Assembly: GCA_032718475.1 (NCBI GenBank) | Contig: JAUCBJ010001482.1 | Coordinates: forward strand, 1 to 64,000 | Length of the DNA: 64,000 nt | Direction of reading: 5' to 3' | Source: Nemertoderma westbladi | Lineage: Eukaryota; Animalia; Xenacoelomorpha | Part shown: positions 1 to 64,000 of the stretch, piece by piece | Numbering within the stretch: position 1 is the first letter of the stretch | How the letters are laid out: every line of letters starts with the position of its first letter | Program-made: the position numbers and the translations under genes | Notes under the pieces: model-generated | Database searches by the model: none | Told to the model about the DNA's origin: nothing | The model's input: the letters and a program-made list of their open reading frames with translations, nothing else

Positions 1-1336
1 AACGTCTAACACCATAAGTTGCAGTGCATGAAGAGCAACGAGCACCAAAAATGTGCACCAACATTGCATAAGTATCAATAGTACTGGCACCTGGAGATTG
101 CCAAAGAAACCGCAGGCTGTCAGAATCTTGTGGTGTGACCTTCACCTGATGGAACATGCTTTCTATGTCTGCGATGAAAGCAATAGCACCAATACGAAAT
201 CGCAATAATACCCCGACTATGGAACAACAAAGGCTGGGACCATCCATGAGTTGATTATTTAAAGAAACACCTTTGTATAGAGCAGAGCCATCATTAACAA
301 TTCGAATGTGTCCTGGTTTGTTAACATTTTCAACGAAATGATGGGGAAGATAGAATGTTTGAGGACCAGCAGGAATATCAGCTTCTGTAAGTTTACGAGC
401 AATCCCCTTAGAAATGTACTGGTCAATATTGTCCTGATAAAGCTGATATTTGTCAGGCTTATCCTTTAATCGTTTCAAAAGACTAAGAACACGGGACATA
501 GCTAAGGGGTAATTATTGACAAGCTTAGGGGGATATTGCTTCCAAAGCATTCCGATTTGGTAGCGATGATCAATAAGTTTGGTTGATTCTTTGAGCATCT
601 CTAGTGCTTTGAGTTCGTCCCTAGAATAAGCTTTGTCTTCATCATTTTCCATAAGAAAATCAGATGGAGTAGTTGTACCGAATTTATCTAGTCCTAAGAA
701 TTGATTAAGTTGTAGTTCCAGTTCCTTACTGAGTAGAGTTGTTTCCTTTGCAACTATGTGATGGACACTAACACTGGGAAGATGGGAAACATTTCCCACA
801 GGGCCAATTACACACCAACCAAAGGGAGTATGGATAGCAGAAGGTTCTGAGTTAGGATGTTCAGGCCACTTATGCTTATCGCGAAACAAAGCCTGGGGGT
901 AATTTGCACCTATGAGGACAGTGATGGATGGAATGTCCACTTTGGGATGAGCCAATTCCAAAGAGAGGGGGAAAAGATGAGGAAAAGTTTGCAGGTCAAT
1001 GTGCTTGCTGTCATGAAGAAACTCACGCTTAATATTTGAAGTTACATAGACCTTGTCGAACCTCATAACTAAGTTTGGATCAGTATCTAACTTGCCAGGA
1101 ACAGGAGTTACTGAACATGATACCTCCCCGACTGAGACAGGTTTATCAATATCTAACAATGTACTCAATCGTAATGATGTTTGACGTGGGATTATACCAA
1201 CATGGTCAATGACAGATTTGTCAATGAAAGATGAAGTAGAACCGTCATCCAATAAGGCAAATGTAGAAACACTTTCCTTGTCGAAAGAAAGCCTAATTGG
1301 AACAACCGAAAGCCAGACAGAGGGGGTCTGTTTCGA
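1..1336 (-). pseudogene. pol: BEL/Pao pol (protease and RT N-terminal part), shifted +1 from gag at a T6 run; truncated by the window edge
   Basis: The alternative frame reads SKQTPSVWLSVVPIRLSFDKESVSTFALLDDGST...AIHTPFGWCVIGP...YAMLVHIFGARCSSCTATYGVRR. Confidence 0.85.
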
Positions 1337-4300
1337 AAAAAGGACCTCCAGAGTCAACAATGGATGACATGCCAACCTGTTCTGATTCTTCTGATGCTAT
1401 AGATCCTTGTACAAAGTTTGAATCTGTAGTGATTTTCTTAGCAGGTGATTTGCTAGTTTCCTTTGAAGTAGTGCTATTCTTATTCATAGAACTTGAAGAA
1501 GAATTGTTGGACTTTGTCTTTGCAGCATCAGGATTATGAAGGCTTGTATGGTGTCGTTTGGAACATCCAGGAGTCCTACAATGGTATTTAGAGGTACAAG
1601 TTGAAGGGTTATGGTCATAATAAAGACAATTATAACACAATTTCTTATCCTGAACAACTTTCTTTCTGTCAGCAAGAGATAATTCAAGATATTCTGGACA
1701 TGAAGAAATACCATGATCTAAACCATTACACTTCATGCATTTCCTTGTGGATGTTTTTATGGTATCTATATTAAGGGTAGTGACCTTAGGTTTTGGTTCA
1801 GTAGGTGCTAGCGACCTTTGACTTGGTTGATTTTGTGCAGTAGAAGTAGACGAGTATGTGGACGAGTGGGAACTATGGGGAACATACACAGGGTCATTGA
1901 TGACCTCTGCTTCTTCATCTACGAATGCTGCTAGTACTTGGAGGGTAGGTTCATGGTTACCATGGGAGCGTCGATAACTACGAGCATGGCGGCACCACCT
2001 ACGATGGATGTCTGGTGGGAGATTGGATGCAACTTGTTTGAGATTGGCTGAAGAGTTCATCTCATTGCTATCTGATAGTTGCTGAAGAACTGCAACATTA
2101 GACATAATATTATCAGCATAATTACGGAGTCGTTCTCTACGCTGGGTTGCTGATCCACCTAAATCTGTCTTGACAGTAAGTTTATCAAGAATAGTTTGGA
2201 TAATGACACTAGGGTGGCCATATCTGTTATGAAGGGCCATCCAAGCACTGGAGTATCCGTTAGGAAGACCACTATACATTTCAATAAGGGTATGAGCCTT
2301 GCCTGTGGTATACTGCAAGAGATAATTCAATTTATCATATTCATCAAGAGGTTTGGAATCTATCTGAGCTCTGAAAGTTGCCAAGAAAGAAATATAGTTG
2401 GCAGGATTGCCATCAAAAGACTTTGGTTGAGGAGGTGGAAGAGAAAGCTTAGTGTTAAGTTTGTCCAAAGTATCAAGAGTCTTTGAAAATATACCATCAA
2501 CAGAGGAAGAATTTATGTTTGATAAATTTGGATTGATATAACTGCTACCACTGGGAGGAAGACCGGTAGAAGGACATCCATAGCCCCCTTGACTATGGAA
2601 GGGATGATTTGGCTGAGAAGGTCCCCCCATGGCGATATGTGGGGACATACTATAAATACCTATATCCCCAGTAGGCTGGCCTGAGAAAGAATTGTATCCA
2701 CTTATTGGGTTGGATGGATGAGAGTGGTTGCCACGACCTACATTATGATTGATATGGTAACTAGATAATAATTCAGTAGTCAACGGTGTTGTAATTGACA
2801 TATTGCTACTGGTATTACTATTATTAACACTAGGTCTAGGATAACTATCTACATTAGGGACAATCCTAGTACTATAAGCGTTACTAAGGCTAGGAAGGCT
2901 ATATATAGATTGCTGTGTAAAATAAGGTGTAGGCACTACAGTTACAGGGGTATTAATATCAGTATGCTTACCAACTATAATAGGCCTATTACTAATAGCT
3001 AAACTTGGCAGTGGCAGAATTGGTGATAAACAGGGGGTAGAAGCGGGATTAAACATTATATTAGGCATGCTGGGGCCAGTATTAATTGCTGAAAAATTGT
3101 TTTCAGTTTTAAGCCCCGCCGGCTGAATAAAGGGGTTTGGAATTGCAGGTTTCTCTTTGAAGTCTACTAGATCTCGTTCAGCCATTTCCTGCTCGGCTTG
3201 TTCCAATTTTAATTTAGATAGATCTAATTTGTCTTTGGCCTCTAATTCAGCACGTCTTATATTTTGTTTGGCCTCTAATTCAGCACGTCTTATATTTTGT
3301 TTGGCCTCTAGTTTAGCAATTGCATGTTCTTGCTTAAGCCTGTTATAACTCTGGGTAGCTGTAGAAGATACACGAGAACCGTTTGAATGTACACTATCAG
3401 CCATAGAATGCGTACGTGTTCTATGTCTACTAGGCTGTAATGGTAATTGGTTAGATTCAAACGCATTCTGAGAAACAGAATAAGGATTTGTATTACTAGT
3501 AATGGTAGTATTTTGAGTGACAGGCCTACCTGTTTGTACGTTAGTGGTACTAGGCCTAGGCGGGTTATTTATACTTATACCAGTACCTGGGATGATTTGC
3601 GGTGCAGTGCCAGATATAGCAGGCTGTCAAGACAAGAAACCGGGTTCGTGTATATATGGTTTGAATTCCTGAAATTTGGACATAATTTCGGTATTCACTA
3701 TGACACACTGAGCACGCAAATATTCCGCAGGTTCGGGCATATTGATGTCGTTATATATATCAGCGTTTGATTGAAAGGAAGACAACATTTTATTATAGCT
3801 GTCTAGACAAGTAGAAAATAAACTTTGTACGATTTTGGAATCCATTTCAGCACCAGAAATTTGAGCTTTCTGTTTAAGTGAAATAAATTCATTAAATGTT
3901 TTAGAGAATTTTGATTTATAACCCCTGATGGTACCTTTTATTGTCTGTAAATTGGGCACCACCAGTAAGCTTTGGCCCTGCATTTTTCCATTACCGGAAG
4001 TAGGCCCACCGGTACCGGAAGTAGGCCTACCGGTACCGGAAGTAGGCACACCGGTAGCAGAAACCCTTTGGCGTACCGGTACAGTGTCGGAGGTAGGCCT
4101 AACTACAGGATTTCTTTGCCTACCGCTACCTGTTGGGTTTGTCGGTCTACTGTCGTCATTGTCAGAGTGAATGTTAATGGCAGTGGAGTGGAGCTGGAGA
4201 TGGTCGGTTGTACTTACACCTATACTCGCCGGATCCGGATCATGATAGGCTTGGCTGTCGTCGATGATACCGTTTTCCGAACCGTCCGAAATGTTCGGAT

Positions 4301-4358
4301 TGACCAGAGTTTCATCCATGATGTTAGATATAGACGCGCCCGCGTCCGTAAATACCAC
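1293..4358 (-). pseudogene. gag: BEL/Pao gag region interrupted by one in-frame TGA
   Basis: ORFs 3627-4358 and 1293-3404 are in the same frame. Hand translation between them is open except for TGA at 3629-3627. Contains a coiled-coil, Pro/Ser-rich linker, DUF1759-like domain and knuckles such as CMKCNGLDHGISSC and CYNCLYYDHNPSTC. Confidence 0.85.
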
Positions 4359-4729
4359 GATATACGCAGGCCTGTTGGCCTAACGTGCAGCAGTAGCCTA
4401 TCTGCCTATTGCCTACCTACCACTACCACTGCTGCTGCTACCAGACACCCTACTCTAGGCCTAATTTACTGAACCTACTGTCAATGCCTGAATGCTGCAA
4501 TGTCAGCAGGCGGTAAGGTGGTAACAGACTGGCAGAGGCGTTAGGGCTTGTGAAGGAGAACAGAAAAAAGCATAGGCCCAGGCCTATGTGCATGTGCAAT
4601 AAGCATAAATTGCAGTCAGTACGGCTACAGCCAGACAGCAGTAAAGCGCAGTATTTCTTTTTTAATACCGATACGTTATTAATAAAAAAAATGATTTAGA
4701 AATTTATAATTATTTCTTTTGAACAAAAC

Positions 4730-5387
4730 TGTCCCGGCTAAACAGTGGGAAAGCGGTTTGGGTCGCTTTTGGTTATTTTATGAGGCTTTGCCGGTAAAAC
4801 CTTCATTTGGCGGCTGCAATACTAACGCCCGTCAGCCCGTATTCTACCGTGCTGGCGCGCTTGGCGTAATTTCATCACCTGAGCATGTAAACGTTAATTG
4901 CCAATGGCCTTTAAAATAAATATTCTTTATTATAAAACCTTCAGTTTATTTATTTCCTAAATCAGGCATGTCACTAAATCGAAATGAGCCAAAAAGGGAT
5001 GACAATAATCATGCAGTGTAGTGATGAAAATGGAACGCACACGCACAGTTCAAAAGAAATACTGGCGTTTATACAGCCGCATAGACGGGTGTCTAAGAGA
5101 CTGCTAGAAACAGATAAGGGATAAAGTAGCTACTGACAGATGCAGTCAGTAGCTGGTGGACACAGAGCAGAAAGTCTGATGTCCGTGTGATTCTATTCAT
5201 CAGAATGAATGAATGAATGAATGAAATAGCAGTACGTCCAGTATTTATAGGTGACAGAGTGAAGAATGTATAAAATTATTAGTGTTGGCGGGAAATTTGA
5301 ATGTTAATGAAGATAATGATAATGAATGAAATATATAAGATATTTTTTACGTTTTTTGAGGGGGTAAGGACGCCGAAAGCCGTGACA
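4730..5387 (-). repeat. 5' LTR of BEL/Pao element 1
   Basis: Minus-strand termini TGTCACGGCT...AGCCGGGACA form a 9/10 inverted repeat. TATA-like CTATAAATA at ~5250-5242, (TCAT)n Inr-like tract at ~5220, AATAAA motifs at ~4925-4950. The partner LTR lies outside the window. Confidence 0.8.
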
Positions 5388-5445
5388 AGGCGTACTTTGG
5401 TCAATTAGAGCGTTTAATTATTAATTATTATTATATTAGTTTTAC

Positions 5446-5700
5446 TTGCTGGGCTGGGAACTCGATAGGATTGGAGCCGATATTGAGTCCGTGTAGAGTC
5501 CGTATCCTACCCAGCGGGGTGGGCAGCTGGGTGAGTCGGTTCCCGTCCAGCAGGAGACAACGCAGACGCCGCAGGTAGCCCACGGTGTCCGGCAGGTGGG
5601 CGAGCTTGTTGAATCGGAGATCGAGCCAGCGCAGGTTGGGCAGATCGGCCAACAACTGACTCGGGATCTCGGAGATGAGGTTTCCATCAAGGTAAAGATG
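5446..5700 (-). CDS. LRRC27: LRRC27-like, coding exon 3 (four LRRs)
   Basis: Acceptor TTATCTCCTCAG, donor GTAAAA, 255 nt. HLYLDGN..PNLRWLDLRFNKL..LLLDGN..LNIGSNPIEFP resembles remembered vertebrate LRRC27 (LPNLTWLDLRYNRI..LLLERN..PLEFPP). Confidence 0.85.
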
Positions 5701-6234
5701 CTGAGGAGATAAAGTCAAAAATATTTAATTAAATCTGCGAAACTACTTTATTTAACTATTAAGTTTATTAATTTAACTATTTATTTAACTATAAAGCTAT
5801 TTACTTTACATTATATTCATAAGATCATAACCTCTCTCATCTACGTGGTGGTGGAATATAATACAAATACAATACACTAAAAAGCAAAATACATTTTGAA
5901 ATATTTTCAAGATTTCTGACTTTCGACCAAAAGGATAACGTGGAAGCGAAGGTAAACCGAATCTCTTCTCTCTTGGCTGTTACCTGAATCGCGGGTATGG
6001 CGGCACTCGCAGGAGGCCACTCGCTAGAAGCATTCCCATGTCGATGAATTGATCTGGGGGCGAAACGACAACTGCCTAGCTGCAATATTTAATCAAACCA
6101 GGAACCCAAACCATACAGCTAGATGTTAAAGGAATGATCCACCAACTCTTCGTGAAATATGTCAATAAAGGGTACGGAAGTTACCGAAATTAAGGGAAAC
6201 TAATAAAAGATACAGTTTATTTCAGTATTTTTAC

Positions 6235-6395
6235 CTCAAGTTGAGTCAACTGATCCAAATTCTTCGGTATTTCCTCCAACTTTAGATTGGACAGAATTAG
6301 TTCCTTGCACCCCGTCTCCAATGCCGCCTTGATAATCTCGACAGCCGCCCGCTGTCCCGATGAGATTTTAGGCAACTCTAAATCGTATTCGTAAC
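6235..6395 (-). CDS. LRRC27: LRRC27-like, coding exon 2 (YEYDLELPK...ELILSNLKLEEIPKNLDQLTQLE)
   Basis: Acceptor TTTTGTATTGTAG, donor GTAAAA. 161 nt, phase 1 to 0. Contains an LRR cap and the first LRR. Confidence 0.82.
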
Positions 6396-6640
6396 CTACA
6401 ATACAAAAGGGGAAGTAAACAATATAATTGTTCGCAGTTTGCGTTATTGGCAAAAATAATGCCAAATCGGCACTGGGTTAAAGTTTAAAGATACAGGGGA
6501 CCTCCACCACCCACTCAAGTCAAATGGGAGAATGATTGACAGATTGACAAATTCCGTTTGGCAGTTTGGTAAATCACCCAAAGCAGCACATTTCTACACA
6601 GAAAGCTTTTCCGATATAGATGCAAAAACTAGGCCTATAA

Positions 6641-8326
6641 CAGTCTAATTTGTCAAATTTGACATTTTGCTTTTCAAATTTGACATTTCATGCTAAATTT
6701 GACATGGAAAAAGAGAAAAAGTGCTTTGGGAGTTCAATTATTTAATTGGGCATCTGAATTTTTATATGTAGACATTAATTTGCCATTTGAACATTTTCAC
6801 CAGGGGTAATTGAAATTCACCAAGAATTTTTTGAAATAATTACGTTTTAAATTCTGCAAGATTCAAATTTGACATGACATTCCAAATTTGACATTTAATA
6901 TTATACCAGTCTGCCAGTGCCAGTAGTATAAAATATACTGATATAAGACGATTTGATGTTGAAGGTTTATTATTAAATCTGTTTAATTGATCCAACATCA
7001 ATTTTAATTATTAGGCCTATAGCTTTATATTTTAAACTGGACAACTGATGAAATGAAAAATGGGATATTTAATTACGGATTCCTTCTGGAAAGGAGCAGG
7101 TTACAAAGACACATTATTTTAACCAAAACAATAAACTAAACACAATAGAACAGGTTACAGTTTAATTTTTGAGAGTAATCAACTGTTAATTGTGTCCAAT
7201 TTCCCCTGGAGAGGGATGCAATTTTATTGAGTCCAGTCCCCCCCCCCCCCCCCCTAAATAACAGTTTAATAACAGTAAGAATAACAAAATATAACAATAA
7301 CAATAACACAACAGTGACCTAATTTAACTTGATAAATAACAGTTCAGTTCACCATTCTTAGCTTACCGTAGTTTAATTATATATGGCATTATTATTTCAA
7401 ATGGAAGGGGGGGGGGGGTGAGGCGTCAATTAATCAATTATATAAATTTTATATTGCGGCCAGACAGACTGACCTAGAGCCAAACATAGGTTAAGGTTGA
7501 AAGCTGGCTGAATAGAAATCATGGAAATGACATTTAATAACTAACCCGCAATCTTTAATCGCAATCTTTAAAAATAAACAAGAATCTGTAAATTATTTAA
7601 AGAACACAAATCATTGTTATATTATATCTACATGCAATTTCGGAACTCAATATCAATACAATTTATGAACCACAAAAGATTAGGACTACTGTAGTGCAAT
7701 ATAATATATATTCTAATGGCTGAATGTTATGAAATGAATGATTCAGAACAGACTATTCATCAGTTTCAGGCTCCTCTCCTCTTCTATGGTACCTATTGCT
7801 CATATCTTGTTGGATTTGGAAGTACAAATCGACTAGTTCTTGTTTTTCCTGGACAATTTAAGGAGTTCTGAGTATTCTACGAAATCAGACTGCCAATTAG
7901 ACAAAATATCTATCAATTTTTCTTGCAGTTGCTCCGCAGTTAATTTTGCAATTGCTTCTGTTTTTACATATCGTTACATATGGGATAGGCAGGCATATGT
8001 AGCATTTCCATCGAACTCGACTTGCTCACAGAGGGATTGCTCGTACACATACATTACCTGATTATATTTTTACTGAATAACTAAAGAAAGTACTATTAAC
8101 TATTTGTTTAACTATTAAGTCAGTAAGTACCCTACTGCCCTACTATCAACTACCAACTACCCGAATTTGCCTTGACATCTGTCTTTTAATTATGCCTATA
8201 GCAGTAGGCCTATAGATATAATTTAAACAACGAAATGGCAATTTTGACATTAGTGACAAATTTGACATGCCACATGTCAAATTTGACATAATGTCAAATT
8301 AAGCCGGCAGGCCGGGAACCAGACTG
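6641..8326. mobile_element. Putative non-autonomous DNA transposon in LRRC27-like intron 1
   Basis: Ends CAGTCT...AGACTG, both flanked by TATAA. Clusters of TTTGACAT/ATGTCAAA subterminal repeats at 6645-6900 and 8240-8300. Confidence 0.45.
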
Positions 8327-8847
8327 TATAAAGGCCGGAGGCACGGGGTAAGCTACTGCTACACCTTATTGCTGTATTCTGTTATTGGCATGTTGAAGCT
8401 TGGAGCTCTGAAGGTAAGGTAGGCATGTACTGATGTAGGCTACGCACGCCAGACAGCTAGGCAGGCTAGGTACCCGCTAGAGAAGATCCATACCAAACTA
8501 GACAGGGCATTCCCGCTTTCAGGAACCATCATTCAATTAACCTTATCGTGACTTGATCGCAAACAGAGCACCAGTCAGCCAGTGAAAGACCAAACTGCCA
8601 AAAGACCTTTTACTGTTTTAGTAGGCCTATCAACAGATCAAGTTCAGAAGTTGTTTTTATATAGGAATATAATTGCTAGAATTGCTGAATTGTGGATCAG
8701 TCATACTGTTAGAATATAGGAATATGGAATGGACGTACAGACGTGGAGTAGCCTACCTAACGCAGTACGGTAGGCAGTCAGGCAGTACGGTACCGGTACC
8801 CGCAAGCAGACCCGTACGACTGTACGATATTTTTTATTTAAGCTTAC

Positions 8848-8917
8848 CCTCAGAATCGGCCTCTGTTGGTACCTCAACTGCCTCCACAAAGTCTTCGTGA
8901 CTGGAATTTTCAGTCAT
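8848..8917 (-). CDS. LRRC27: LRRC27-like leucine-rich-repeat protein, coding exon 1 (MTENSSHEDFVEAVEVPTEADSE-G)
   Basis: ATG at 8917. Donor GTAAGC at 8847. Phase 1 matches the acceptor of the next exon. Confidence 0.65.
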
Positions 8918-9328
8918 CGCGATCACATCATCGGTCATCACTCAGTCACTCCAGCACTCCGTTATACAGTCTGACAGTTATACTACAGTACTACCGGTAC
9001 CAGACTATTGCTGTACTGTCAGACTGTACTAACTGACCAATCCCATAGGGCCTAATTCGCTTTCCACAACTGACAACTCCTGAACTCTAAAACCCCAACA
9101 ATTAGCAATGAGCCTACCTAAATACACCATTACTGTAATATCAGAATACTGCAGGCAGAACTGGAATATGCAATGCAATTCCTACAGCTGTACAGAGGAT
9201 TGATGAAAGGCAGGTAGGTGGTATTAAACATAAAATTTGTGTTTTAAAAGTAATATACGCAGTATTTTATTCCAAAATTGTAACATTACTCAACTCAACG
9301 CCGTTAGTATTAACAGTGAGTTGTAATT

Positions 9329-10270
9329 TAGCACTTTACTACTTTAGAGGACATTACAGCATTGTATTGGCCTGTACATTTAGCTGTTTAGTATTGTATT
9401 TGGTGTTATTGATTACGTGGTAACCCATGGCAAGTAATGTCCACTAAGGGGACATTACTTAAAGCCGTCATTGAATACCACGTAAATAATAGGTGGGAAT
9501 TTGCCTGACAGTCAGATAGGCCTACTGCATTACCTACCGGTAGACGGGGTATAGCTATTAATAAGCAGCTATGTAGGGCCTAGCTATATTATTATAACAT
9601 ATGGCTCCAAAACGCCACCATAAATATAGGCTAACTTATTTATAACATAATTTATGTCATTTTTACATTTATTTATACAGCAACTAATATAATTTGTGCA
9701 GTTTCTATCACTTGTAATGTATATGTACAATCATTTCGTAATGTTACAATTTTAGAATAAAACGACATACATACTTGTTGCAAAGTACTTTACAGTGTTC
9801 TGATCCTCGTGGCTTTATTTTCACTCACTCACTAACTTTCGTTCGTGTAACAAAGCCACTCGGATCATCACTCTGTAAAGTGCTACTTTACACACAAGTA
9901 TTTAAAAAGTTATTATTCAAAAATTGTAAATTACTCAATGTCGTTAATACTAAAAGCTAGTTTTTATTTAGCACTTTACTATACTTTAGAAGACATTACA
10001 GCATTGTATTGGCCTGTACATTTAGTATTGTATTGGTGTATACTATTTATGTAATATGTACCGACGTCGGCGAGACCGTAAAGTCACGCCGTCATGGCAT
10101 GGTTACCACTTAAACAATAATTGGAATTTATTATTAATTGCCTGACTGCATTACCTATCGGTAGTTATTAATAACCAGTAGCTATAAACTATTAACATAG
10201 CTCCAAACGCCACCATAAATATAAGCTAACCTTTTTATAACATCATTTATGTCATTTTACATTTATTTTA
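9329..10270. repeat. Diverged direct duplication (~9329-9675 vs ~9969-10270)
   Basis: Shared blocks TAGCACTTTACT..GACATTACAGCATTGTATTGGCCTGTACATTTAG, CTGCATTACCTA and CTCCAAA.CGCCACCATAAATATA. Confidence 0.75.
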
Positions 10271-12571
10271 TGGAATTATATCTCAAATAGATCCATAAAA
10301 ATTTTGAAATATTTAGTTTGAATTTATTTGCATTATTTTCCATTTAAATAGTTAAGTTTTTACGTTATTCAAAGATTATATTACGAAGTCCTTGTTGCAT
10401 TGGTATAGATATTTGTACAAAATTGTTCAAGTGGTTCAGTAGCTCATGCTGTCATGAGTAGGAATGCCTAAGGTGCGTGGTAGCGTGCTAAGGTCGGTGG
10501 TAGCGTGCTAAGGTCGGTGGTAGCTTGTCTTTAAGGTGCGTGGTAGGGAGCTGCTAAGGTAAGTGTAAAATCCAGTGAGAATATTGAGTTCTCTGGTAGT
10601 AGAGGGAAATTTAAATTCTATAAATTGTACTTTCAGTGACGCTGCTTATCTATACGCTATACCTGCCTTAGGCTGTTAGGGGTCTATTATAAGCCTATTA
10701 TTATAGCAATAGGTAGAGGATGTTTAAAGGCAGAGGCTGTTTAATATACCTATCGGTACTGTAGGGTTAGGGGTTCAATAGCTTCTCTATTATTCAAAAT
10801 TCAGCCCAAGGCATCCTATATCATGACATCTGATGTAGGCTAGGCCCTATTCTTTATTATTACTGTATTACTGTATTATCACTGCATTATTATGCGATTA
10901 TTATTATACCCGATTATTATTCACGGATTAAAACAGCAATATCTCAAAATAGATGTTCTAAATGTTCTAAACAATTGATATGGATATTACACACGCAATT
11001 GTATATTGTCGGCATGACAAAGCAATATGGCATGGGCGGTTGACTTAGAGAGAGAAGTTAGGAATTTTCAACGGGATTTAATTGGCAAAGTTAATACATT
11101 TGAAGTAAAATATGGTGGTGGTGAATATTATAGAGCTGAAATTATAATACATAGTAATAATATGATTGACAATAACTTCTATTACCTTCCTTACTAAATT
11201 TCCTTACTAAATTATTATGTCGGGACATGAAAGCTAATGGTTATTCATTAAAACAACTCCGGAAGGAAATTCAAACTCAGGATATCCGGAGTAATCGACG
11301 ACATCATTTCAGGAGCTATCAGTTGATTGGTCCACCCTTGCTGTTATCGTGTGAAGAGAACCATCAACCCAGACGTGGTAAATCAACGTTATCTTTACCT
11401 CTGCCATTTCCAGGACCAAATTCCATTGGCCATGCAACTAATAATACTTGATAGCGACAGCGATGAGTAAGATGGATGGATATATAGTATATACCGTTAA
11501 ACTTTAACTGGAGTGGAGATTATTTTGTCCTGCTTATTGTATGAAATAATATCATTAAGATTGTTAATATGTTAAAAAAACTTTAAATGTTAAAAAGGCG
11601 GCCCGAGTGGTTGTTCGTTGCTAAGGACGATACCGATCTCAACCAATGGATGGATGGGTTGGCGGCGCTATGTGGGGGCGCTGGCACCGAGGGATGGGAT
11701 TCTAAATCACTGACATTCCATTGCTTAATGGTTGAGGCGATTATGTCTACGTTTCCATGTTATAAATTTGGCGCTTATTAATGTTGGAGTAAATAAATTA
11801 TAAAAAATATGGCCTACGTTCTTACAATGTCCATTACGAGGTATTGTTGTTCTTTTTTATATCTGTGTCTTTATTCTCGTTTCTTAAAAGTTATTATAGC
11901 GCAGATTATTTCCCACTCCTGCATTGTTTATAGATTCATTATTTTTATCAATGAAATTGAATTTTTAATAAATGTAAAAACTTTATCGGCAATGTTTTCT
12001 GTTTACTGGAAATGTTATTTTTATTCTAGAAAAATTACATTATGTATAGTAATAGTCTATCGTTGAAGTTATTACATCAAAGTATATATCTTTAACGTTT
12101 CTTGTATCTTTTCTTTCTTTGTTTTTTTGTATCTTTATTCGCCGTAATTTACTCGAACCACCTGTGTTATATTGTCCGACAGTGTTTGCCACTCACTTTC
12201 TCTGACATTGTCCGATAATGTCTTTCAATTATGATAATGAAATATTGACGAATGTATATGTGGGGCTGCGCATTAACGATGGGGTGACATGAGTTCAAGT
12301 ATAGTGTATGTATATTATCAGAAGAGCAAACCAAGCATTAGGCCTAGACAGCTAGATGATAGGGTAGTACAGAATACAGAAGGCAGTATGATTACTGGAA
12401 TACTATGCATACTTACTTCCCGGTTTCCTAGGCTGCCAAGCAACGAAAAGCGTTGTTAAGCAACGATATAAACAAATGAGTTTGTGGCATGAACTAAATT
12501 TCGGTTACATAATTCGTATTATTGGGCCATGTAAAATGGAGTTGCGTTTGGGTATGAATTGTCTACGTGTA

Positions 12572-15358
12572 TTATTTCGGGAAACCATAGTATTGAGGGG
12601 GTCGGACTGTGCGTCCGGAACGAGTGGCTGGTTTCGGCGGTTGGATCGGGGTCTCGGGGGTTGGTGAAGCGATCTCGGCCCAGGTCGGGGGTACTTCCGG
12701 GGGCGGAGTAGCTGGTTCCGGTACATTTAGGGGCGCGATGGGCGGACTCGGAGTCGGTGTGGTGGCCCCTCCTTCCGAGGCGGTGCGGGGTCGGAGGAAG
12801 ACTCGGTTGCGTCGGAGTACGCTACCACTCTCCTGGCGGACCATGTAGTCGTGGTTCGGGAGCGCTTCGACGACTACGCCTTGGCCCGTCCAACGCTTGG
12901 TGATGGTATTCTGGACGAGGACGGGTGTCCCTATGGATATAACACGGAGGGGCCGAGTGCGGAGGTTGTAGGCCGCACGTAGGCTGCGTTTGGATTTTTC
13001 GGCGACCTCGTCCAGTTGCTGGAAGCTCCTCCTCCATTTGGGGTCGAATGAGGAGGAATGTGCCGGCAGGGCTTCCCGTATGTTGCGCCCATACAGTAGT
13101 TCTGCAGGCGAGCGCCCGCCGTATCGCGGCGTATTCCGAAACGCGAGTATACCTTGCGCGATTCCGTCGACATCGTGGTTGGTCCCTCGAACGATTCGTT
13201 TCATTGCTTTCACGGCGGCTTCGGCACGGCCGTTGGTGCGGGGGAGGTATGGGGACGATGGGTCGAAGTGGACCCCCCAGTTTTTGAGGAAGGTCCTCAC
13301 CGCCTCTGAACCGAACTGGGGCCGCCGTCGGGATGGAACTCCTGGGGGGCGGCGGTAGCTAGAAATAGACGTCGGAGGTTCATGATGATGGCAGCCGAAG
13401 TTGTATCGGAACCAAGTCGGAACAAAGTGGGCCAACCGGTGTATTCATCGGTAGCAACCATGTAGTTCGTGCTGTCCGCCACGAATAGGTCAGCGTGGAC
13501 CCTTTGGAACGGCCGAGTGGCTTCGGGGTGCCGTTGGAGGGGTTCCGGTGCTTGGGACGGTAGTGACGACTGACAGGATTGGCAGCTATCGATGGCGACC
13601 GCAATGTCGTTCGAAATGGTCGGCCACCAGACCGACCGACTTGCGCGCTCACGGGTCTTGTTGAGGCCCTGGTGGGCGGCGTGGAGTAGTCGGAGGGTGT
13701 TGGAGCGGAGTTCCTTCGGGATGTAGATCCGCGGCCCGTGGAGGATGACGCCGTCGTGTACCATGAGGTCCGTGCGGTGCTGGAAGTAGGGTCGCAGGTC
13801 GTCGTTGGTAATGTTATGACGTGACGTCGGCCAGCCGTCCCGGATCGTGGCGAGGATAGCCGTGTAGATCGGGTCGACGGCGCCGGCGGCTCGGATTTCG
13901 TCGAGTCGGGCGTCGCGGGTGTCGAGTGTCTGCGCTGTCTCAGCGAGAGCCGCCGAGACGATGAACTCGCGGTCGTTGTTGTTGTCGGCCGCGAGGACGA
14001 GGTCGTCCGGAGTGGGTTTATTTCGCGGCGAGCGGGAGAATGCGTCGGCGACGAGGTGCCGGGATCCTTTCTGATGGCGGGCAGTGAAGTTAAACCGCGA
14101 TAGAGCCGTTTTTAATTTTAAGAGACGGTCATTTGAGACCTGGTCGAGCCGTCTATCATTCAGGATGGGTATGAGGGGGCTACAGTCTGTGACGAGGTCG
14201 AAGTGGTTTAGCCCATCCAGGAAGTAGCGGCACTTGTGTGCCGCCCAGGCCGCTCCGAGGGCCTCCAGTTCGGCCATCCCGGACCAGTTAGCCTCGTGTT
14301 TGGCGAGGGTCCGAGAGCCGCACTGGATGGTCAGCCAGCGGTTTGGAGTCGGGTCCCATTGGCGTAGGAGGAATCCAAGGCCATTGACTCGAGAGGCGTC
14401 TGTCAGCAGTTCGGTTTTCCTGTCGGGGTGGAAGCCGGAGAGGTAGAGTGGGCTGGATAGCGCTGATCGGGTGGACTCGAAGGCGGTCTAGTGTTGCGGC
14501 AGCCAAACCCAGGTGGTGCGGTCCGTATTGAGGCTGCGCAGTGGCTCGACGAGTAGGGAAATCTCCGGAGTCGAGTTTCCCAACTGTTGTGCGAGGCCGA
14601 GGAAGGACCGAAGTTCGCGACGGTTGGTTGGAACCGGAAAGTTACGGAGGTCGTCAGTGAGGGATGGGTCGATCCGGTAGTTGCCGTGACTGACAAGGTA
14701 GCTTCCGAAGCGGACTTCGGGGCGGCAGTATTGGACCTTGTCCGTGTTTATAGATATGTTGGCGGCGTCGCAGGCGGCTAGAACGCGAGCGACTGCTTCC
14801 GGGTGTTGTTCGGCTGTCTCCGTGTGGATGATGACATCCTCCACGATCCGTCCGATGTCGGGAATCCCATGGAGTGCTCGGGCCATCCTCGCGTTGAACA
14901 CATCCGAGCTTCCGTGCCACCCCATGGGCATCCGCCGGTAGCGGAAACGGCCACGTGGGGTGGTGAAGGTAGTGAGGCGGCGGCTGGCATGGCCAAGACC
15001 CACCTGGTGGAAGCCCTAAGTAAAGTAAAGTACCGGGCCGAGGTTGGGATTTTGGAAACGACGTGGAATGGGGAGTCGGAGAAGTAGCTCGGGTGAACCA
15101 TAGCTTTATTAAGTTCGCGCAGATCGACCGTTATGCGAACTTTGTTGGGGTCGCTCTTTTTGCGTGTAACGACCATTGGGCTGAGCCACTCGCCCGGGTT
15201 ATTCTCGTCTCCGGCGGGTTCCAGTATACCCATAGCGATCTGGGTGTCGAGTTCCTGGTTGAATGCCGCCTCCATGTTGACGGGGATGGTTCGATTAGTG
15301 TAGCATTGGTTAGGTCGGGCGCCAGGGATGAGTTTGATTGTTATTTCCCCGCCGGTCA
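12572..15358 (-). pseudogene. pol: Gypsy pol (RT-RNase H-integrase), broken by frameshifts and a TAG stop
   Basis: RT motifs WLSPMVV..RITVDLRELNK and FTTPRGRFRYRRMPMG, IVEDV. RNase H TDAS and ELEALG. Integrase H-H-C-C, HADLF and PRTNGRAE. Spread over three frames, with TAG at 14490-14488. Confidence 0.9.
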
Positions 15359-16738
15359 TTATGCGACACTGCCCTGAGAGTGGGCGGGGGAGGAGAGAGA
15401 GAGGAGAGGCTGTTGGAGTCCATCGAGAACCCACAGGTCTGTAGTGCAGACAGTTCCGAGGGTGGCGCATCGAAGTGTGGCGTTAAATATGCCTTTAAGC
15501 GACCACCCATCGTGGCTCCCATTGGCAAGGCGGGGGGTATCGGAGTCTCGGTGGTTCATCATTGGTTCGCCGTCGGGGTGGCGGAGGTTCTCGAGGCGAC
15601 CACCGAACGCCCTGAAGGTTCGCCATGGGATAGTAGACACATTAGCTCCAGAATCAGGCAGGAATTGGAGTTCGGGGATTCCGTGTGAGGGGTTCTTGGT
15701 GACCTGGAATCCGATGGTCACTGTCTCTAGGGATTCGAGTCTCTCGGTCGCGGAGACGGCTGGGATGGCTCCAAAGTCGAGTCCCTCCAGGATTCTCGAC
15801 CATATTTGGGCGTGACTGGCGGACTCTGGGGCATTCCGGGCATTGTCTGGTACCCAATCGGTTGAGTTTGTCTTTGGGTTGTGAGTGGGGCGGTTGCGGC
15901 ACATGCGGTCGTAGTGGCCGACCAGGTTGCAGTGCCGGCAGTGCGCCGCAGCACCCGGGCAACGTTTGCCTGCCAGGTGAGGGGGATATCCACATTGCGG
16001 GCACTTCGAGTTCGACCGTTCCTTGGGCGGTGGCTGCGTGCGTCGCGGTGTCGCTCCGATGCGACTGGCGACTGCAGAAGGAATGGGCGAGGGGTGGGCA
16101 AGGGATGCCGCATCTTTGCGGGTTGCCCAGACGGCTTGTGCTAGTCGGAGTGCGTCGCCAAGGGTGGAATCGTTAGGAAGCCGAAGAAGTTGCTCGGTAA
16201 CCTCCTTATCGACGAATCCGGACGTGAATTGGTCCAGGAGGCGGTCCTCCGTGTGGGCTTCCTTGGTTGCGAGGGGGGCGAAGTCGCACTTGGTAGCTAT
16301 ATCGCGTAGAGCAACGAGGAACGATTCCGGACTCTCTTCCGGAAGACAGTGGCGTCGGGCCAGCTGTTGACGGTAAACGCGTTTGTTGGTTCCGCCGTCC
16401 ATGTGCTGACCCAACCGGTTAATCACGGTCTCCGAGTTCGCGTTTTCCGCTGCGGTAAGGGCGAGCCCCTTGACGACGGCGTTAGTCGCGCGAGAGAACG
16501 CTGTTGTGAGGGCAGCGCGGCATAGACGTAGAGTGGATTGGTTGAGGTCTTCGGTTACAACGGCGACTGGAGGTGTAGCCGGGTCAGACACGTACAGGTT
16601 GAGAAGACCCGAGGTGGCGAGGAAGGCGTCCCATTCATCTTTCCATAGTTCCCAAGTTGTCCTTTCGGATTTGATGTCGAATGCGGGTGGGGAGCTGCGC
16701 AGGACGAAGATGTGGGGGTTGCGTGGGTCCGTTGCCAT
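15359..16738 (-). CDS. gag: Gypsy gag-protease
   Basis: Knuckles CPQCGYPPHLAGKRC and CRHCNLVGHYDRMC. Protease motif FLPDSGANVSTI. Confidence 0.9.
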   Translation of the reverse strand: MATDPRNPHIFVLRSSPPAFDIKSERTTWELWKDEWDAFLATSGLLNLYVSDPATPPVAVVTEDLNQSTLRLCRAALTTAFSRATNAVVKGLALTAAENANSETVINRLGQHMDGGTNKRVYRQQLARRHCLPEESPESFLVALRDIATKCDFAPLATKEAHTEDRLLDQFTSGFVDKEVTEQLLRLPNDSTLGDALRLAQAVWATRKDAASLAHPSPIPSAVASRIGATPRRTQPPPKERSNSKCPQCGYPPHLAGKRCPGAAAHCRHCNLVGHYDRMCRNRPTHNPKTNSTDWVPDNARNAPESASHAQIWSRILEGLDFGAIPAVSATERLESLETVTIGFQVTKNPSHGIPELQFLPDSGANVSTIPWRTFRAFGGRLENLRHPDGEPMMNHRDSDTPRLANGSHDGWSLKGIFNATLRCATLGTVCTTDLWVLDGLQQPLLSLSSPAHSQGSVA

Positions 16739-16975
16739 GTCGGGTGCGGTAGTTAAATGGGCGTCGGTGGGTCCGGATTATCCGCGTGTTCAGAAACGCT
16801 GCGCCATGACGAATGTATATGTGGGGCTGCGCATTAACGATGGGGTGACATGAGTTCAAGTATAGTGTATGTATATTATCAGAAGAGCAAACCAAGCATT
16901 AGGCCTAGACAGCTAGATGATAGGGCAGTACAGAATACAGAAGGCAGTATGATTACTGGAATACTATGCAAATAT

Positions 16976-17675
16976 GATAATTAAATATCACCACGAAATC
17001 AAATTGATTTTCACCTTGAGTTTTTCGGGATGCTGATCCATGATCACGAATATGACACTAAAAAATATCGTACCTTGTTAATTACGGCATTTTTGGATAT
17101 GTGTCAATGTGCAGCACGAAAAATACAAGTAGCACAAATTTGATATTCCAAAATCATTACCAAATATTAACCTGATTTTATGACAAGGTGTTTTTTAGGA
17201 TGCTACTGTAGATCACATATATGCCACTCAATATCATATTATCCGACCAAATTCGATTTTTGTCGTTTGAAATTTTATGCTACTTGTATTTTTCGTCCCA
17301 GAGCAGACAAGCACCGACGATCATAGTTGCATTCATATTCCCACGAATGATTTTAACGAGTTGTATCATGATCAGCGACCTTGAAAACCAGTATAGCTTT
17401 AGACTTATCAAACCAAAGGCAAAATTTAACAGTTTGAAATTTTTGCTACTTTGTACTTTTCATTCTGGAGCACCAGATGGCACTAAAAATGATGGTTGCA
17501 TTGCCAGAATATTTTTTTAACAAGTTTTATCGTAAACAGCGACCTCGAAAACCTTTAAACCATTGAAATTATAATTTTTGAGCCAAGATATAAACAAATG
17601 TCTAAAATGACCCCCCTCTGCCGATCCCCCCTGGGCCAATTGAGTAGAAAAATAGACCGGACCAGATAGGGTTAA
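16976..17675. mobile_element. piggyBac-type non-autonomous element fragment
   Basis: Ends ATAGGG-TTAA at 17666-17675. Repeated AAAAATACAAGTAGCA motif shared with 50950-51761. Left end not found. Confidence 0.5.
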
Positions 17676-18154
17676 TTTATTTGGTCATATATGGCCATTG
17701 GTTTATTCTACACTGAAGAGAATCGCATGCTAGACACGTGCGATACGCATGGCTACTTCGCATGATATCCGCATGCGTATCGCTTCTAAAGGTCCCGACA
17801 CTTTCCCATGCGATTCGCATGCGAATTAGATGCGTGACCCACATGCGATACGCATGAACATTTTTGACTGGGGTTTCAATGGAAGTAGTTAAAATAATGT
17901 CCTATTTAAAAATGAAAACCATACTTTTTTTTATCTACTTATAAAATAAATCATTTCAGCAATATGTCTAATGTTTTCACATTTTTTTCTTTTTTTCTTT
18001 TTTCTTCCCTTTTCCCTCTTTTCCCCTTTCTGTTTTTCCTTGTTTTCCTGCTGGTTTTCTTATTTCCCCCCCCCCCCCCTCACAGCAGTCTGTTTCACCC
18101 CCAAGCCTCTCTTCTCTATTACAACTGCAAGGCCCGACTCAGCTCCGGGTAAGA

Positions 18155-19290
18155 TTAACCCTTTCCGGTTGGGGGACTAGATCTAGTCCACCTGGTAGTG
18201 TCCTAGGGCCTAGATCTAGTCCATTGTATCTTACTGAGTATTGCGGCTAACAGATTGCACTAGGACAGTAGTAGGGGCATACTATAGGTTTGCCGCACTG
18301 TTCTTGGTCATATCCAATTGCAGCCTACCAAGATTGGCGGGATTTTCAAACCAGAAACAGTGTTATTGTTTATTTTAATTACTTATTGTACACTACCGGT
18401 TGCCGGTCCACCAGTAGTACATAAATTTATTAGGTAGAAACTAATAAATGGGGCATTTTTATGGGGGAATGGCATCGAAATACCCCCAAAGACTACGGAC
18501 CCAGAGGAGGAGATATGGATATGATCCAGATGATGAATCCGATTCATATGAGTGCAGTGAAACTTCGACTTTGGATGATGAGGATGACTGGGAAACCGAT
18601 AATGACTCAGACTCAGAAGACGAAGGATTTGAAGAATTCATGTCAGTACTGCAGAATACGTGGGCCTTTGTTGGGGAAGAGAACCACTCGTGGGTTCCAG
18701 TTCGCGATTTTAAAACCTCGGATACTGGTTGGAAAGGTATATAGATACAACGGAATTTTAGGTAAAGGATTATGTCGATTTTTTTATCACTGATAAACTA
18801 ATGGATATAATTGTATCCAGTAGAAATGAACGAATAAACCTTATATATCTTCATGCAGCGCTGTACGTAAATCCTATTCATGGTTTGTCAAACTACTGTA
18901 GGCATTCACTACATACAGCGTCTGGTCCTAATCAGTTTTATAAGATATCGTGGTGATAAAAAACCACACGGTGGTAAAGATGGTAAACCAAAACGGATGA
19001 CGTTTTATGAATATAATCTAAAAGTCGTTGACCACCTTTCCCAGGTACAGGCGAGCCCACATAAACCAATACGTCAGCCGGTACCTCCCACCCCATCAAC
19101 GACTCCAATACACAAACTCGTAAAACAAGAACAAATTGGGAAAACCCAATGGCCACAGAAACGTTGTCGTGTCTGTAGTAGCAAACATATAGTGAAAAAA
19201 TCTCGTTATATCTGCCCGGTGTGCCCCGACAAACCTGGACTTTATCCTACATGTTTTAGTGAATATCCTCCTTATTTGTAAAATGTCGTG
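18155..19290 (+). mobile_element. Internally deleted piggyBac (PGBD4-like) transposon
   Basis: TTAA-CCCTTT left end at 18155-18164 and subterminal CTAGATCTAG palindromes. Acidic N-terminal ORF at 18448-18744. C-terminal Cys-rich domain QKRCRVC..SRYICPVCPDKPGL..CF at 18880-19281. DDD core and right TIR not found. Confidence 0.8.
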
Positions 19291-19415
19291 ATTTTATTTC
19301 AGTACTGTATATTTTTATATTTTTCAATCTGTCAATAATAATAAAGAAAGGGAGCCGACATTCAGTCAGAGCAACCAAATGGATGGCCAAGGAGACGGAC
19401 TGTCTGGATTGAGCT

Positions 19416-19952
19416 TGTTAGCTTATTCAATCCCGCCAACACCCCATAAAGTTATTAGCCGATAAGCAATATTGGGAGCCACGAGATTGGGTAATTAACC
19501 AACTCGCGCCATCCCAATAAGAATGGGAAGGAAGCACACAATAGAGGGTCAGGGGCCAAACCCCTAACCCAAGGAGAGCAGGTGGAGTGAACGGGAATAC
19601 TCCACGGGGCGCCAACAAGGGTATTAACCAATCAGAGGGGGGAATGGCATCGATTGAGTAGCAGTAAGGCCACCGTGCAATATAACCAATAACCTATTAA
19701 TCAGTGATTCAGTTATCTCAGTGCAGCAGTGCTAGCGTAGGGTACAGCCAATTAGTTTAGTTAGGGGATCACGGGACTTTAGTTACCGTATCCCGCCTTG
19801 TACACATTCACAATATATCTATATCTTATAACCTCTTATTATACACCGAACTTCAGAACTCAGTTATCTTTATTCCACTCTTATACACGGCGGGGACGCG
19901 TGGACTAAATACCACACCGGATAAATCGGGATCCCTCCTGGATCCCGTCACA
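19416..19952 (+). repeat. 5' LTR of BEL/Pao element 2
   Basis: Matches 32993-33529. Several CCAAT boxes, TATA-like AATATAA at ~19679, Inr-like TCAGTT at ~19709, terminal hairpin CGGGATCC..GGATCCCG. Confidence 0.97.
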
Positions 19953-20033
19953 GTAACTAAAACCGAGCTGCCGCCCTAGTTAAACTCAAAGAACTCCACC
20001 CTAGCTAGCCGAGCCATCAACCGAGCAGACGAG

Positions 20034-23000
20034 ATGAGTGAATCGGGCGAGACACCGACGCGGACCCCGGACGAAGATCAAACGATCCGCGAGGCCGCGA
20101 CTAAGCGATACAGGCCCACGACGCCGGAGCCATCGATAACGGGCGAACCGGAAGTCCAGGACGAGGAGGGCCTGGAACCCGAAGTCGAACCAAGAGAGAA
20201 AGAGAGCGAGATGGAGGGAGATGGAGACGAGTCGACACGAGAGGGAGAACGGCGCGCCGATGTCGCCGGCCAGCTACCGGCCGAGGGCGACGGGCGGCCC
20301 ACCGAAACGGCGACGGTGGGGCCGACGGTGCGACGCCGGACGCGAAGAGACGGAGGAGAGATCGGTACCGATGTCGCCGGCCAGCTACAGGCCGAGGGCG
20401 ACGGACGGCCCACCGGAACGGCGACGGTGGAGCCGCCGGTACGACGTCGAACCCGGAGGGACAGAGGAGAGGTCGGCGACGAGGACGTCGGGGTTTCTGA
20501 GCGACTTCGACGGGCCTACAACGCGACCCGGAAGTTGATAAACGACGCCAAGAAGGAAGGGGCGAAGGTAGACGAGGTGAGACTGAGAAAGCGACTAGGT
20601 GAGTCGGATAAACACTTAAATTACCTAATACGTTTTGAGCAGAGAAAACTGGCCGGGGAGAGAGCAAAAAGGATAGCCGGCGAACTGTTTGAACTATGGG
20701 AGTGTGGGAGTATGGGACCTAGCGTAGCGCCAGTGTACATAGGGCCATACTTGGTCGATGCCCGGGGAGTGAAACCAGTGGGTTGGAAGGGACCTGAGGA
20801 GGGCGAATCCGAGGCTAACACCGAGGATTCGGCCTCGTCGGTCGGAGAAAGCTCCGAAAAGGGGGAGAAAGCTAGTAGGTCGGGAAGGCGGGGGAAGTCC
20901 GTCGTAACCGATAAGTCTGCTACATCCTCCGCGAAAGAAAGAGCGGTGAGAAAAATAGGAGCCACATACCGTCTCAGCATGGCAGAGCAAGGTCAGAGAG
21001 AAATGAAGGAACGGCTAGAGGAGGGAAGAGTGCGGTTAGAGAGGGAAACGGTATTGCTTAGAGAAACCGGAGAAAGGGCCGAAAGGGCTTTGAAAAGCCT
21101 AAGGGAGTATGATGAGATAGAGGAAAGGGAGTGTAGGGAGCGTGAAGCGAGAGAGGAAAAGGAACGCGAGGAGCGTGAAGCGAGAGAGGAAAAGGAACGC
21201 GAGGAGCGTGAGGCGAGAATGGAAAAGGAACGCAAGGAACGTGAGGCGAGGAAGGAAAAGGAACGCAAGGAGCGTGAGGCGAGGAAGGAAGAGGAACGTA
21301 AAGAGCGTGGGGCGAGACGAAGGGAGAGTATTAAGAGTGCCGCAGACTCGGCCATCAAGGACACCCAGGAGCGTGAGGGGATAGTGGCAAAGGGTGAAAG
21401 GGAGCATAGGGAATTAAAGGAACGGCAGAGTGAGTATGCGAAAAATATAATTAGAGGGACGCACGAGTTGGAATACGTGCAAGTGGGACCGCCGTCTGAA
21501 AGAGGGGCCGGTTCGAGTATTTTTGAGGAGCCGAGGGCCGTAGACGTATTTGTTAATACTCCACTGACAGGGACCGCACGACAGACTCAAGACTGGTGCG
21601 ACCGTACGAGCGGGGGGGGTAATAATAATAATAATGGTACAGTAGACGTTGTTGATATTAATAGTACCGTATGGGATAACGCTAATCAAACCTTTATTAC
21701 AGGAAATACTTTGCCTGGTGGTAGTAATTTAAATTTAAATCAGAACAATCCCAGTGTTAATGTAGAAAATAATCCTAATATTGATGTAGTTACGCAAAAT
21801 AATTCAAATAATCAAAATAATAACTCGAATTCGGACCTACAAAATAACTTAAATAACGCAATTACACAGAATAATTCGAATAATTCAAATAATGATCTTA
21901 GCCCGAATTTACAAAATAATTCAGATAACGTAGTCGCGCAGAATAATACAAATGATTTTGTTTCAAATGAGCAAATTAATTCCGTTTCCAATATGGGTGC
22001 TATTAGTGTAGACACGTCGGGCCTACGTAACCAGGGAGCAGAGGGCCTGGTAGGCCACGTAGTTAGTAGACAGGGAGCAGAGGGCCTGGTAGGCCGCGTA
22101 GTTGGTAGGCAGGGAGCAGAGGGCCTGGAAGGCCACGCAATAGCAGAGGGAGAGGCGGGGGTGAACAGACCCGACCGTGGTAGGGTTGATGTGTCGACTA
22201 GAGGGGTATATAATAGTGGGGAGAGAGGTAGCGAAGTTAGATGTAGCGAGTGGGGGGGGGCTACGAGCACCCCACAACAGAAAGTTAGCGGCGAGAGGGG
22301 GGGGGCAGAGAGTGTCCCACAGCCGTCAGCGGACAATGCGAGGGCCGAACAAGGTAAACCGCAACAACCGGCGACGGAGAGTAATAGGGGGACTGCGAGT
22401 ATCCCCGGCGACGTGCGATCGAGCAGAAAAGGACAGGTTGACGTCGCGGGAGGGCAGACGGAGCGTCGAGCCCGATCAGAGGAGGAAAGAAGAACAGTGG
22501 GGTTTAACCGGGAGGTCGACGAGAGATCTCGTGAGCGGGAATATTCCACTGATAGGAGAAGAGAGGAGGACAGTAGTAGAAGTATCGCCGCAAACGATAG
22601 AAGAGCGAGGACGGACAGCGAGCCGTCGGTAGTCGAGATGAGAACGGAGAGTCAATGGGGTCGGACTCCGGGAGATTGCCGTCGCCCCGGAGGGATGCGA
22701 TCCGGTGAGACGCATTACACGCCGAGAGAGGGGTACGCGATGTACCGGTACGAAGATGAAAACAGTGGAGAGGGGGGTCGAAGAGAAACTTTCCGACGGA
22801 ATATACCTACCGATCGAGAATACGGTAGCCGCGGGGAGGATTATTCGAGAAGAATAAACTTCGATCCCGAACAACACATGCAGACTGTAGGGCATACTGT
22901 AGGTCTTACTGCACATACCGTAGGCCATACTGAGAGAGGCAATGTAGGCGATAGGATAGCGCGGACAACGGGATTAAACCCGGAAGTCGCGGAATACATA

Positions 23001-23246
23001 CCGGCGAGTAGGCCAGAAGCTGATAGGCCTATACCGGTACCAGCACAGCAGTATGACTACAGCATGCAGGGACATAACATATACCCAGGGGAGGGGGGAA
23101 TTATTGCGGATAGGTGTATGGGCCCCAACATATTAACATCAACCCCAGTACCAGACATACCGGTGGGGGGGGGGGACAGGGTGACATTCCCCCATCACAA
23201 TATCAACAATATACCCCGACAGGAACAAGAACAACGAGACCCCTAG
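20034..23246 (+). CDS. BEL ORF1: long low-complexity N-terminal gag extension (E/R coiled-coil repeats, Asn-rich tract)
   Basis: 1070-aa ORF directly after the leader. EREAREEKER repeats and an N/Q-rich segment. Overlaps ORF2 across a G11 run. Confidence 0.8.
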   Translation: MSESGETPTRTPDEDQTIREAATKRYRPTTPEPSITGEPEVQDEEGLEPEVEPREKESEMEGDGDESTREGERRADVAGQLPAEGDGRPTETATVGPTVRRRTRRDGGEIGTDVAGQLQAEGDGRPTGTATVEPPVRRRTRRDRGEVGDEDVGVSERLRRAYNATRKLINDAKKEGAKVDEVRLRKRLGESDKHLNYLIRFEQRKLAGERAKRIAGELFELWECGSMGPSVAPVYIGPYLVDARGVKPVGWKGPEEGESEANTEDSASSVGESSEKGEKASRSGRRGKSVVTDKSATSSAKERAVRKIGATYRLSMAEQGQREMKERLEEGRVRLERETVLLRETGERAERALKSLREYDEIEERECREREAREEKEREEREAREEKEREEREARMEKERKEREARKEKERKEREARKEEERKERGARRRESIKSAADSAIKDTQEREGIVAKGEREHRELKERQSEYAKNIIRGTHELEYVQVGPPSERGAGSSIFEEPRAVDVFVNTPLTGTARQTQDWCDRTSGGGNNNNNGTVDVVDINSTVWDNANQTFITGNTLPGGSNLNLNQNNPSVNVENNPNIDVVTQNNSNNQNNNSNSDLQNNLNNAITQNNSNNSNNDLSPNLQNNSDNVVAQNNTNDFVSNEQINSVSNMGAISVDTSGLRNQGAEGLVGHVVSRQGAEGLVGRVVGRQGAEGLEGHAIAEGEAGVNRPDRGRVDVSTRGVYNSGERGSEVRCSEWGGATSTPQQKVSGERGGAESVPQPSADNARAEQGKPQQPATESNRGTASIPGDVRSSRKGQVDVAGGQTERRARSEEERRTVGFNREVDERSREREYSTDRRREEDSSRSIAANDRRARTDSEPSVVEMRTESQWGRTPGDCRRPGGMRSGETHYTPREGYAMYRYEDENSGEGGRRETFRRNIPTDREYGSRGEDYSRRINFDPEQHMQTVGHTVGLTAHTVGHTERGNVGDRIARTTGLNPEVAEYIPASRPEADRPIPVPAQQYDYSMQGHNIYPGEGGIIADRCMGPNILTSTPVPDIPVGGGDRVTFPHHNINNIPRQEQEQRDP

Positions 23247-26200
23247 ATGAAAACAGGTCGTGTGATACAGACATATGGAGGGGGCCGCTACCCCCGATGA
23301 CATATCCGAGTCAGAGAAGATCAAGAAATAGGACGGACGAACCGCACCAGACAAGGGAAACTATACAGCACCCGTCGAATCCATTAGAAGCGCAGGCAAT
23401 GGGGATGGCCACGTTGATCGATGCGTTGAAAACGAGGATCGAATTACCACCCGTGGAACCGTTCAAATTCGATGGGAGTAGGCCGGAAGAATACTTACAG
23501 TTTCGGCGAATGTATAGTAACGAAATACTAACAAAAAACTTGACGCAGGCGGAGTGCCTAAAGTATCTACAAGTGTACACGGGAGGCCCAGCATACGATA
23601 TCGTGAGGCAATACCAAGGAATAGAGGGCGGCTTCACGACAGCATGGCGGGCACTGGATAGGGAATACGGGCACCCGGCCAAGATCATCAGGCAAACGCT
23701 AAGAGGCATAACATCGGGTGGCCTACAGGATAATCCCGTTAGCATTAAGACGTTTGCTAACAAAGTCGAGAAGGCACTGATCGTGCTGAAGACGCTAGAC
23801 GCGCCATACGAGCTCAACGCGTCCAATAACATCACCACGATAGCGCAGGCACTACCGAGCTGGCTGCGCAACAAATGGAGGAAGATCGCTTTCTCCACCA
23901 GAGATAAGAAGGGTGCGGAACCAGGTTTAGAAGAAATGTCAAACTTCTTAAATTACGAGGCTGAACTAATAACGGACCCAGTTTATAGTGAAGATAGCCT
24001 GGGAAAGGGACCAAAGACAGATCATTACAGGCCCAAACCAGAGCACAATACATCGAACGCGTTACCGAGACTCAGGCAATCATTGCCATATGCAGCGACG
24101 CAGGGGACTGCAAGTCCAAAGACAAGCGAAGATAAGACAACATCAAGGGACGGACAGGGGAACAACAACAACATGAAAAAACATAACCCCAGTACGTCCA
24201 GTAGGTCAAACCCAGTCAATAAGAATAGTAGGGACTTTGGTACGAATATAACTGCGATACGCAATGCATTATATAAAGAGGGCTACGACCCAAAGAGCAA
24301 ATGCCAGTTACACGCAAATGCGCTTCATAAAACCATGAACTGCAGGTACTGGCAGGCGCTACCGAGGCAAGACCAGATAGATTACGCGTCGAGCAATAAA
24401 ATCTGCTCGCGATGTGTGAAGAGTGGACACAAGGCCAGGGAATGCCAAGAGAAACCGGTCAAGTTTGGCCAAAGGAGAGGCCAGACGATGGCAACGAGCA
24501 CGGTAGGGGCGAATAAGAGAGGAACAGTGCTACTTGGAGTAGTACCAGTACGAGTGATCGGGGAAGGCAATCGATCAGTAACAACACTAATGCTGGTTGA
24601 TAGTGGAGCTGCCTTCACATTAGTTGAGGAATGGGTAGCCGAAGAAATAGGGTTGAGAACGAGGCCAAGCAGGATGGCGGTGACAACCATCTCTAGTAAA
24701 GATGAGATCCTAGAGATGAAGACAGGACGGTGCGCAATTGCAGCAGTGGCACCAGGATGCGACTATGGGGCAACCATCGACCCCATCCAAGTAATAGAGT
24801 CAATTAACATCAATGCCAGGCGGCCAACCAACATCGAGGTCGAGCAATACAAATTCCTGGATAACATTGACTTCTCAATCCCAAACGTGGACGTTAGGAA
24901 GGTATCCATCATAGTAGGCATGGACTGCCCAACGGCCCACGAGAGAATGCAAACGGTCTTCGGCGAAGACAAGCAGAGCGACCCGGTGGCCATATTAACG
25001 CCATTCGGGTGGACGCTGAGTGGTCCAATTAAGAGCAAGATACCATTCAGGATGTCGGAGACATCAGGATGCATGTTCGCGGGAACAATGCAGGAAATGG
25101 GTGACGAGGGAGCAGAGGAGCAGCTTAAAAGACTGCTCAGGCAGGACTGCGAGGGACTGAAAGAGACCGGAGTCGGGACCTCGGTAGAAGACAAGCAGGC
25201 TTTACAAAGTGTGGAGGAAACGATGACGTGTGATGAGGGGCGGTATACAATAGGAATGGTGTGGAAACTACCGAAGATACCGCTACCCGATAATAGAGGG
25301 ATGGTACTCACGAGACTCCGCAAGCTGAAACAAACACTACAACGGAGCCCCGAGAAGAACGAGTACATTCACAAAACCATAAAGAAGTACGTCGAGAAAG
25401 GATGGGCCGTGGAGTTACCGGTCGACGAACCGAACACGGACAGGACATACTACCTGCCACTCCACGTAGCCTTAGACCCAAAGAAAGGTAAACTTAGGAT
25501 GGTAGTCGATGCATCGGCAAAGACCGACGGAAAGTGCTTAAACGATTACCTACTAGAGGGCCCAAACATATACAATTCGGGCATAGAAGTACTACTTAGA
25601 TTTAGGAATGGGAAACACGCCTTCACGTGTGACATAGAAGGCATGTTCAACCAAGTCCGAGTAACAGAGGAAGATAGCGATAGTCAACGCTTCTTATGGT
25701 ATAACGGCGAAGAAGAACCGCCTATAATACCGGCATATAAGATGGTAGTACAAAACATGGGGGCCAAGTCGTCCTCATTTACGACGACTATGGCAGTGAG
25801 AGACACGGTAAAGGGGAAGGAGGATAGATATAGCAGTAGGGCCGTCGATATGATCAGACGCGGTTTCTACGTAGACGACGGCATGGAGTCTGGAAATACG
25901 GTTGAGGAGATACTGGAAACAGGGCGCGAGGTTCGCGACATCCTGAAAGGATCCGGCTTCAACCTGACCAAATTCCAATCCAGTTCAGAAGAATTTATCA
26001 GGGAAATAGAAGACAAGAAACCAGAATCGACCATGGACAACCCTACAACAGCCAAAGGACAGGACATGGCGATTAAGAGAGCGGAATCCCAGCAGAAGGC
26101 GCTGGGAATCGTGTGGGATAGAAAAACAGACGAACTGAAGTATCAGCTGAGCCAGGAGGGCGCAGACACCCATACGAAGAGGGGATACGTATCGTATATA

Positions 26201-28507
26201 GCAAGGATATACGATCCCCTAGGCCTAGCATCCCCATTACTAGTCACGGGGAAACAGATACTCAAGAGAGTATATAAGTTGAAGGATGTGTGGGACGTAG
26301 AGGTACCAGAAGACATTAAGAAACAGTGGAGCAAATGGACAGGAGACTTGGAGAGGATGGGAACATACAACATGCCGCGAGTGTATTTCCCGGACGGGAA
26401 CATGACGAATCTGGACCTACATATGTTCTCCGACGCGTCGTTAGAGGCATACGGAGCGGCACTCTATTTAGTACAACGAGAGGGGCCTCACAAGCCCAGA
26501 CTAGCCTTTAGCAAAGCTAAGTCAACGCCGCCAGATTCAGCATCTGTTCCCAAGTTAGAATTGACAGCCGCGAGACTAGGAGTTAGAGCCACAGCCTACC
26601 TAGTGGATACAATTCCCAACATAGTGGAGACACACTACTGGACGGACTCCATGGTAGTGCTTGGTTGGCTACACAACGAAAAGACGAGGTACCCGATATT
26701 CGTCGCGAATAGAGTGGACGAAATAAGGGCGAGCACAGAACTGGAAAGGTGGCACTACTGCCCAACAGACGAGAACCCAGCGGACTTGCTGTCGAGGGGC
26801 GTGGAACGCCACACTTTCTTAAAGAAAGAAGTATTGTGGCAACACGGGCCACAATTTCTGAGCGATAGGGAGGCCTGGCCGCCGATGAGGAAGGTGGACC
26901 CGGGCTCGGAAGTAGTATCAGAAGGAGAAGAAGGAGATTCAGAGGGAGAAGAGATATACTCCCAGATGGTGAGGGAGATCAGGGACGTGCAACCAGGAAG
27001 GGATCTGTGCGATAACCCGACGGATAAACTCCTCAGCTACAGTTCTAGTTGGTATAAGACCAAGAAACTAGTGGCGTACTGGAGAGCCTTTGGGAATTTC
27101 CTTGCGGGAGTCGGCAAGGACAAGAAGACCAGGACAACCATAGATCTGGAAGGAGCGGCCAAGGCAGTGATCCGCTATGAACAACGCAAGAACTACGGCG
27201 ACGAGGTGGAACGTGTCGGTAACCAACAACATCTCCGACGGGATAGCGAGTTGATCACGCTGTCGCCACAACTCAACGAGGAAGGGATTCTAGTAATGAA
27301 TTCTAGGGTGGGATATAACAACAGTATAGTCGTGCCACCGAAACCCATCATCATTCCAACAGGATCGCCTATAGTCCACCAGATCATATGGGACTCCCAC
27401 AAATCGATACTGCATGGGGGCACCAACCGAACCCTCACAGAGATAAGGAGGACCTATTGGGTCAAACAATTAAGGAAGAAGGTTAAAGCGGTAGTTGGGC
27501 AGTGTCAGACCTGCCGACGAGCGAAGAAGGAGCGAGCCGTACAGGAGATGGCGCCACTACCGGCGAGTAGGGTAAGACAGCACGACCCGCCATTTACGCA
27601 TTGCGGTGTGGACATGTTCGGGCCGATAAAGATCAAGGTGATGCGACACACGGAGAAACGCTACGGTATTATCTTCGTATGCAACAATACGCGGGCGGTA
27701 GGGATAGAACTCGCCCAAGATGCAACCGCATCAGCATTCATTAACGCCTTAGAAAGGTTTAGGGACCGCAAAGGTGGGACGATCGCAGTGATATACAGCG
27801 ACAACGGCACCAACTTTGTGGGCGCAGAGAGTGAGATGGCAGAGGCCTTAGACATCTTGGAGGGAGAAGAAGTCAGGGCGGCCATGAGAAGACGACAAGT
27901 GAAGTGGGAGAGACGGACGCCGTATGCACCACATACACTTGGATGCGTCGAAAGACTGGTGGGCAGTTCGAAACGTCTAATGACAAAGCTGATGAACACC
28001 CACATGGTCACTGAAGACGTCTTACGGACAGTACTTGCAAAGTGCGAGGGGATCATTAATAGCAGACCGCTATACCCGGAGAATGATGACCCTGAGTCAT
28101 TAGACGTGTTGACGCCTAGCCATTTCCTGATGGAAAGGCCAGCGACCATAGATATGCGGGGTGTAGACCCAGATGATATACACTCCCGCCAAAGTTGGAA
28201 AGTAGCTAAAGCGATTAGCGCAGAGTATTGGAGGAGGTGGGTAGAAGAATACCTACCCACACTCCATAAGCGAAGCAAGTGGAGGAAGCCAAACAGGGAG
28301 TTGAGAGAGGGAGATCTCGTAATCGTCACGGATGATACTATCATCAACAACCAATGGCGGTTGGCGAGAGTTGTAGGCACCTACTCAGACGAGGACGGAA
28401 GAGTCCGTTCGGTAGAAGTGCGGATAGGTGGAAAGATAGGTGCGAAAGACAGAAAAACCTACAGGAGAGCAGTAGGTAAATGCTGTCTTCTAGAAGGGGC
28501 ACCTTAA
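23114..28507 (+). CDS. pol: BEL gag-pol polyprotein (DUF1759 gag, knuckles, protease, RT, RNase H, integrase)
   Basis: Motifs PFKFDGS, CSRCVKSGHKAREC, LVDSGA, YLPLH, CDIEGMFNQV, FYVDD, IYDPLG, FSDAS, WTDS, ENPADLLSRG, H-H-C-C, GVDMFGP, SDNGTNF, VERLVG and LTPSHFL. Confidence 0.97.
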   Translation: MYGPQHININPSTRHTGGGGGQGDIPPSQYQQYTPTGTRTTRPLDENRSCDTDIWRGPLPPMTYPSQRRSRNRTDEPHQTRETIQHPSNPLEAQAMGMATLIDALKTRIELPPVEPFKFDGSRPEEYLQFRRMYSNEILTKNLTQAECLKYLQVYTGGPAYDIVRQYQGIEGGFTTAWRALDREYGHPAKIIRQTLRGITSGGLQDNPVSIKTFANKVEKALIVLKTLDAPYELNASNNITTIAQALPSWLRNKWRKIAFSTRDKKGAEPGLEEMSNFLNYEAELITDPVYSEDSLGKGPKTDHYRPKPEHNTSNALPRLRQSLPYAATQGTASPKTSEDKTTSRDGQGNNNNMKKHNPSTSSRSNPVNKNSRDFGTNITAIRNALYKEGYDPKSKCQLHANALHKTMNCRYWQALPRQDQIDYASSNKICSRCVKSGHKARECQEKPVKFGQRRGQTMATSTVGANKRGTVLLGVVPVRVIGEGNRSVTTLMLVDSGAAFTLVEEWVAEEIGLRTRPSRMAVTTISSKDEILEMKTGRCAIAAVAPGCDYGATIDPIQVIESININARRPTNIEVEQYKFLDNIDFSIPNVDVRKVSIIVGMDCPTAHERMQTVFGEDKQSDPVAILTPFGWTLSGPIKSKIPFRMSETSGCMFAGTMQEMGDEGAEEQLKRLLRQDCEGLKETGVGTSVEDKQALQSVEETMTCDEGRYTIGMVWKLPKIPLPDNRGMVLTRLRKLKQTLQRSPEKNEYIHKTIKKYVEKGWAVELPVDEPNTDRTYYLPLHVALDPKKGKLRMVVDASAKTDGKCLNDYLLEGPNIYNSGIEVLLRFRNGKHAFTCDIEGMFNQVRVTEEDSDSQRFLWYNGEEEPPIIPAYKMVVQNMGAKSSSFTTTMAVRDTVKGKEDRYSSRAVDMIRRGFYVDDGMESGNTVEEILETGREVRDILKGSGFNLTKFQSSSEEFIREIEDKKPESTMDNPTTAKGQDMAIKRAESQQKALGIVWDRKTDELKYQLSQEGADTHTKRGYVSYIARIYDPLGLASPLLVTGKQILKRVYKLKDVWDVEVPEDIKKQWSKWTGDLERMGTYNMPRVYFPDGNMTNLDLHMFSDASLEAYGAALYLVQREGPHKPRLAFSKAKSTPPDSASVPKLELTAARLGVRATAYLVDTIPNIVETHYWTDSMVVLGWLHNEKTRYPIFVANRVDEIRASTELERWHYCPTDENPADLLSRGVERHTFLKKEVLWQHGPQFLSDREAWPPMRKVDPGSEVVSEGEEGDSEGEEIYSQMVREIRDVQPGRDLCDNPTDKLLSYSSSWYKTKKLVAYWRAFGNFLAGVGKDKKTRTTIDLEGAAKAVIRYEQRKNYGDEVERVGNQQHLRRDSELITLSPQLNEEGILVMNSRVGYNNSIVVPPKPIIIPTGSPIVHQIIWDSHKSILHGGTNRTLTEIRRTYWVKQLRKKVKAVVGQCQTCRRAKKERAVQEMAPLPASRVRQHDPPFTHCGVDMFGPIKIKVMRHTEKRYGIIFVCNNTRAVGIELAQDATASAFINALERFRDRKGGTIAVIYSDNGTNFVGAESEMAEALDILEGEEVRAAMRRRQVKWERRTPYAPHTLGCVERLVGSSKRLMTKLMNTHMVTEDVLRTVLAKCEGIINSRPLYPENDDPESLDVLTPSHFLMERPATIDMRGVDPDDIHSRQSWKVAKAISAEYWRRWVEEYLPTLHKRSKWRKPNRELREGDLVIVTDDTIINNQWRLARVVGTYSDEDGRVRSVEVRIGGKIGAKDRKTYRRAVGKCCLLEGAP

Positions 28508-28614
28508 ATTAGAGTTAGTGTGAAGTTTAGTCGTCCAAGTTTTGGACTGAGGGGGGTGGGATTGAGGGCGAGACGCCCTTCCCACACAAATAAAAATAAA
28601 ATAAAATAAAAATA

Positions 28615-29250
28615 ATAGTTAGAGAGTCAGTAGGCACGTAGTACCTAGAGTTAGTTAGTTAGTAGGTACGTAGTACCTAGAGTTAGTTAGTTAGTAGGTA
28701 CGTAGTACCTAGAGTTAGTTAGTTAGTAGGTACGTAGTACCTAGAGTTAGAGAGTTAGTAGGTACGTAGTACCTAGAGTTAGTTAATTAGTAGGTACGTA
28801 GTACCTAGAGTTAGAGTTAGAGGGTACGTAGTACCAATAGTTAGTTAGAGTTAGAGGGTACGTAGTACCGATAGTTAGAGAGCTAGTAGGTACGTAGTAC
28901 CTAGTTAGAGTTAGAGTTAGAGGGTACGTAATGCCTAGTTAGAGTTAGAGTTAGAGGGTAGGTAGTACCGATAGAGTTAGAGTTAGTAGGTACGTAGTAC
29001 CTAGTTAGAGTTAGAGTTAGAGGGTACGTAATGCCTAGTTAGAGTTAGAGTTAGAGGGTAGGTAGTACCGATAGAGTTAGAGTTAGTAGGTACGTAGTAC
29101 CTAGTTAGAGTTAGAGTTAGAGGGTACGTAATGCCTAGTTAGAGTTAGAGTTAGAGGGTAGGTAGTACCGATAGAGTTAGAGTTAGTAGGTACGTAGTAC
29201 CTAGTTAGAGTTAGAGTTAGAGGGTACGTAGTACCATTAGTTAGAGAGAG
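28615..29250 (+). repeat. Tandem array inside the BEL element between pol and ORF3
   Basis: ~32-bp units (TAGAGTTAGTTAGTTAGTAGGTACGTAGTACC) grading into a ~99-bp higher-order repeat. Confidence 0.92.
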
Positions 29251-29744
29251 AGAGTAAGAGGTAAAAGGGGTAAAATAGGATATAGATATTAGTTAGCAGT
29301 AAGTAGAGTTAGTAGCGAGAGGGGGGCATATGAGTACAGCTGGATAAATCGTGTGGCCACACGACGCATACTGCTGTGCTGCATAGGCCCACAGAGTAGG
29401 CCAGAATATGGATCAGAGAATAGAATAAATCCATAGGCAGTAGTAAGTAGTAGGACAGTAGAATCAAAGCAAAATAAATAAATAAATAGAATAGGGCTAA
29501 AATCGGAAAATAGTGGTAACACAAGGAAAGTCGTTCTAGAACATAATAAAAGTAACGGACGGAAATCGTAAATTAGGCTGATTTACTAGCTCCGAAATTA
29601 ATTAGATTAAATTAAGCTTGAAAGGCGCAGTTAAGTAGAAAAGTAGGCCATTATCGAACTGTAGGAAACATCTCAATACATCACTCATCTGTATTGCGCC
29701 TTGGTAAGGCACCACCCTGCAGGTGAGCGAGTGTAGTGTTCGGA

Positions 29745-32279
29745 ATGGCGAGTAAGCTGATCAGGAAGAGAAAGGCGGAGTCAGGAGGAAAAGAAATATT
29801 GGTGGATTTCACCGAAAGACACCCGGAGGAGAAGACGAGAGGATACTACGAGAGGTTGGAAAGGGGTCACGCGGCACGAGCGCTGCAGGATCACTTCCGG
29901 GAGGCGCACGAACAGCGGTTGGTCGGGACCTACGGGACGCCGTCGCTGGATAACGCGATCTTCCAACACTTCCACTACGTGGTGAAAGGAGACGAGACGA
30001 AGTTCGGGATTCCGAAGTATCCGAGGGAATCGCCGAGGAAGGACTGGAAAAGATTCATAGAGTCCGTCAACAGAGGAGGATATATGATCCTAGATGACGA
30101 GGGAACCGTGGAAGACGAAGCGGGTTCGAGACGAGGAACGGCAGGGTCGGCCAGGACCATACTCTTGCATTTGGCAGCGCCAAATGGGGACATCTTCTTA
30201 TTCGACCTAGGGACGTATGGGAAGAAGGACGGGCCGAAATTAGACCGACTGCCGAAAGCGGTACAGGTCTTAGTAAGAGAGAAGTCGACGACGAAAGTGG
30301 GATCGGCGATTCGCGAGGACGCGGAGAGGATCATCGGTCCGGACGCCACCAACCTCCTGGATATGCAGAAAGTCTTTATGGCTATGACGGCACCGGATGG
30401 ATTGGGGGTGGTCGAGAACTCAGGCCAATGCGGGGCGGTGGCGATGGGCCAATTATTGTGGCTCGTATGCCACAAACCAATGGATTGGGGGAAGTTTAGG
30501 GAAGAATACGGAGCAGAACTAGCGAACTCGCTGAAGTGGAGAGCGAGACCGGGAAAGCAGGAGGTAAATCAGTTTCGCAGAGGAGCGATAAAGGTATATC
30601 AGAAGCGATATATCCTGCAGGAGGACTGGATGATGATAAGTTTACTTAACTTATTCATGACCATAGTTATCGAAAGAGAACCGGGGGCATTTCTGTTATC
30701 GGGATCACCCCTAAGCTACAGGAGAGCCTTTAAGACGGCCTTTGACGGTCTGGTAGACCACCCGGGGCTGAAGGGCGAGTCGGTGTACTACAACAGCCGA
30801 CATCTGGTAGATGGGGAGACGGACACACCGTATCAGAGATGGGAGCAGCTAGAGATGGATAGACGGGAAGCAAAGCGACTGGAAGAAGTCGGTAGACGGG
30901 AGAGGATAGAAGCAGAGGAGAGGGAAGAGGAGGCCAGGGCACAGAGTTACGGCTTCGAGGAACAGGCGGGCCTAGACGAACTTCATTGGACTTCGTCGGG
31001 GAGTTCGGGGGAGTCTCTAGGGCGAGAATTGGGATGGACGGTGGGATCGCCGAAACAGTCGACGTCGGGGTTGCAAACGACGCCCATACCAGCGGGCGCC
31101 GAGGGCGACCAACCGCCAAGGAAGTTAAGGGAGCTAGAGGGATGGAGAGCTACGGGCGAGAGCCAAGGCGGGAAGGGACATAGTGGATCCACCGGGATAC
31201 CGGGATTGGAGACACTACCAGAAGAGGAGGACGACGACGACGAGTTCGGAGAGATACCGCCCATCGAGAGGATAGGCCACTCGGACACGGACTGGGTTGG
31301 CGGAAGGGTGGTGACGGCCAGTGGGGCGAGGGCCTTCTGGAACAGATCCGGCAAGCGGACCTGGGTGCACGAGGGGCCGGCGATGGATTTCGCGGAGAGC
31401 ACCATCAGGTTGGGCGAGCAACCGGGGACGGCACCACGGATAGTATTCGGGGAGACGATGCCCGAGAGGGGCGGAGAGATCGACGTAAACAGGGAGAGCA
31501 ACGTGGAGAAGTTTGCCTACCAACGACTCCATAGACCGCGGAGATCGCTTGGGACGAAGGACGAGGTGGGACGCGAGACATTGGTACTCGGCTGCGACTA
31601 CTGTGGGAGACAGACCCATCGGGAAAGCAGCTGCCTATACCGGTTCCAACGGGGAACCTTTTGTCTCTATTGTAGAGAACCAAGTCACAGGATGGGGGCG
31701 TGTCCACGGTTGCATTACCGATGTCCAAAGTGCCACTTTCGGGGGCACTACGGACGCGAGTGCGACTGGATGAGCGACGAGGAGAAGTTCACGAGGTTCG
31801 AGGAGTGGGCCGACGTGGGGGCCATGACGTGCCAGCGCATGAAGGCCCAAGAGTTCAAGTGGGGTTTCTTCCTCATAAACCAGGAGACCCACATGGAAAT
31901 CATAAAGCGAAGGTTACCGTTTACCTATCAAGAGGTAGCTACGGCGGCATCGTTCGCCGGAGTTATGAACACGCAACGGTACCTGGACAGGTGGACACCA
32001 GAGAACCAGAGGGAATTTAGGGATTTCTTGGCGGAACACGTACCAAAGGCAATGAAGATGATCCTATGGGACGCCACACGAGGGAAACAACCAGGCCATT
32101 CTGAGGGGCCACCGGCGAAGCGGTATCGGGCTTTAATAACACCAGCGCCCAAGGAGCCGACGACCGGGATCAGCAAGGAAGTGGCAGCAAAGGTCCGGAA
32201 GCAGAAAGCGGATGATGCCAGAGGAGCGGTGATAACCAAGAAACGGGCCAGGGAGGAGGACGTGAGGAGGTACAAATAA
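29745..32279 (+). CDS. BEL ORF3: DEDDy/DnaQ-like 3'-5' exonuclease-like domain plus three CCHC zinc knuckles
   Basis: Exonuclease-like motifs ILDDEG (ExoI D-x-E), ILLHLA..IFLFDL, LPKAVQVLV..KVGSAIRED (ExoII), LLDMQ and YQKRYILQED (ExoIII-like). Knuckles CDYCGRQTHRESSC, CLYCREPSHRMGAC and CPKCHFRGHYGREC. First ATG at 29745. Confidence 0.8.
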   Translation: MASKLIRKRKAESGGKEILVDFTERHPEEKTRGYYERLERGHAARALQDHFREAHEQRLVGTYGTPSLDNAIFQHFHYVVKGDETKFGIPKYPRESPRKDWKRFIESVNRGGYMILDDEGTVEDEAGSRRGTAGSARTILLHLAAPNGDIFLFDLGTYGKKDGPKLDRLPKAVQVLVREKSTTKVGSAIREDAERIIGPDATNLLDMQKVFMAMTAPDGLGVVENSGQCGAVAMGQLLWLVCHKPMDWGKFREEYGAELANSLKWRARPGKQEVNQFRRGAIKVYQKRYILQEDWMMISLLNLFMTIVIEREPGAFLLSGSPLSYRRAFKTAFDGLVDHPGLKGESVYYNSRHLVDGETDTPYQRWEQLEMDRREAKRLEEVGRRERIEAEEREEEARAQSYGFEEQAGLDELHWTSSGSSGESLGRELGWTVGSPKQSTSGLQTTPIPAGAEGDQPPRKLRELEGWRATGESQGGKGHSGSTGIPGLETLPEEEDDDDEFGEIPPIERIGHSDTDWVGGRVVTASGARAFWNRSGKRTWVHEGPAMDFAESTIRLGEQPGTAPRIVFGETMPERGGEIDVNRESNVEKFAYQRLHRPRRSLGTKDEVGRETLVLGCDYCGRQTHRESSCLYRFQRGTFCLYCREPSHRMGACPRLHYRCPKCHFRGHYGRECDWMSDEEKFTRFEEWADVGAMTCQRMKAQEFKWGFFLINQETHMEIIKRRLPFTYQEVATAASFAGVMNTQRYLDRWTPENQREFRDFLAEHVPKAMKMILWDATRGKQPGHSEGPPAKRYRALITPAPKEPTTGISKEVAAKVRKQKADDARGAVITKKRAREEDVRRYK

Positions 32280-32992
32280 GTTCCCGGAGGCAAGGGAATG
32301 AGACTGAGACTGGGACGTGGTGCGCCTGGAAGGCGCCGCATGTAACGTACGAACTATTAAGTATAGATTTAATTAATGCAAATAACTATATAAGTGCAAT
32401 TCGTATGTACGTACGTAGTAATTAGCAGTAAAATACATACGTTTGGAGTAAGTACTATAGTCATGCAACCTTTCTCAATTAGCTACTGGGACTGGGGGAC
32501 AATTGACTATGGCACTATGGACGAGACAACTGACAATTTCACACTTCTTGAGTGCGGCGGCACGAGAGGGGGGGGAGGTTCGTCAGGAGAGATAAAATGG
32601 TCAAAGTGGACTTGAGAATCGGAATAAGAGTGATAGAGTGAAGTGCGGAGAGAGTGCGAACGCAATCCTAGTGTGGGGGGGGAGAATGAGAGGCTGAGTA
32701 AGGGACGAGGAGGTCCGGGGGTATGAGAGAGTTAGGGTGAGAGTGAAGGTGAGATAGGGCGAAAGTGTTGGGGAAACAAAAATCGCGTGAAGAGGTGAGC
32801 GCGATCGGCCCGACATGAGACGCCAGGCGTAAAGGGTAGCGTTATCATACCCAGAGGGAGCGGCCCGGAAAGCCGACTCCGAGAGAAAAGATTTCCACCC
32901 CACACCCGATACTAGATCGGGATCCAGCGGGATTGTAGCGCACTTTTTTGGTTGATGCTATCTTCTTACCGGGAAGATAGCATGGGGGGGAG

Positions 32993-33529
32993 TGTTAGCT
33001 TATTCAATCCCGCCAACACCCCATAAAGTTATTAGCCGATAAGCAATATTGGGAGCCACGAGATTGGGTAATTAACCAACTCGCGCCATCCCAATAAGAA
33101 TGGGAAGGAAGCACACAATAGAGGGTCAGGGGCCAAACCCCTAACCCAAGGAGAGCAGGTGGAGTGAACGGGAATACTCCACGGGGCGCCAACAAGGGTA
33201 TTAACCAATCAGAGGGGGGAATGGCATCGATTGAGTAGCAGTAAGGCCACCGTGCAATATAACCAATAACCTATTAATCAGTGATTCAGTTATCTCAGTG
33301 CAGCAGTGCTAGCGTAGGGTACAGCCAATTAGTTTAGTTAGGGGATCACGGGACTTTAGTTACCGTATCCCGCCTTGTACACATTCACAATATATCTATA
33401 TCTTATAACCTCTTATTATACACCGAACTTCAGAACTCAGTTATCTTTATTCCACTCTTATACACGGCGGGGACGCGTGGACTAAATACCACACCGGATA
33501 AATCGGGATCCCTCCTGGATCCCGTCACA
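32993..33529 (+). repeat. 3' LTR of BEL/Pao element 2
   Basis: Direct repeat of 19416-19952, preceded by the PPT and followed by the TSD. Confidence 0.97.
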
Positions 33530-34024
33530 GAGCTGAGTCGAGTTAAATCGCCGCCAAAACGACCAAGTCAATGCTTATTGGGATTGGGACTGAATATATC
33601 ATTGCAGAATTCGGTGAACAATACTAATATATAAATTTTGCACTACTGTCCTTTCCTTATACTGTATTTAAAACAATTATGAATTGTATACTAATAAGGC
33701 CAGCAACAATAATGTGCTGTATCCACGAATATCTATATTCTAGAAGAGAAGTAGAGAACACAAATAAACTATGCATATTTTATAAAGATACGATACGATA
33801 CGAATACAGTTTCGTGTAGTTTAGCCACGAGTTTAGTACTGGTATTATTTCGAATATATTTCATAGCTAAGTGAAAGAACAGTTTTCCAGTACTGCTATG
33901 ACAAACATTTGGTTTTGTGTCATAAAATTTCAATGAAACTTCTACTTATATATTTTTTCGGTAAATTGCTTCGCAAATTTGGCAAAGTTTTGGAACTTCG
34001 TTTAAAAATTTAGCATCTGATGAT

Positions 34025-34295
34025 CCACCTATAGAAATGCTATACACAAAATTCGCAAAGATCGCGACGTTCGCGAAACTCTCCACCTATAGTATTGCTG
34101 AAAAGAAATCCTACCACCTATATCTATCTATATAATCTACCTATAGTATTGCAAACGTCGTGATCTTCGCGATATTTTTGTGTTTACCAATTACTAAAGG
34201 TTAAACTTTGCAAACGTCGCGATCTTCGCGATATTTTGTGTTTACCAGTACTATATGTGGAGCTTCGCAAACGTCGCGACCTTCGCGAATGTTCT
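34025..34295. repeat. Cluster of direct and inverted TTCGCAAA-GATCGCGACGTT motifs (MITE-like subterminal repeats)
   Basis: One copy at ~34052-34095 is inverted relative to three copies at 34150-34290. Confidence 0.55.
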
Positions 34296-34656
34296 AGAAC
34301 ATTTTTTAAAAAGTAAGAAAATCTATAGTGAAAAATGTATTATTTAAAATTTTTCTAGAATATAATATATTATTAGTTCTAGAGAAATACAAATATTTTT
34401 AAATAAAATAGCTAACATGTTCTATACACTATTAGTATTAGTATTGTTCACAGAATTCTAGAATGTTACATATATATACAGACAGATGGTATAAAATTGT
34501 ATTCTACAGGTCCATGTATTTGTGTAGGCTTTCCAGAAATTTTGCTATTTTTGCGTCGCTCTACCTATAATGGTATTAATAAATTATATTATTAAAGGTT
34601 GAGAATTTTTTTTATCGAAGCTCCAACTATAGTATTGGTAAACACAAAATTTATCC

Positions 34657-36052
34657 GGAACAGGCGGGTCAAGTCCCACCTGTGACCATGTTTTGAAGGG
34701 GAACAGGTCGGTCAAGTTCCACCTGTTACCATGTTTTGAAGGGGAACAGGCGGGTCAAGTCCCACCTATGACCATATTTTGAAGGGGAACAGGCCGGTCA
34801 AGTCCCACCTGTTACCATGTGTTGAAGGGGAACAGTCGGTGCAAGTCCCACCTGTTACCATGTTTTGAAGGGGAACAGGCCGGTCAAGTCCCACCTGTTA
34901 CCATGTTTTGAAGGGGAACAGGTCGGTCAAGTCCCACCTCTGACCATGTTTTGAAGGGGAACAGGCCGGTCAAGTCCCACCTGTGACCATGTTTTGAAGG
35001 GGAACAGGCCGGTCAAGTCCCACCTGTTACCATGTTTTGAAGGGGAACAGGCGGGTCAAGTCCCACCTGTGACCATTTTTGAAGGGGAAAAGGCCGGTCA
35101 AGTCCCACCTGTTACCATGTGTTGAAGGGGAACAGTCGGTGCAAGTCCCACCTGTTACCATGTTTTGAAGGGGAACAGGCCGGTCAAGTCCCACCTGTTA
35201 CCATGTTTTGAAGGGGAACAGGTCGGTCAAGTCCCACCTCTGACCATGTTTTGAAGGGGAACAGGCCGGTCAAGTCCCACCTGTGACCATGTTTTGAAGG
35301 GGAACAGGCCGGTCAAGTCCCACCTGTTACCATGTTTTGAAGGGGAACAGGCGGGTCAAGTCCCACCTGTGACCATTTTTGAAGGGGAAAAGGCCGGTCA
35401 AGTCCCACCTGTTACCATGTGTTGAATGGGAACGCGGGTCAAGTCCCACCTGTTACCATGTGTTGAAGGGGAACAGTCGGTGCAAGTCCCACCTGTTACC
35501 ATGTTTTGAAGGGGAACAGGCCGGTCAAGTCCCACCTGTTACCATGTTTTGAAGGGGAACAGGTCGGTCAAGTCCCACCTCTGACCATGTTTTGAAGGGG
35601 AACAGGCCGGTCAAGTCCCACCTGTGACCATGTTTTGAAGGGGAACAGGCCGGTCAAGTCCCACCTGTTACCATGTTTTGAAGGGGAACAGGCGGGTCAA
35701 GTCCCACCTGTGACCATGTTTGAAGGGGAAAAGGCCGGTCAAGTCCCACCTGTTACCATGTGTTGAATGGGAACGCGGGTCAAGTCCCACCTGTTACCAT
35801 ATTTTGAAGGGGAACAGGCCGGTCAAGTCCCACCTGTTACAATGTGTTGAAGGGGCACAGTCGGTGCAAATCCCACCTGTTACCATGTTTTGAAGGGGTA
35901 CAGACGGGTAAGTCCCACCTGTTACCATGTTTTGAAGGGGTACAGACGGGATAAGTCCCACCTGTTACCATGTTTTGAAGGGGTACAGACGGGACAAGTC
36001 CCATCCTGTTATCATGTTTTTATGGGGTACAGGCGGGACATGTCCCACCATG
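34657..36052. repeat. 43-bp minisatellite, ~32 copies
   Basis: Unit GAAGGGGAACAGGCCGGTCAAGTCCCACCTGTTACCATGTTTT, with a higher-order ~300-bp periodicity of variants. Confidence 0.95.
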
Positions 36053-36446
36053 TAACTTAATTTCAATGCTACAGTACTTTCTCCCTGATACCATGGTGGT
36101 TACACATTTCATTGAGTTTCATAGAATTGATATTGATATTATTGTTTTATTGTATTCGTTGTATGGACAATATAACAATGTAACAAATAATTGTATTATT
36201 TGTTGTCTTTGTACAGTATACAAATGATGAACTGATGGCGGACTCCATGTAGACCCTACTGTAGTTTTGCTTTATACCTACCCTATACAATTAAATCTAT
36301 TATAAAATGTATCCAAATTAATATTTTTGCGCCTGCCTACCCTGATATTCCCTCGCCTACCCAACTAAAATATCCTGGCTACGGGCCTGGTCGTGGCTCG
36401 CCCCACATTCTGTAGAGCGTTACAAGCTGCTGGATTAACGTTTATA

Positions 36447-38190
36447 CAGTAACGCTTTCAAATAACGTCCTATTGGATCCTAATAGGAACCTAATAGGAA
36501 ATAAATAACCTTTAGGAAATCACTTGGAATTTGCCTAATGTAAGTCTACCTAGAGCGGCTAAATATCAAAGCTGTGAAGTGTCTGTCAATCAACCTTCTG
36601 GGATAGCTGAAAGTAGTAGAGAGAGCCGCTTTGTCTAGTGGTTGAGTTGTATTTCCGTTCCCTGACTTATCTAACAACAACAATACCCCCCCCCCCCCCC
36701 CCCCCCCCCCCATGCAGATAACACACTACTGGCTTTAACTTAACATCTGGACACATTAACTACCATACAGTAAAGGTATCGCCGCTTGTGTAAAATAGGC
36801 CGGCCAACATGTTGAGTGAGCCTCAACTAGTAGTTGGGGTGCTAAGGCGTAATCTGATTTTATTCGGACGTCAAACTTTTAATAATTTTATTTAAATTAT
36901 TGGGCGAACTTTTTAGATCTGGCGATTTTGCCATTTCCATGGTATAATAAATATAATTTATAATTAATATTAATATCATTATGCCAAGAGATTAAGTTTG
37001 TTACAAACCGCCACTAAACTCATAAGGGTCTGTTAATTCCTGTAGGATGTTATGTCATTTATGTTTCGTAGTGGTAGCGATACGGATTGTGACATGTTGC
37101 GGAATCTGCTTGGAGAGTGTAATGTGCTTTGTGGGTGTTATGTTTAAATGCGGAACTTGGTGTTTCAGTAAAATATAGCATTCAATATTACAGTTTATCT
37201 TCAATAGTACAGTTTATCTATGTCGGGAAGGGAGGGGGGGGGGGGGGGGGGGTTATAGTCCCTAGCCCGCCTTGGGGACTAATCAATGACTTACTATTGG
37301 CCGAACGGATATTTAACTACACAATGAGATACAGCGTGTTAGGCAGTAAGTGGGCTGCTAATAATTAATAGCCAATATTTATTTTTAAGACTATAATAAT
37401 TGAACACCCAATTATCTACCCCTGTACTCCTCTTACAGCAATCAGTGTTTGTATATAGTAAGTAGAATGTCAATGTGTATAGGAAATGAACATTTCCCGT
37501 GGATAACATACATTTATTTATTCGCCCAGTTTTAGCCCCTGTCTAATTATTAATTAAACTAATAAATGAAAATAAACTAATATTTATTCTATTAATAATT
37601 ACACTACAAACATTGTGTTTTACTCTTTATTACTCAAAATAGGTTCAATAGTAATAAATACAGTGTGTGATCCTACATTTATTTGTAAGTTCAATGCGAT
37701 TTTAAATTATTCCAGAGCCCACCGACCCACGGACGTTAACTATGTGCGGATGTGTGTGGATTTCATCTATTAGAGTTTATATTTTAAATATTATTTACCT
37801 CAGAGGGAGAGGCTGGCAATACAAGGTACAGTAGGATGAGTGTAATCTTCCATCGATATCCATAATACCTCAATGTAATGAACTGAACACTACGCAAACT
37901 TTAGGCTGAGTCTAGTCCATTCTATACAACTTAATGATTGACAGGATAGAGAAGAAGTAGACCAGCACAAGCAGTCTGAGTCAGTCCACCTTCCAGACAT
38001 CAAAGTAAGCGCCGATTTCCAAGTAAATTCCTAATGAAATCCAAGTCAAATCCTAAGTGCCTCCAAGTCTGGAATTTGGGCTAAATTTCACTTCCAATTA
38101 AATCCTAACTCCAATAGTAGTGAATCAGTGACTTGGATCCTAATAGGATCCTATTAGGATCCAATACGACGTTATTTGAAAGCGGTACTG
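36447..38190. mobile_element. Tc1/mariner (pogo-like) non-autonomous element
   Basis: TIRs CAGTAACGCTTTCAAATAACGTC.TATTGGATCCTAATAGGA and the near-perfect complement at 38145-38190. TA on both sides. Confidence 0.85.
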
Positions 38191-39247
38191 TATTACCAGC
38201 ATTTCTTACATACCTGATACCGGTACTCATATGTGATTCATCATTCTGTTCTTTACTTTCTATTTCAGTTTCAGCATTTATCTGTATCTGCCAAATTGCC
38301 AAAAATGCTATGCTGATATGTGATATGTGAACGTGCCTTGATGGCGCGACAGGCAGACCGGTACATACAGACAGCTATCACGCAATAGTATAGGCCTACC
38401 GTACCGGACCGGACCGGCTGACCGGTACCGGTTGTGTGAACGACTGCGGCGCGGCAGTCCAACCGCTTCTGTGGTTGCCTTACAGCCTTAGGCCTACCTT
38501 CTTCCCTGCTTCCAGCCTCCGTATTGACGTACACAGGTACAACGTACAGTCAGACAGTACCCGGTCTGCCGGTTGCCGGTATATAACAATTGTAGGCAAA
38601 CGGTCTGACCTGACGTAGCTGAGTCTTTCTTATTACTGTATTCTGTATTACTGTTTTGCTGTACTCGAAAGTACTGTACAGCTGTAGGCCTACTACTGCT
38701 GTACTGTACTACAGTACTAGTGCAGTAGTGTGACAACTGGACAACGGTAATTGGTTCCGCTGTACAATTTATTATTAAATGCTGATGCAGTGATGTTCAT
38801 TAAATGTTTCTATATCTGGTAGTCTGTCTGTTTATGACTTCTATCAGTCTATTGGCTACAGGGAGACAGGGCTGTTTATGGCTGTATGGGCATGCGAGAT
38901 CTAGCTGTCTAGCTCTACTGCCAGACTGCTTTCGCTTTGCAGCTTTGGGCACTGTATCTTTGCTATAGGCCTATGACTGTATGAGGCCTACAAATAATAG
39001 CTGTATAGCTTCAGAGTTTATGTAATTGGTAATGAATGAATATGCAGATATGCATGCGTAACGTTTGTTTAATTTCTATAGGTAGATAGGCCTAACTGCA
39101 GATACTGAGACTGACGTGTGACGTCTGGTGACTTGATTGGTAGGCTATACACACTGACACAATACGACGCGATTGCCAGACTGCCAGATTACAGGTGTTC
39201 CCATCCCACCGGAACCTAGCTGTATAGGGCAATTCTACTACTCTACG

Positions 39248-39396
39248 ATGGCGCAATCGGCTGTACCCTCCGAAGATGCGGATATAAACTCATTTTCTTT
39301 ATCTGTAAATGTGGAGCAGGTTATCGATAGAGTGGCCGTTGTTCGTATGTTATTCAATGGGCGAGTTTATCGCGGAGCTTTATTCGATTGTACCAA
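39248..39396 (+). CDS. PWWP2: PWWP2-like protein, coding exon 1
   Basis: VNVEQVIDRVAVVRMLFNGRVYRGALFDCTK resembles the remembered PWWP2A/B N-terminal motif (VTLDHIIEDALVVSFRFGEKLFSGVLMDLSK). Donor GTAGGT, phase 2. Confidence 0.8.
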
Positions 39397-39575
39397 GTAG
39401 GTTGTAATGCCACACGCTGTTTACAGGTTTAGTGTGTGTGTAGTTTGTTTACGTCAACGTCTCTAGGCGGCGCAGTTCGTTTACTATGTTTGTGTTGTTC
39501 TTGTTGTTAGCGTACTTATTTGTATTATATATTTATTACTTTCCGTTTCATCTTATTATTCCCATGTTATTCTAG

Positions 39576-39824
39576 AACTTCCATACCGCCTAGCTTCATG
39601 GATGGACTCCGACCGAAACAGCCTTCCCTAGCGGACCTGACGGCGCGAATAGAACCGGCTGGGCCGACGGGGGCCGAATGTCGGATTCCGGACGACTGGG
39701 ACAAGCAGGTATCGTCATTGCTCTTCCGGCAGTCCAACGTCAAGGATATCCCCGAGTCGTTGCTGCGTCAGCTGCTGATGAAGGAGGGTTGCAATAACGA
39801 GATGTCGGCTGTTAATCCAACTAG
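39576..39824 (+). CDS. PWWP2: PWWP2-like, coding exon 2
   Basis: Acceptor TTATTCTAG, donor GTGAGT. Phase 2/2, open frame, GC-rich. Confidence 0.8.
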
Positions 39825-39979
39825 GTGAGTTTGTTAGCTATAGATTACGGTGTTTGCTATTAATCAGCGTGAAATTGTGCTTAAAAAATAAAGCAAATGT
39901 TATGCTTGGCTACAACAACTGCTTCTGTAACTGTATTTAATGGTGTTACCGGTAATGTTAAAGATCCAGGTATTCTTAT

Positions 39980-42051
39980 ACAAGTCCCTAAAAGGTGCAA
40001 CCCTGCTCCATACCGCGGGGAATTCAAATGATTAAAGACATATAATTTGTTCTAGAAAGGGTGGCAGATCAGGGGCAGTATTCATAGCAGTTAGTATTAT
40101 TTACAGCTACTTAGTAACAGCTTTTAGTAAGAGCTGTAACTATGTTTAGTAAGAGCTATCTGTTACTAAAAACAACTGATTTTAGTAAGACCATTGACTT
40201 AACTTAGTTTCTACTAGCCCTTAAAAAATATCAGTATTCATAAACTGTTACTAAACTTAGTTCTAGCCCATTAGTACCAGTGCTGGTACTTTAACTTATG
40301 TTTATTAAAAAGCTTTCAGTTTCAACTTTAAGGTCGGTAGATATGCCCTGCATGTCTCTATGTTTACTGTTTTACTTGTACTGGTAGTCTACATTAAACC
40401 CATTAATTTTATTGGTCACTAAAACAATTCCTGTTTTCCAGTAAATTTTTTTCGTTATCAAATATATATTTCCTCCACTCAATTTAATTATCACTAAAAT
40501 ATATTTTTGAATCATCAAAAATAAATCTGTTACGGCCTGTTGTAATAAAATCCCTTCATTATTTAGGTTCGAATAACGTGGCACTGTAAGCTGCCCTTTC
40601 CCACATTTTAGCAATAATTTATAATTAATAGATTTTAGTGGAAACTTAATATTTTAGTGATTTCCTGTTAAAATTTTAGTGAAAAGTTTTCATTTTTAGT
40701 AAGGCGATAAATCAATTGGCTACCATTATCGAATACCAATATTTACAATCGGTAATAGAGAGGAAAATAATGAAGTGGGAACGTTACCGCTTTTTTATCT
40801 TGCGAAAGTTCGCGAATGGTAGAATTCTTTAGCGAAACACATTTTTCAACGGACGCGGACCGTTCGGGAGCAATCTCACCATTCAAGAATGTAAGCTGAA
40901 ATTTGGAAATTTAAGTCGGATATATGTTTAAAAAACAACAAGCTTTATGTCGTTACATTTGACAGTTTCTCTGCAACAACATATTTGCAATGAACACAGA
41001 ATGCTAGAAAAACAAGAGAGAGTATAATGTGGACAGAGTCGTCAGTGTGTCATGTATGAAGGCCAACATAGAATAATGTGCTGGCTAGCTGGCTGGCTTA
41101 ACCACTCAGCTTAGTTGTTCACGTGCTGCTCGAAGTCCCAGACTAGTTAACCAGTCAGCTTAGTTGTTCACGTGCTGCTCGAAGTCCCAGACTAGTTAAC
41201 CAGTCAGCTTAGTTGTTCACGTGCTGCTCGAAGTCCCAGACTAGTTAACCAGTCAGCTTAGTTGTTCACGTGCTGCTCGAAGTCCCAGACTAGTTAACCA
41301 GTCAGCTTAGTTGTTCACGTGCTGCTCGAAGCCCCAGACTAGTTAACCAGTCAGCTTAGTTGTTCACGTGCTCTCGAAGCCCCAGACTAGTTAACCAGTC
41401 AGCTTAGTTGTTCACGTGCTCTCGAAGCCCCAGACTAGTTAACCAGTCAGCTTAGTTGTTCACGTGCTGCTCGAAGTCCCAGACTAGTTAACCAGTCAGC
41501 TTAGTTGTTCACGTGCTGCTCGAAGTCCCAGACTAGTTAACCAGTCAGCTTAGTTGTTCACGTGCTGCTCGAAGTCCCAGACTAGTTAACCAGTCAGCTT
41601 AGTTGTTCACGTGCTGCTCGAAGTCCCAGACTAGTTAACCAGTCAGCTTAGTTGTTCACGTGCTGCTCGAAGTCCCAGACTAGTTAACCAGTCAGCTTAG
41701 TTGTTCACGTGCTGCTCGAAGCCCGAGACTAGTTAACCAGTCAGCTTAGTTGTTCACGTGCTGCTCGAAGTCCCTGAATAGTTAAAACAACAACAATAAC
41801 GGATGAGTGAGTTAAACCGATAAGAAACAATTTATTCTGATTCAATGAATTGATTACATTTAGTCTTACTGTCTTACTCTATTCATGTATTCAATGTTAA
41901 AACAGATTTGAATTTACCGCCAAAATATAGATAGCAGATCTGACCTGCCACCCTTTCCAGTACAAATTACATGTCTTTAATCATTTGAATTTCCCGCGCT
42001 ATGGACCACCTTTTAGGTGCTATGTGCATGTGGCACCTTTTAGTGACTTGT
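39980..42051. mobile_element. Mutator-like (MULE) non-autonomous element in PWWP2-like intron 2
   Basis: ~90-bp imperfect TIRs (ACAAGTC..AAAAGGTG..GAATTCAAATGATTAAAGACAT..AAAGGGTGGCAG). 10-bp TSD GTATTCTTAT at 39970-39979 and 42052-42061. Confidence 0.85.
41097..41785. repeat. 49-bp tandem repeat, ~14 copies, inside the MULE
   Basis: Unit CAGCTTAGTTGTTCACGTGCTGCTCGAAGTCCCAGACTAGTTAACCAGT. Confidence 0.95.
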
Positions 42052-42342
42052 GTATTCTTATAGTACCTTGGTTGCGGTTGGTGACTGGTGGTACCTTTTA
42101 CAACAGTGCAATAATAGTTTCAGTATGGCGATCTTTATAAACTTAGTCACATATATTAGTTTTTCCGAGGAAATAATTCTTCTTATATTTACCACCCCCC
42201 CCCCCCCCCCCCCCCCCCGCACAACACAGTTCTACATTTAACACAATTCATTAACACAAACACACTGGCTGTTATTATTAAGTATTTTAATTTAGTTCAA
42301 ATAATAATTTACCGAAACTCATTTATTTTGTTTACTTTGTAG

Positions 42343-42446
42343 AATAAGCGTGGCGAGGAATTCTATACGACTACGACCCCGTCGTTATATCTGCTCTAAA
42401 TGTAAAGCGGCCTCGTTCGCGCCCACCAACGTGTCTAAGGATTCCG
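42343..42446 (+). CDS. PWWP2: PWWP2-like, coding exon 3
   Basis: Acceptor TTTACTTTGTAG. IRLRPRRYICSKCK matches PWWP2 'IKLRPRQVLCDKCK'. Donor GTTAGT. PWWP-domain exons were not found in the window. Confidence 0.82.
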
Positions 42447-43658
42447 GTTAGTGTCCAAACGATATCCAGTCGTATCGACGATGTTTAATAGCCTAGAAGT
42501 TGTAGTTTCGATACCTTTTGAATTAATTGTTGTGTAAAATAATCCCCTTATTACTTTAAATGGTAATAAATTAAATACTGATAGTAAATACTGATCTTGG
42601 AAATCTTCCCTATAAGCTTGACTTGATCCATCCCGACACTAGTTCCGCACCCGCCGCAGCATTTAAATGAAATAGTGTTAAGTCAATAAATAATTATTTA
42701 GGAGTTCCAACTTAAAGTAATTTTTTGTAATTAACAGTTTTTAGTTATTAACAGAAACATTGAATTAAGATTAAAAACTATTTATTATATCGAAAACAAA
42801 TCTAAGCTTTATTTCCCCGCCCAGGATCACTCAGTGATGTTTAATGTGTTTTAGGGATGTCCCGGAATCGATATTTTGATTCCGGCCGGAACCGGAACCG
42901 GAATTCAACATGCCGGAATATTCCGGCCGGAACCGGAATACGTGAAATGGTGAAATTAGTGAAATACACTAAATGACCCAGGAAATTTTATAATTTTTTA
43001 TGAAACAAATGAATTTTTTTAATTTCTACAGTAAGTTTGTTAATGAGATGACTCAGAACCTTGGGGGGAATTAAGGTGGGTGGAGTGGAGAATGACCTGA
43101 GCTGTTTGTTACGGCCTATCGCGTCATTAGGTCCTTTGGTGCAATATCCTGGTGTCTTTAAGGGAAAGGAGCATGTTACAGTGGCATGTTATTCGAACCA
43201 AAACAATAAACGAGGCCAATAGTACATGTTACAGTTTAATTGTTGCTTGGAATAAATATATTTATGGTAAGAAATGGATTTGCTGTAAATAGAAATTAAA
43301 CTACTATATTATGCAGCACCTACGACGCAGGACTGAACTAACGACCACTCGCAGGACCTGTACGTATTGTAATAACGTTTATATTTATAATAGATTTAGG
43401 TTAGAGTAGTAATTGTAAATATTGTGTTAATCGTTAATCGAGTTTCATTGCTAACTAAGGTTGGCAATTTATTTAGCCTCCTGTAATTATCATATTATTT
43501 AATAATTAATGCAAAGTAAAATATTATAAATTCAATGTAAAATAATTTAAATTCAATGTAAAATATTGTAAGATCAATGTAAAATAATGTAAAATCAATC
43601 TGAAAACGCCATTTTATAAGCAAATTGTAATAAGCAAGTTGGAAAAACCACTATTTAA

Positions 43659-43995
43659 GGCCCGTGCTCCACTGGTAAGTCTTATGTAGTCTTAGTCAGA
43701 ATAAATTATGGAACACATTGGTTTCAATGGGAGCGTCTCCAATGGTAAATCGTAAGTTACGACCTATGAGTCGCAAGTGATTATGTCCCATGTTCCATCT
43801 TTTGACACATGACTCATGTGTTATATCCGCCAAGATGCCTGTGATTGGTTACTTTGGGTATAATAAATATGCAGTAAATGTGAGTCGCACCTTATTTTTT
43901 TTATCAAATGACTTATGACTTATGTTACCAATGGAGCCAGGAGCCATTCATTTTGACATTCTGACTAAGCGACTTACCAGTGGAGCACGGGGGCC
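43659..43995. mobile_element. PIF/Harbinger-type MITE nested in the hAT element
   Basis: TIR GGCCCGTGCTCCACTGGTAAGTC / GACTTACCAGTGGAGCACGGGGGCC. TSD TAA. Confidence 0.85.
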
Positions 43996-44244
43996 TAATG
44001 ATGCATTTCATAAAATATCTTCAGAACGACAAAGGGTTTAATTAGTTAATGTAAATTAAACCGGTTATGAATTGTATATGAATACTACAGTAGGTGGTGT
44101 AACAGATGGTAGTACCATTTTAGTTTGATTACCAGGTGAATTTTTTTTGGAAATGTGTTACATACCCATCAAGACTGCATTCACTTTAATAAACTAAACA
44201 GGGTGGCTGTGAATTTTCCCTCGTTACATAGGTTAGTTAGGTTC

Positions 44245-44395
44245 CACCTTGGTGTAGTGGTTGCATTGAATTCCAATCTATCTGGAGGTCGTGGGTTCGA
44301 TCCCTGCATGTGGGCCAAGGCAGTTTTCGATTCAGCACGAATGGTTTGAAGGGGCTAACCAGGGGGCATCTATGCCTTGCATCCAAATGTTAGCT
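44245..44395 (+). mobile_element. tRNA-derived SINE remnant
   Basis: Pol III A box TGGTGTAGTGG (~44250) and B box GGTTCGATCCC (~44295). No complete cloverleaf. Confidence 0.5.
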
Positions 44396-44937
44396 CTAAC
44401 GGTCGAAGAAAACTTTATTTCTATACTTTTTTACAAGTGTTGAAAAGTGTCTTAAACTAATTGGTAATATTGTGTAAAAAATATATAAATGTTGATAATA
44501 ATTTAGCAAACTAATTGCAGCTATTAAACTAGATATGAACCTTGTAATTCCGGTAAAATTCCGGCCGGAATTGACCCCATTCCGGCAATTCCGGCCAGAA
44601 CCGGAATCGGGCAAAAACCGCCGGAATTCCGGCCGGAACGGAATTCCGGGACATCCCTAATGTGTTTATTTCCCCGCTCAGACTCACCCAATGATGTATA
44701 ATAGGTTTATTTCCCCTCTCAGGCTCACCCACTGATGTATAATAGGTTTATTTTCTCGCTCAGACTTACCTAGTGATGTATAATAGGTTTATTGCCCCTC
44801 TCAGGCACACCCAGTGATGTTTAATAGGTTTATTTCCCCGCTCAGGCTCAATCAGTGATGTTTAATGTGTTTATTTCCCCTCTCAGGCTCACCCACTGAT
44901 GTATAAATAGGTTTATTCTCTCGCTCAGACTCACCTA

Positions 44938-45219
44938 CTACTAGGATCGCCATGCTGCATTGCAGCTGCATTTTCAAGAATGCTGTGCCGGCTTGTCAAC
45001 AAAATTGCACCGCCACAACTCCCTATCACCCATGACATTTGCTAGATCATCCGCATCTTTAAGGCCAGTGTCCTTTAAGATGCGTCTCAAGAAAGTCATG
45101 GGCTGTCCACCATGCTTATTCACTCCATGAGGCTGCCAAAGTACAAGATTATGCACTGGCTGGTCCTCACGGCGAAAGCAATGTCCTGCAAAGCGGAGGC
45201 GATTTTGTTCTAGTGTCAA
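44938..45219 (-). mobile_element. 5'-truncated RTE LINE (family B), copy 1
   Basis: RTE C-terminus RLRFAGHCFR..LVLWQP..DRELWR. (TAG)n tail. 15-bp TSD GCTCAGACTCACCTA. Confidence 0.9.
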
Positions 45220-46014
45220 GCTCAGACTCACCTAGTGATGTATAATAGGTTTATTTCCCCGCTCAGACTCACCTAGTGATGTATAATAGGTTTATTTCCC
45301 CGCTCAGAATCGCCTAGTGATGTATAATAGGTTTATTTCCCCGCCCAGGATCACTCAGTGATGTTTAATGTGTTTATTTTCCCGCTCAGGTTTACCCAGT
45401 GATGTATAATAGGTTTATTGCCCCTCTCAGGCTCACCTGGTGATGTATAATAGGTTTATTTCCCCGCCCAGGATCACTCAGTGATGTTTAATGTGTTTAT
45501 TTCCCCGCTCAGACTCACCCAATGACGTATAATAGGTTTATTTCCCCGCTCAGAATCGCCTAGTGATGTATAATAGGTTTATTTCCCCGCCCAGGATCAC
45601 TCAGTGATGTTTAATGTGTTTATTTTCCCGCTCAGGTTTACCCAGTGATATATAATAGGTTTATTGCCCCTCTCAGGCTCACCTAGTGATGTATAATAGG
45701 TTTATTTCCCCGCCCAGGATCACTCAGTGATGTTTAATGTGTTTATTTCCCCGCTCAGACTCACCCAATGACGTATAATAGGTTTATTTCCCCTCTCAGG
45801 CTCACCCACTGATGTATAATAGGTTTATTTTCTCGCTCAGACTTACCTAGTGATGTATAATAGGTTTATTGCCCCTCTCAGGCACACCCAGTGATGTTTA
45901 ATAGGTTTATTTCCCCGCTCAGGCTCAATCAGTGATGTTTAATGTGTTTATTTCCCCTCTCAGGCTCACCCACTGATGTATAAATAGGTTTATTCTCTCG
46001 CTCAGACTCACCTA

Positions 46015-46296
46015 CTACTAGGATCGCCATGCTGCATTGCAGCTGCATTTTCAAGAATGCTGTGCCGGCTTGTCAACAAAATTGCACCGCCACAACTCCC
46101 TATCACCCATGACATTTGCTAGATCATCCGCATCTTTAAGGCCAGTGTCCTTTAAGATGCGTCTCAAGAAAGTCATGGGCTGTCCACCATGCTTATTCAC
46201 TCCATGAGGCTGCCAAAGTACAAGATTATGCACTGGCTGGTCCTCACGGCGAAAGCAATGTCCTGCAAAGCGGAGGCGATTTTGTTCTAGTGTCAA
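46015..46296 (-). mobile_element. 5'-truncated RTE LINE (family B), copy 2 (product of a 1077-bp tandem duplication)
   Basis: Same sequence, truncation point and TSD as copy 1. Confidence 0.9.
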
Positions 46297-47503
46297 GCTC
46301 AGACTCACCTAGTGATGTATAATAGGTTTATTTCCCCGCTCAGACTCACCTAGTGATGTATAATAGGTTTATTTCCCCGCTCAGAATCGCCTAGTGATGT
46401 ATAATAGGTTTATTTCCCCGCCCAGGATCACTCAGTGATGTTTAATGTGTTTATTTTCCCGCTCAGGTTTACCCAGTGATGTATAATAGGTTTATTGCCC
46501 CTCTCAGGCTCACCTGGTGATGTATAATAGGTTTATTTCCCCGCCCAGGATCACTCAGTGATGTTTAATGTGTTTATTTCCCCGCTCAGACTCACCCATT
46601 GATGTATAATAGGTTTATTGCCCCTCTCAGGCTCACCCAGTGATGTTTAATAGGTTTATTTCCCCGCTCAGACTCACGTAGTGGTATATAATAGGTTTAT
46701 TTCCCCGCTCAGGCTCAATCAGTGATGTATAATAGGTTTATTTCCCCGCTCAGGCTCATCCAGTGATGTTTAATAGGTTTATTTCCCCTCTCAGGCTCAC
46801 CCACTGATGTATAAATAGGTTTATTTTCTCGCTCAGACTCACCTAGTGATGTATAATAGGTTTATTTCCCCGCTCAGACTCACCTAGTGATGTATAATAG
46901 GTTTATTTCCCCGCTCAGAATCACCTAGTGATGTATAATAGGTTTATTTCCCCGCTCAGGATCACTCAGTGATGTTTAATGTGTTTATTTTCCCGCTCAG
47001 GTTTACCCAGTGATGTATAATAGGTTTATTGCCCCTCTCAGGCTCACCTAGTGATGTATAATAGGTTTATTTCCCCGCCCAGGATCACTCAGTGATGTTT
47101 AATGTGTTTATTTTCCCGCTCAGGTTTACCCAGTGATGTATATTAGGTTTATTTCCCCGCTCAGGCTCATCCAGTGATGTTTAAAGGTTTTATTTCCCCT
47201 CTCAGGCTCACCTAGTGATGTATAAATAGGTCTATTTTCTCGCTCAGACTCACCTAGTGATGTATAATAGGTTTATTTCCCCTCTCAGGCTCACCCACTG
47301 ATGTATAAATAGGTCTATTTTCTCGCTCAGACTCACCTAGTGATGTATAATAGGTTTATTTCCCCGCTCAGACTCACCTAGTGATGTATAATAGGTTTAT
47401 TTCCCCGCTCAGAATCACCTAGTGATGTATAATAGGTTTATTTCCCCGCCCAGGATCACTCAGTGATGTTTAATGTGTTTATTTTCCCGCTCAGGCTCAC
47501 CTA

Positions 47504-50500
47504 CTACTACTAGGTCGAGCGAACTCGGACAGTGGAAATGAGATCCTTCCAGGCTTCCCGATTCTCCATAGTTGTCGCAATTTCGTTTCTCCCAAGTTCA
47601 GTATCCCTTTCAAGTTGATCTATATATGTTATGGCAGGTCGTCCACGACTACGCTTTCCATGAGTTGGTTGCCAGAGAAGTAGATCTGGTATGACCTCGT
47701 CTTTACTTCGCCAGCAGTGCCCACTGAATCTTAATCTGCGTTCGCGGAGGGTGGTTGATACAGGTGGTATTGTACCATAAAGCTCGGCGTTTGTCATGTG
47801 TTGTCTCCAGCTGATGTTTAGGGCTGCCCTTAGTAGTCTTCTGTAGCAACCATCAATTCGTTGTTCAAGTGATTTAGTCAGTGTCCAGGTCTCACCCCCG
47901 TATAAAAATACACTTTCCACTGTGGCTCGAAAGAACTTGGTCTTCAGGTGCCTGGAGAGATCTGATTTCCAGATGGTATCCATTTTTGATAGAGCTACCC
48001 AAGCCTTTGCTTTCCTAACTTCTATGTCCTTTTTGCTACTCTCTATCCATGATCCAAGGTACTGGAAGTCATCGACCTTCCTTAGTTGATTATTATCAAT
48101 GGTTGTCAAGTTTCCATCAACATTAAAGGTCATGAATTCGGTCTTGGTAGCATTTATATGCAATCCAACCTCCTTAGCAGCCCTCTCCACTTTATTTAGT
48201 AGAAGCTGTGCATCTGCTAGCGTATTAGAGAGCAGGGCGATGTCATCCGCAAAGTCAGTGTCTGTGACTGTAGTTGCCGGATATCTACTACTTCTGCGTT
48301 CTTGAAGTGTGAATCCCAGATCTTCACCCTTTGTGGCCGTCCTCATTGCGTAATCCAGCACAATTACAAATAGTAATGGTGCTAATGTGTCACCTTGCAG
48401 TACGCCAGCCAGGATTGAGAAAAACTCAGTTTCACCATCTGGTGAGAGTACCTGCGCTTCTGTGTCACAATATAGCAATCCAATGCCAGCAACAATTACT
48501 TCTGGTATTCCATAAGCTCTTAGGATTTCAAGCATTTTACCTCTATGGATGGAGTCGAATGCCTTCTTGAAGTCCACAAAAGTCATGACTGCGGGGAGAT
48601 TCTTTGACTTAATTCCTTCAATCAGTCTCCGTAGTGCAAGTATCTGAGCTATTGTTGATCTACTTGGTCGAAATCCGTTTTGGCTCTTACGCAGTAGTTT
48701 CTCTATGTGAGGCCTAATCCTATATAGAATCATTTTATTGTATATTTTGGCAGCTACCACAAGCAGACAGATCCCACGATAGTTTGTTGGTATGCCGAGG
48801 TCTCCTTTCTTGGGGAGAGGCTTTAGTTGACCTTTAGTCCAAATTGGTGGTGGCTTTTCCCCTTTTAACATCCGGTTGCAAACATTCAATAATGGTCTAT
48901 TTAGCACTCCGGTTTTCCATACCTCCGCTGGGATTTCATCTAATCCACTCGCTTTATTATTGGACATGCTTTTAATGCTTCTTTGGAGTTCGGCAGGTGT
49001 GAAGTCCCCTGTTTCTATAGGTAGTGTCTTGTCATATATTTTCCTTGTAGGGCTGACCTCGATGTTTGGTGGCTGCCCAAGCAAGTTGCTGAAGTGATTT
49101 TTCCACTTCCCAACACGTTCTTCAGGACTATCGGCTTTGAGGCGCCCCTTTGCACAACTTTTCCGACCAGATACCTCATTTACAGTTTGCCAGGTAAGTC
49201 TTGATTGTTGCTGTATGTGAGCTGTTGTAATTGCTTCAGTTTTATCCTGTATGTACTTTTCCTGGCTGATGTTGTAGGCCAATTTAAGATCGTCCTTCGC
49301 TTTCTCAACCTTGTTAATGTTTTCGGTTGTTGGTTGTTCGGTTTTAACTTTGTAGGCTATCTTAAGATCTTCTCTCTTACAAGTAACCTCAGAGTTTTGC
49401 CATGGCACATACTGTTTTCGTTTAGGTTTCTGGGGGATATGCCTCTTAGCTGATTCCTTGTGGGCTGTTATTATATTCTGGTATATTGAATCGGTGGATT
49501 GGTCTTCATCCATTGACTGAAGTGCTTCAAAGCGGTTTTGAACTTCTACTGTATAAGCATCCTTTACAGCATTGTCAGTTCTGAGTTTCTCCCAGTCATA
49601 GTTGATATGCTTGCTTGTCCTGGGTTTGCTGGCTCTCAAACTGAGTCTGATCTCTGCAGTCACAATTCTGTGGTCCGAACCAATTAGGTTGAACGAGCTG
49701 TATGCCTCGCAGTTGATCATGCTATTTCTCCACTTTTTGTTTATAAGGATGTAATCCAGTTGTGCTTTGGTTCCATTAGGGTATTGAAAGGTCCATAGCT
49801 TCCCCTTACTCTTTTCGAATGTGTTGTTTGTTGGTATCAATTCACATTCTTCCATTAGGTCTAAGAGTAAGTACCCATTTCTGTTAGAACTGGTGTTATA
49901 GGTGTAACCCTTGATGTCTTCTGGGCCAATTTGCGCATTCAGGTCACCAGCAATGACTTTAACATTGTGTTTCGGGATGTCCTTAATAAGTCCAGTCAGT
50001 TCTTCATAAAACTTGACTGCTTGTTCTGGCTCTGATGCATTGGTTGGACTGTAGCAACATATAACTGTTGTCTTGGGATTCCCATCAAATGTTGCGATCA
50101 TAACCCTGGAATTTATAGATTCGATGTTGTTTAGGGTCTTAAGTGCAAATGGGCTTAGCAGAATTCCTACTCCACCAATTGATGCATTGGCCGAGTTTCT
50201 TACTGCTGAGCTTGTTACTAACGTCCATCCATTTCCAATGTCATTGTACTTCATGGCAGTGTCTTCATGACAAATCCGATGTTCTTGGATGCAGATGATG
50301 TCGATGTTATATTCCATTGCCAGAGCGACCATGTCACCCTGTTTGCTCTGTGCTTTCAGCGTGCGTGCGTTCATTGTAGCAATCTTTAGTGTCTTTTTAC
50401 ATTTCAACAGGTTGGTTCTTCTTTCTTCTCTGTCTTCTGTTCCAGTAGCCAATTTATCGACCCCAGCCTGGTGTACCACTGAGGGACGCGGTCCTTGTTG

Positions 50501-50601
50501 ACCCGGGCGACGACCGAGCCGGTATTTCTCCTGGAGGGTTCTCATACTCATATCTTTCAGTTGCGGGGGTAAACCGCTTGTGGTCGCAACTCCTACAAGC
50601 G
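47504..50601 (-). mobile_element. RTE-clade non-LTR retrotransposon (family A), near full length
   Basis: Single ORF with AP endonuclease and RT. The stop codon is the first unit of a (TAG)n tail. No TSD recognisable at the 5' end. Confidence 0.93.
47510..50551 (-). CDS. RTE ORF: APE endonuclease-reverse transcriptase, 1013 aa, uninterrupted
   Basis: APE motifs IATMNARTL, CIQEHR, GDLNAQIG, LDYIL and SDH. RT motifs NYRGI, QNGFR, FVDFKKAFDS, GVLQGDTLAP, FADD and YLGS. Confidence 0.95.
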   Translation of the reverse strand: MSMRTLQEKYRLGRRPGQQGPRPSVVHQAGVDKLATGTEDREERRTNLLKCKKTLKIATMNARTLKAQSKQGDMVALAMEYNIDIICIQEHRICHEDTAMKYNDIGNGWTLVTSSAVRNSANASIGGVGILLSPFALKTLNNIESINSRVMIATFDGNPKTTVICCYSPTNASEPEQAVKFYEELTGLIKDIPKHNVKVIAGDLNAQIGPEDIKGYTYNTSSNRNGYLLLDLMEECELIPTNNTFEKSKGKLWTFQYPNGTKAQLDYILINKKWRNSMINCEAYSSFNLIGSDHRIVTAEIRLSLRASKPRTSKHINYDWEKLRTDNAVKDAYTVEVQNRFEALQSMDEDQSTDSIYQNIITAHKESAKRHIPQKPKRKQYVPWQNSEVTCKREDLKIAYKVKTEQPTTENINKVEKAKDDLKLAYNISQEKYIQDKTEAITTAHIQQQSRLTWQTVNEVSGRKSCAKGRLKADSPEERVGKWKNHFSNLLGQPPNIEVSPTRKIYDKTLPIETGDFTPAELQRSIKSMSNNKASGLDEIPAEVWKTGVLNRPLLNVCNRMLKGEKPPPIWTKGQLKPLPKKGDLGIPTNYRGICLLVVAAKIYNKMILYRIRPHIEKLLRKSQNGFRPSRSTIAQILALRRLIEGIKSKNLPAVMTFVDFKKAFDSIHRGKMLEILRAYGIPEVIVAGIGLLYCDTEAQVLSPDGETEFFSILAGVLQGDTLAPLLFVIVLDYAMRTATKGEDLGFTLQERRSSRYPATTVTDTDFADDIALLSNTLADAQLLLNKVERAAKEVGLHINATKTEFMTFNVDGNLTTIDNNQLRKVDDFQYLGSWIESSKKDIEVRKAKAWVALSKMDTIWKSDLSRHLKTKFFRATVESVFLYGGETWTLTKSLEQRIDGCYRRLLRAALNISWRQHMTNAELYGTIPPVSTTLRERRLRFSGHCWRSKDEVIPDLLLWQPTHGKRSRGRPAITYIDQLERDTELGRNEIATTMENREAWKDLISTVRVRST

Positions 50602-50781
50602 TGAATTTTGTAAAACATTAAATTAATAGAAGTAATTAAAAACAAATAAATAAATAAACCAGATTTTAAACACGTTAATGCATTTCAAAATCTTCAGAAC
50701 GTTTGGTTTTCAAAAATAAATAAATCTTTTATTACAAACTTAAAAATTATAAAATTAAAAAATTAAAATTAAAAATTTTTT

Positions 50782-50920
50782 TGTTATTTTTAGGAATTAA
50801 GTTTTATTTACTGTTTTAATATAATAAAATAAATATATTTCAAGGGCTAAGGGCCCATTGGGCCCTTAGCCCTTGAAATATATAAATACAGTAAATAAAA
50901 CTTAATTCTTAAAAATAACA
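50782..50920. repeat. Long palindrome / hairpin MITE
   Basis: Core TATTTCAAGGGCTAAGGGCCCA-T-TGGGCCCTTAGCCCTTGAAATA, with outer arms TGTTATTTTTA.GAATTAAGTTTTATTTACTG. Confidence 0.85.
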
Positions 50921-50949
50921 TAATATGAATTATAACATCTCTATTTTTA

Positions 50950-51668
50950 ATTTACACAGGTTTTTTGGTGTTAGCAATTGGATGGAATTTCATGGGATGG
51001 GATTTCATAAGAGTTTTCAAACTTGTATTTTTCGCAGGTGGGTGAAAATTGTTGTGCCAGCACCAAATTTTTGGAAAATAAGCAAATTGATCAGTATATA
51101 GTATCATATTGTTTCTTGCGTTATACGGGTTTATGAGGGTCCTGAATCCGATGGAATCAATAAAAACAGCACTGGACATCGTAAACTTGTACTTTTTAGC
51201 TAGCACCAAAATTTGTTAAATTACGCCGAAAAATACAAGTAGCAATGATCTGGCATATTAGAAATGTATTCCATCAGTATCAGCACACTAGAAAACCCGA
51301 AAATGTAAATTTATAGCATCGTATAAGTGAATTAAAAAATTTGTGTTCTAACTGAAAAGTGCTGGTTACTTGTTTTTTTCATTTTTTTCCTACTCAGAGA
51401 GGACTAAACAGCCATTTATAGTAATCATATCATTTTTAAATATTTTCCAATGTATTTTGCGCCCCAGAAATCCTGTATTGAAAAACAATTAGCTGAAAAA
51501 GGTAACTTTCAAATTTTGTGAAAATTGTGCACTACTTGTAAATTTGGTGCTGCAATATAACCACCCCAGTACATTTTTTCGAAAATTTTTGTTTTCGGTC
51601 GGATCCAACTAGTGATACCTACGTACAAACAAAAAATCAGATGTTTTCGTACAAATTTGTAGATTTTA

Positions 51669-51699
<31 letters not shown>

Positions 51700-51761
51700 T
51701 GTGGGGGGTGATCCCCCCGGTATTTGTACAACATTTTATAGCTCGGTTAGAATAGGGTTAA
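50950..51761. mobile_element. piggyBac-type non-autonomous element fragment, related to 16976-17675
   Basis: Ends ATAGGG-TTAA at 51752-51761. Shared AAAAATACAAGTAGCA motifs. Confidence 0.5.
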
Positions 51762-52321
51762 ACCTCTACTTTTATATATATCTTCTGATCAGCCATCAAC
51801 TAACAACTTCTATATTATCATTTGCATTAAATATTATATCCAATTTAGCAACGGTGTACATTTTGTATTCGAGTAATAATGGATGTGAAATTCTTCACTG
51901 TATAGAAGAACGGTAGTTCGTTGAACTCAATGGAGACCTCATGTCGCTATTATAGTTTACATGGCTGATGATGTTATAAGAGAAGAAAGAGTGTTTTATA
52001 GCACAGAGTTTAAAAAGTAAGATCAATAATTTACATTACAATGGTATACTGTTAAACCATCCCAGCTACATATATAATACAATTCTGCATTCAATTATTC
52101 AACACATTAGGTATACAAGCAAGAGTGTAGGTCTACAGTACTACAAAATATAAAGGTAGTTTATTAGCTTTAATGCAAGATTTCCGTCAATTATATTTTG
52201 TAATTTTTCTAGGACAATGATGTACAAAAGCTTTAGTTAAGTAGGTAAATATAGTATAGCTTAGCTTGTCTGGTAGTGAAACAATTAGTTAGGGCAGAAA
52301 TGTTAATAAATAGGGAAGAAA

Positions 52322-53863
52322 AGTAATTGACGGCCCTTTAAGGGCCGCTTTACATCCTTTGCCACTATCGAGGAGCTCCCCGTGCTGCAAAGGGGAAGCA
52401 TGGCTGTAAAGCTGATGACTAACGCTGGATAAATTCTATTTTTTTAATTGTGATTAAATCAAAAATAACGAAAAATAAGATAGGTTTAAAGAATAGCCTA
52501 TAAAATTTTCATATTTTTGTATTGGACCCTAAATTTTTGCATGCAAGCTCAGAATTAAATTATCTTTCGAATGATATATTACACTAAGGTACACGAAGTG
52601 GGGCCTTCGCGCAGCACGTGAAATGAGTTAATGCTAAGTATCAACTCGAAAGGATTATAAAAACATAGGAGAAGATTTTCCCGGAAAACGTTAACCCTCT
52701 AGCGGGAGACTGGGTAACTGAAGAAGGAAGGATTAGTTTCCCTACAAAGCCACATCCTATGGTCTATTACATATCTACCAAGTTTCCGATTGACGGATCA
52801 TAAATAACGAAATGTTGGAAGGTTTTCACTTTCATACATTTAGCCCTCTAGCGGCATATTAAAGAACTACGGATCGATCACCTTCCTCACAAAGACGAGG
52901 CATGTGGTCTAGTACATACCGGTACTGTATATTCCAAAATTCAGCTTAAATAGATTAAGATCAAGGAATTCGCAAAGGTTATCACTTTCCTACATTTCGC
53001 CCTCTAGCGGCAGACTCGAAAACTCCGGACCGATTACTGTCCACACAAAGACTTAGGATGTCTTCTAGTACATATATGACAAGTTTCAGCGTAATCAGAT
53101 CATAAACAACTAAATGGAAGAATAATTTCACATTCGGGACATTTCGCCCTCTAGCGGCAGACTGGAGAACTGCAGACAGATTAGCCTCCTTTGAAATTTA
53201 CAGCTAATGGTCTAGTACATACTTCCCAAGTTTCAGCTTAAACGGATTAAAAGCAAAGAAATGGGTGGCCATTTAATGTTTAGACATGTGGCCCTCTAGC
53301 GGGAGACTGGAAAACTTCGGACCGATTACAATCCACACAAAGACTCAGGATGTCATCTAGTACATATATGACAAGTTTCAGCGTAATCAGATCATAAACA
53401 ACTAAATGGAAGAATAATTTCACATTCGGGACATTTCGCCCTCTAGCGGCAGACTGGAGAACTGCAGACAGATTAGCCTCCTTTGAAATTTACAGCTAAT
53501 GGTCTAGTACATACTTCCCAAGTTTCAGCTTAAACGGATTAAAAGCAAAGAAATGGGTGGCCATTTAATGTTTAGACATGTGGCCCTCTAGCGGGAGACC
53601 ATTGCACTGATGGTGTCTGAAAGTCTCTCAAAAATCTCAACTTTTGCTCATATTGATACCTACAAATTTTCAACTTGGCAGCTTTAAATCCGACAAAGTT
53701 ATTAGCATGTCAAAATCGTAACGACGACGACAACGACGACGACGACAACGACGACGACGACAACGACGACGACGACGACGACGACAACTATTTGCATAAA
53801 TTGACCCACCCCCTAACAGTGTCAATTCGCTAAGGCTCCGCCAACTTCGTGGCTCGCCCCACA
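52322..53863 (+). mobile_element. Helentron/HINE-like non-autonomous element with internal ~146-bp tandem repeats and a (GAC/AAC)n microsatellite
   Basis: AATTGAC plus a GGCCCTTTAAGGGCC hairpin at the start. Seven units containing CCCTCTAGCGG. Microsatellite at 53720-53787. GTCAATT near the end. The terminal TCGTGGCTCGCCCCACA also occurs at 36391-36407. Confidence 0.55.
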
Positions 53864-54250
53864 TGTCTGGGTCTGGCAGTTTTGGCTGGCCAGGGGGGGC
53901 AATCATTATGGAACACCCAGTATGTTTGTTTGCTCCTCTATCTCCTCCTAAACTACTGTCTCTTGCGATATGGGGAAAGTACCATTTGGATTCAGCGTGG
54001 TCCTGGGCTCTGTATAAAGTAATTTTCACCGACATGCAGTGAATATTTTCGGTAGTTTTAGTGCTTTTTCGGTATTTATTGCAATTCGATTATTGTTTTT
54101 GCTTCTTACGAGACGAACACAGTTAATTGCAACTTTTTCTACCGATTTTGGTCTAAATTCGAGCGAAAAAGTAACAACTTAAGAATAAAAATATTGAGGG
54201 TTTTTTTAGCTGGTTATATTATTTTAAATAATGATATCACCAGCTAAAGA

Positions 54251-56343
54251 GGATAGTTGGAAATTAAGCACACAATCAAACACAACCAAACACACACCAA
54301 ATGTTAACCAGTTTTGTCAAACACAGTCCAAATCGGAAAGCCAAGGTAATTCTACGTCAGTTTTGTACAAAAATTATTTTCAAAATGTCTAAGCAATGCC
54401 TCTATTATTGCCAATTTGTATCTCAACTCACAGCTGGACTGGTTGCTAGGCACTAGTGACATATGTATTACGTACTGCTACCGGTACAAAGCAAGGACAA
54501 CTCTACGGAGTTGTACTTAGAAGAGTTACTGATGTACGGTACATGCCTGCAACCAGACAACAGACCTATCATCTATTAAACCCGAAACGATGGCGACGGG
54601 GTCTATTAAACCCGGAACGATGGCGACGGAGTCTATTTAACCCGGAACGATATGGCGACGGAGTCTTTTAAACCCAGAACGATTTGTGAATTAAACCCGG
54701 AACGATGGCGTGGCGACGGAGTCTATTAAACCCAGAGGCGGAACAATGGTGAATTAACATTAAACCCGGAACAATGGCGACAGAGTCTATTAAACCCGGA
54801 ACGATGGCGACAGAGTCTAATAAACGTTAAAAGGCCAACCGAATTAGGTAAAGGATGGATTCCCTGAGGGAGAACGACTGAACGAGTTTACAACGGTTTT
54901 CAGTTTTGATACAGTTTGGGGTACGGTACAGGGGTTGGGCGGGTTGACCTCAGATCACCCAACCAACCTATCTAGATACGACACAACCTATCTAGATACG
55001 AAACAACCTATCTAGAGACGAAATCCGCGCCCTGAACTCGATTAATAGTGATCCGGTTATCATCATTAAGAAAGTAAAAGAGTTTAATTTTAGTACAGCC
55101 ATGACAGCTGTAACTATAATTCTGGTTAAATTTATTTAAACTTCAATTTTGTACAGTTGTTGTGATGGTTTCATTTCGGTGTAAAATGTAGCATGTAGTA
55201 AACTACTGTAATATAAATATAATATTGTAATTTGTCATATTAATTTATTAGCGGGATTAGCAATTAACTGTGTTCAATTAGCTCTTGTTGGAGGCCTTCG
55301 GACTCCTTCCACTGTCTGTTTTGTGGCGCGCCTGCCACATATATTCTACACTCGTTACGATGAGTCAGTACGTGCGGAGAGTCAGTCGAATATGTGTAGC
55401 GGTGAAATAATTACATTAACAATGAAATGAAAACAATGAAATAATCACATTAACAATGAAAACGGCGACAATAATAATCAACATTGTCATTAAAAGCAAT
55501 GACTCGATACTGATATGATTCATATGTAATGTTAAAAATAAGGAGATTATCATAAAAGTTACCGGTAGCTCTTGATTAATCATAAATTGACATGACATAT
55601 AGACATATAAAGCGATTGACAGATTGATGTTAAATAATTTCAAAATTATCAATAGAAAAATATATTATTATGATTTTAGTATTGGCGACAAACCAGTCTG
55701 ACTTTGAAACTCTCTTGTTCGATGTATTTTCCAGGTTATTTGATTGGCCTCACAATCCCTCGGGATTTAATTTACTCGGCATTCGATCGATATCGTACAC
55801 CATGGCCATCGTTCTGGGTTTAAGAGATGCCGTCGCCATCGTTCCGGGTTTTATAGACTCCATCGCCATCGTTCCGGGTTTAATAGACTCCGTCGCCATC
55901 GTTCCGGGTTTAATAGACTCCGTCGCCATCGTTCTGGGTTTAATAGACTCCGTCGCCTTCGTTCCGGGTTTAATAGACTCTATCGCCATCGTTCCGGGTT
56001 TAATAGATGATAGGGCTGTTGTCTGGTTGTAGGCCTGCACATCAGTAACTCTACTAAGTACAACTCTGTAGAGTTGTCCTTGCTTTGTAATGGTAGCGGT
56101 ATGTAATGCAAACGTCACAAGTGCCTAGCAACCTGTCCAGCTGTGAGTTGAGATACAAATTGGCAATAATAGAGGGCATTGCTTAGATATTTTGAAAATA
56201 ATTTTTGTACAAACTGACATAGAATTAACTTGCCTTTCCGATTTGGACTGTGTTTCACGAAACTGGTTAACATTTGGACTGTGTTTGATTGTGTTTGTGT
56301 GTGTTTGTGTGTGTTTGATTGTGTGCTTAATTTCCAACTATGC
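54251..56343. mobile_element. Foldback/MULE-type element with ~550-bp TIRs containing 30-bp tandem repeats
   Basis: Arms ~54251-54825 and ~55800-56343 are reverse complements. Internal unit GAGTCTATTAAACCCGGAACGATGGCGACG. 9-bp TSD AGCTAAAGA. Confidence 0.9.
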
Positions 56344-57324
56344 AGCTAAAGACCCTCAATATTTTATTTTATTTATATTCAAATTCGGATATGTGTTAAT
56401 GGCTATTCTGAACCAGAGGGAATTATCCTCAGATACTTCTATATCTAAAGCTCAAATTGTGTATGTATGTATGTATGTTTGTATAGGGCGCGAAGCGCGC
56501 CAGGCTTGCTAGTATCAAAAATAGATATCAAAAATTTGAATATCAAAAAACATCATTTTGTATCGCTCACAATAACATTCACATTACAGTCTTGATTTCT
56601 CATCAAAGCGACGGGATATATTTTTGTCGCTCCAATTTAATGCGAATCCCACCATCCTAAGAACAACATTGTTCAGTATAATAGAGTCAGATAGCCAGGG
56701 CCGAATTATCGAATTTCAGTTAGTAAGAAACATATTAACGTATGTTTCTTATTATTAAAGTGATCGTATACCCACTTTAATTGGGGCTAGTTTGGGAACA
56801 GACAACGACCCATCGTCCATAGCAATCATAGCATCTGCTACAGCATCTTTTTTTTTATATATACATTTCTTTAATTTCGGGCAAACAGGGCAATATTGTT
56901 ATTATATTGTTCTACTGCCGGTACCATCGGGACCTATAGCTTTATTTTGATTAAGCTCATAAAGTGCCTCATCTAAATCCTCTATGAGTTAGTTCAATAA
57001 CTTCTAATAACGCTTCAGATTCTTCAGCCTGATGACTTGTGTTGGCATCGCTACCGAAAGATCCAATAGGCTGACTGCCTGGAGTACCAGTAGGATTAAT
57101 AGTACCTGGAGTACCAAAAGTTCCAATACCAAAAGTTCACTGCGTGGAGTACCAGTGGGATGACTAGTACCTGAAGTAAGGAAAGTTCTATTAGACACAC
57201 TGCTTGGAGTACCAAAAGTACCAAACTTTGTTGCTGATGCTCTGATGGCGGTGTCACATTATGTGGCGGTGGAGTCAGTCCTCCAACCATTAACGGGCTA
57301 GCAGTTTGAACACCACAGCACTTC

Positions 57325-57725
57325 AACAGACCTGCTGGCGAGATTGGACATCTCAGAGAGTGGCTTCTGGGGCAATCAATTCCAGAATATGTTCCTTGAC
57401 GTATCAGTATTCAATCAAGTATTGACATGGCTGCAGTATGCAGCCATGTCCCTACCATCAGCCCATCTGTACCATGAAGCGTGGAAGAACCTGAAGTATC
57501 AGGAATGAGTGCGGGAGGTGGAACCCACCACTTTCACGCCACTGGAATTCTCTGCGTTTGGTGGCATGGTACCTTTGGCCATACAGCTAGTGAAGCGGTT
57601 GGTGCACCGCCTGGCGGAAAGCGAGAAACACAGTAAACTGAGTGCATCACATGGGTTCTGCGAAAGTTGAACTTCGCGTTATTGCGCTCGGCCCACATGT
57701 GTCTCTGTGAACACCGGTCCACTGC
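57325..57725 (+). pseudogene. Decayed C-terminal restriction-like endonuclease region of a CRE-type non-LTR retrotransposon
   Basis: RLDISESGFW..FLDVSVFN..VREVEPTTFTPLEFSAFGGM..KRL..RLAE, with stops and frameshifts. Confidence 0.7.
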
Positions 57726-58049
57726 TAGACGACCCATTCGATACACAAATTCAGTTTCAGATACAGCCATTGTACTTGCATAGGCGGATGTTGCCCCACC
57801 ACCATAGATGCCAATGAGTGCAGACAAGACTGCAAAGAAACTGTCGACCCAGACTTCAACTTTGATCCCATGTAACATAAACTCTGTACCGTTATCTGTA
57901 TAGTAGTAAACTTCTTCCTGTGGTATATAGTATTAGGACTCATATAGAGAAACTGCTGTGTAAGAGCCAAAACGGATTTCGTCCAAATATATCAATAATA
58001 ACTGAGACTTGCACTACGGATTTATTATAGGAAGGGATCTAGGGGTCTT

Positions 58050-58640
58050 AACCTGACTTTGCACTTCAGAGACTGATGGGGGGAATTAAGCAAATAATAT
58101 TTCCACAGTCCTGACATTTGTGTACTTCAAGAATGCATTCGACTCCATCCATAGATGTAAAATGCTGGAAATCCTAAGAGCTTATGATGCCTGTGAAGAG
58201 CTCATACCAGATAAAGCTTGTGAAGAGCTTATACTAAAAGTAATTGTCAATGGCATTGGATTGATGCATTGTTATTGAGTTCTTCTCAATCCTGCCTGGC
58301 GTACTGCAAGGTGACACATTGGTGCCACTACTATTGGTAACTGAACTGGATTAAGTAATGAGGGAGGACACAAAAGATGGAGGTCTGATATTCACACTAC
58401 AAGAATGCAGAAGTAGCAGATATCCGGCAACTACAGGCACAGACATCAACTTTGCCTTATGACATTGCCCTGCTCTCTAATACGCTAGCAGATGCACAGC
58501 TACTACTGAAAAAATGAAGAGGGATGCAAAGGAGGTTGGATTGCATCTACCAAGACTGAAATCATTACTTTTAATTTTGATGGAAACTAGACAACAATTG
58601 ATTATAATCAACTATGGAAGGTTGATGAAAGTCTTCCAGT
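58050..58640 (+). pseudogene. Decayed RTE fragment of the same family as 47510-50551, in opposite orientation
   Basis: Collinear with the reverse complement of ~48060-48640 (e.g. TTCGACTCCATCCATAGA.GTAAAATGCT and GGCGTACTGCAAGGTGACACATT), with many indels. Confidence 0.85.
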
Positions 58641-59255
58641 ATATGATTCAGCCAACATTCGACCATTATGGTTGTAAAACATGTATCACCTTGAATACCA
58701 TGCCAATTTAAATTTAAATAGATTTTTCAGTAGCAACTTTGAATCCTTAGATGTGTGATGATTTACAACTGCATTGCAGTATTTTTACTAAATTTAAGAT
58801 AATTATTACTGGAACCAATATAATTCAGCCTAGTAGGATTTGGTTTTCGTAGAAGAGAGGAGCCATTACCCAATTATTATAAATGAATAATGCAGACTAG
58901 GGATTGTAATGCTGCTATTTCATCTACCACTACTGTAGTTATTACTATAATTTAGTTATCAAGTGTTATGTTTACGAGTACGTAAACGTACATGCAGTAC
59001 AATATTAATTTAGTTAGTTGCTCAATTGAAGTAGCAATGTGAACGTTATGACCAGACAACATATCAATTGAAGTAGCAATGTGAATGTTATTACACGACA
59101 ATATAACTAACTACTCAGCTAAAATAACGGTTATATTTTTAAACCTTTATGTATATTCTAATTATTCAAACTATAAAAACATTAAATAATATATAAACAA
59201 TAACCATTTAAAGGAGAGGGCAGCACTAACGTCCCTGTCAGTGTTTGCCAGGGGG

Positions 59256-60002
59256 ATGAGGGCGTTCTCAGCAATTTTCCAGCCAAGCAGGCAGCGCCAT
59301 ACCTCACTATATTGTGGTCTTTGCGTTTTACTAAACGTTGCCATCTGTTATGGGAGTTTCTCTTGCTATAATGAAGGAAAAATAATCATTAATGCAACTT
59401 CTGATGAGCTACAGAGAAAAGTGAATGATAAATTTTCTTCGCTGAAAAGAAGCAATAAAGAATGGTTCGAAGATGTTGGATTAACTACAACACGCCGTGA
59501 TGGTATCAAACACATCGAGCACAATTGTTCAGAATGCGTCAATTATTTCTATCGAAACATCGCTGTTGATGATGACACTGGAGATGAGGTCTTGTTCTAT
59601 GTTGACATTGAATCTTGCATAATACATGAAAGGGTAACGGGAAATAATATTTGCTTGGCTCTTGATGAAGACAGATGTCCCGCATTTATAAAACAGGTTG
59701 AAGAAGGGTTTAAAATTGATCACCAGAGCTTCAAGGATGTGGAAACATACCAGGATGATATCATTCGGGTTGTAATTATTAGTAGGGACTATATGCTCCA
59801 TGGGTTCACTGTCAAGTACGAATCCTGCCAAATATTTTGTTGCCCTGGTGAGTGCCCTACTCCAATATGGGAAGGTAATCTAGCTACAACAGCTAGCAGT
59901 GTTCGCGAAGAAACCACAACATCTGATATCAGTTCTGGTGTGATGAATACTCCATTAATTTGGATGCTTTTGGTGCTGGTTACATTCACTGGAGTACTTT
60001 AG
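59256..60002 (+). CDS. Intronless secreted, probably GPI-anchored Cys-containing protein with a weakly CUB-like domain
   Basis: Hydrophobic N-terminal signal segment (LYCGLCVLLNVAICYG), paired Cys, GFTVKY motif, S/T-rich stalk, SSG followed by a hydrophobic C-terminus. TATA-like TATAAAA at 59172. Confidence 0.7.
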   Translation: MRAFSAIFQPSRQRHTSLYCGLCVLLNVAICYGSFSCYNEGKIIINATSDELQRKVNDKFSSLKRSNKEWFEDVGLTTTRRDGIKHIEHNCSECVNYFYRNIAVDDDTGDEVLFYVDIESCIIHERVTGNNICLALDEDRCPAFIKQVEEGFKIDHQSFKDVETYQDDIIRVVIISRDYMLHGFTVKYESCQIFCCPGECPTPIWEGNLATTASSVREETTTSDISSGVMNTPLIWMLLVLVTFTGVL

Positions 60003-60210
60003 AAACATATCAAATATGTATGGGCACATTTAATTAATTTAATTTAACCAGGTTTAAAAAACTAATAATTATTATGATAAATATTACATTATCATGATTA
60101 TACATTATATTTTTATTTAAAAAAAATAGTGGTGTTTCAAAACAAATGCCGTTCAATCACTTAACCATATTATTACAAGGGCTATAAAATGTTCAAAATT
60201 CATTGGAAAA

Positions 60211-62130
60211 TGTATCATGCATATTTCGCATATAATATTTATGGTACCGGTACACCAACTACAGTAGGGCCATGGGTTCATGTCGACCATGTCGTGGGGG
60301 CTGGGGAAACCTATTGACCTCAGGTGACAGGATGGCGTCACTTGTGTGGCTCCGTGTCCCATACTCGATGTGGATCGATGCCAGCCCTTCCGTAGTGAGG
60401 GGAAGGTTGTTGGCCGTGAGGAGGCCGATGTTGTTTTGACATTGATACGTCCTTGCATTGGCCACTGCATTGGTAGAACAATGTTCTTTAATGACAGTGG
60501 TGGCTGCTCCCGTGTTTGGGAGCGAGAGTGTGTGCGACGGATACCAAATCAGTGCACCCTGGGAGAGATAGTTCGATGGAAATAGCAAAGAGCAGGTCAC
60601 CCCGCTTTAGTCACACTTGTTTAAGTTGTTTATGAATATGGAGTTCAGTCCACTGGGTTTGGGGTTGCAGTTTGGTGGTGTGGACTGGCAGACGTTCTGG
60701 AAATGGCCTGTCCTGTCGCATCCACTGCAGGTTGACCCGTGGACGGGGCATTTGTCTCTCCCTGCCAGACGTCCATGTCCACAGTTGCCGCAGTTTGACC
60801 CCGAATTCGTGTTTGCGCGATTGCGATTATGGCTTGGGGAGCATGCCGGGTTTCCGCTTTTGCAGCAGTCTATGCGTTGATAGCATCCCTGTTGTTCCCG
60901 TGTGGGCTCTGTCGTGGCCCATTTATCCGATTTATATTGTGAGAGTTTCAAGATCATTCCCAATCCGAGGATGGTGTCATTCCATCTGCTGGCTTCAAAG
61001 GTCTGGCACGTCATTACACACTGATCAGCATTGGTTGGGGAAGATATTCTTGGAGAAAGAGATCGCATCTGGTCTCCTCATTGCGGATGCCGATGAGGAT
61101 CTGCGTTACGAGCTGGATGTTACGGCAGTGCTCGCTGAGTCGCGCATCGTTGGCTAGCTCCTCCTGTGTGATGCAGGAACCAGTTGAAGGATTCATTCAC
61201 ATGCTGGACACAGCGGTGGAAGGTGATCCGATCCACTGCGATGGATCTTTTGTCCAAAAGGATCCGTTTGGATAGCATCGAGGATGAGTGCCATGTCAGT
61301 TTTTGGGTCGTTTATTTAGATCTGGAGGGTAACCCGGATCATTTCCTGGAACGCCATTCCAAGCACCGCGAGGGCAGAGTAGACCTGAGTCTGTCAGGTG
61401 TAGGTGTCGACCTGTTGGTGTTGGTAGTCCTGCCAGGCAGAGTGCCACCATTGGAAGGTGGAGTGGGACATCTCACAGTCCACTTTGTCCATCGACGAGG
61501 TGTCGATTAAGCGATGTGAGTTCGGTGGGTTGGTTGCGTGGGGTGCGGCATGGGCCAGCTGTATAGTGGCATCATCCGGCGCATGCTGGAGGAAGTAGAG
61601 AATTCGTGCCTCGGACTTGGCTGCCTGGCGGTCTGTGGTCTCGGACTGGGCCAGCAGGATGTATGCAAGGGAGTCAAAGTTGAGTAGTGGCGGGTAGTCC
61701 GCGGGGCTGTCGTCTCAAGCCTCATCCGTGTCGGAGTCGCTGTGGTATTGCTGCGGTTTCCATGGCATTGGGGGGAGAGAAGGAAAAAACCTTATCAGCC
61801 CCGGATGAGTTTAGTGGGGAGGGATGGGAAGGAACCAGTGAAGGCCATGAGGCACCTGTAAGGGTCCGGCATGATTCAATCCATATTTACTAGTGCTGCG
61901 GGAGGGAGGATGGGTTCAGGTAACCATGTAGGGTGATCCTACACATTACTGCGCCATGTATCATGCATATATCGCATATAATATATATGGTACCAGTACA
62001 CCAACTACAGTAGGGACGTTGCTTCATGTAGGCCGTGGTGTAGAGTACTACAGCAAGAAACCTAAATATAAAAATGCTAGCCTAGCGCCATCTACAGGTC
62101 GCAAGGCATAATCAACTAACTGTATGTACA
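60211..62130 (-). mobile_element. Decayed, internally deleted Gypsy element related to 12246-16970
   Basis: 59-bp LTR match (60211-60269 vs 61957-62015). PBS TGGCGCAG at 61956 downward. Gag knuckles CGNCGHGRLAGRDKC and CSGCDRTGHFQNVC. Protease relic LPNTGAATTVI. No TSD found. Confidence 0.8.
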
Positions 62131-62661
62131 ATAGCGTGGTGCGTTTTTTACTTTTTTTCAATTTCGTTTTTCTACCGGTGCACAAAAGTTGCCAAATGGT
62201 AAAAAAATATGGCATATATTTTTTTTTTAATTTCGTCTAATCTTCACGGATCCCAAGAGGGTTGAAATTTTGAGCCATCGCCATGCACCATAATGAAATT
62301 TATAACAATATAACACATTGATGAAAGATCAATGACTCCTGAAAGAACTTCCTGCATGCATCAAATGTCATCAAATGGGTCCAAACTTAGTTAGATACCA
62401 AAATTTTGATTTTGGGACCAATGGAAGTAGTGCCACAGGCACATGACCAGAACCTACTCTTTGGCGCAAGTTACTCTTATTCTCAATTTTGGTGATGGAC
62501 AACTTTTATTTCTCCTACGGCATTAATAGTAGGCTCATTAGAACCGCAATGGGGGTAGACACCATCAAAACAGGCATAGAGCGAATAGTTCTTGAGATAT
62601 TGCAGAAAATGTTAAGTCCATCACAAGTCAACATTACCGCCTTCGATCAACTTTTTTTCAA

Positions 62662-64000
62662 GTTACTACCTACAGAACCAGTTAAATACTTGTAACTTTC
62701 GAGGAGACAGTGCCAGTGACTTGAGAAAGTATGAGACAATTGGGGTTACTATTCCCAACTTGAACACAGTGTTACAACTCAGAAAACAAAGGGTTTCCAG
62801 TTATTTAACTACATACGATTATAATACGTGGGAGTGTGTTTTTAGGCTATAAGCGGCGTTTTTTCATGTTACTACCTACAGAACCAGTTAAATACTTGTA
62901 ACTTTCGAGGAGACAGTGCCAGTGACTTGAGAAAGTGTGAGACAATTGGGGTTACTATTCCCAACTTGTACACAGTGTTACAACTCAGAAAACACAGGGC
63001 TTCCAGAGTTATTTAACTATATACGAATATCACCGAACATCGACCGAACACGACGAACATCAACTGTCAGACTTATATTTGACTACTTCAACACTTTAGT
63101 ACAGCAGTACACATACAGACATAACACAATAAAACAACAGGCACCTACCGGTACACCTAAAACCCCACACCATACTCTCACATTAGATATATTCTCTTTT
63201 CTTTTAGTTCCATATAATTTCTAACTTGAGTCTATAACTCGATCTAAAATTACTTTCTTTTTTTTCCATTCAGTTCTCAAGTAAAGATAGCAGTTCAAAT
63301 CCGGGACGCTCTTTAGTGAGCACATCTCAGCCAAATTATTTCTAGAGGCTATTAGGTGAAGTTGAATTCCTTTAGTTTTCATTGTTTGCCGAATTACTGA
63401 GAGTTCTATTTTCAAGCGTTTCTCTGCGGGTTCATTAATGACAGTATTTAAGTTGTCATATAGTCCCTTGCTGTCTGTGTAGAGTTTATTAGACTTCACC
63501 TTAATACCGGTTTCACCAAGTATAGATTTAACAAATAAAGTATAATCAACAGTTGATCCTGCTGCTAATAGTTCTGCTCCGAATGTCGAACGACATACCC
63601 GCTGTATTCTATTTGAATGCCACAATAGAACATTTCTGGTGTCATCCTGATCTTGAATACCATCTCCCAAAAAACATATAAATCCAGGCTGGGAGCGTGA
63701 CTCTTCTAGATTTGCAAATCCACCATCAACAAAAGTTTCTGTAATACTGTTATTTAAGTTAATCGGTTTACAGTGAATTTGAACTGGCTCTAGGCCTTTT
63801 GCTTTGCTCAACAACTTATTTGCCGCTTTAATGTGCCTGATTTACAAGCACATAACAGAACTAAGTAAAGCCGATACTCCATAAAGTATATCTGGCCGAG
63901 TAGAATTTCCCAACCATTGAAGTGAACCTAGAATTTCTATAATTAATAGAAGGATCTATAATCATGTTCGTAAGAGTAGGCATAATCTTTTACATCTAAC
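62662..64000 (-). mobile_element. Ty1/Copia (GalEa-like) remnant: RT end, RNase H and 3' LTR with a partial duplicate
   Basis: ORF 63221-63814 reads FVDGGFANL..SQPGF..WHSNRIQRVCRSTFGAELLA..YTDSKGL..EKRLKIEL. A-rich PPT at ~63255-63265. Candidate LTR ~62867-63250. ~150-bp direct repeat at 62662-62820. Confidence 0.8.

Follow-up and report, generated by a model that had tools for sequence, protein, structure and literature searches.

Third genes encoding DEDDy-like exonucleases are known from bdelloid rotifers, in the LTR retrotransposons Juno and Vesta and in the Athena/Terminon elements (Rodriguez et al. 2017, PMC5408684; PMC6431247), as the initial annotation of the present locus had correctly stated. 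The rotifer gene lies 3' of pol, is not env, is RNase D-like and carries one Asp-to-Glu change, features shared by ORF3 of the element described here, which lies in a 64,000-nt stretch of Nemertoderma westbladi DNA (the window). A related layout, with an N-terminal exonuclease and C-terminal tandem CCHC fingers, is described in PMC7797062 for the RNase D of Trypanosoma brucei (TbRND; PDB 7C42/7C45/7C4C), which there is reported to trim gRNA U-tails. BEL/Pao elements with env (roo, and those with mosquito chuvirus-like glycoproteins; PMC13524379, PMC3118150) have the same gag-pol type and an extra gene in the same place, but that gene is a membrane fusogen, whereas ORF3 has no transmembrane segment; neither paper uses the word "exonuclease" in its main text. 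Neither a DEDDy third gene nor an exonuclease-CCHC fusion in BEL/Pao was returned by our literature searches, in keeping with the earlier statement that no such BEL/Pao case was known; the fusion as such, of which the initial annotation likewise knew no case, is known from TbRND (PMC7797062).

The element (19416-33529; Table 1) is a BEL/Pao retrotransposon in which the motifs of RT, RNase H and integrase are intact. Its 5' and 3' LTRs are identical across 537 bp, have TG...CA ends and are flanked on each side by GAGCT, a 5-bp target site duplication (TSD), and a contig bridging the empty insertion site (19408->33533) was seen in run X2. Pfam gives the BEL/Pao domain order Gag-PR-RT-RNase H-IN, with Peptidase_A17, DUF1759, DUF5641, Integrase_H2C2 and Asp_protease_2 over the cut-off in ORF2 and rve and RVT_1 below it, and no match in ORF1; the LTR comparison, Pfam and motifs thus agree with the initial description of a BEL/Pao element with identical LTRs, a TSD and an intact pol. 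ORF1, which is gag-like, and ORF2 do not share a frame; their overlap lies around a run of 11 G (23165-23175), so that no single gag-pol frame exists in this copy. The element belongs to a highly repeated family rich in variants (42,649 contigs placed in run X1), which the identical LTRs mark as young and still inserting, and the tandem repeat array behind pol varies in length between copies. Another BEL-like pol, 30% identical, stops short of any third gene and yielded no usable LTR. An Rfam scan of 19000-34000 gave no match, and no tRNA genes were found in the whole window.

Table 1. Features of the BEL/Pao element and its third gene, in window coordinates
Feature	Position	Strand	Remark
Left TSD, GAGCT	19411..19415	.	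Repeat comparison
5' LTR, 537 bp	19416..19952	+	Equal to 3' LTR; predicted hairpin near LTR end
Predicted self-primer segment, LTR nt 363-371	19778..19786	+	Perfect complement of first 9 post-LTR nt
Primer-binding position	19953..19961	+	No TGG
ORF1, 1088 codons stop to stop	19980..23246	+	gag-like, with low-complexity N-terminal part
ORF2	23114..28507	+	Gag core (DUF1759, CCHC), protease, RT (YVDD), RNase H (Peptidase_A17), integrase, DUF5641
Tandem repeat array, periods 32-34 nt and 100 nt	28585..29280	+	Within 1.24-kb pol-ORF3 spacer
ORF3, 844 aa	29745..32279	+	Third gene at env position; no internal stop
DnaQ/DEDDy-like 3'-5' exonuclease domain	30015..30680	+	aa 91-312
Charged segment and acidic linker	30831..31544	+	aa ~363-600
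Three CCHC zinc knuckles	31593..31763	+	aa 617-630, 640-653, 660-673
Polypurine tract	32980..32992	+	Abuts 3' LTR
3' LTR, 537 bp	32993..33529	+	
Right TSD, GAGCT	33530..33534	.	

ORF3 had been annotated as an uninterrupted frame of ~845 aa that is not env, and both points hold. Its top 19-residue hydropathy is 1.32, which indicates that it has no transmembrane helix and hence not the membrane anchor expected of env; its N-terminus is charged, in line with the absence of a signal peptide noted initially. The motifs assigned earlier are all correctly placed (D-x-E at 30093-30101, KVG...D at 30294-30320 and Y-x3-E-D at 30609-30626), and the triple CCHC knuckle consists of three C-x2-C-x4-H-x4-C motifs; the specific likeness of these knuckles to Air1/2-ZCCHC7 found no support (ESM-Atlas rank 18, score 0.79). 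The linker between the two parts is probably disordered, judging by its composition, and the knuckles are followed by a ~100-aa region without an assigned fold and a basic tail. A weak knuckle match to 15545-16130 of the window was set aside, the matching stretch being Gag knuckles that belong to an adjacent Mag element. The coding strand of ORF3 is A/G-rich and T-poor, as in gag and pol. No splice donor GT(A/G)AG is present in 19700-20300, and only weak acceptors precede ORF3; cover from run X5, which may be RNA, is scattered and shallow.

It is highly probable that ORF3 aa 91-312 form a DnaQ-type fold, as a collinear alignment, ESM-Atlas features and a WRN-like profile concur in placing them in the DnaQ/DEDDy fold proposed at the outset. 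With ESM-Atlas features of aa 70-380 the best score was 0.95 and 25 of 30 matches fell in the PF01612 set; the WRN-like HMM scored ORF3 above 1000/1000 global and 1000/1000 local shuffles; and hhalign against the WRN-like profile gave E 5.8e-6 at a score of 39, which 0/150 shuffles equalled (maximum 23) and which exceeds the maximum of 21.5 among 41 other-ORF segments, drawn from real ORFs of the window and including the C-terminal part of ORF3. Against WRN-like and RNase D sequences ORF3 beat all controls with both HMM and hhalign. The ESM-Atlas and profile tests support the fold independently of the AlphaFold model, on which the proposed AlphaFold and Foldseek check gave a divided answer: the single-sequence model of the domain is poor (pLDDT 34), and the alignment-based model (pLDDT 74, pTM 0.74) does match DEDDy structures, but circularly, its input alignment being made of DEDDy proteins. 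TbRND supplies its best Foldseek rows (E 3e-5 to 7c4c) and the highest structural identity (20% over 183 aligned residues, VIA Z 12.9, rmsd 3.6); the VIA result for 7c4c is, however, level with those for Exd1, Egalitarian and WRN, and structural scores are tied across Nibbler/Mut-7, Exd1, RICE1, WRN, RNase D and NrnC.

Sequence searches returned no relative of ORF3 from a 5.8-billion protein set queried, within limited length ranges, with aa 60-400, aa 71-380 and aa 600-790, and the single match of a full phmmer scan, to a tandem-repeat protein over 19 residues, was rejected as spurious. For the exonuclease region Pfam gave nothing at E up to 10 and the PDB sequence search no real match, and the knuckles match those of TbRND weakly (E 0.41). 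No related loci came from metagenome contigs or phages; one matching stretch was reported among viral contigs, with no locus returned, and plasmids gave only three matches, at E 2. The Juno, Vesta and Athena ORFs did not surface in the protein searches.

The catalytic residues were assigned in a 44-row alignment of ORF3 with 43 WRN-like and RNase D-like proteins of bacteria, to which it is 13-22% identical. The columns of D117, E119, K184, Q286 and Y289 (codon starts of D117, E119 and Y289: 30093, 30099 and 30609) are invariant in 44/44 rows, and D192 (30318) stands in a column with Asp in 42/43 others, so that the ExoI D-x-E, the ExoII Asp and the ExoIII Tyr of canonical DEDDy enzymes are present. 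The ExoIII Asp four residues past the Tyr (D in 43/43 others) is replaced by E293 (30621), W295 aligns with the next W column, and the usual YAA reads YIL. W265, suggested by BLASTP as the conserved Trp ahead of ExoIII (WRARP vs E. coli RNase D), was discarded, the alignment putting F277 beside that column. We therefore regard ORF3 as a putative DEDDy-like D-E-D-E-y variant, which shares the KVG-x-x-I-x-x-D ExoII motif, the Q-x-x-Y ExoIII helix and the fold with the group of WRN-exo, EXD2, Mut-7 (Nibbler), Exd1 and Egalitarian but differs from it in the Glu at ExoIII, its subfamily being tied by scores. The Asp-to-Glu and YIL changes could impair catalysis, and a literature search found no data on the corresponding Klenow ExoIII Asp-to-Glu change. 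The retention of four carboxylates (D117, E119, D192, E293) and Y289 nevertheless suggests that the domain is probably active, and weakens the earlier idea of a catalytically altered decoy.

Other copies of the family bear on whether ORF3 is maintained. In the exonuclease domain 32/40 listed differences (out of 61 variable sites, with runs X1 and X3 counting as one sample) are synonymous, against 31% expected (p 3e-10), giving a rough omega of 0.11. The listed differences include no indel, none falls in the codons of D117, E119, D192, Y289 or E293, and 35/40 are transitions. The synonymous excess indicates that the domain is under purifying selection, as read from these sequences; a degraded ORF3 and a dN/dS near 1, the signs that the initial annotation had named as speaking against its reading, were looked for among the copies and were not what they show. 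It is very probable that ORF3 has been selected for the benefit of the element.

The TGG of a tRNA-type primer site is absent after the 5' LTR, where the first 9 nt are complementary to LTR nt 363-371. This pairing lies at offset 0, the priming register, and was equalled by 32/3000 shuffles (~1%); its pair probabilities are 0.73-0.97, and 3/300 shuffles pair likewise. Further helices are predicted between LTR nt ~315-351 and the leader up to about 20010; the extended duplex energy was attained by 58/1000 shuffles, and taken as a whole the 5' region does not outdo its shuffles in folding (z -1.07). A TATA-like AATATAA at 19679 and an Inr-like TCAGTT at 19709, which we take to be promoter motifs by their consensus, predict a transcript start at about 19711, ~67 nt upstream of the LTR segment. 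In the neighbouring Mag element the TGG site is normal and self-complementarity reaches at most 5 nt. The window holds another BEL element, with a similar junction (153/3000 shuffles, with an inferred LTR end), from which self-priming may be a clade trait independent of ORF3. The pairing hints at self-priming of the element, for which a tRNA-fragment primer may be an alternative, and lends circumstantial support to the primer trimming suggested in the initial annotation, where the self-complementary site had gone unmentioned. A primer site that pairs with the LTR of the same element in place of a tRNA, and a predicted LTR-end stem-loop, are likewise described for Tf1/Tj1/sushi, Tcn1 and TAR (PMC4600332, PMC6317226), which belong to chromovirus or copia lineages, not BEL/Pao; in Tf1/Tj1 the self-primer is at the 5' end of the transcript and not past the predicted start as here, and the 9 bp found here compare with the rule of at least 10 bp in PMC6317226. 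Literature searches returned no self-priming BEL/Pao.

It is tentatively proposed that ORF3 trims RNA 3' ends for replication of the element, most plausibly finishing the predicted self-primer. That it acts on RNA is somewhat probable; that the self-primer is its substrate is, taken singly, rather doubtful. The 5' part of the transcript would fold back, with LTR nt 363-371 pairing with the first 9 post-LTR nt, and a nick would follow downstream of the pairing, made by RNase H in the manner of Tf1 or else placed in a short transcript of the LTR. The knuckles would hold the single-stranded RNA and guide it into the active site, as the TbRND fingers ZF1-2 are described to do, and ORF3 would strip the unpaired 3' tail and halt at the helix, leaving a 3'-OH at the start point of the minus strand. 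Against this, the Tf1 primer is made by RNase H alone, to go by the title of Levin 1996 (cited in PMC4600332). That this BEL/Pao lineage swapped tRNA priming for self-priming together with its own DEDDy-CCHC primer-maturation exonuclease is a speculative and unlikely extension.

The same domain might instead serve counter-defence, over-trimming or destroying host piRNA or siRNA precursors or guides, or competing with a host trimmer; the silencing suppressor offered as an option in the initial annotation gained no support here. Nibbler/Mut-7, Exd1 and RICE1, all among the structural neighbours of the ORF3 model, work in small-RNA pathways; the family is highly repeated and variable, with a recent insertion, and a separate third gene unfused to pol fits a role outside the particle. 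Yet WRN, RNase D and NrnC score level with these proteins in the structural comparison, and mature piRNAs, being 2'-O-methylated, would resist such trimmers, which leaves this reading on the unlikely side. Less likely again is a nuclease-dead RNA adaptor, comparable to Egalitarian or Exd1, that routes element RNA to the germ line or assembly site in the stead of env. Both proteins are among the top structural rows, in a listing that includes Egalitarian-BicD with I-factor RNA, and the altered ExoIII Asp, charged linker and knuckles are compatible with it, but all four acidic positions and the Tyr, retained without a listed variant, would be unexpected for a long-dead site.

An action on DNA, by proofreading for RT or by polishing cDNA 3' ends ahead of integration, is quite improbable: the fold is common to WRN and polymerase exonuclease domains and was detected by a WRN-like profile, but the knuckles suggest single-stranded RNA, ORF3 is not fused to RT, and copies differ at many sites, with the transition excess of ordinary RT errors. 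That ORF3 was captured lately from a host and rides along as a neutral passenger would be in keeping with the rotifer ORF3s, in which testing revealed no clear deviation from neutrality (PMC5408684), but is largely refuted and very improbable here, given the synonymous excess, the gag/pol-like strand bias and the lack of a close host relative in the protein searches made. The rotifer genes differ in other respects as well: their elements are gypsy-like or Penelope-like, their motif is DEED (PMC5408684) in place of D-E-D-E, and a CCHC fusion goes unmentioned ("CCHC" occurs 0 times in PMC5408684), two of them having a Cys-His-Cys motif. TbRND, in turn, has four fingers and a 28-aa linker against three knuckles and ~300 aa in ORF3, and is a cellular mitochondrial enzyme with canonical DEDD, whereas ORF3 is transposon-borne with Glu at ExoIII; the likeness in architecture is probably convergent.

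Accessory genes reveal the limits on retrotransposon spread. The 2017 report of DEDDy third genes in rotifers gave no evidence that they are selected or what they do; new here is such a gene in another LTR superfamily, in a recently active family, under purifying selection and fused to knuckles, which suggests that retrotransposons have captured 3'-end trimmers repeatedly, as a useful strategy. If the proposal is true, the element would be a self-primed BEL/Pao with a primer-processing gene dedicated to an LTR retrotransposon, neither of which our literature searches returned. ORF3 offers a soluble protein and two candidate substrates, the predicted self-primer or host small RNAs: the former would mean a new priming route, the latter an element-encoded nuclease directed against RNA silencing.

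For ORF3, the 844-aa third gene of the BEL/Pao element, no relatives were found by pairwise search of protein sets and of metagenome, viral, phage and plasmid contigs, and its N-terminal half has no Pfam match. ESM-Atlas features, profiles and a collinear alignment are three lines of sequence comparison that place aa 91-312 putatively in the DnaQ/DEDDy group. In ESM-Atlas, whose measured chance rates do not extend to protein parts, the top score (0.95) belongs to unnamed clusters, and the PF01612 set holds 25 of the 30 matches, its best cluster scoring 0.93 with the family carried by 34% of members. Profiles came from bacterial WRN-like and RNase D proteins (HMM built from 11). The WRN-like profile recovers WRN, Mut-7, EXD2 and Rrp6 from the PDB; its HMM scores ORF3 above all 1000 global and all 1000 local shuffles, and hhalign matches the two over 67 columns (probability 85%, E 5.8e-6) with a local score of 39, whereas none of 150 shuffles exceeds 23 and none of 41 real-ORF segments exceeds 21.5. 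The 44-row alignment is collinear across the full exonuclease-like domain, and D117, E119, K184, Q286 and Y289 do not vary in it. D192 falls in the ExoII column, while E293 occupies the position of the ExoIII Asp and precedes the conserved Trp. The WRN/EXD2/Mut-7-type motif order and atypical ExoIII of the initial annotation are recovered, and the predicted active site is D-E-D-E-y, a non-canonical DEDDy with four carboxylates kept. AlphaFold on the alignment (pLDDT 74) gave a model matching TbRND (Trypanosoma brucei RNase D), Egalitarian, Rrp6, EXD2, Exd1, WRN, NrnC and giant-virus 3'-5' exonucleases, but that model depends on the DEDDy alignment supplied, and the single-sequence model failed. 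The three clustered CCHC knuckles (aa 617-673) and the lack of a transmembrane segment in ORF3 agree with that annotation.

Contigs of four runs (three samples) show 61 variable places, 40 of them listed, and no listed indel over window 30060-30660. Thirty-two of the 40 listed sites are synonymous, 29 at third positions, the expected fraction under the observed transition bias being 0.31 (p 3e-10); the rough omega of 0.11 comes from sites scored singly against the window copy and is hence no codon-model estimate. Four of the eight non-synonymous listed sites are private to the window copy, since nearly all contigs differ from it there, and none of the eight affects D117, E119, D192, Y289 or E293. 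Counting every one of the 21 unlisted sites as non-synonymous leaves 32 synonymous sites among 61, still above expectation (z about 3.5, by our arithmetic); another contig comparison, overlapping the 40-site set, gave 12 of 16 listed ORF3 sites synonymous. Portions of ORF3 occur in five of seven listed runs, three of which contain at least half of its words. Element-matching contigs number 42,649 and 19,416 in sequencing runs X1 and X2, figures of contig depth rather than copy number; because they cover all 30 bins, ORF3 included, the gene is a feature of a highly repeated family, not of a single copy. Its predicted retention in related copies thus held. ORF3, whose purine-rich strand bias matches gag and pol, is real, selected and unusual.

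The element itself has the identical LTRs and target-site duplication previously described, with GAGCT on both flanks. A contig joint in X2 bridges the empty insertion site, whose sequence (19300-19415 and 33530-33600) is itself repeated, the empty site being present among contigs. ORF1 and ORF2 lie in different frames and overlap around an 11-G run (23165-23175), an arrangement compatible with slippage, with a programmed shift and with an error in sequencing alike. A 1.24-kb spacer upstream of ORF3 carries a tandem array, rich in TTAGTTAG and GTACGTAGTAC and variable from copy to copy, which might act as an internal promoter driving ORF3; a polypurine tract lies upstream of the 3' LTR.

Directly after the LTR stands GTAACTAAA, not TGG, and its exact complement occupies LTR nt 363-371. 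The 3' C of this segment pairs with the first post-LTR base, so the register fits the start of minus-strand synthesis. Pair probabilities at the predicted primer site are 0.73-0.97, the same pairing arising in 3 of 300 shuffles and such a 9-mer in 32 of 3000 shuffled LTRs; the predicted fold also includes two additional nested helices and a terminal LTR hairpin. Three points speak against a self-primer: the 5' region overall is not unusually stable (z -1.07; long duplex energy reached by 58 of 1000 shuffles), 9 bp falls short of the 10-bp rule in PMC6317226, and the segment lies about 67 nt behind the transcript start predicted from promoter consensus motifs. X1 and X2 each have one contig that departs from the window right after the 9-mer (joint 19961->20051), which weakly suggests that the 9-mer persists where the leader is variable.

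Our tentatively favoured reading is that ORF3 trims 3' ends on the element's behalf, the predicted self-primer being its most likely single substrate. The knuckles would hold the unpaired RNA tail of the folded-back self-primer, and the exonuclease domain would trim it and stop at the helix, by analogy with TbRND, whose fingers bind RNA and which trims guide RNA tails (PMC7797062). The specific link between the exonuclease and an LTR-derived primer is itself doubtful.

Nibbler, Exd1 and RICE1 have small-RNA pathway roles, and a counter-defence nuclease against small RNAs is a possible, somewhat less probable reading than the trimmer. Egalitarian acts as an adaptor; a dead adaptor of Egalitarian/Exd1 type is unlikely for a domain that keeps four carboxylates, and editing of DNA by ORF3 is more unlikely still. 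A mere passenger gene, set beside the synonymous excess, is very improbable.

Features of the window
Feature	Position	Strand	Remarks
BEL/Pao 5' LTR / 3' LTR	19416-19952 / 32993-33529	+	537 bp each, identical, TG start, CA end
Tandem array between pol and ORF3	28585-29280		
Second BEL/Pao element	5387-1	-	runs past window start; putative 5' LTR 5387 to about 4880 (end inferred)
Gypsy-type element	12246-16970	-	164-bp LTRs 99.4% alike, TGG primer site, Gag knuckles, pol in several broken frames
Non-LTR element ORF	47510-50617	-	1035 codons, endonuclease and RT domains
Satellite arrays of 43, 49, 41 nt	34535-36074, 41000-41909, from 44617 onward		
Inverted-repeat pairs	36444/38193 and 40004/42008		
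270-codon ORF	59190-60002	+	several cysteines, hydrophobic C-terminus, Pfam search without match

The second BEL/Pao element is a distant one, its identity to ORF2 being 31% across 451 aligned columns. It also lacks TGG after its putative LTR and may likewise be self-primed: the following 9-mer is complementary to LTR nt 359-367, as in 153 of 3000 shuffles, a junction weaker because the LTR end is inferred. Just outside that LTR lie exon-like stretches (about 5450-5620 and 6150-6300, minus strand) that on inspection by eye seem to code for leucine-rich repeats, so the element may sit in a host-gene intron. The gypsy-type neighbour, presumably Mag-like, shows no LTR self-pairing comparable to that of the BEL/Pao element.

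Self-priming is reported for Tf1/sushi, Tcn1, TAR and Tj1 in PMC6317226 and PMC4600332. A literature search with subscription journals and Repbase outside its scope found neither a self-priming BEL/Pao element nor one with an exonuclease gene, although supplementary BEL/Pao sequences of PMC3118150 may hold unannotated cases; extra BEL/Pao genes are env in the parts consulted of PMC3118150 and PMC13524379, with "exonuclease" occurring 0 times in either main text, and the parts consulted of PMC6431247, PMC3601003 and PMC6338049 give no BEL/Pao case. PMC5408684 describes DEDDy-like ORF3s in rotifers, both in the elements Juno and Vesta and in Athena/Terminons; their motif is DEED, in contrast to D-E-D-E-y here, with activity not shown and no clear departure from neutrality reported. 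TbRND joins Exo to four CCHC fingers, an architecture described as very unusual in PMC7797062; ORF3 has three knuckles. An exonuclease third gene is of a known kind; what is new is its presence in another LTR superfamily, BEL/Pao, and its fusion to knuckles.
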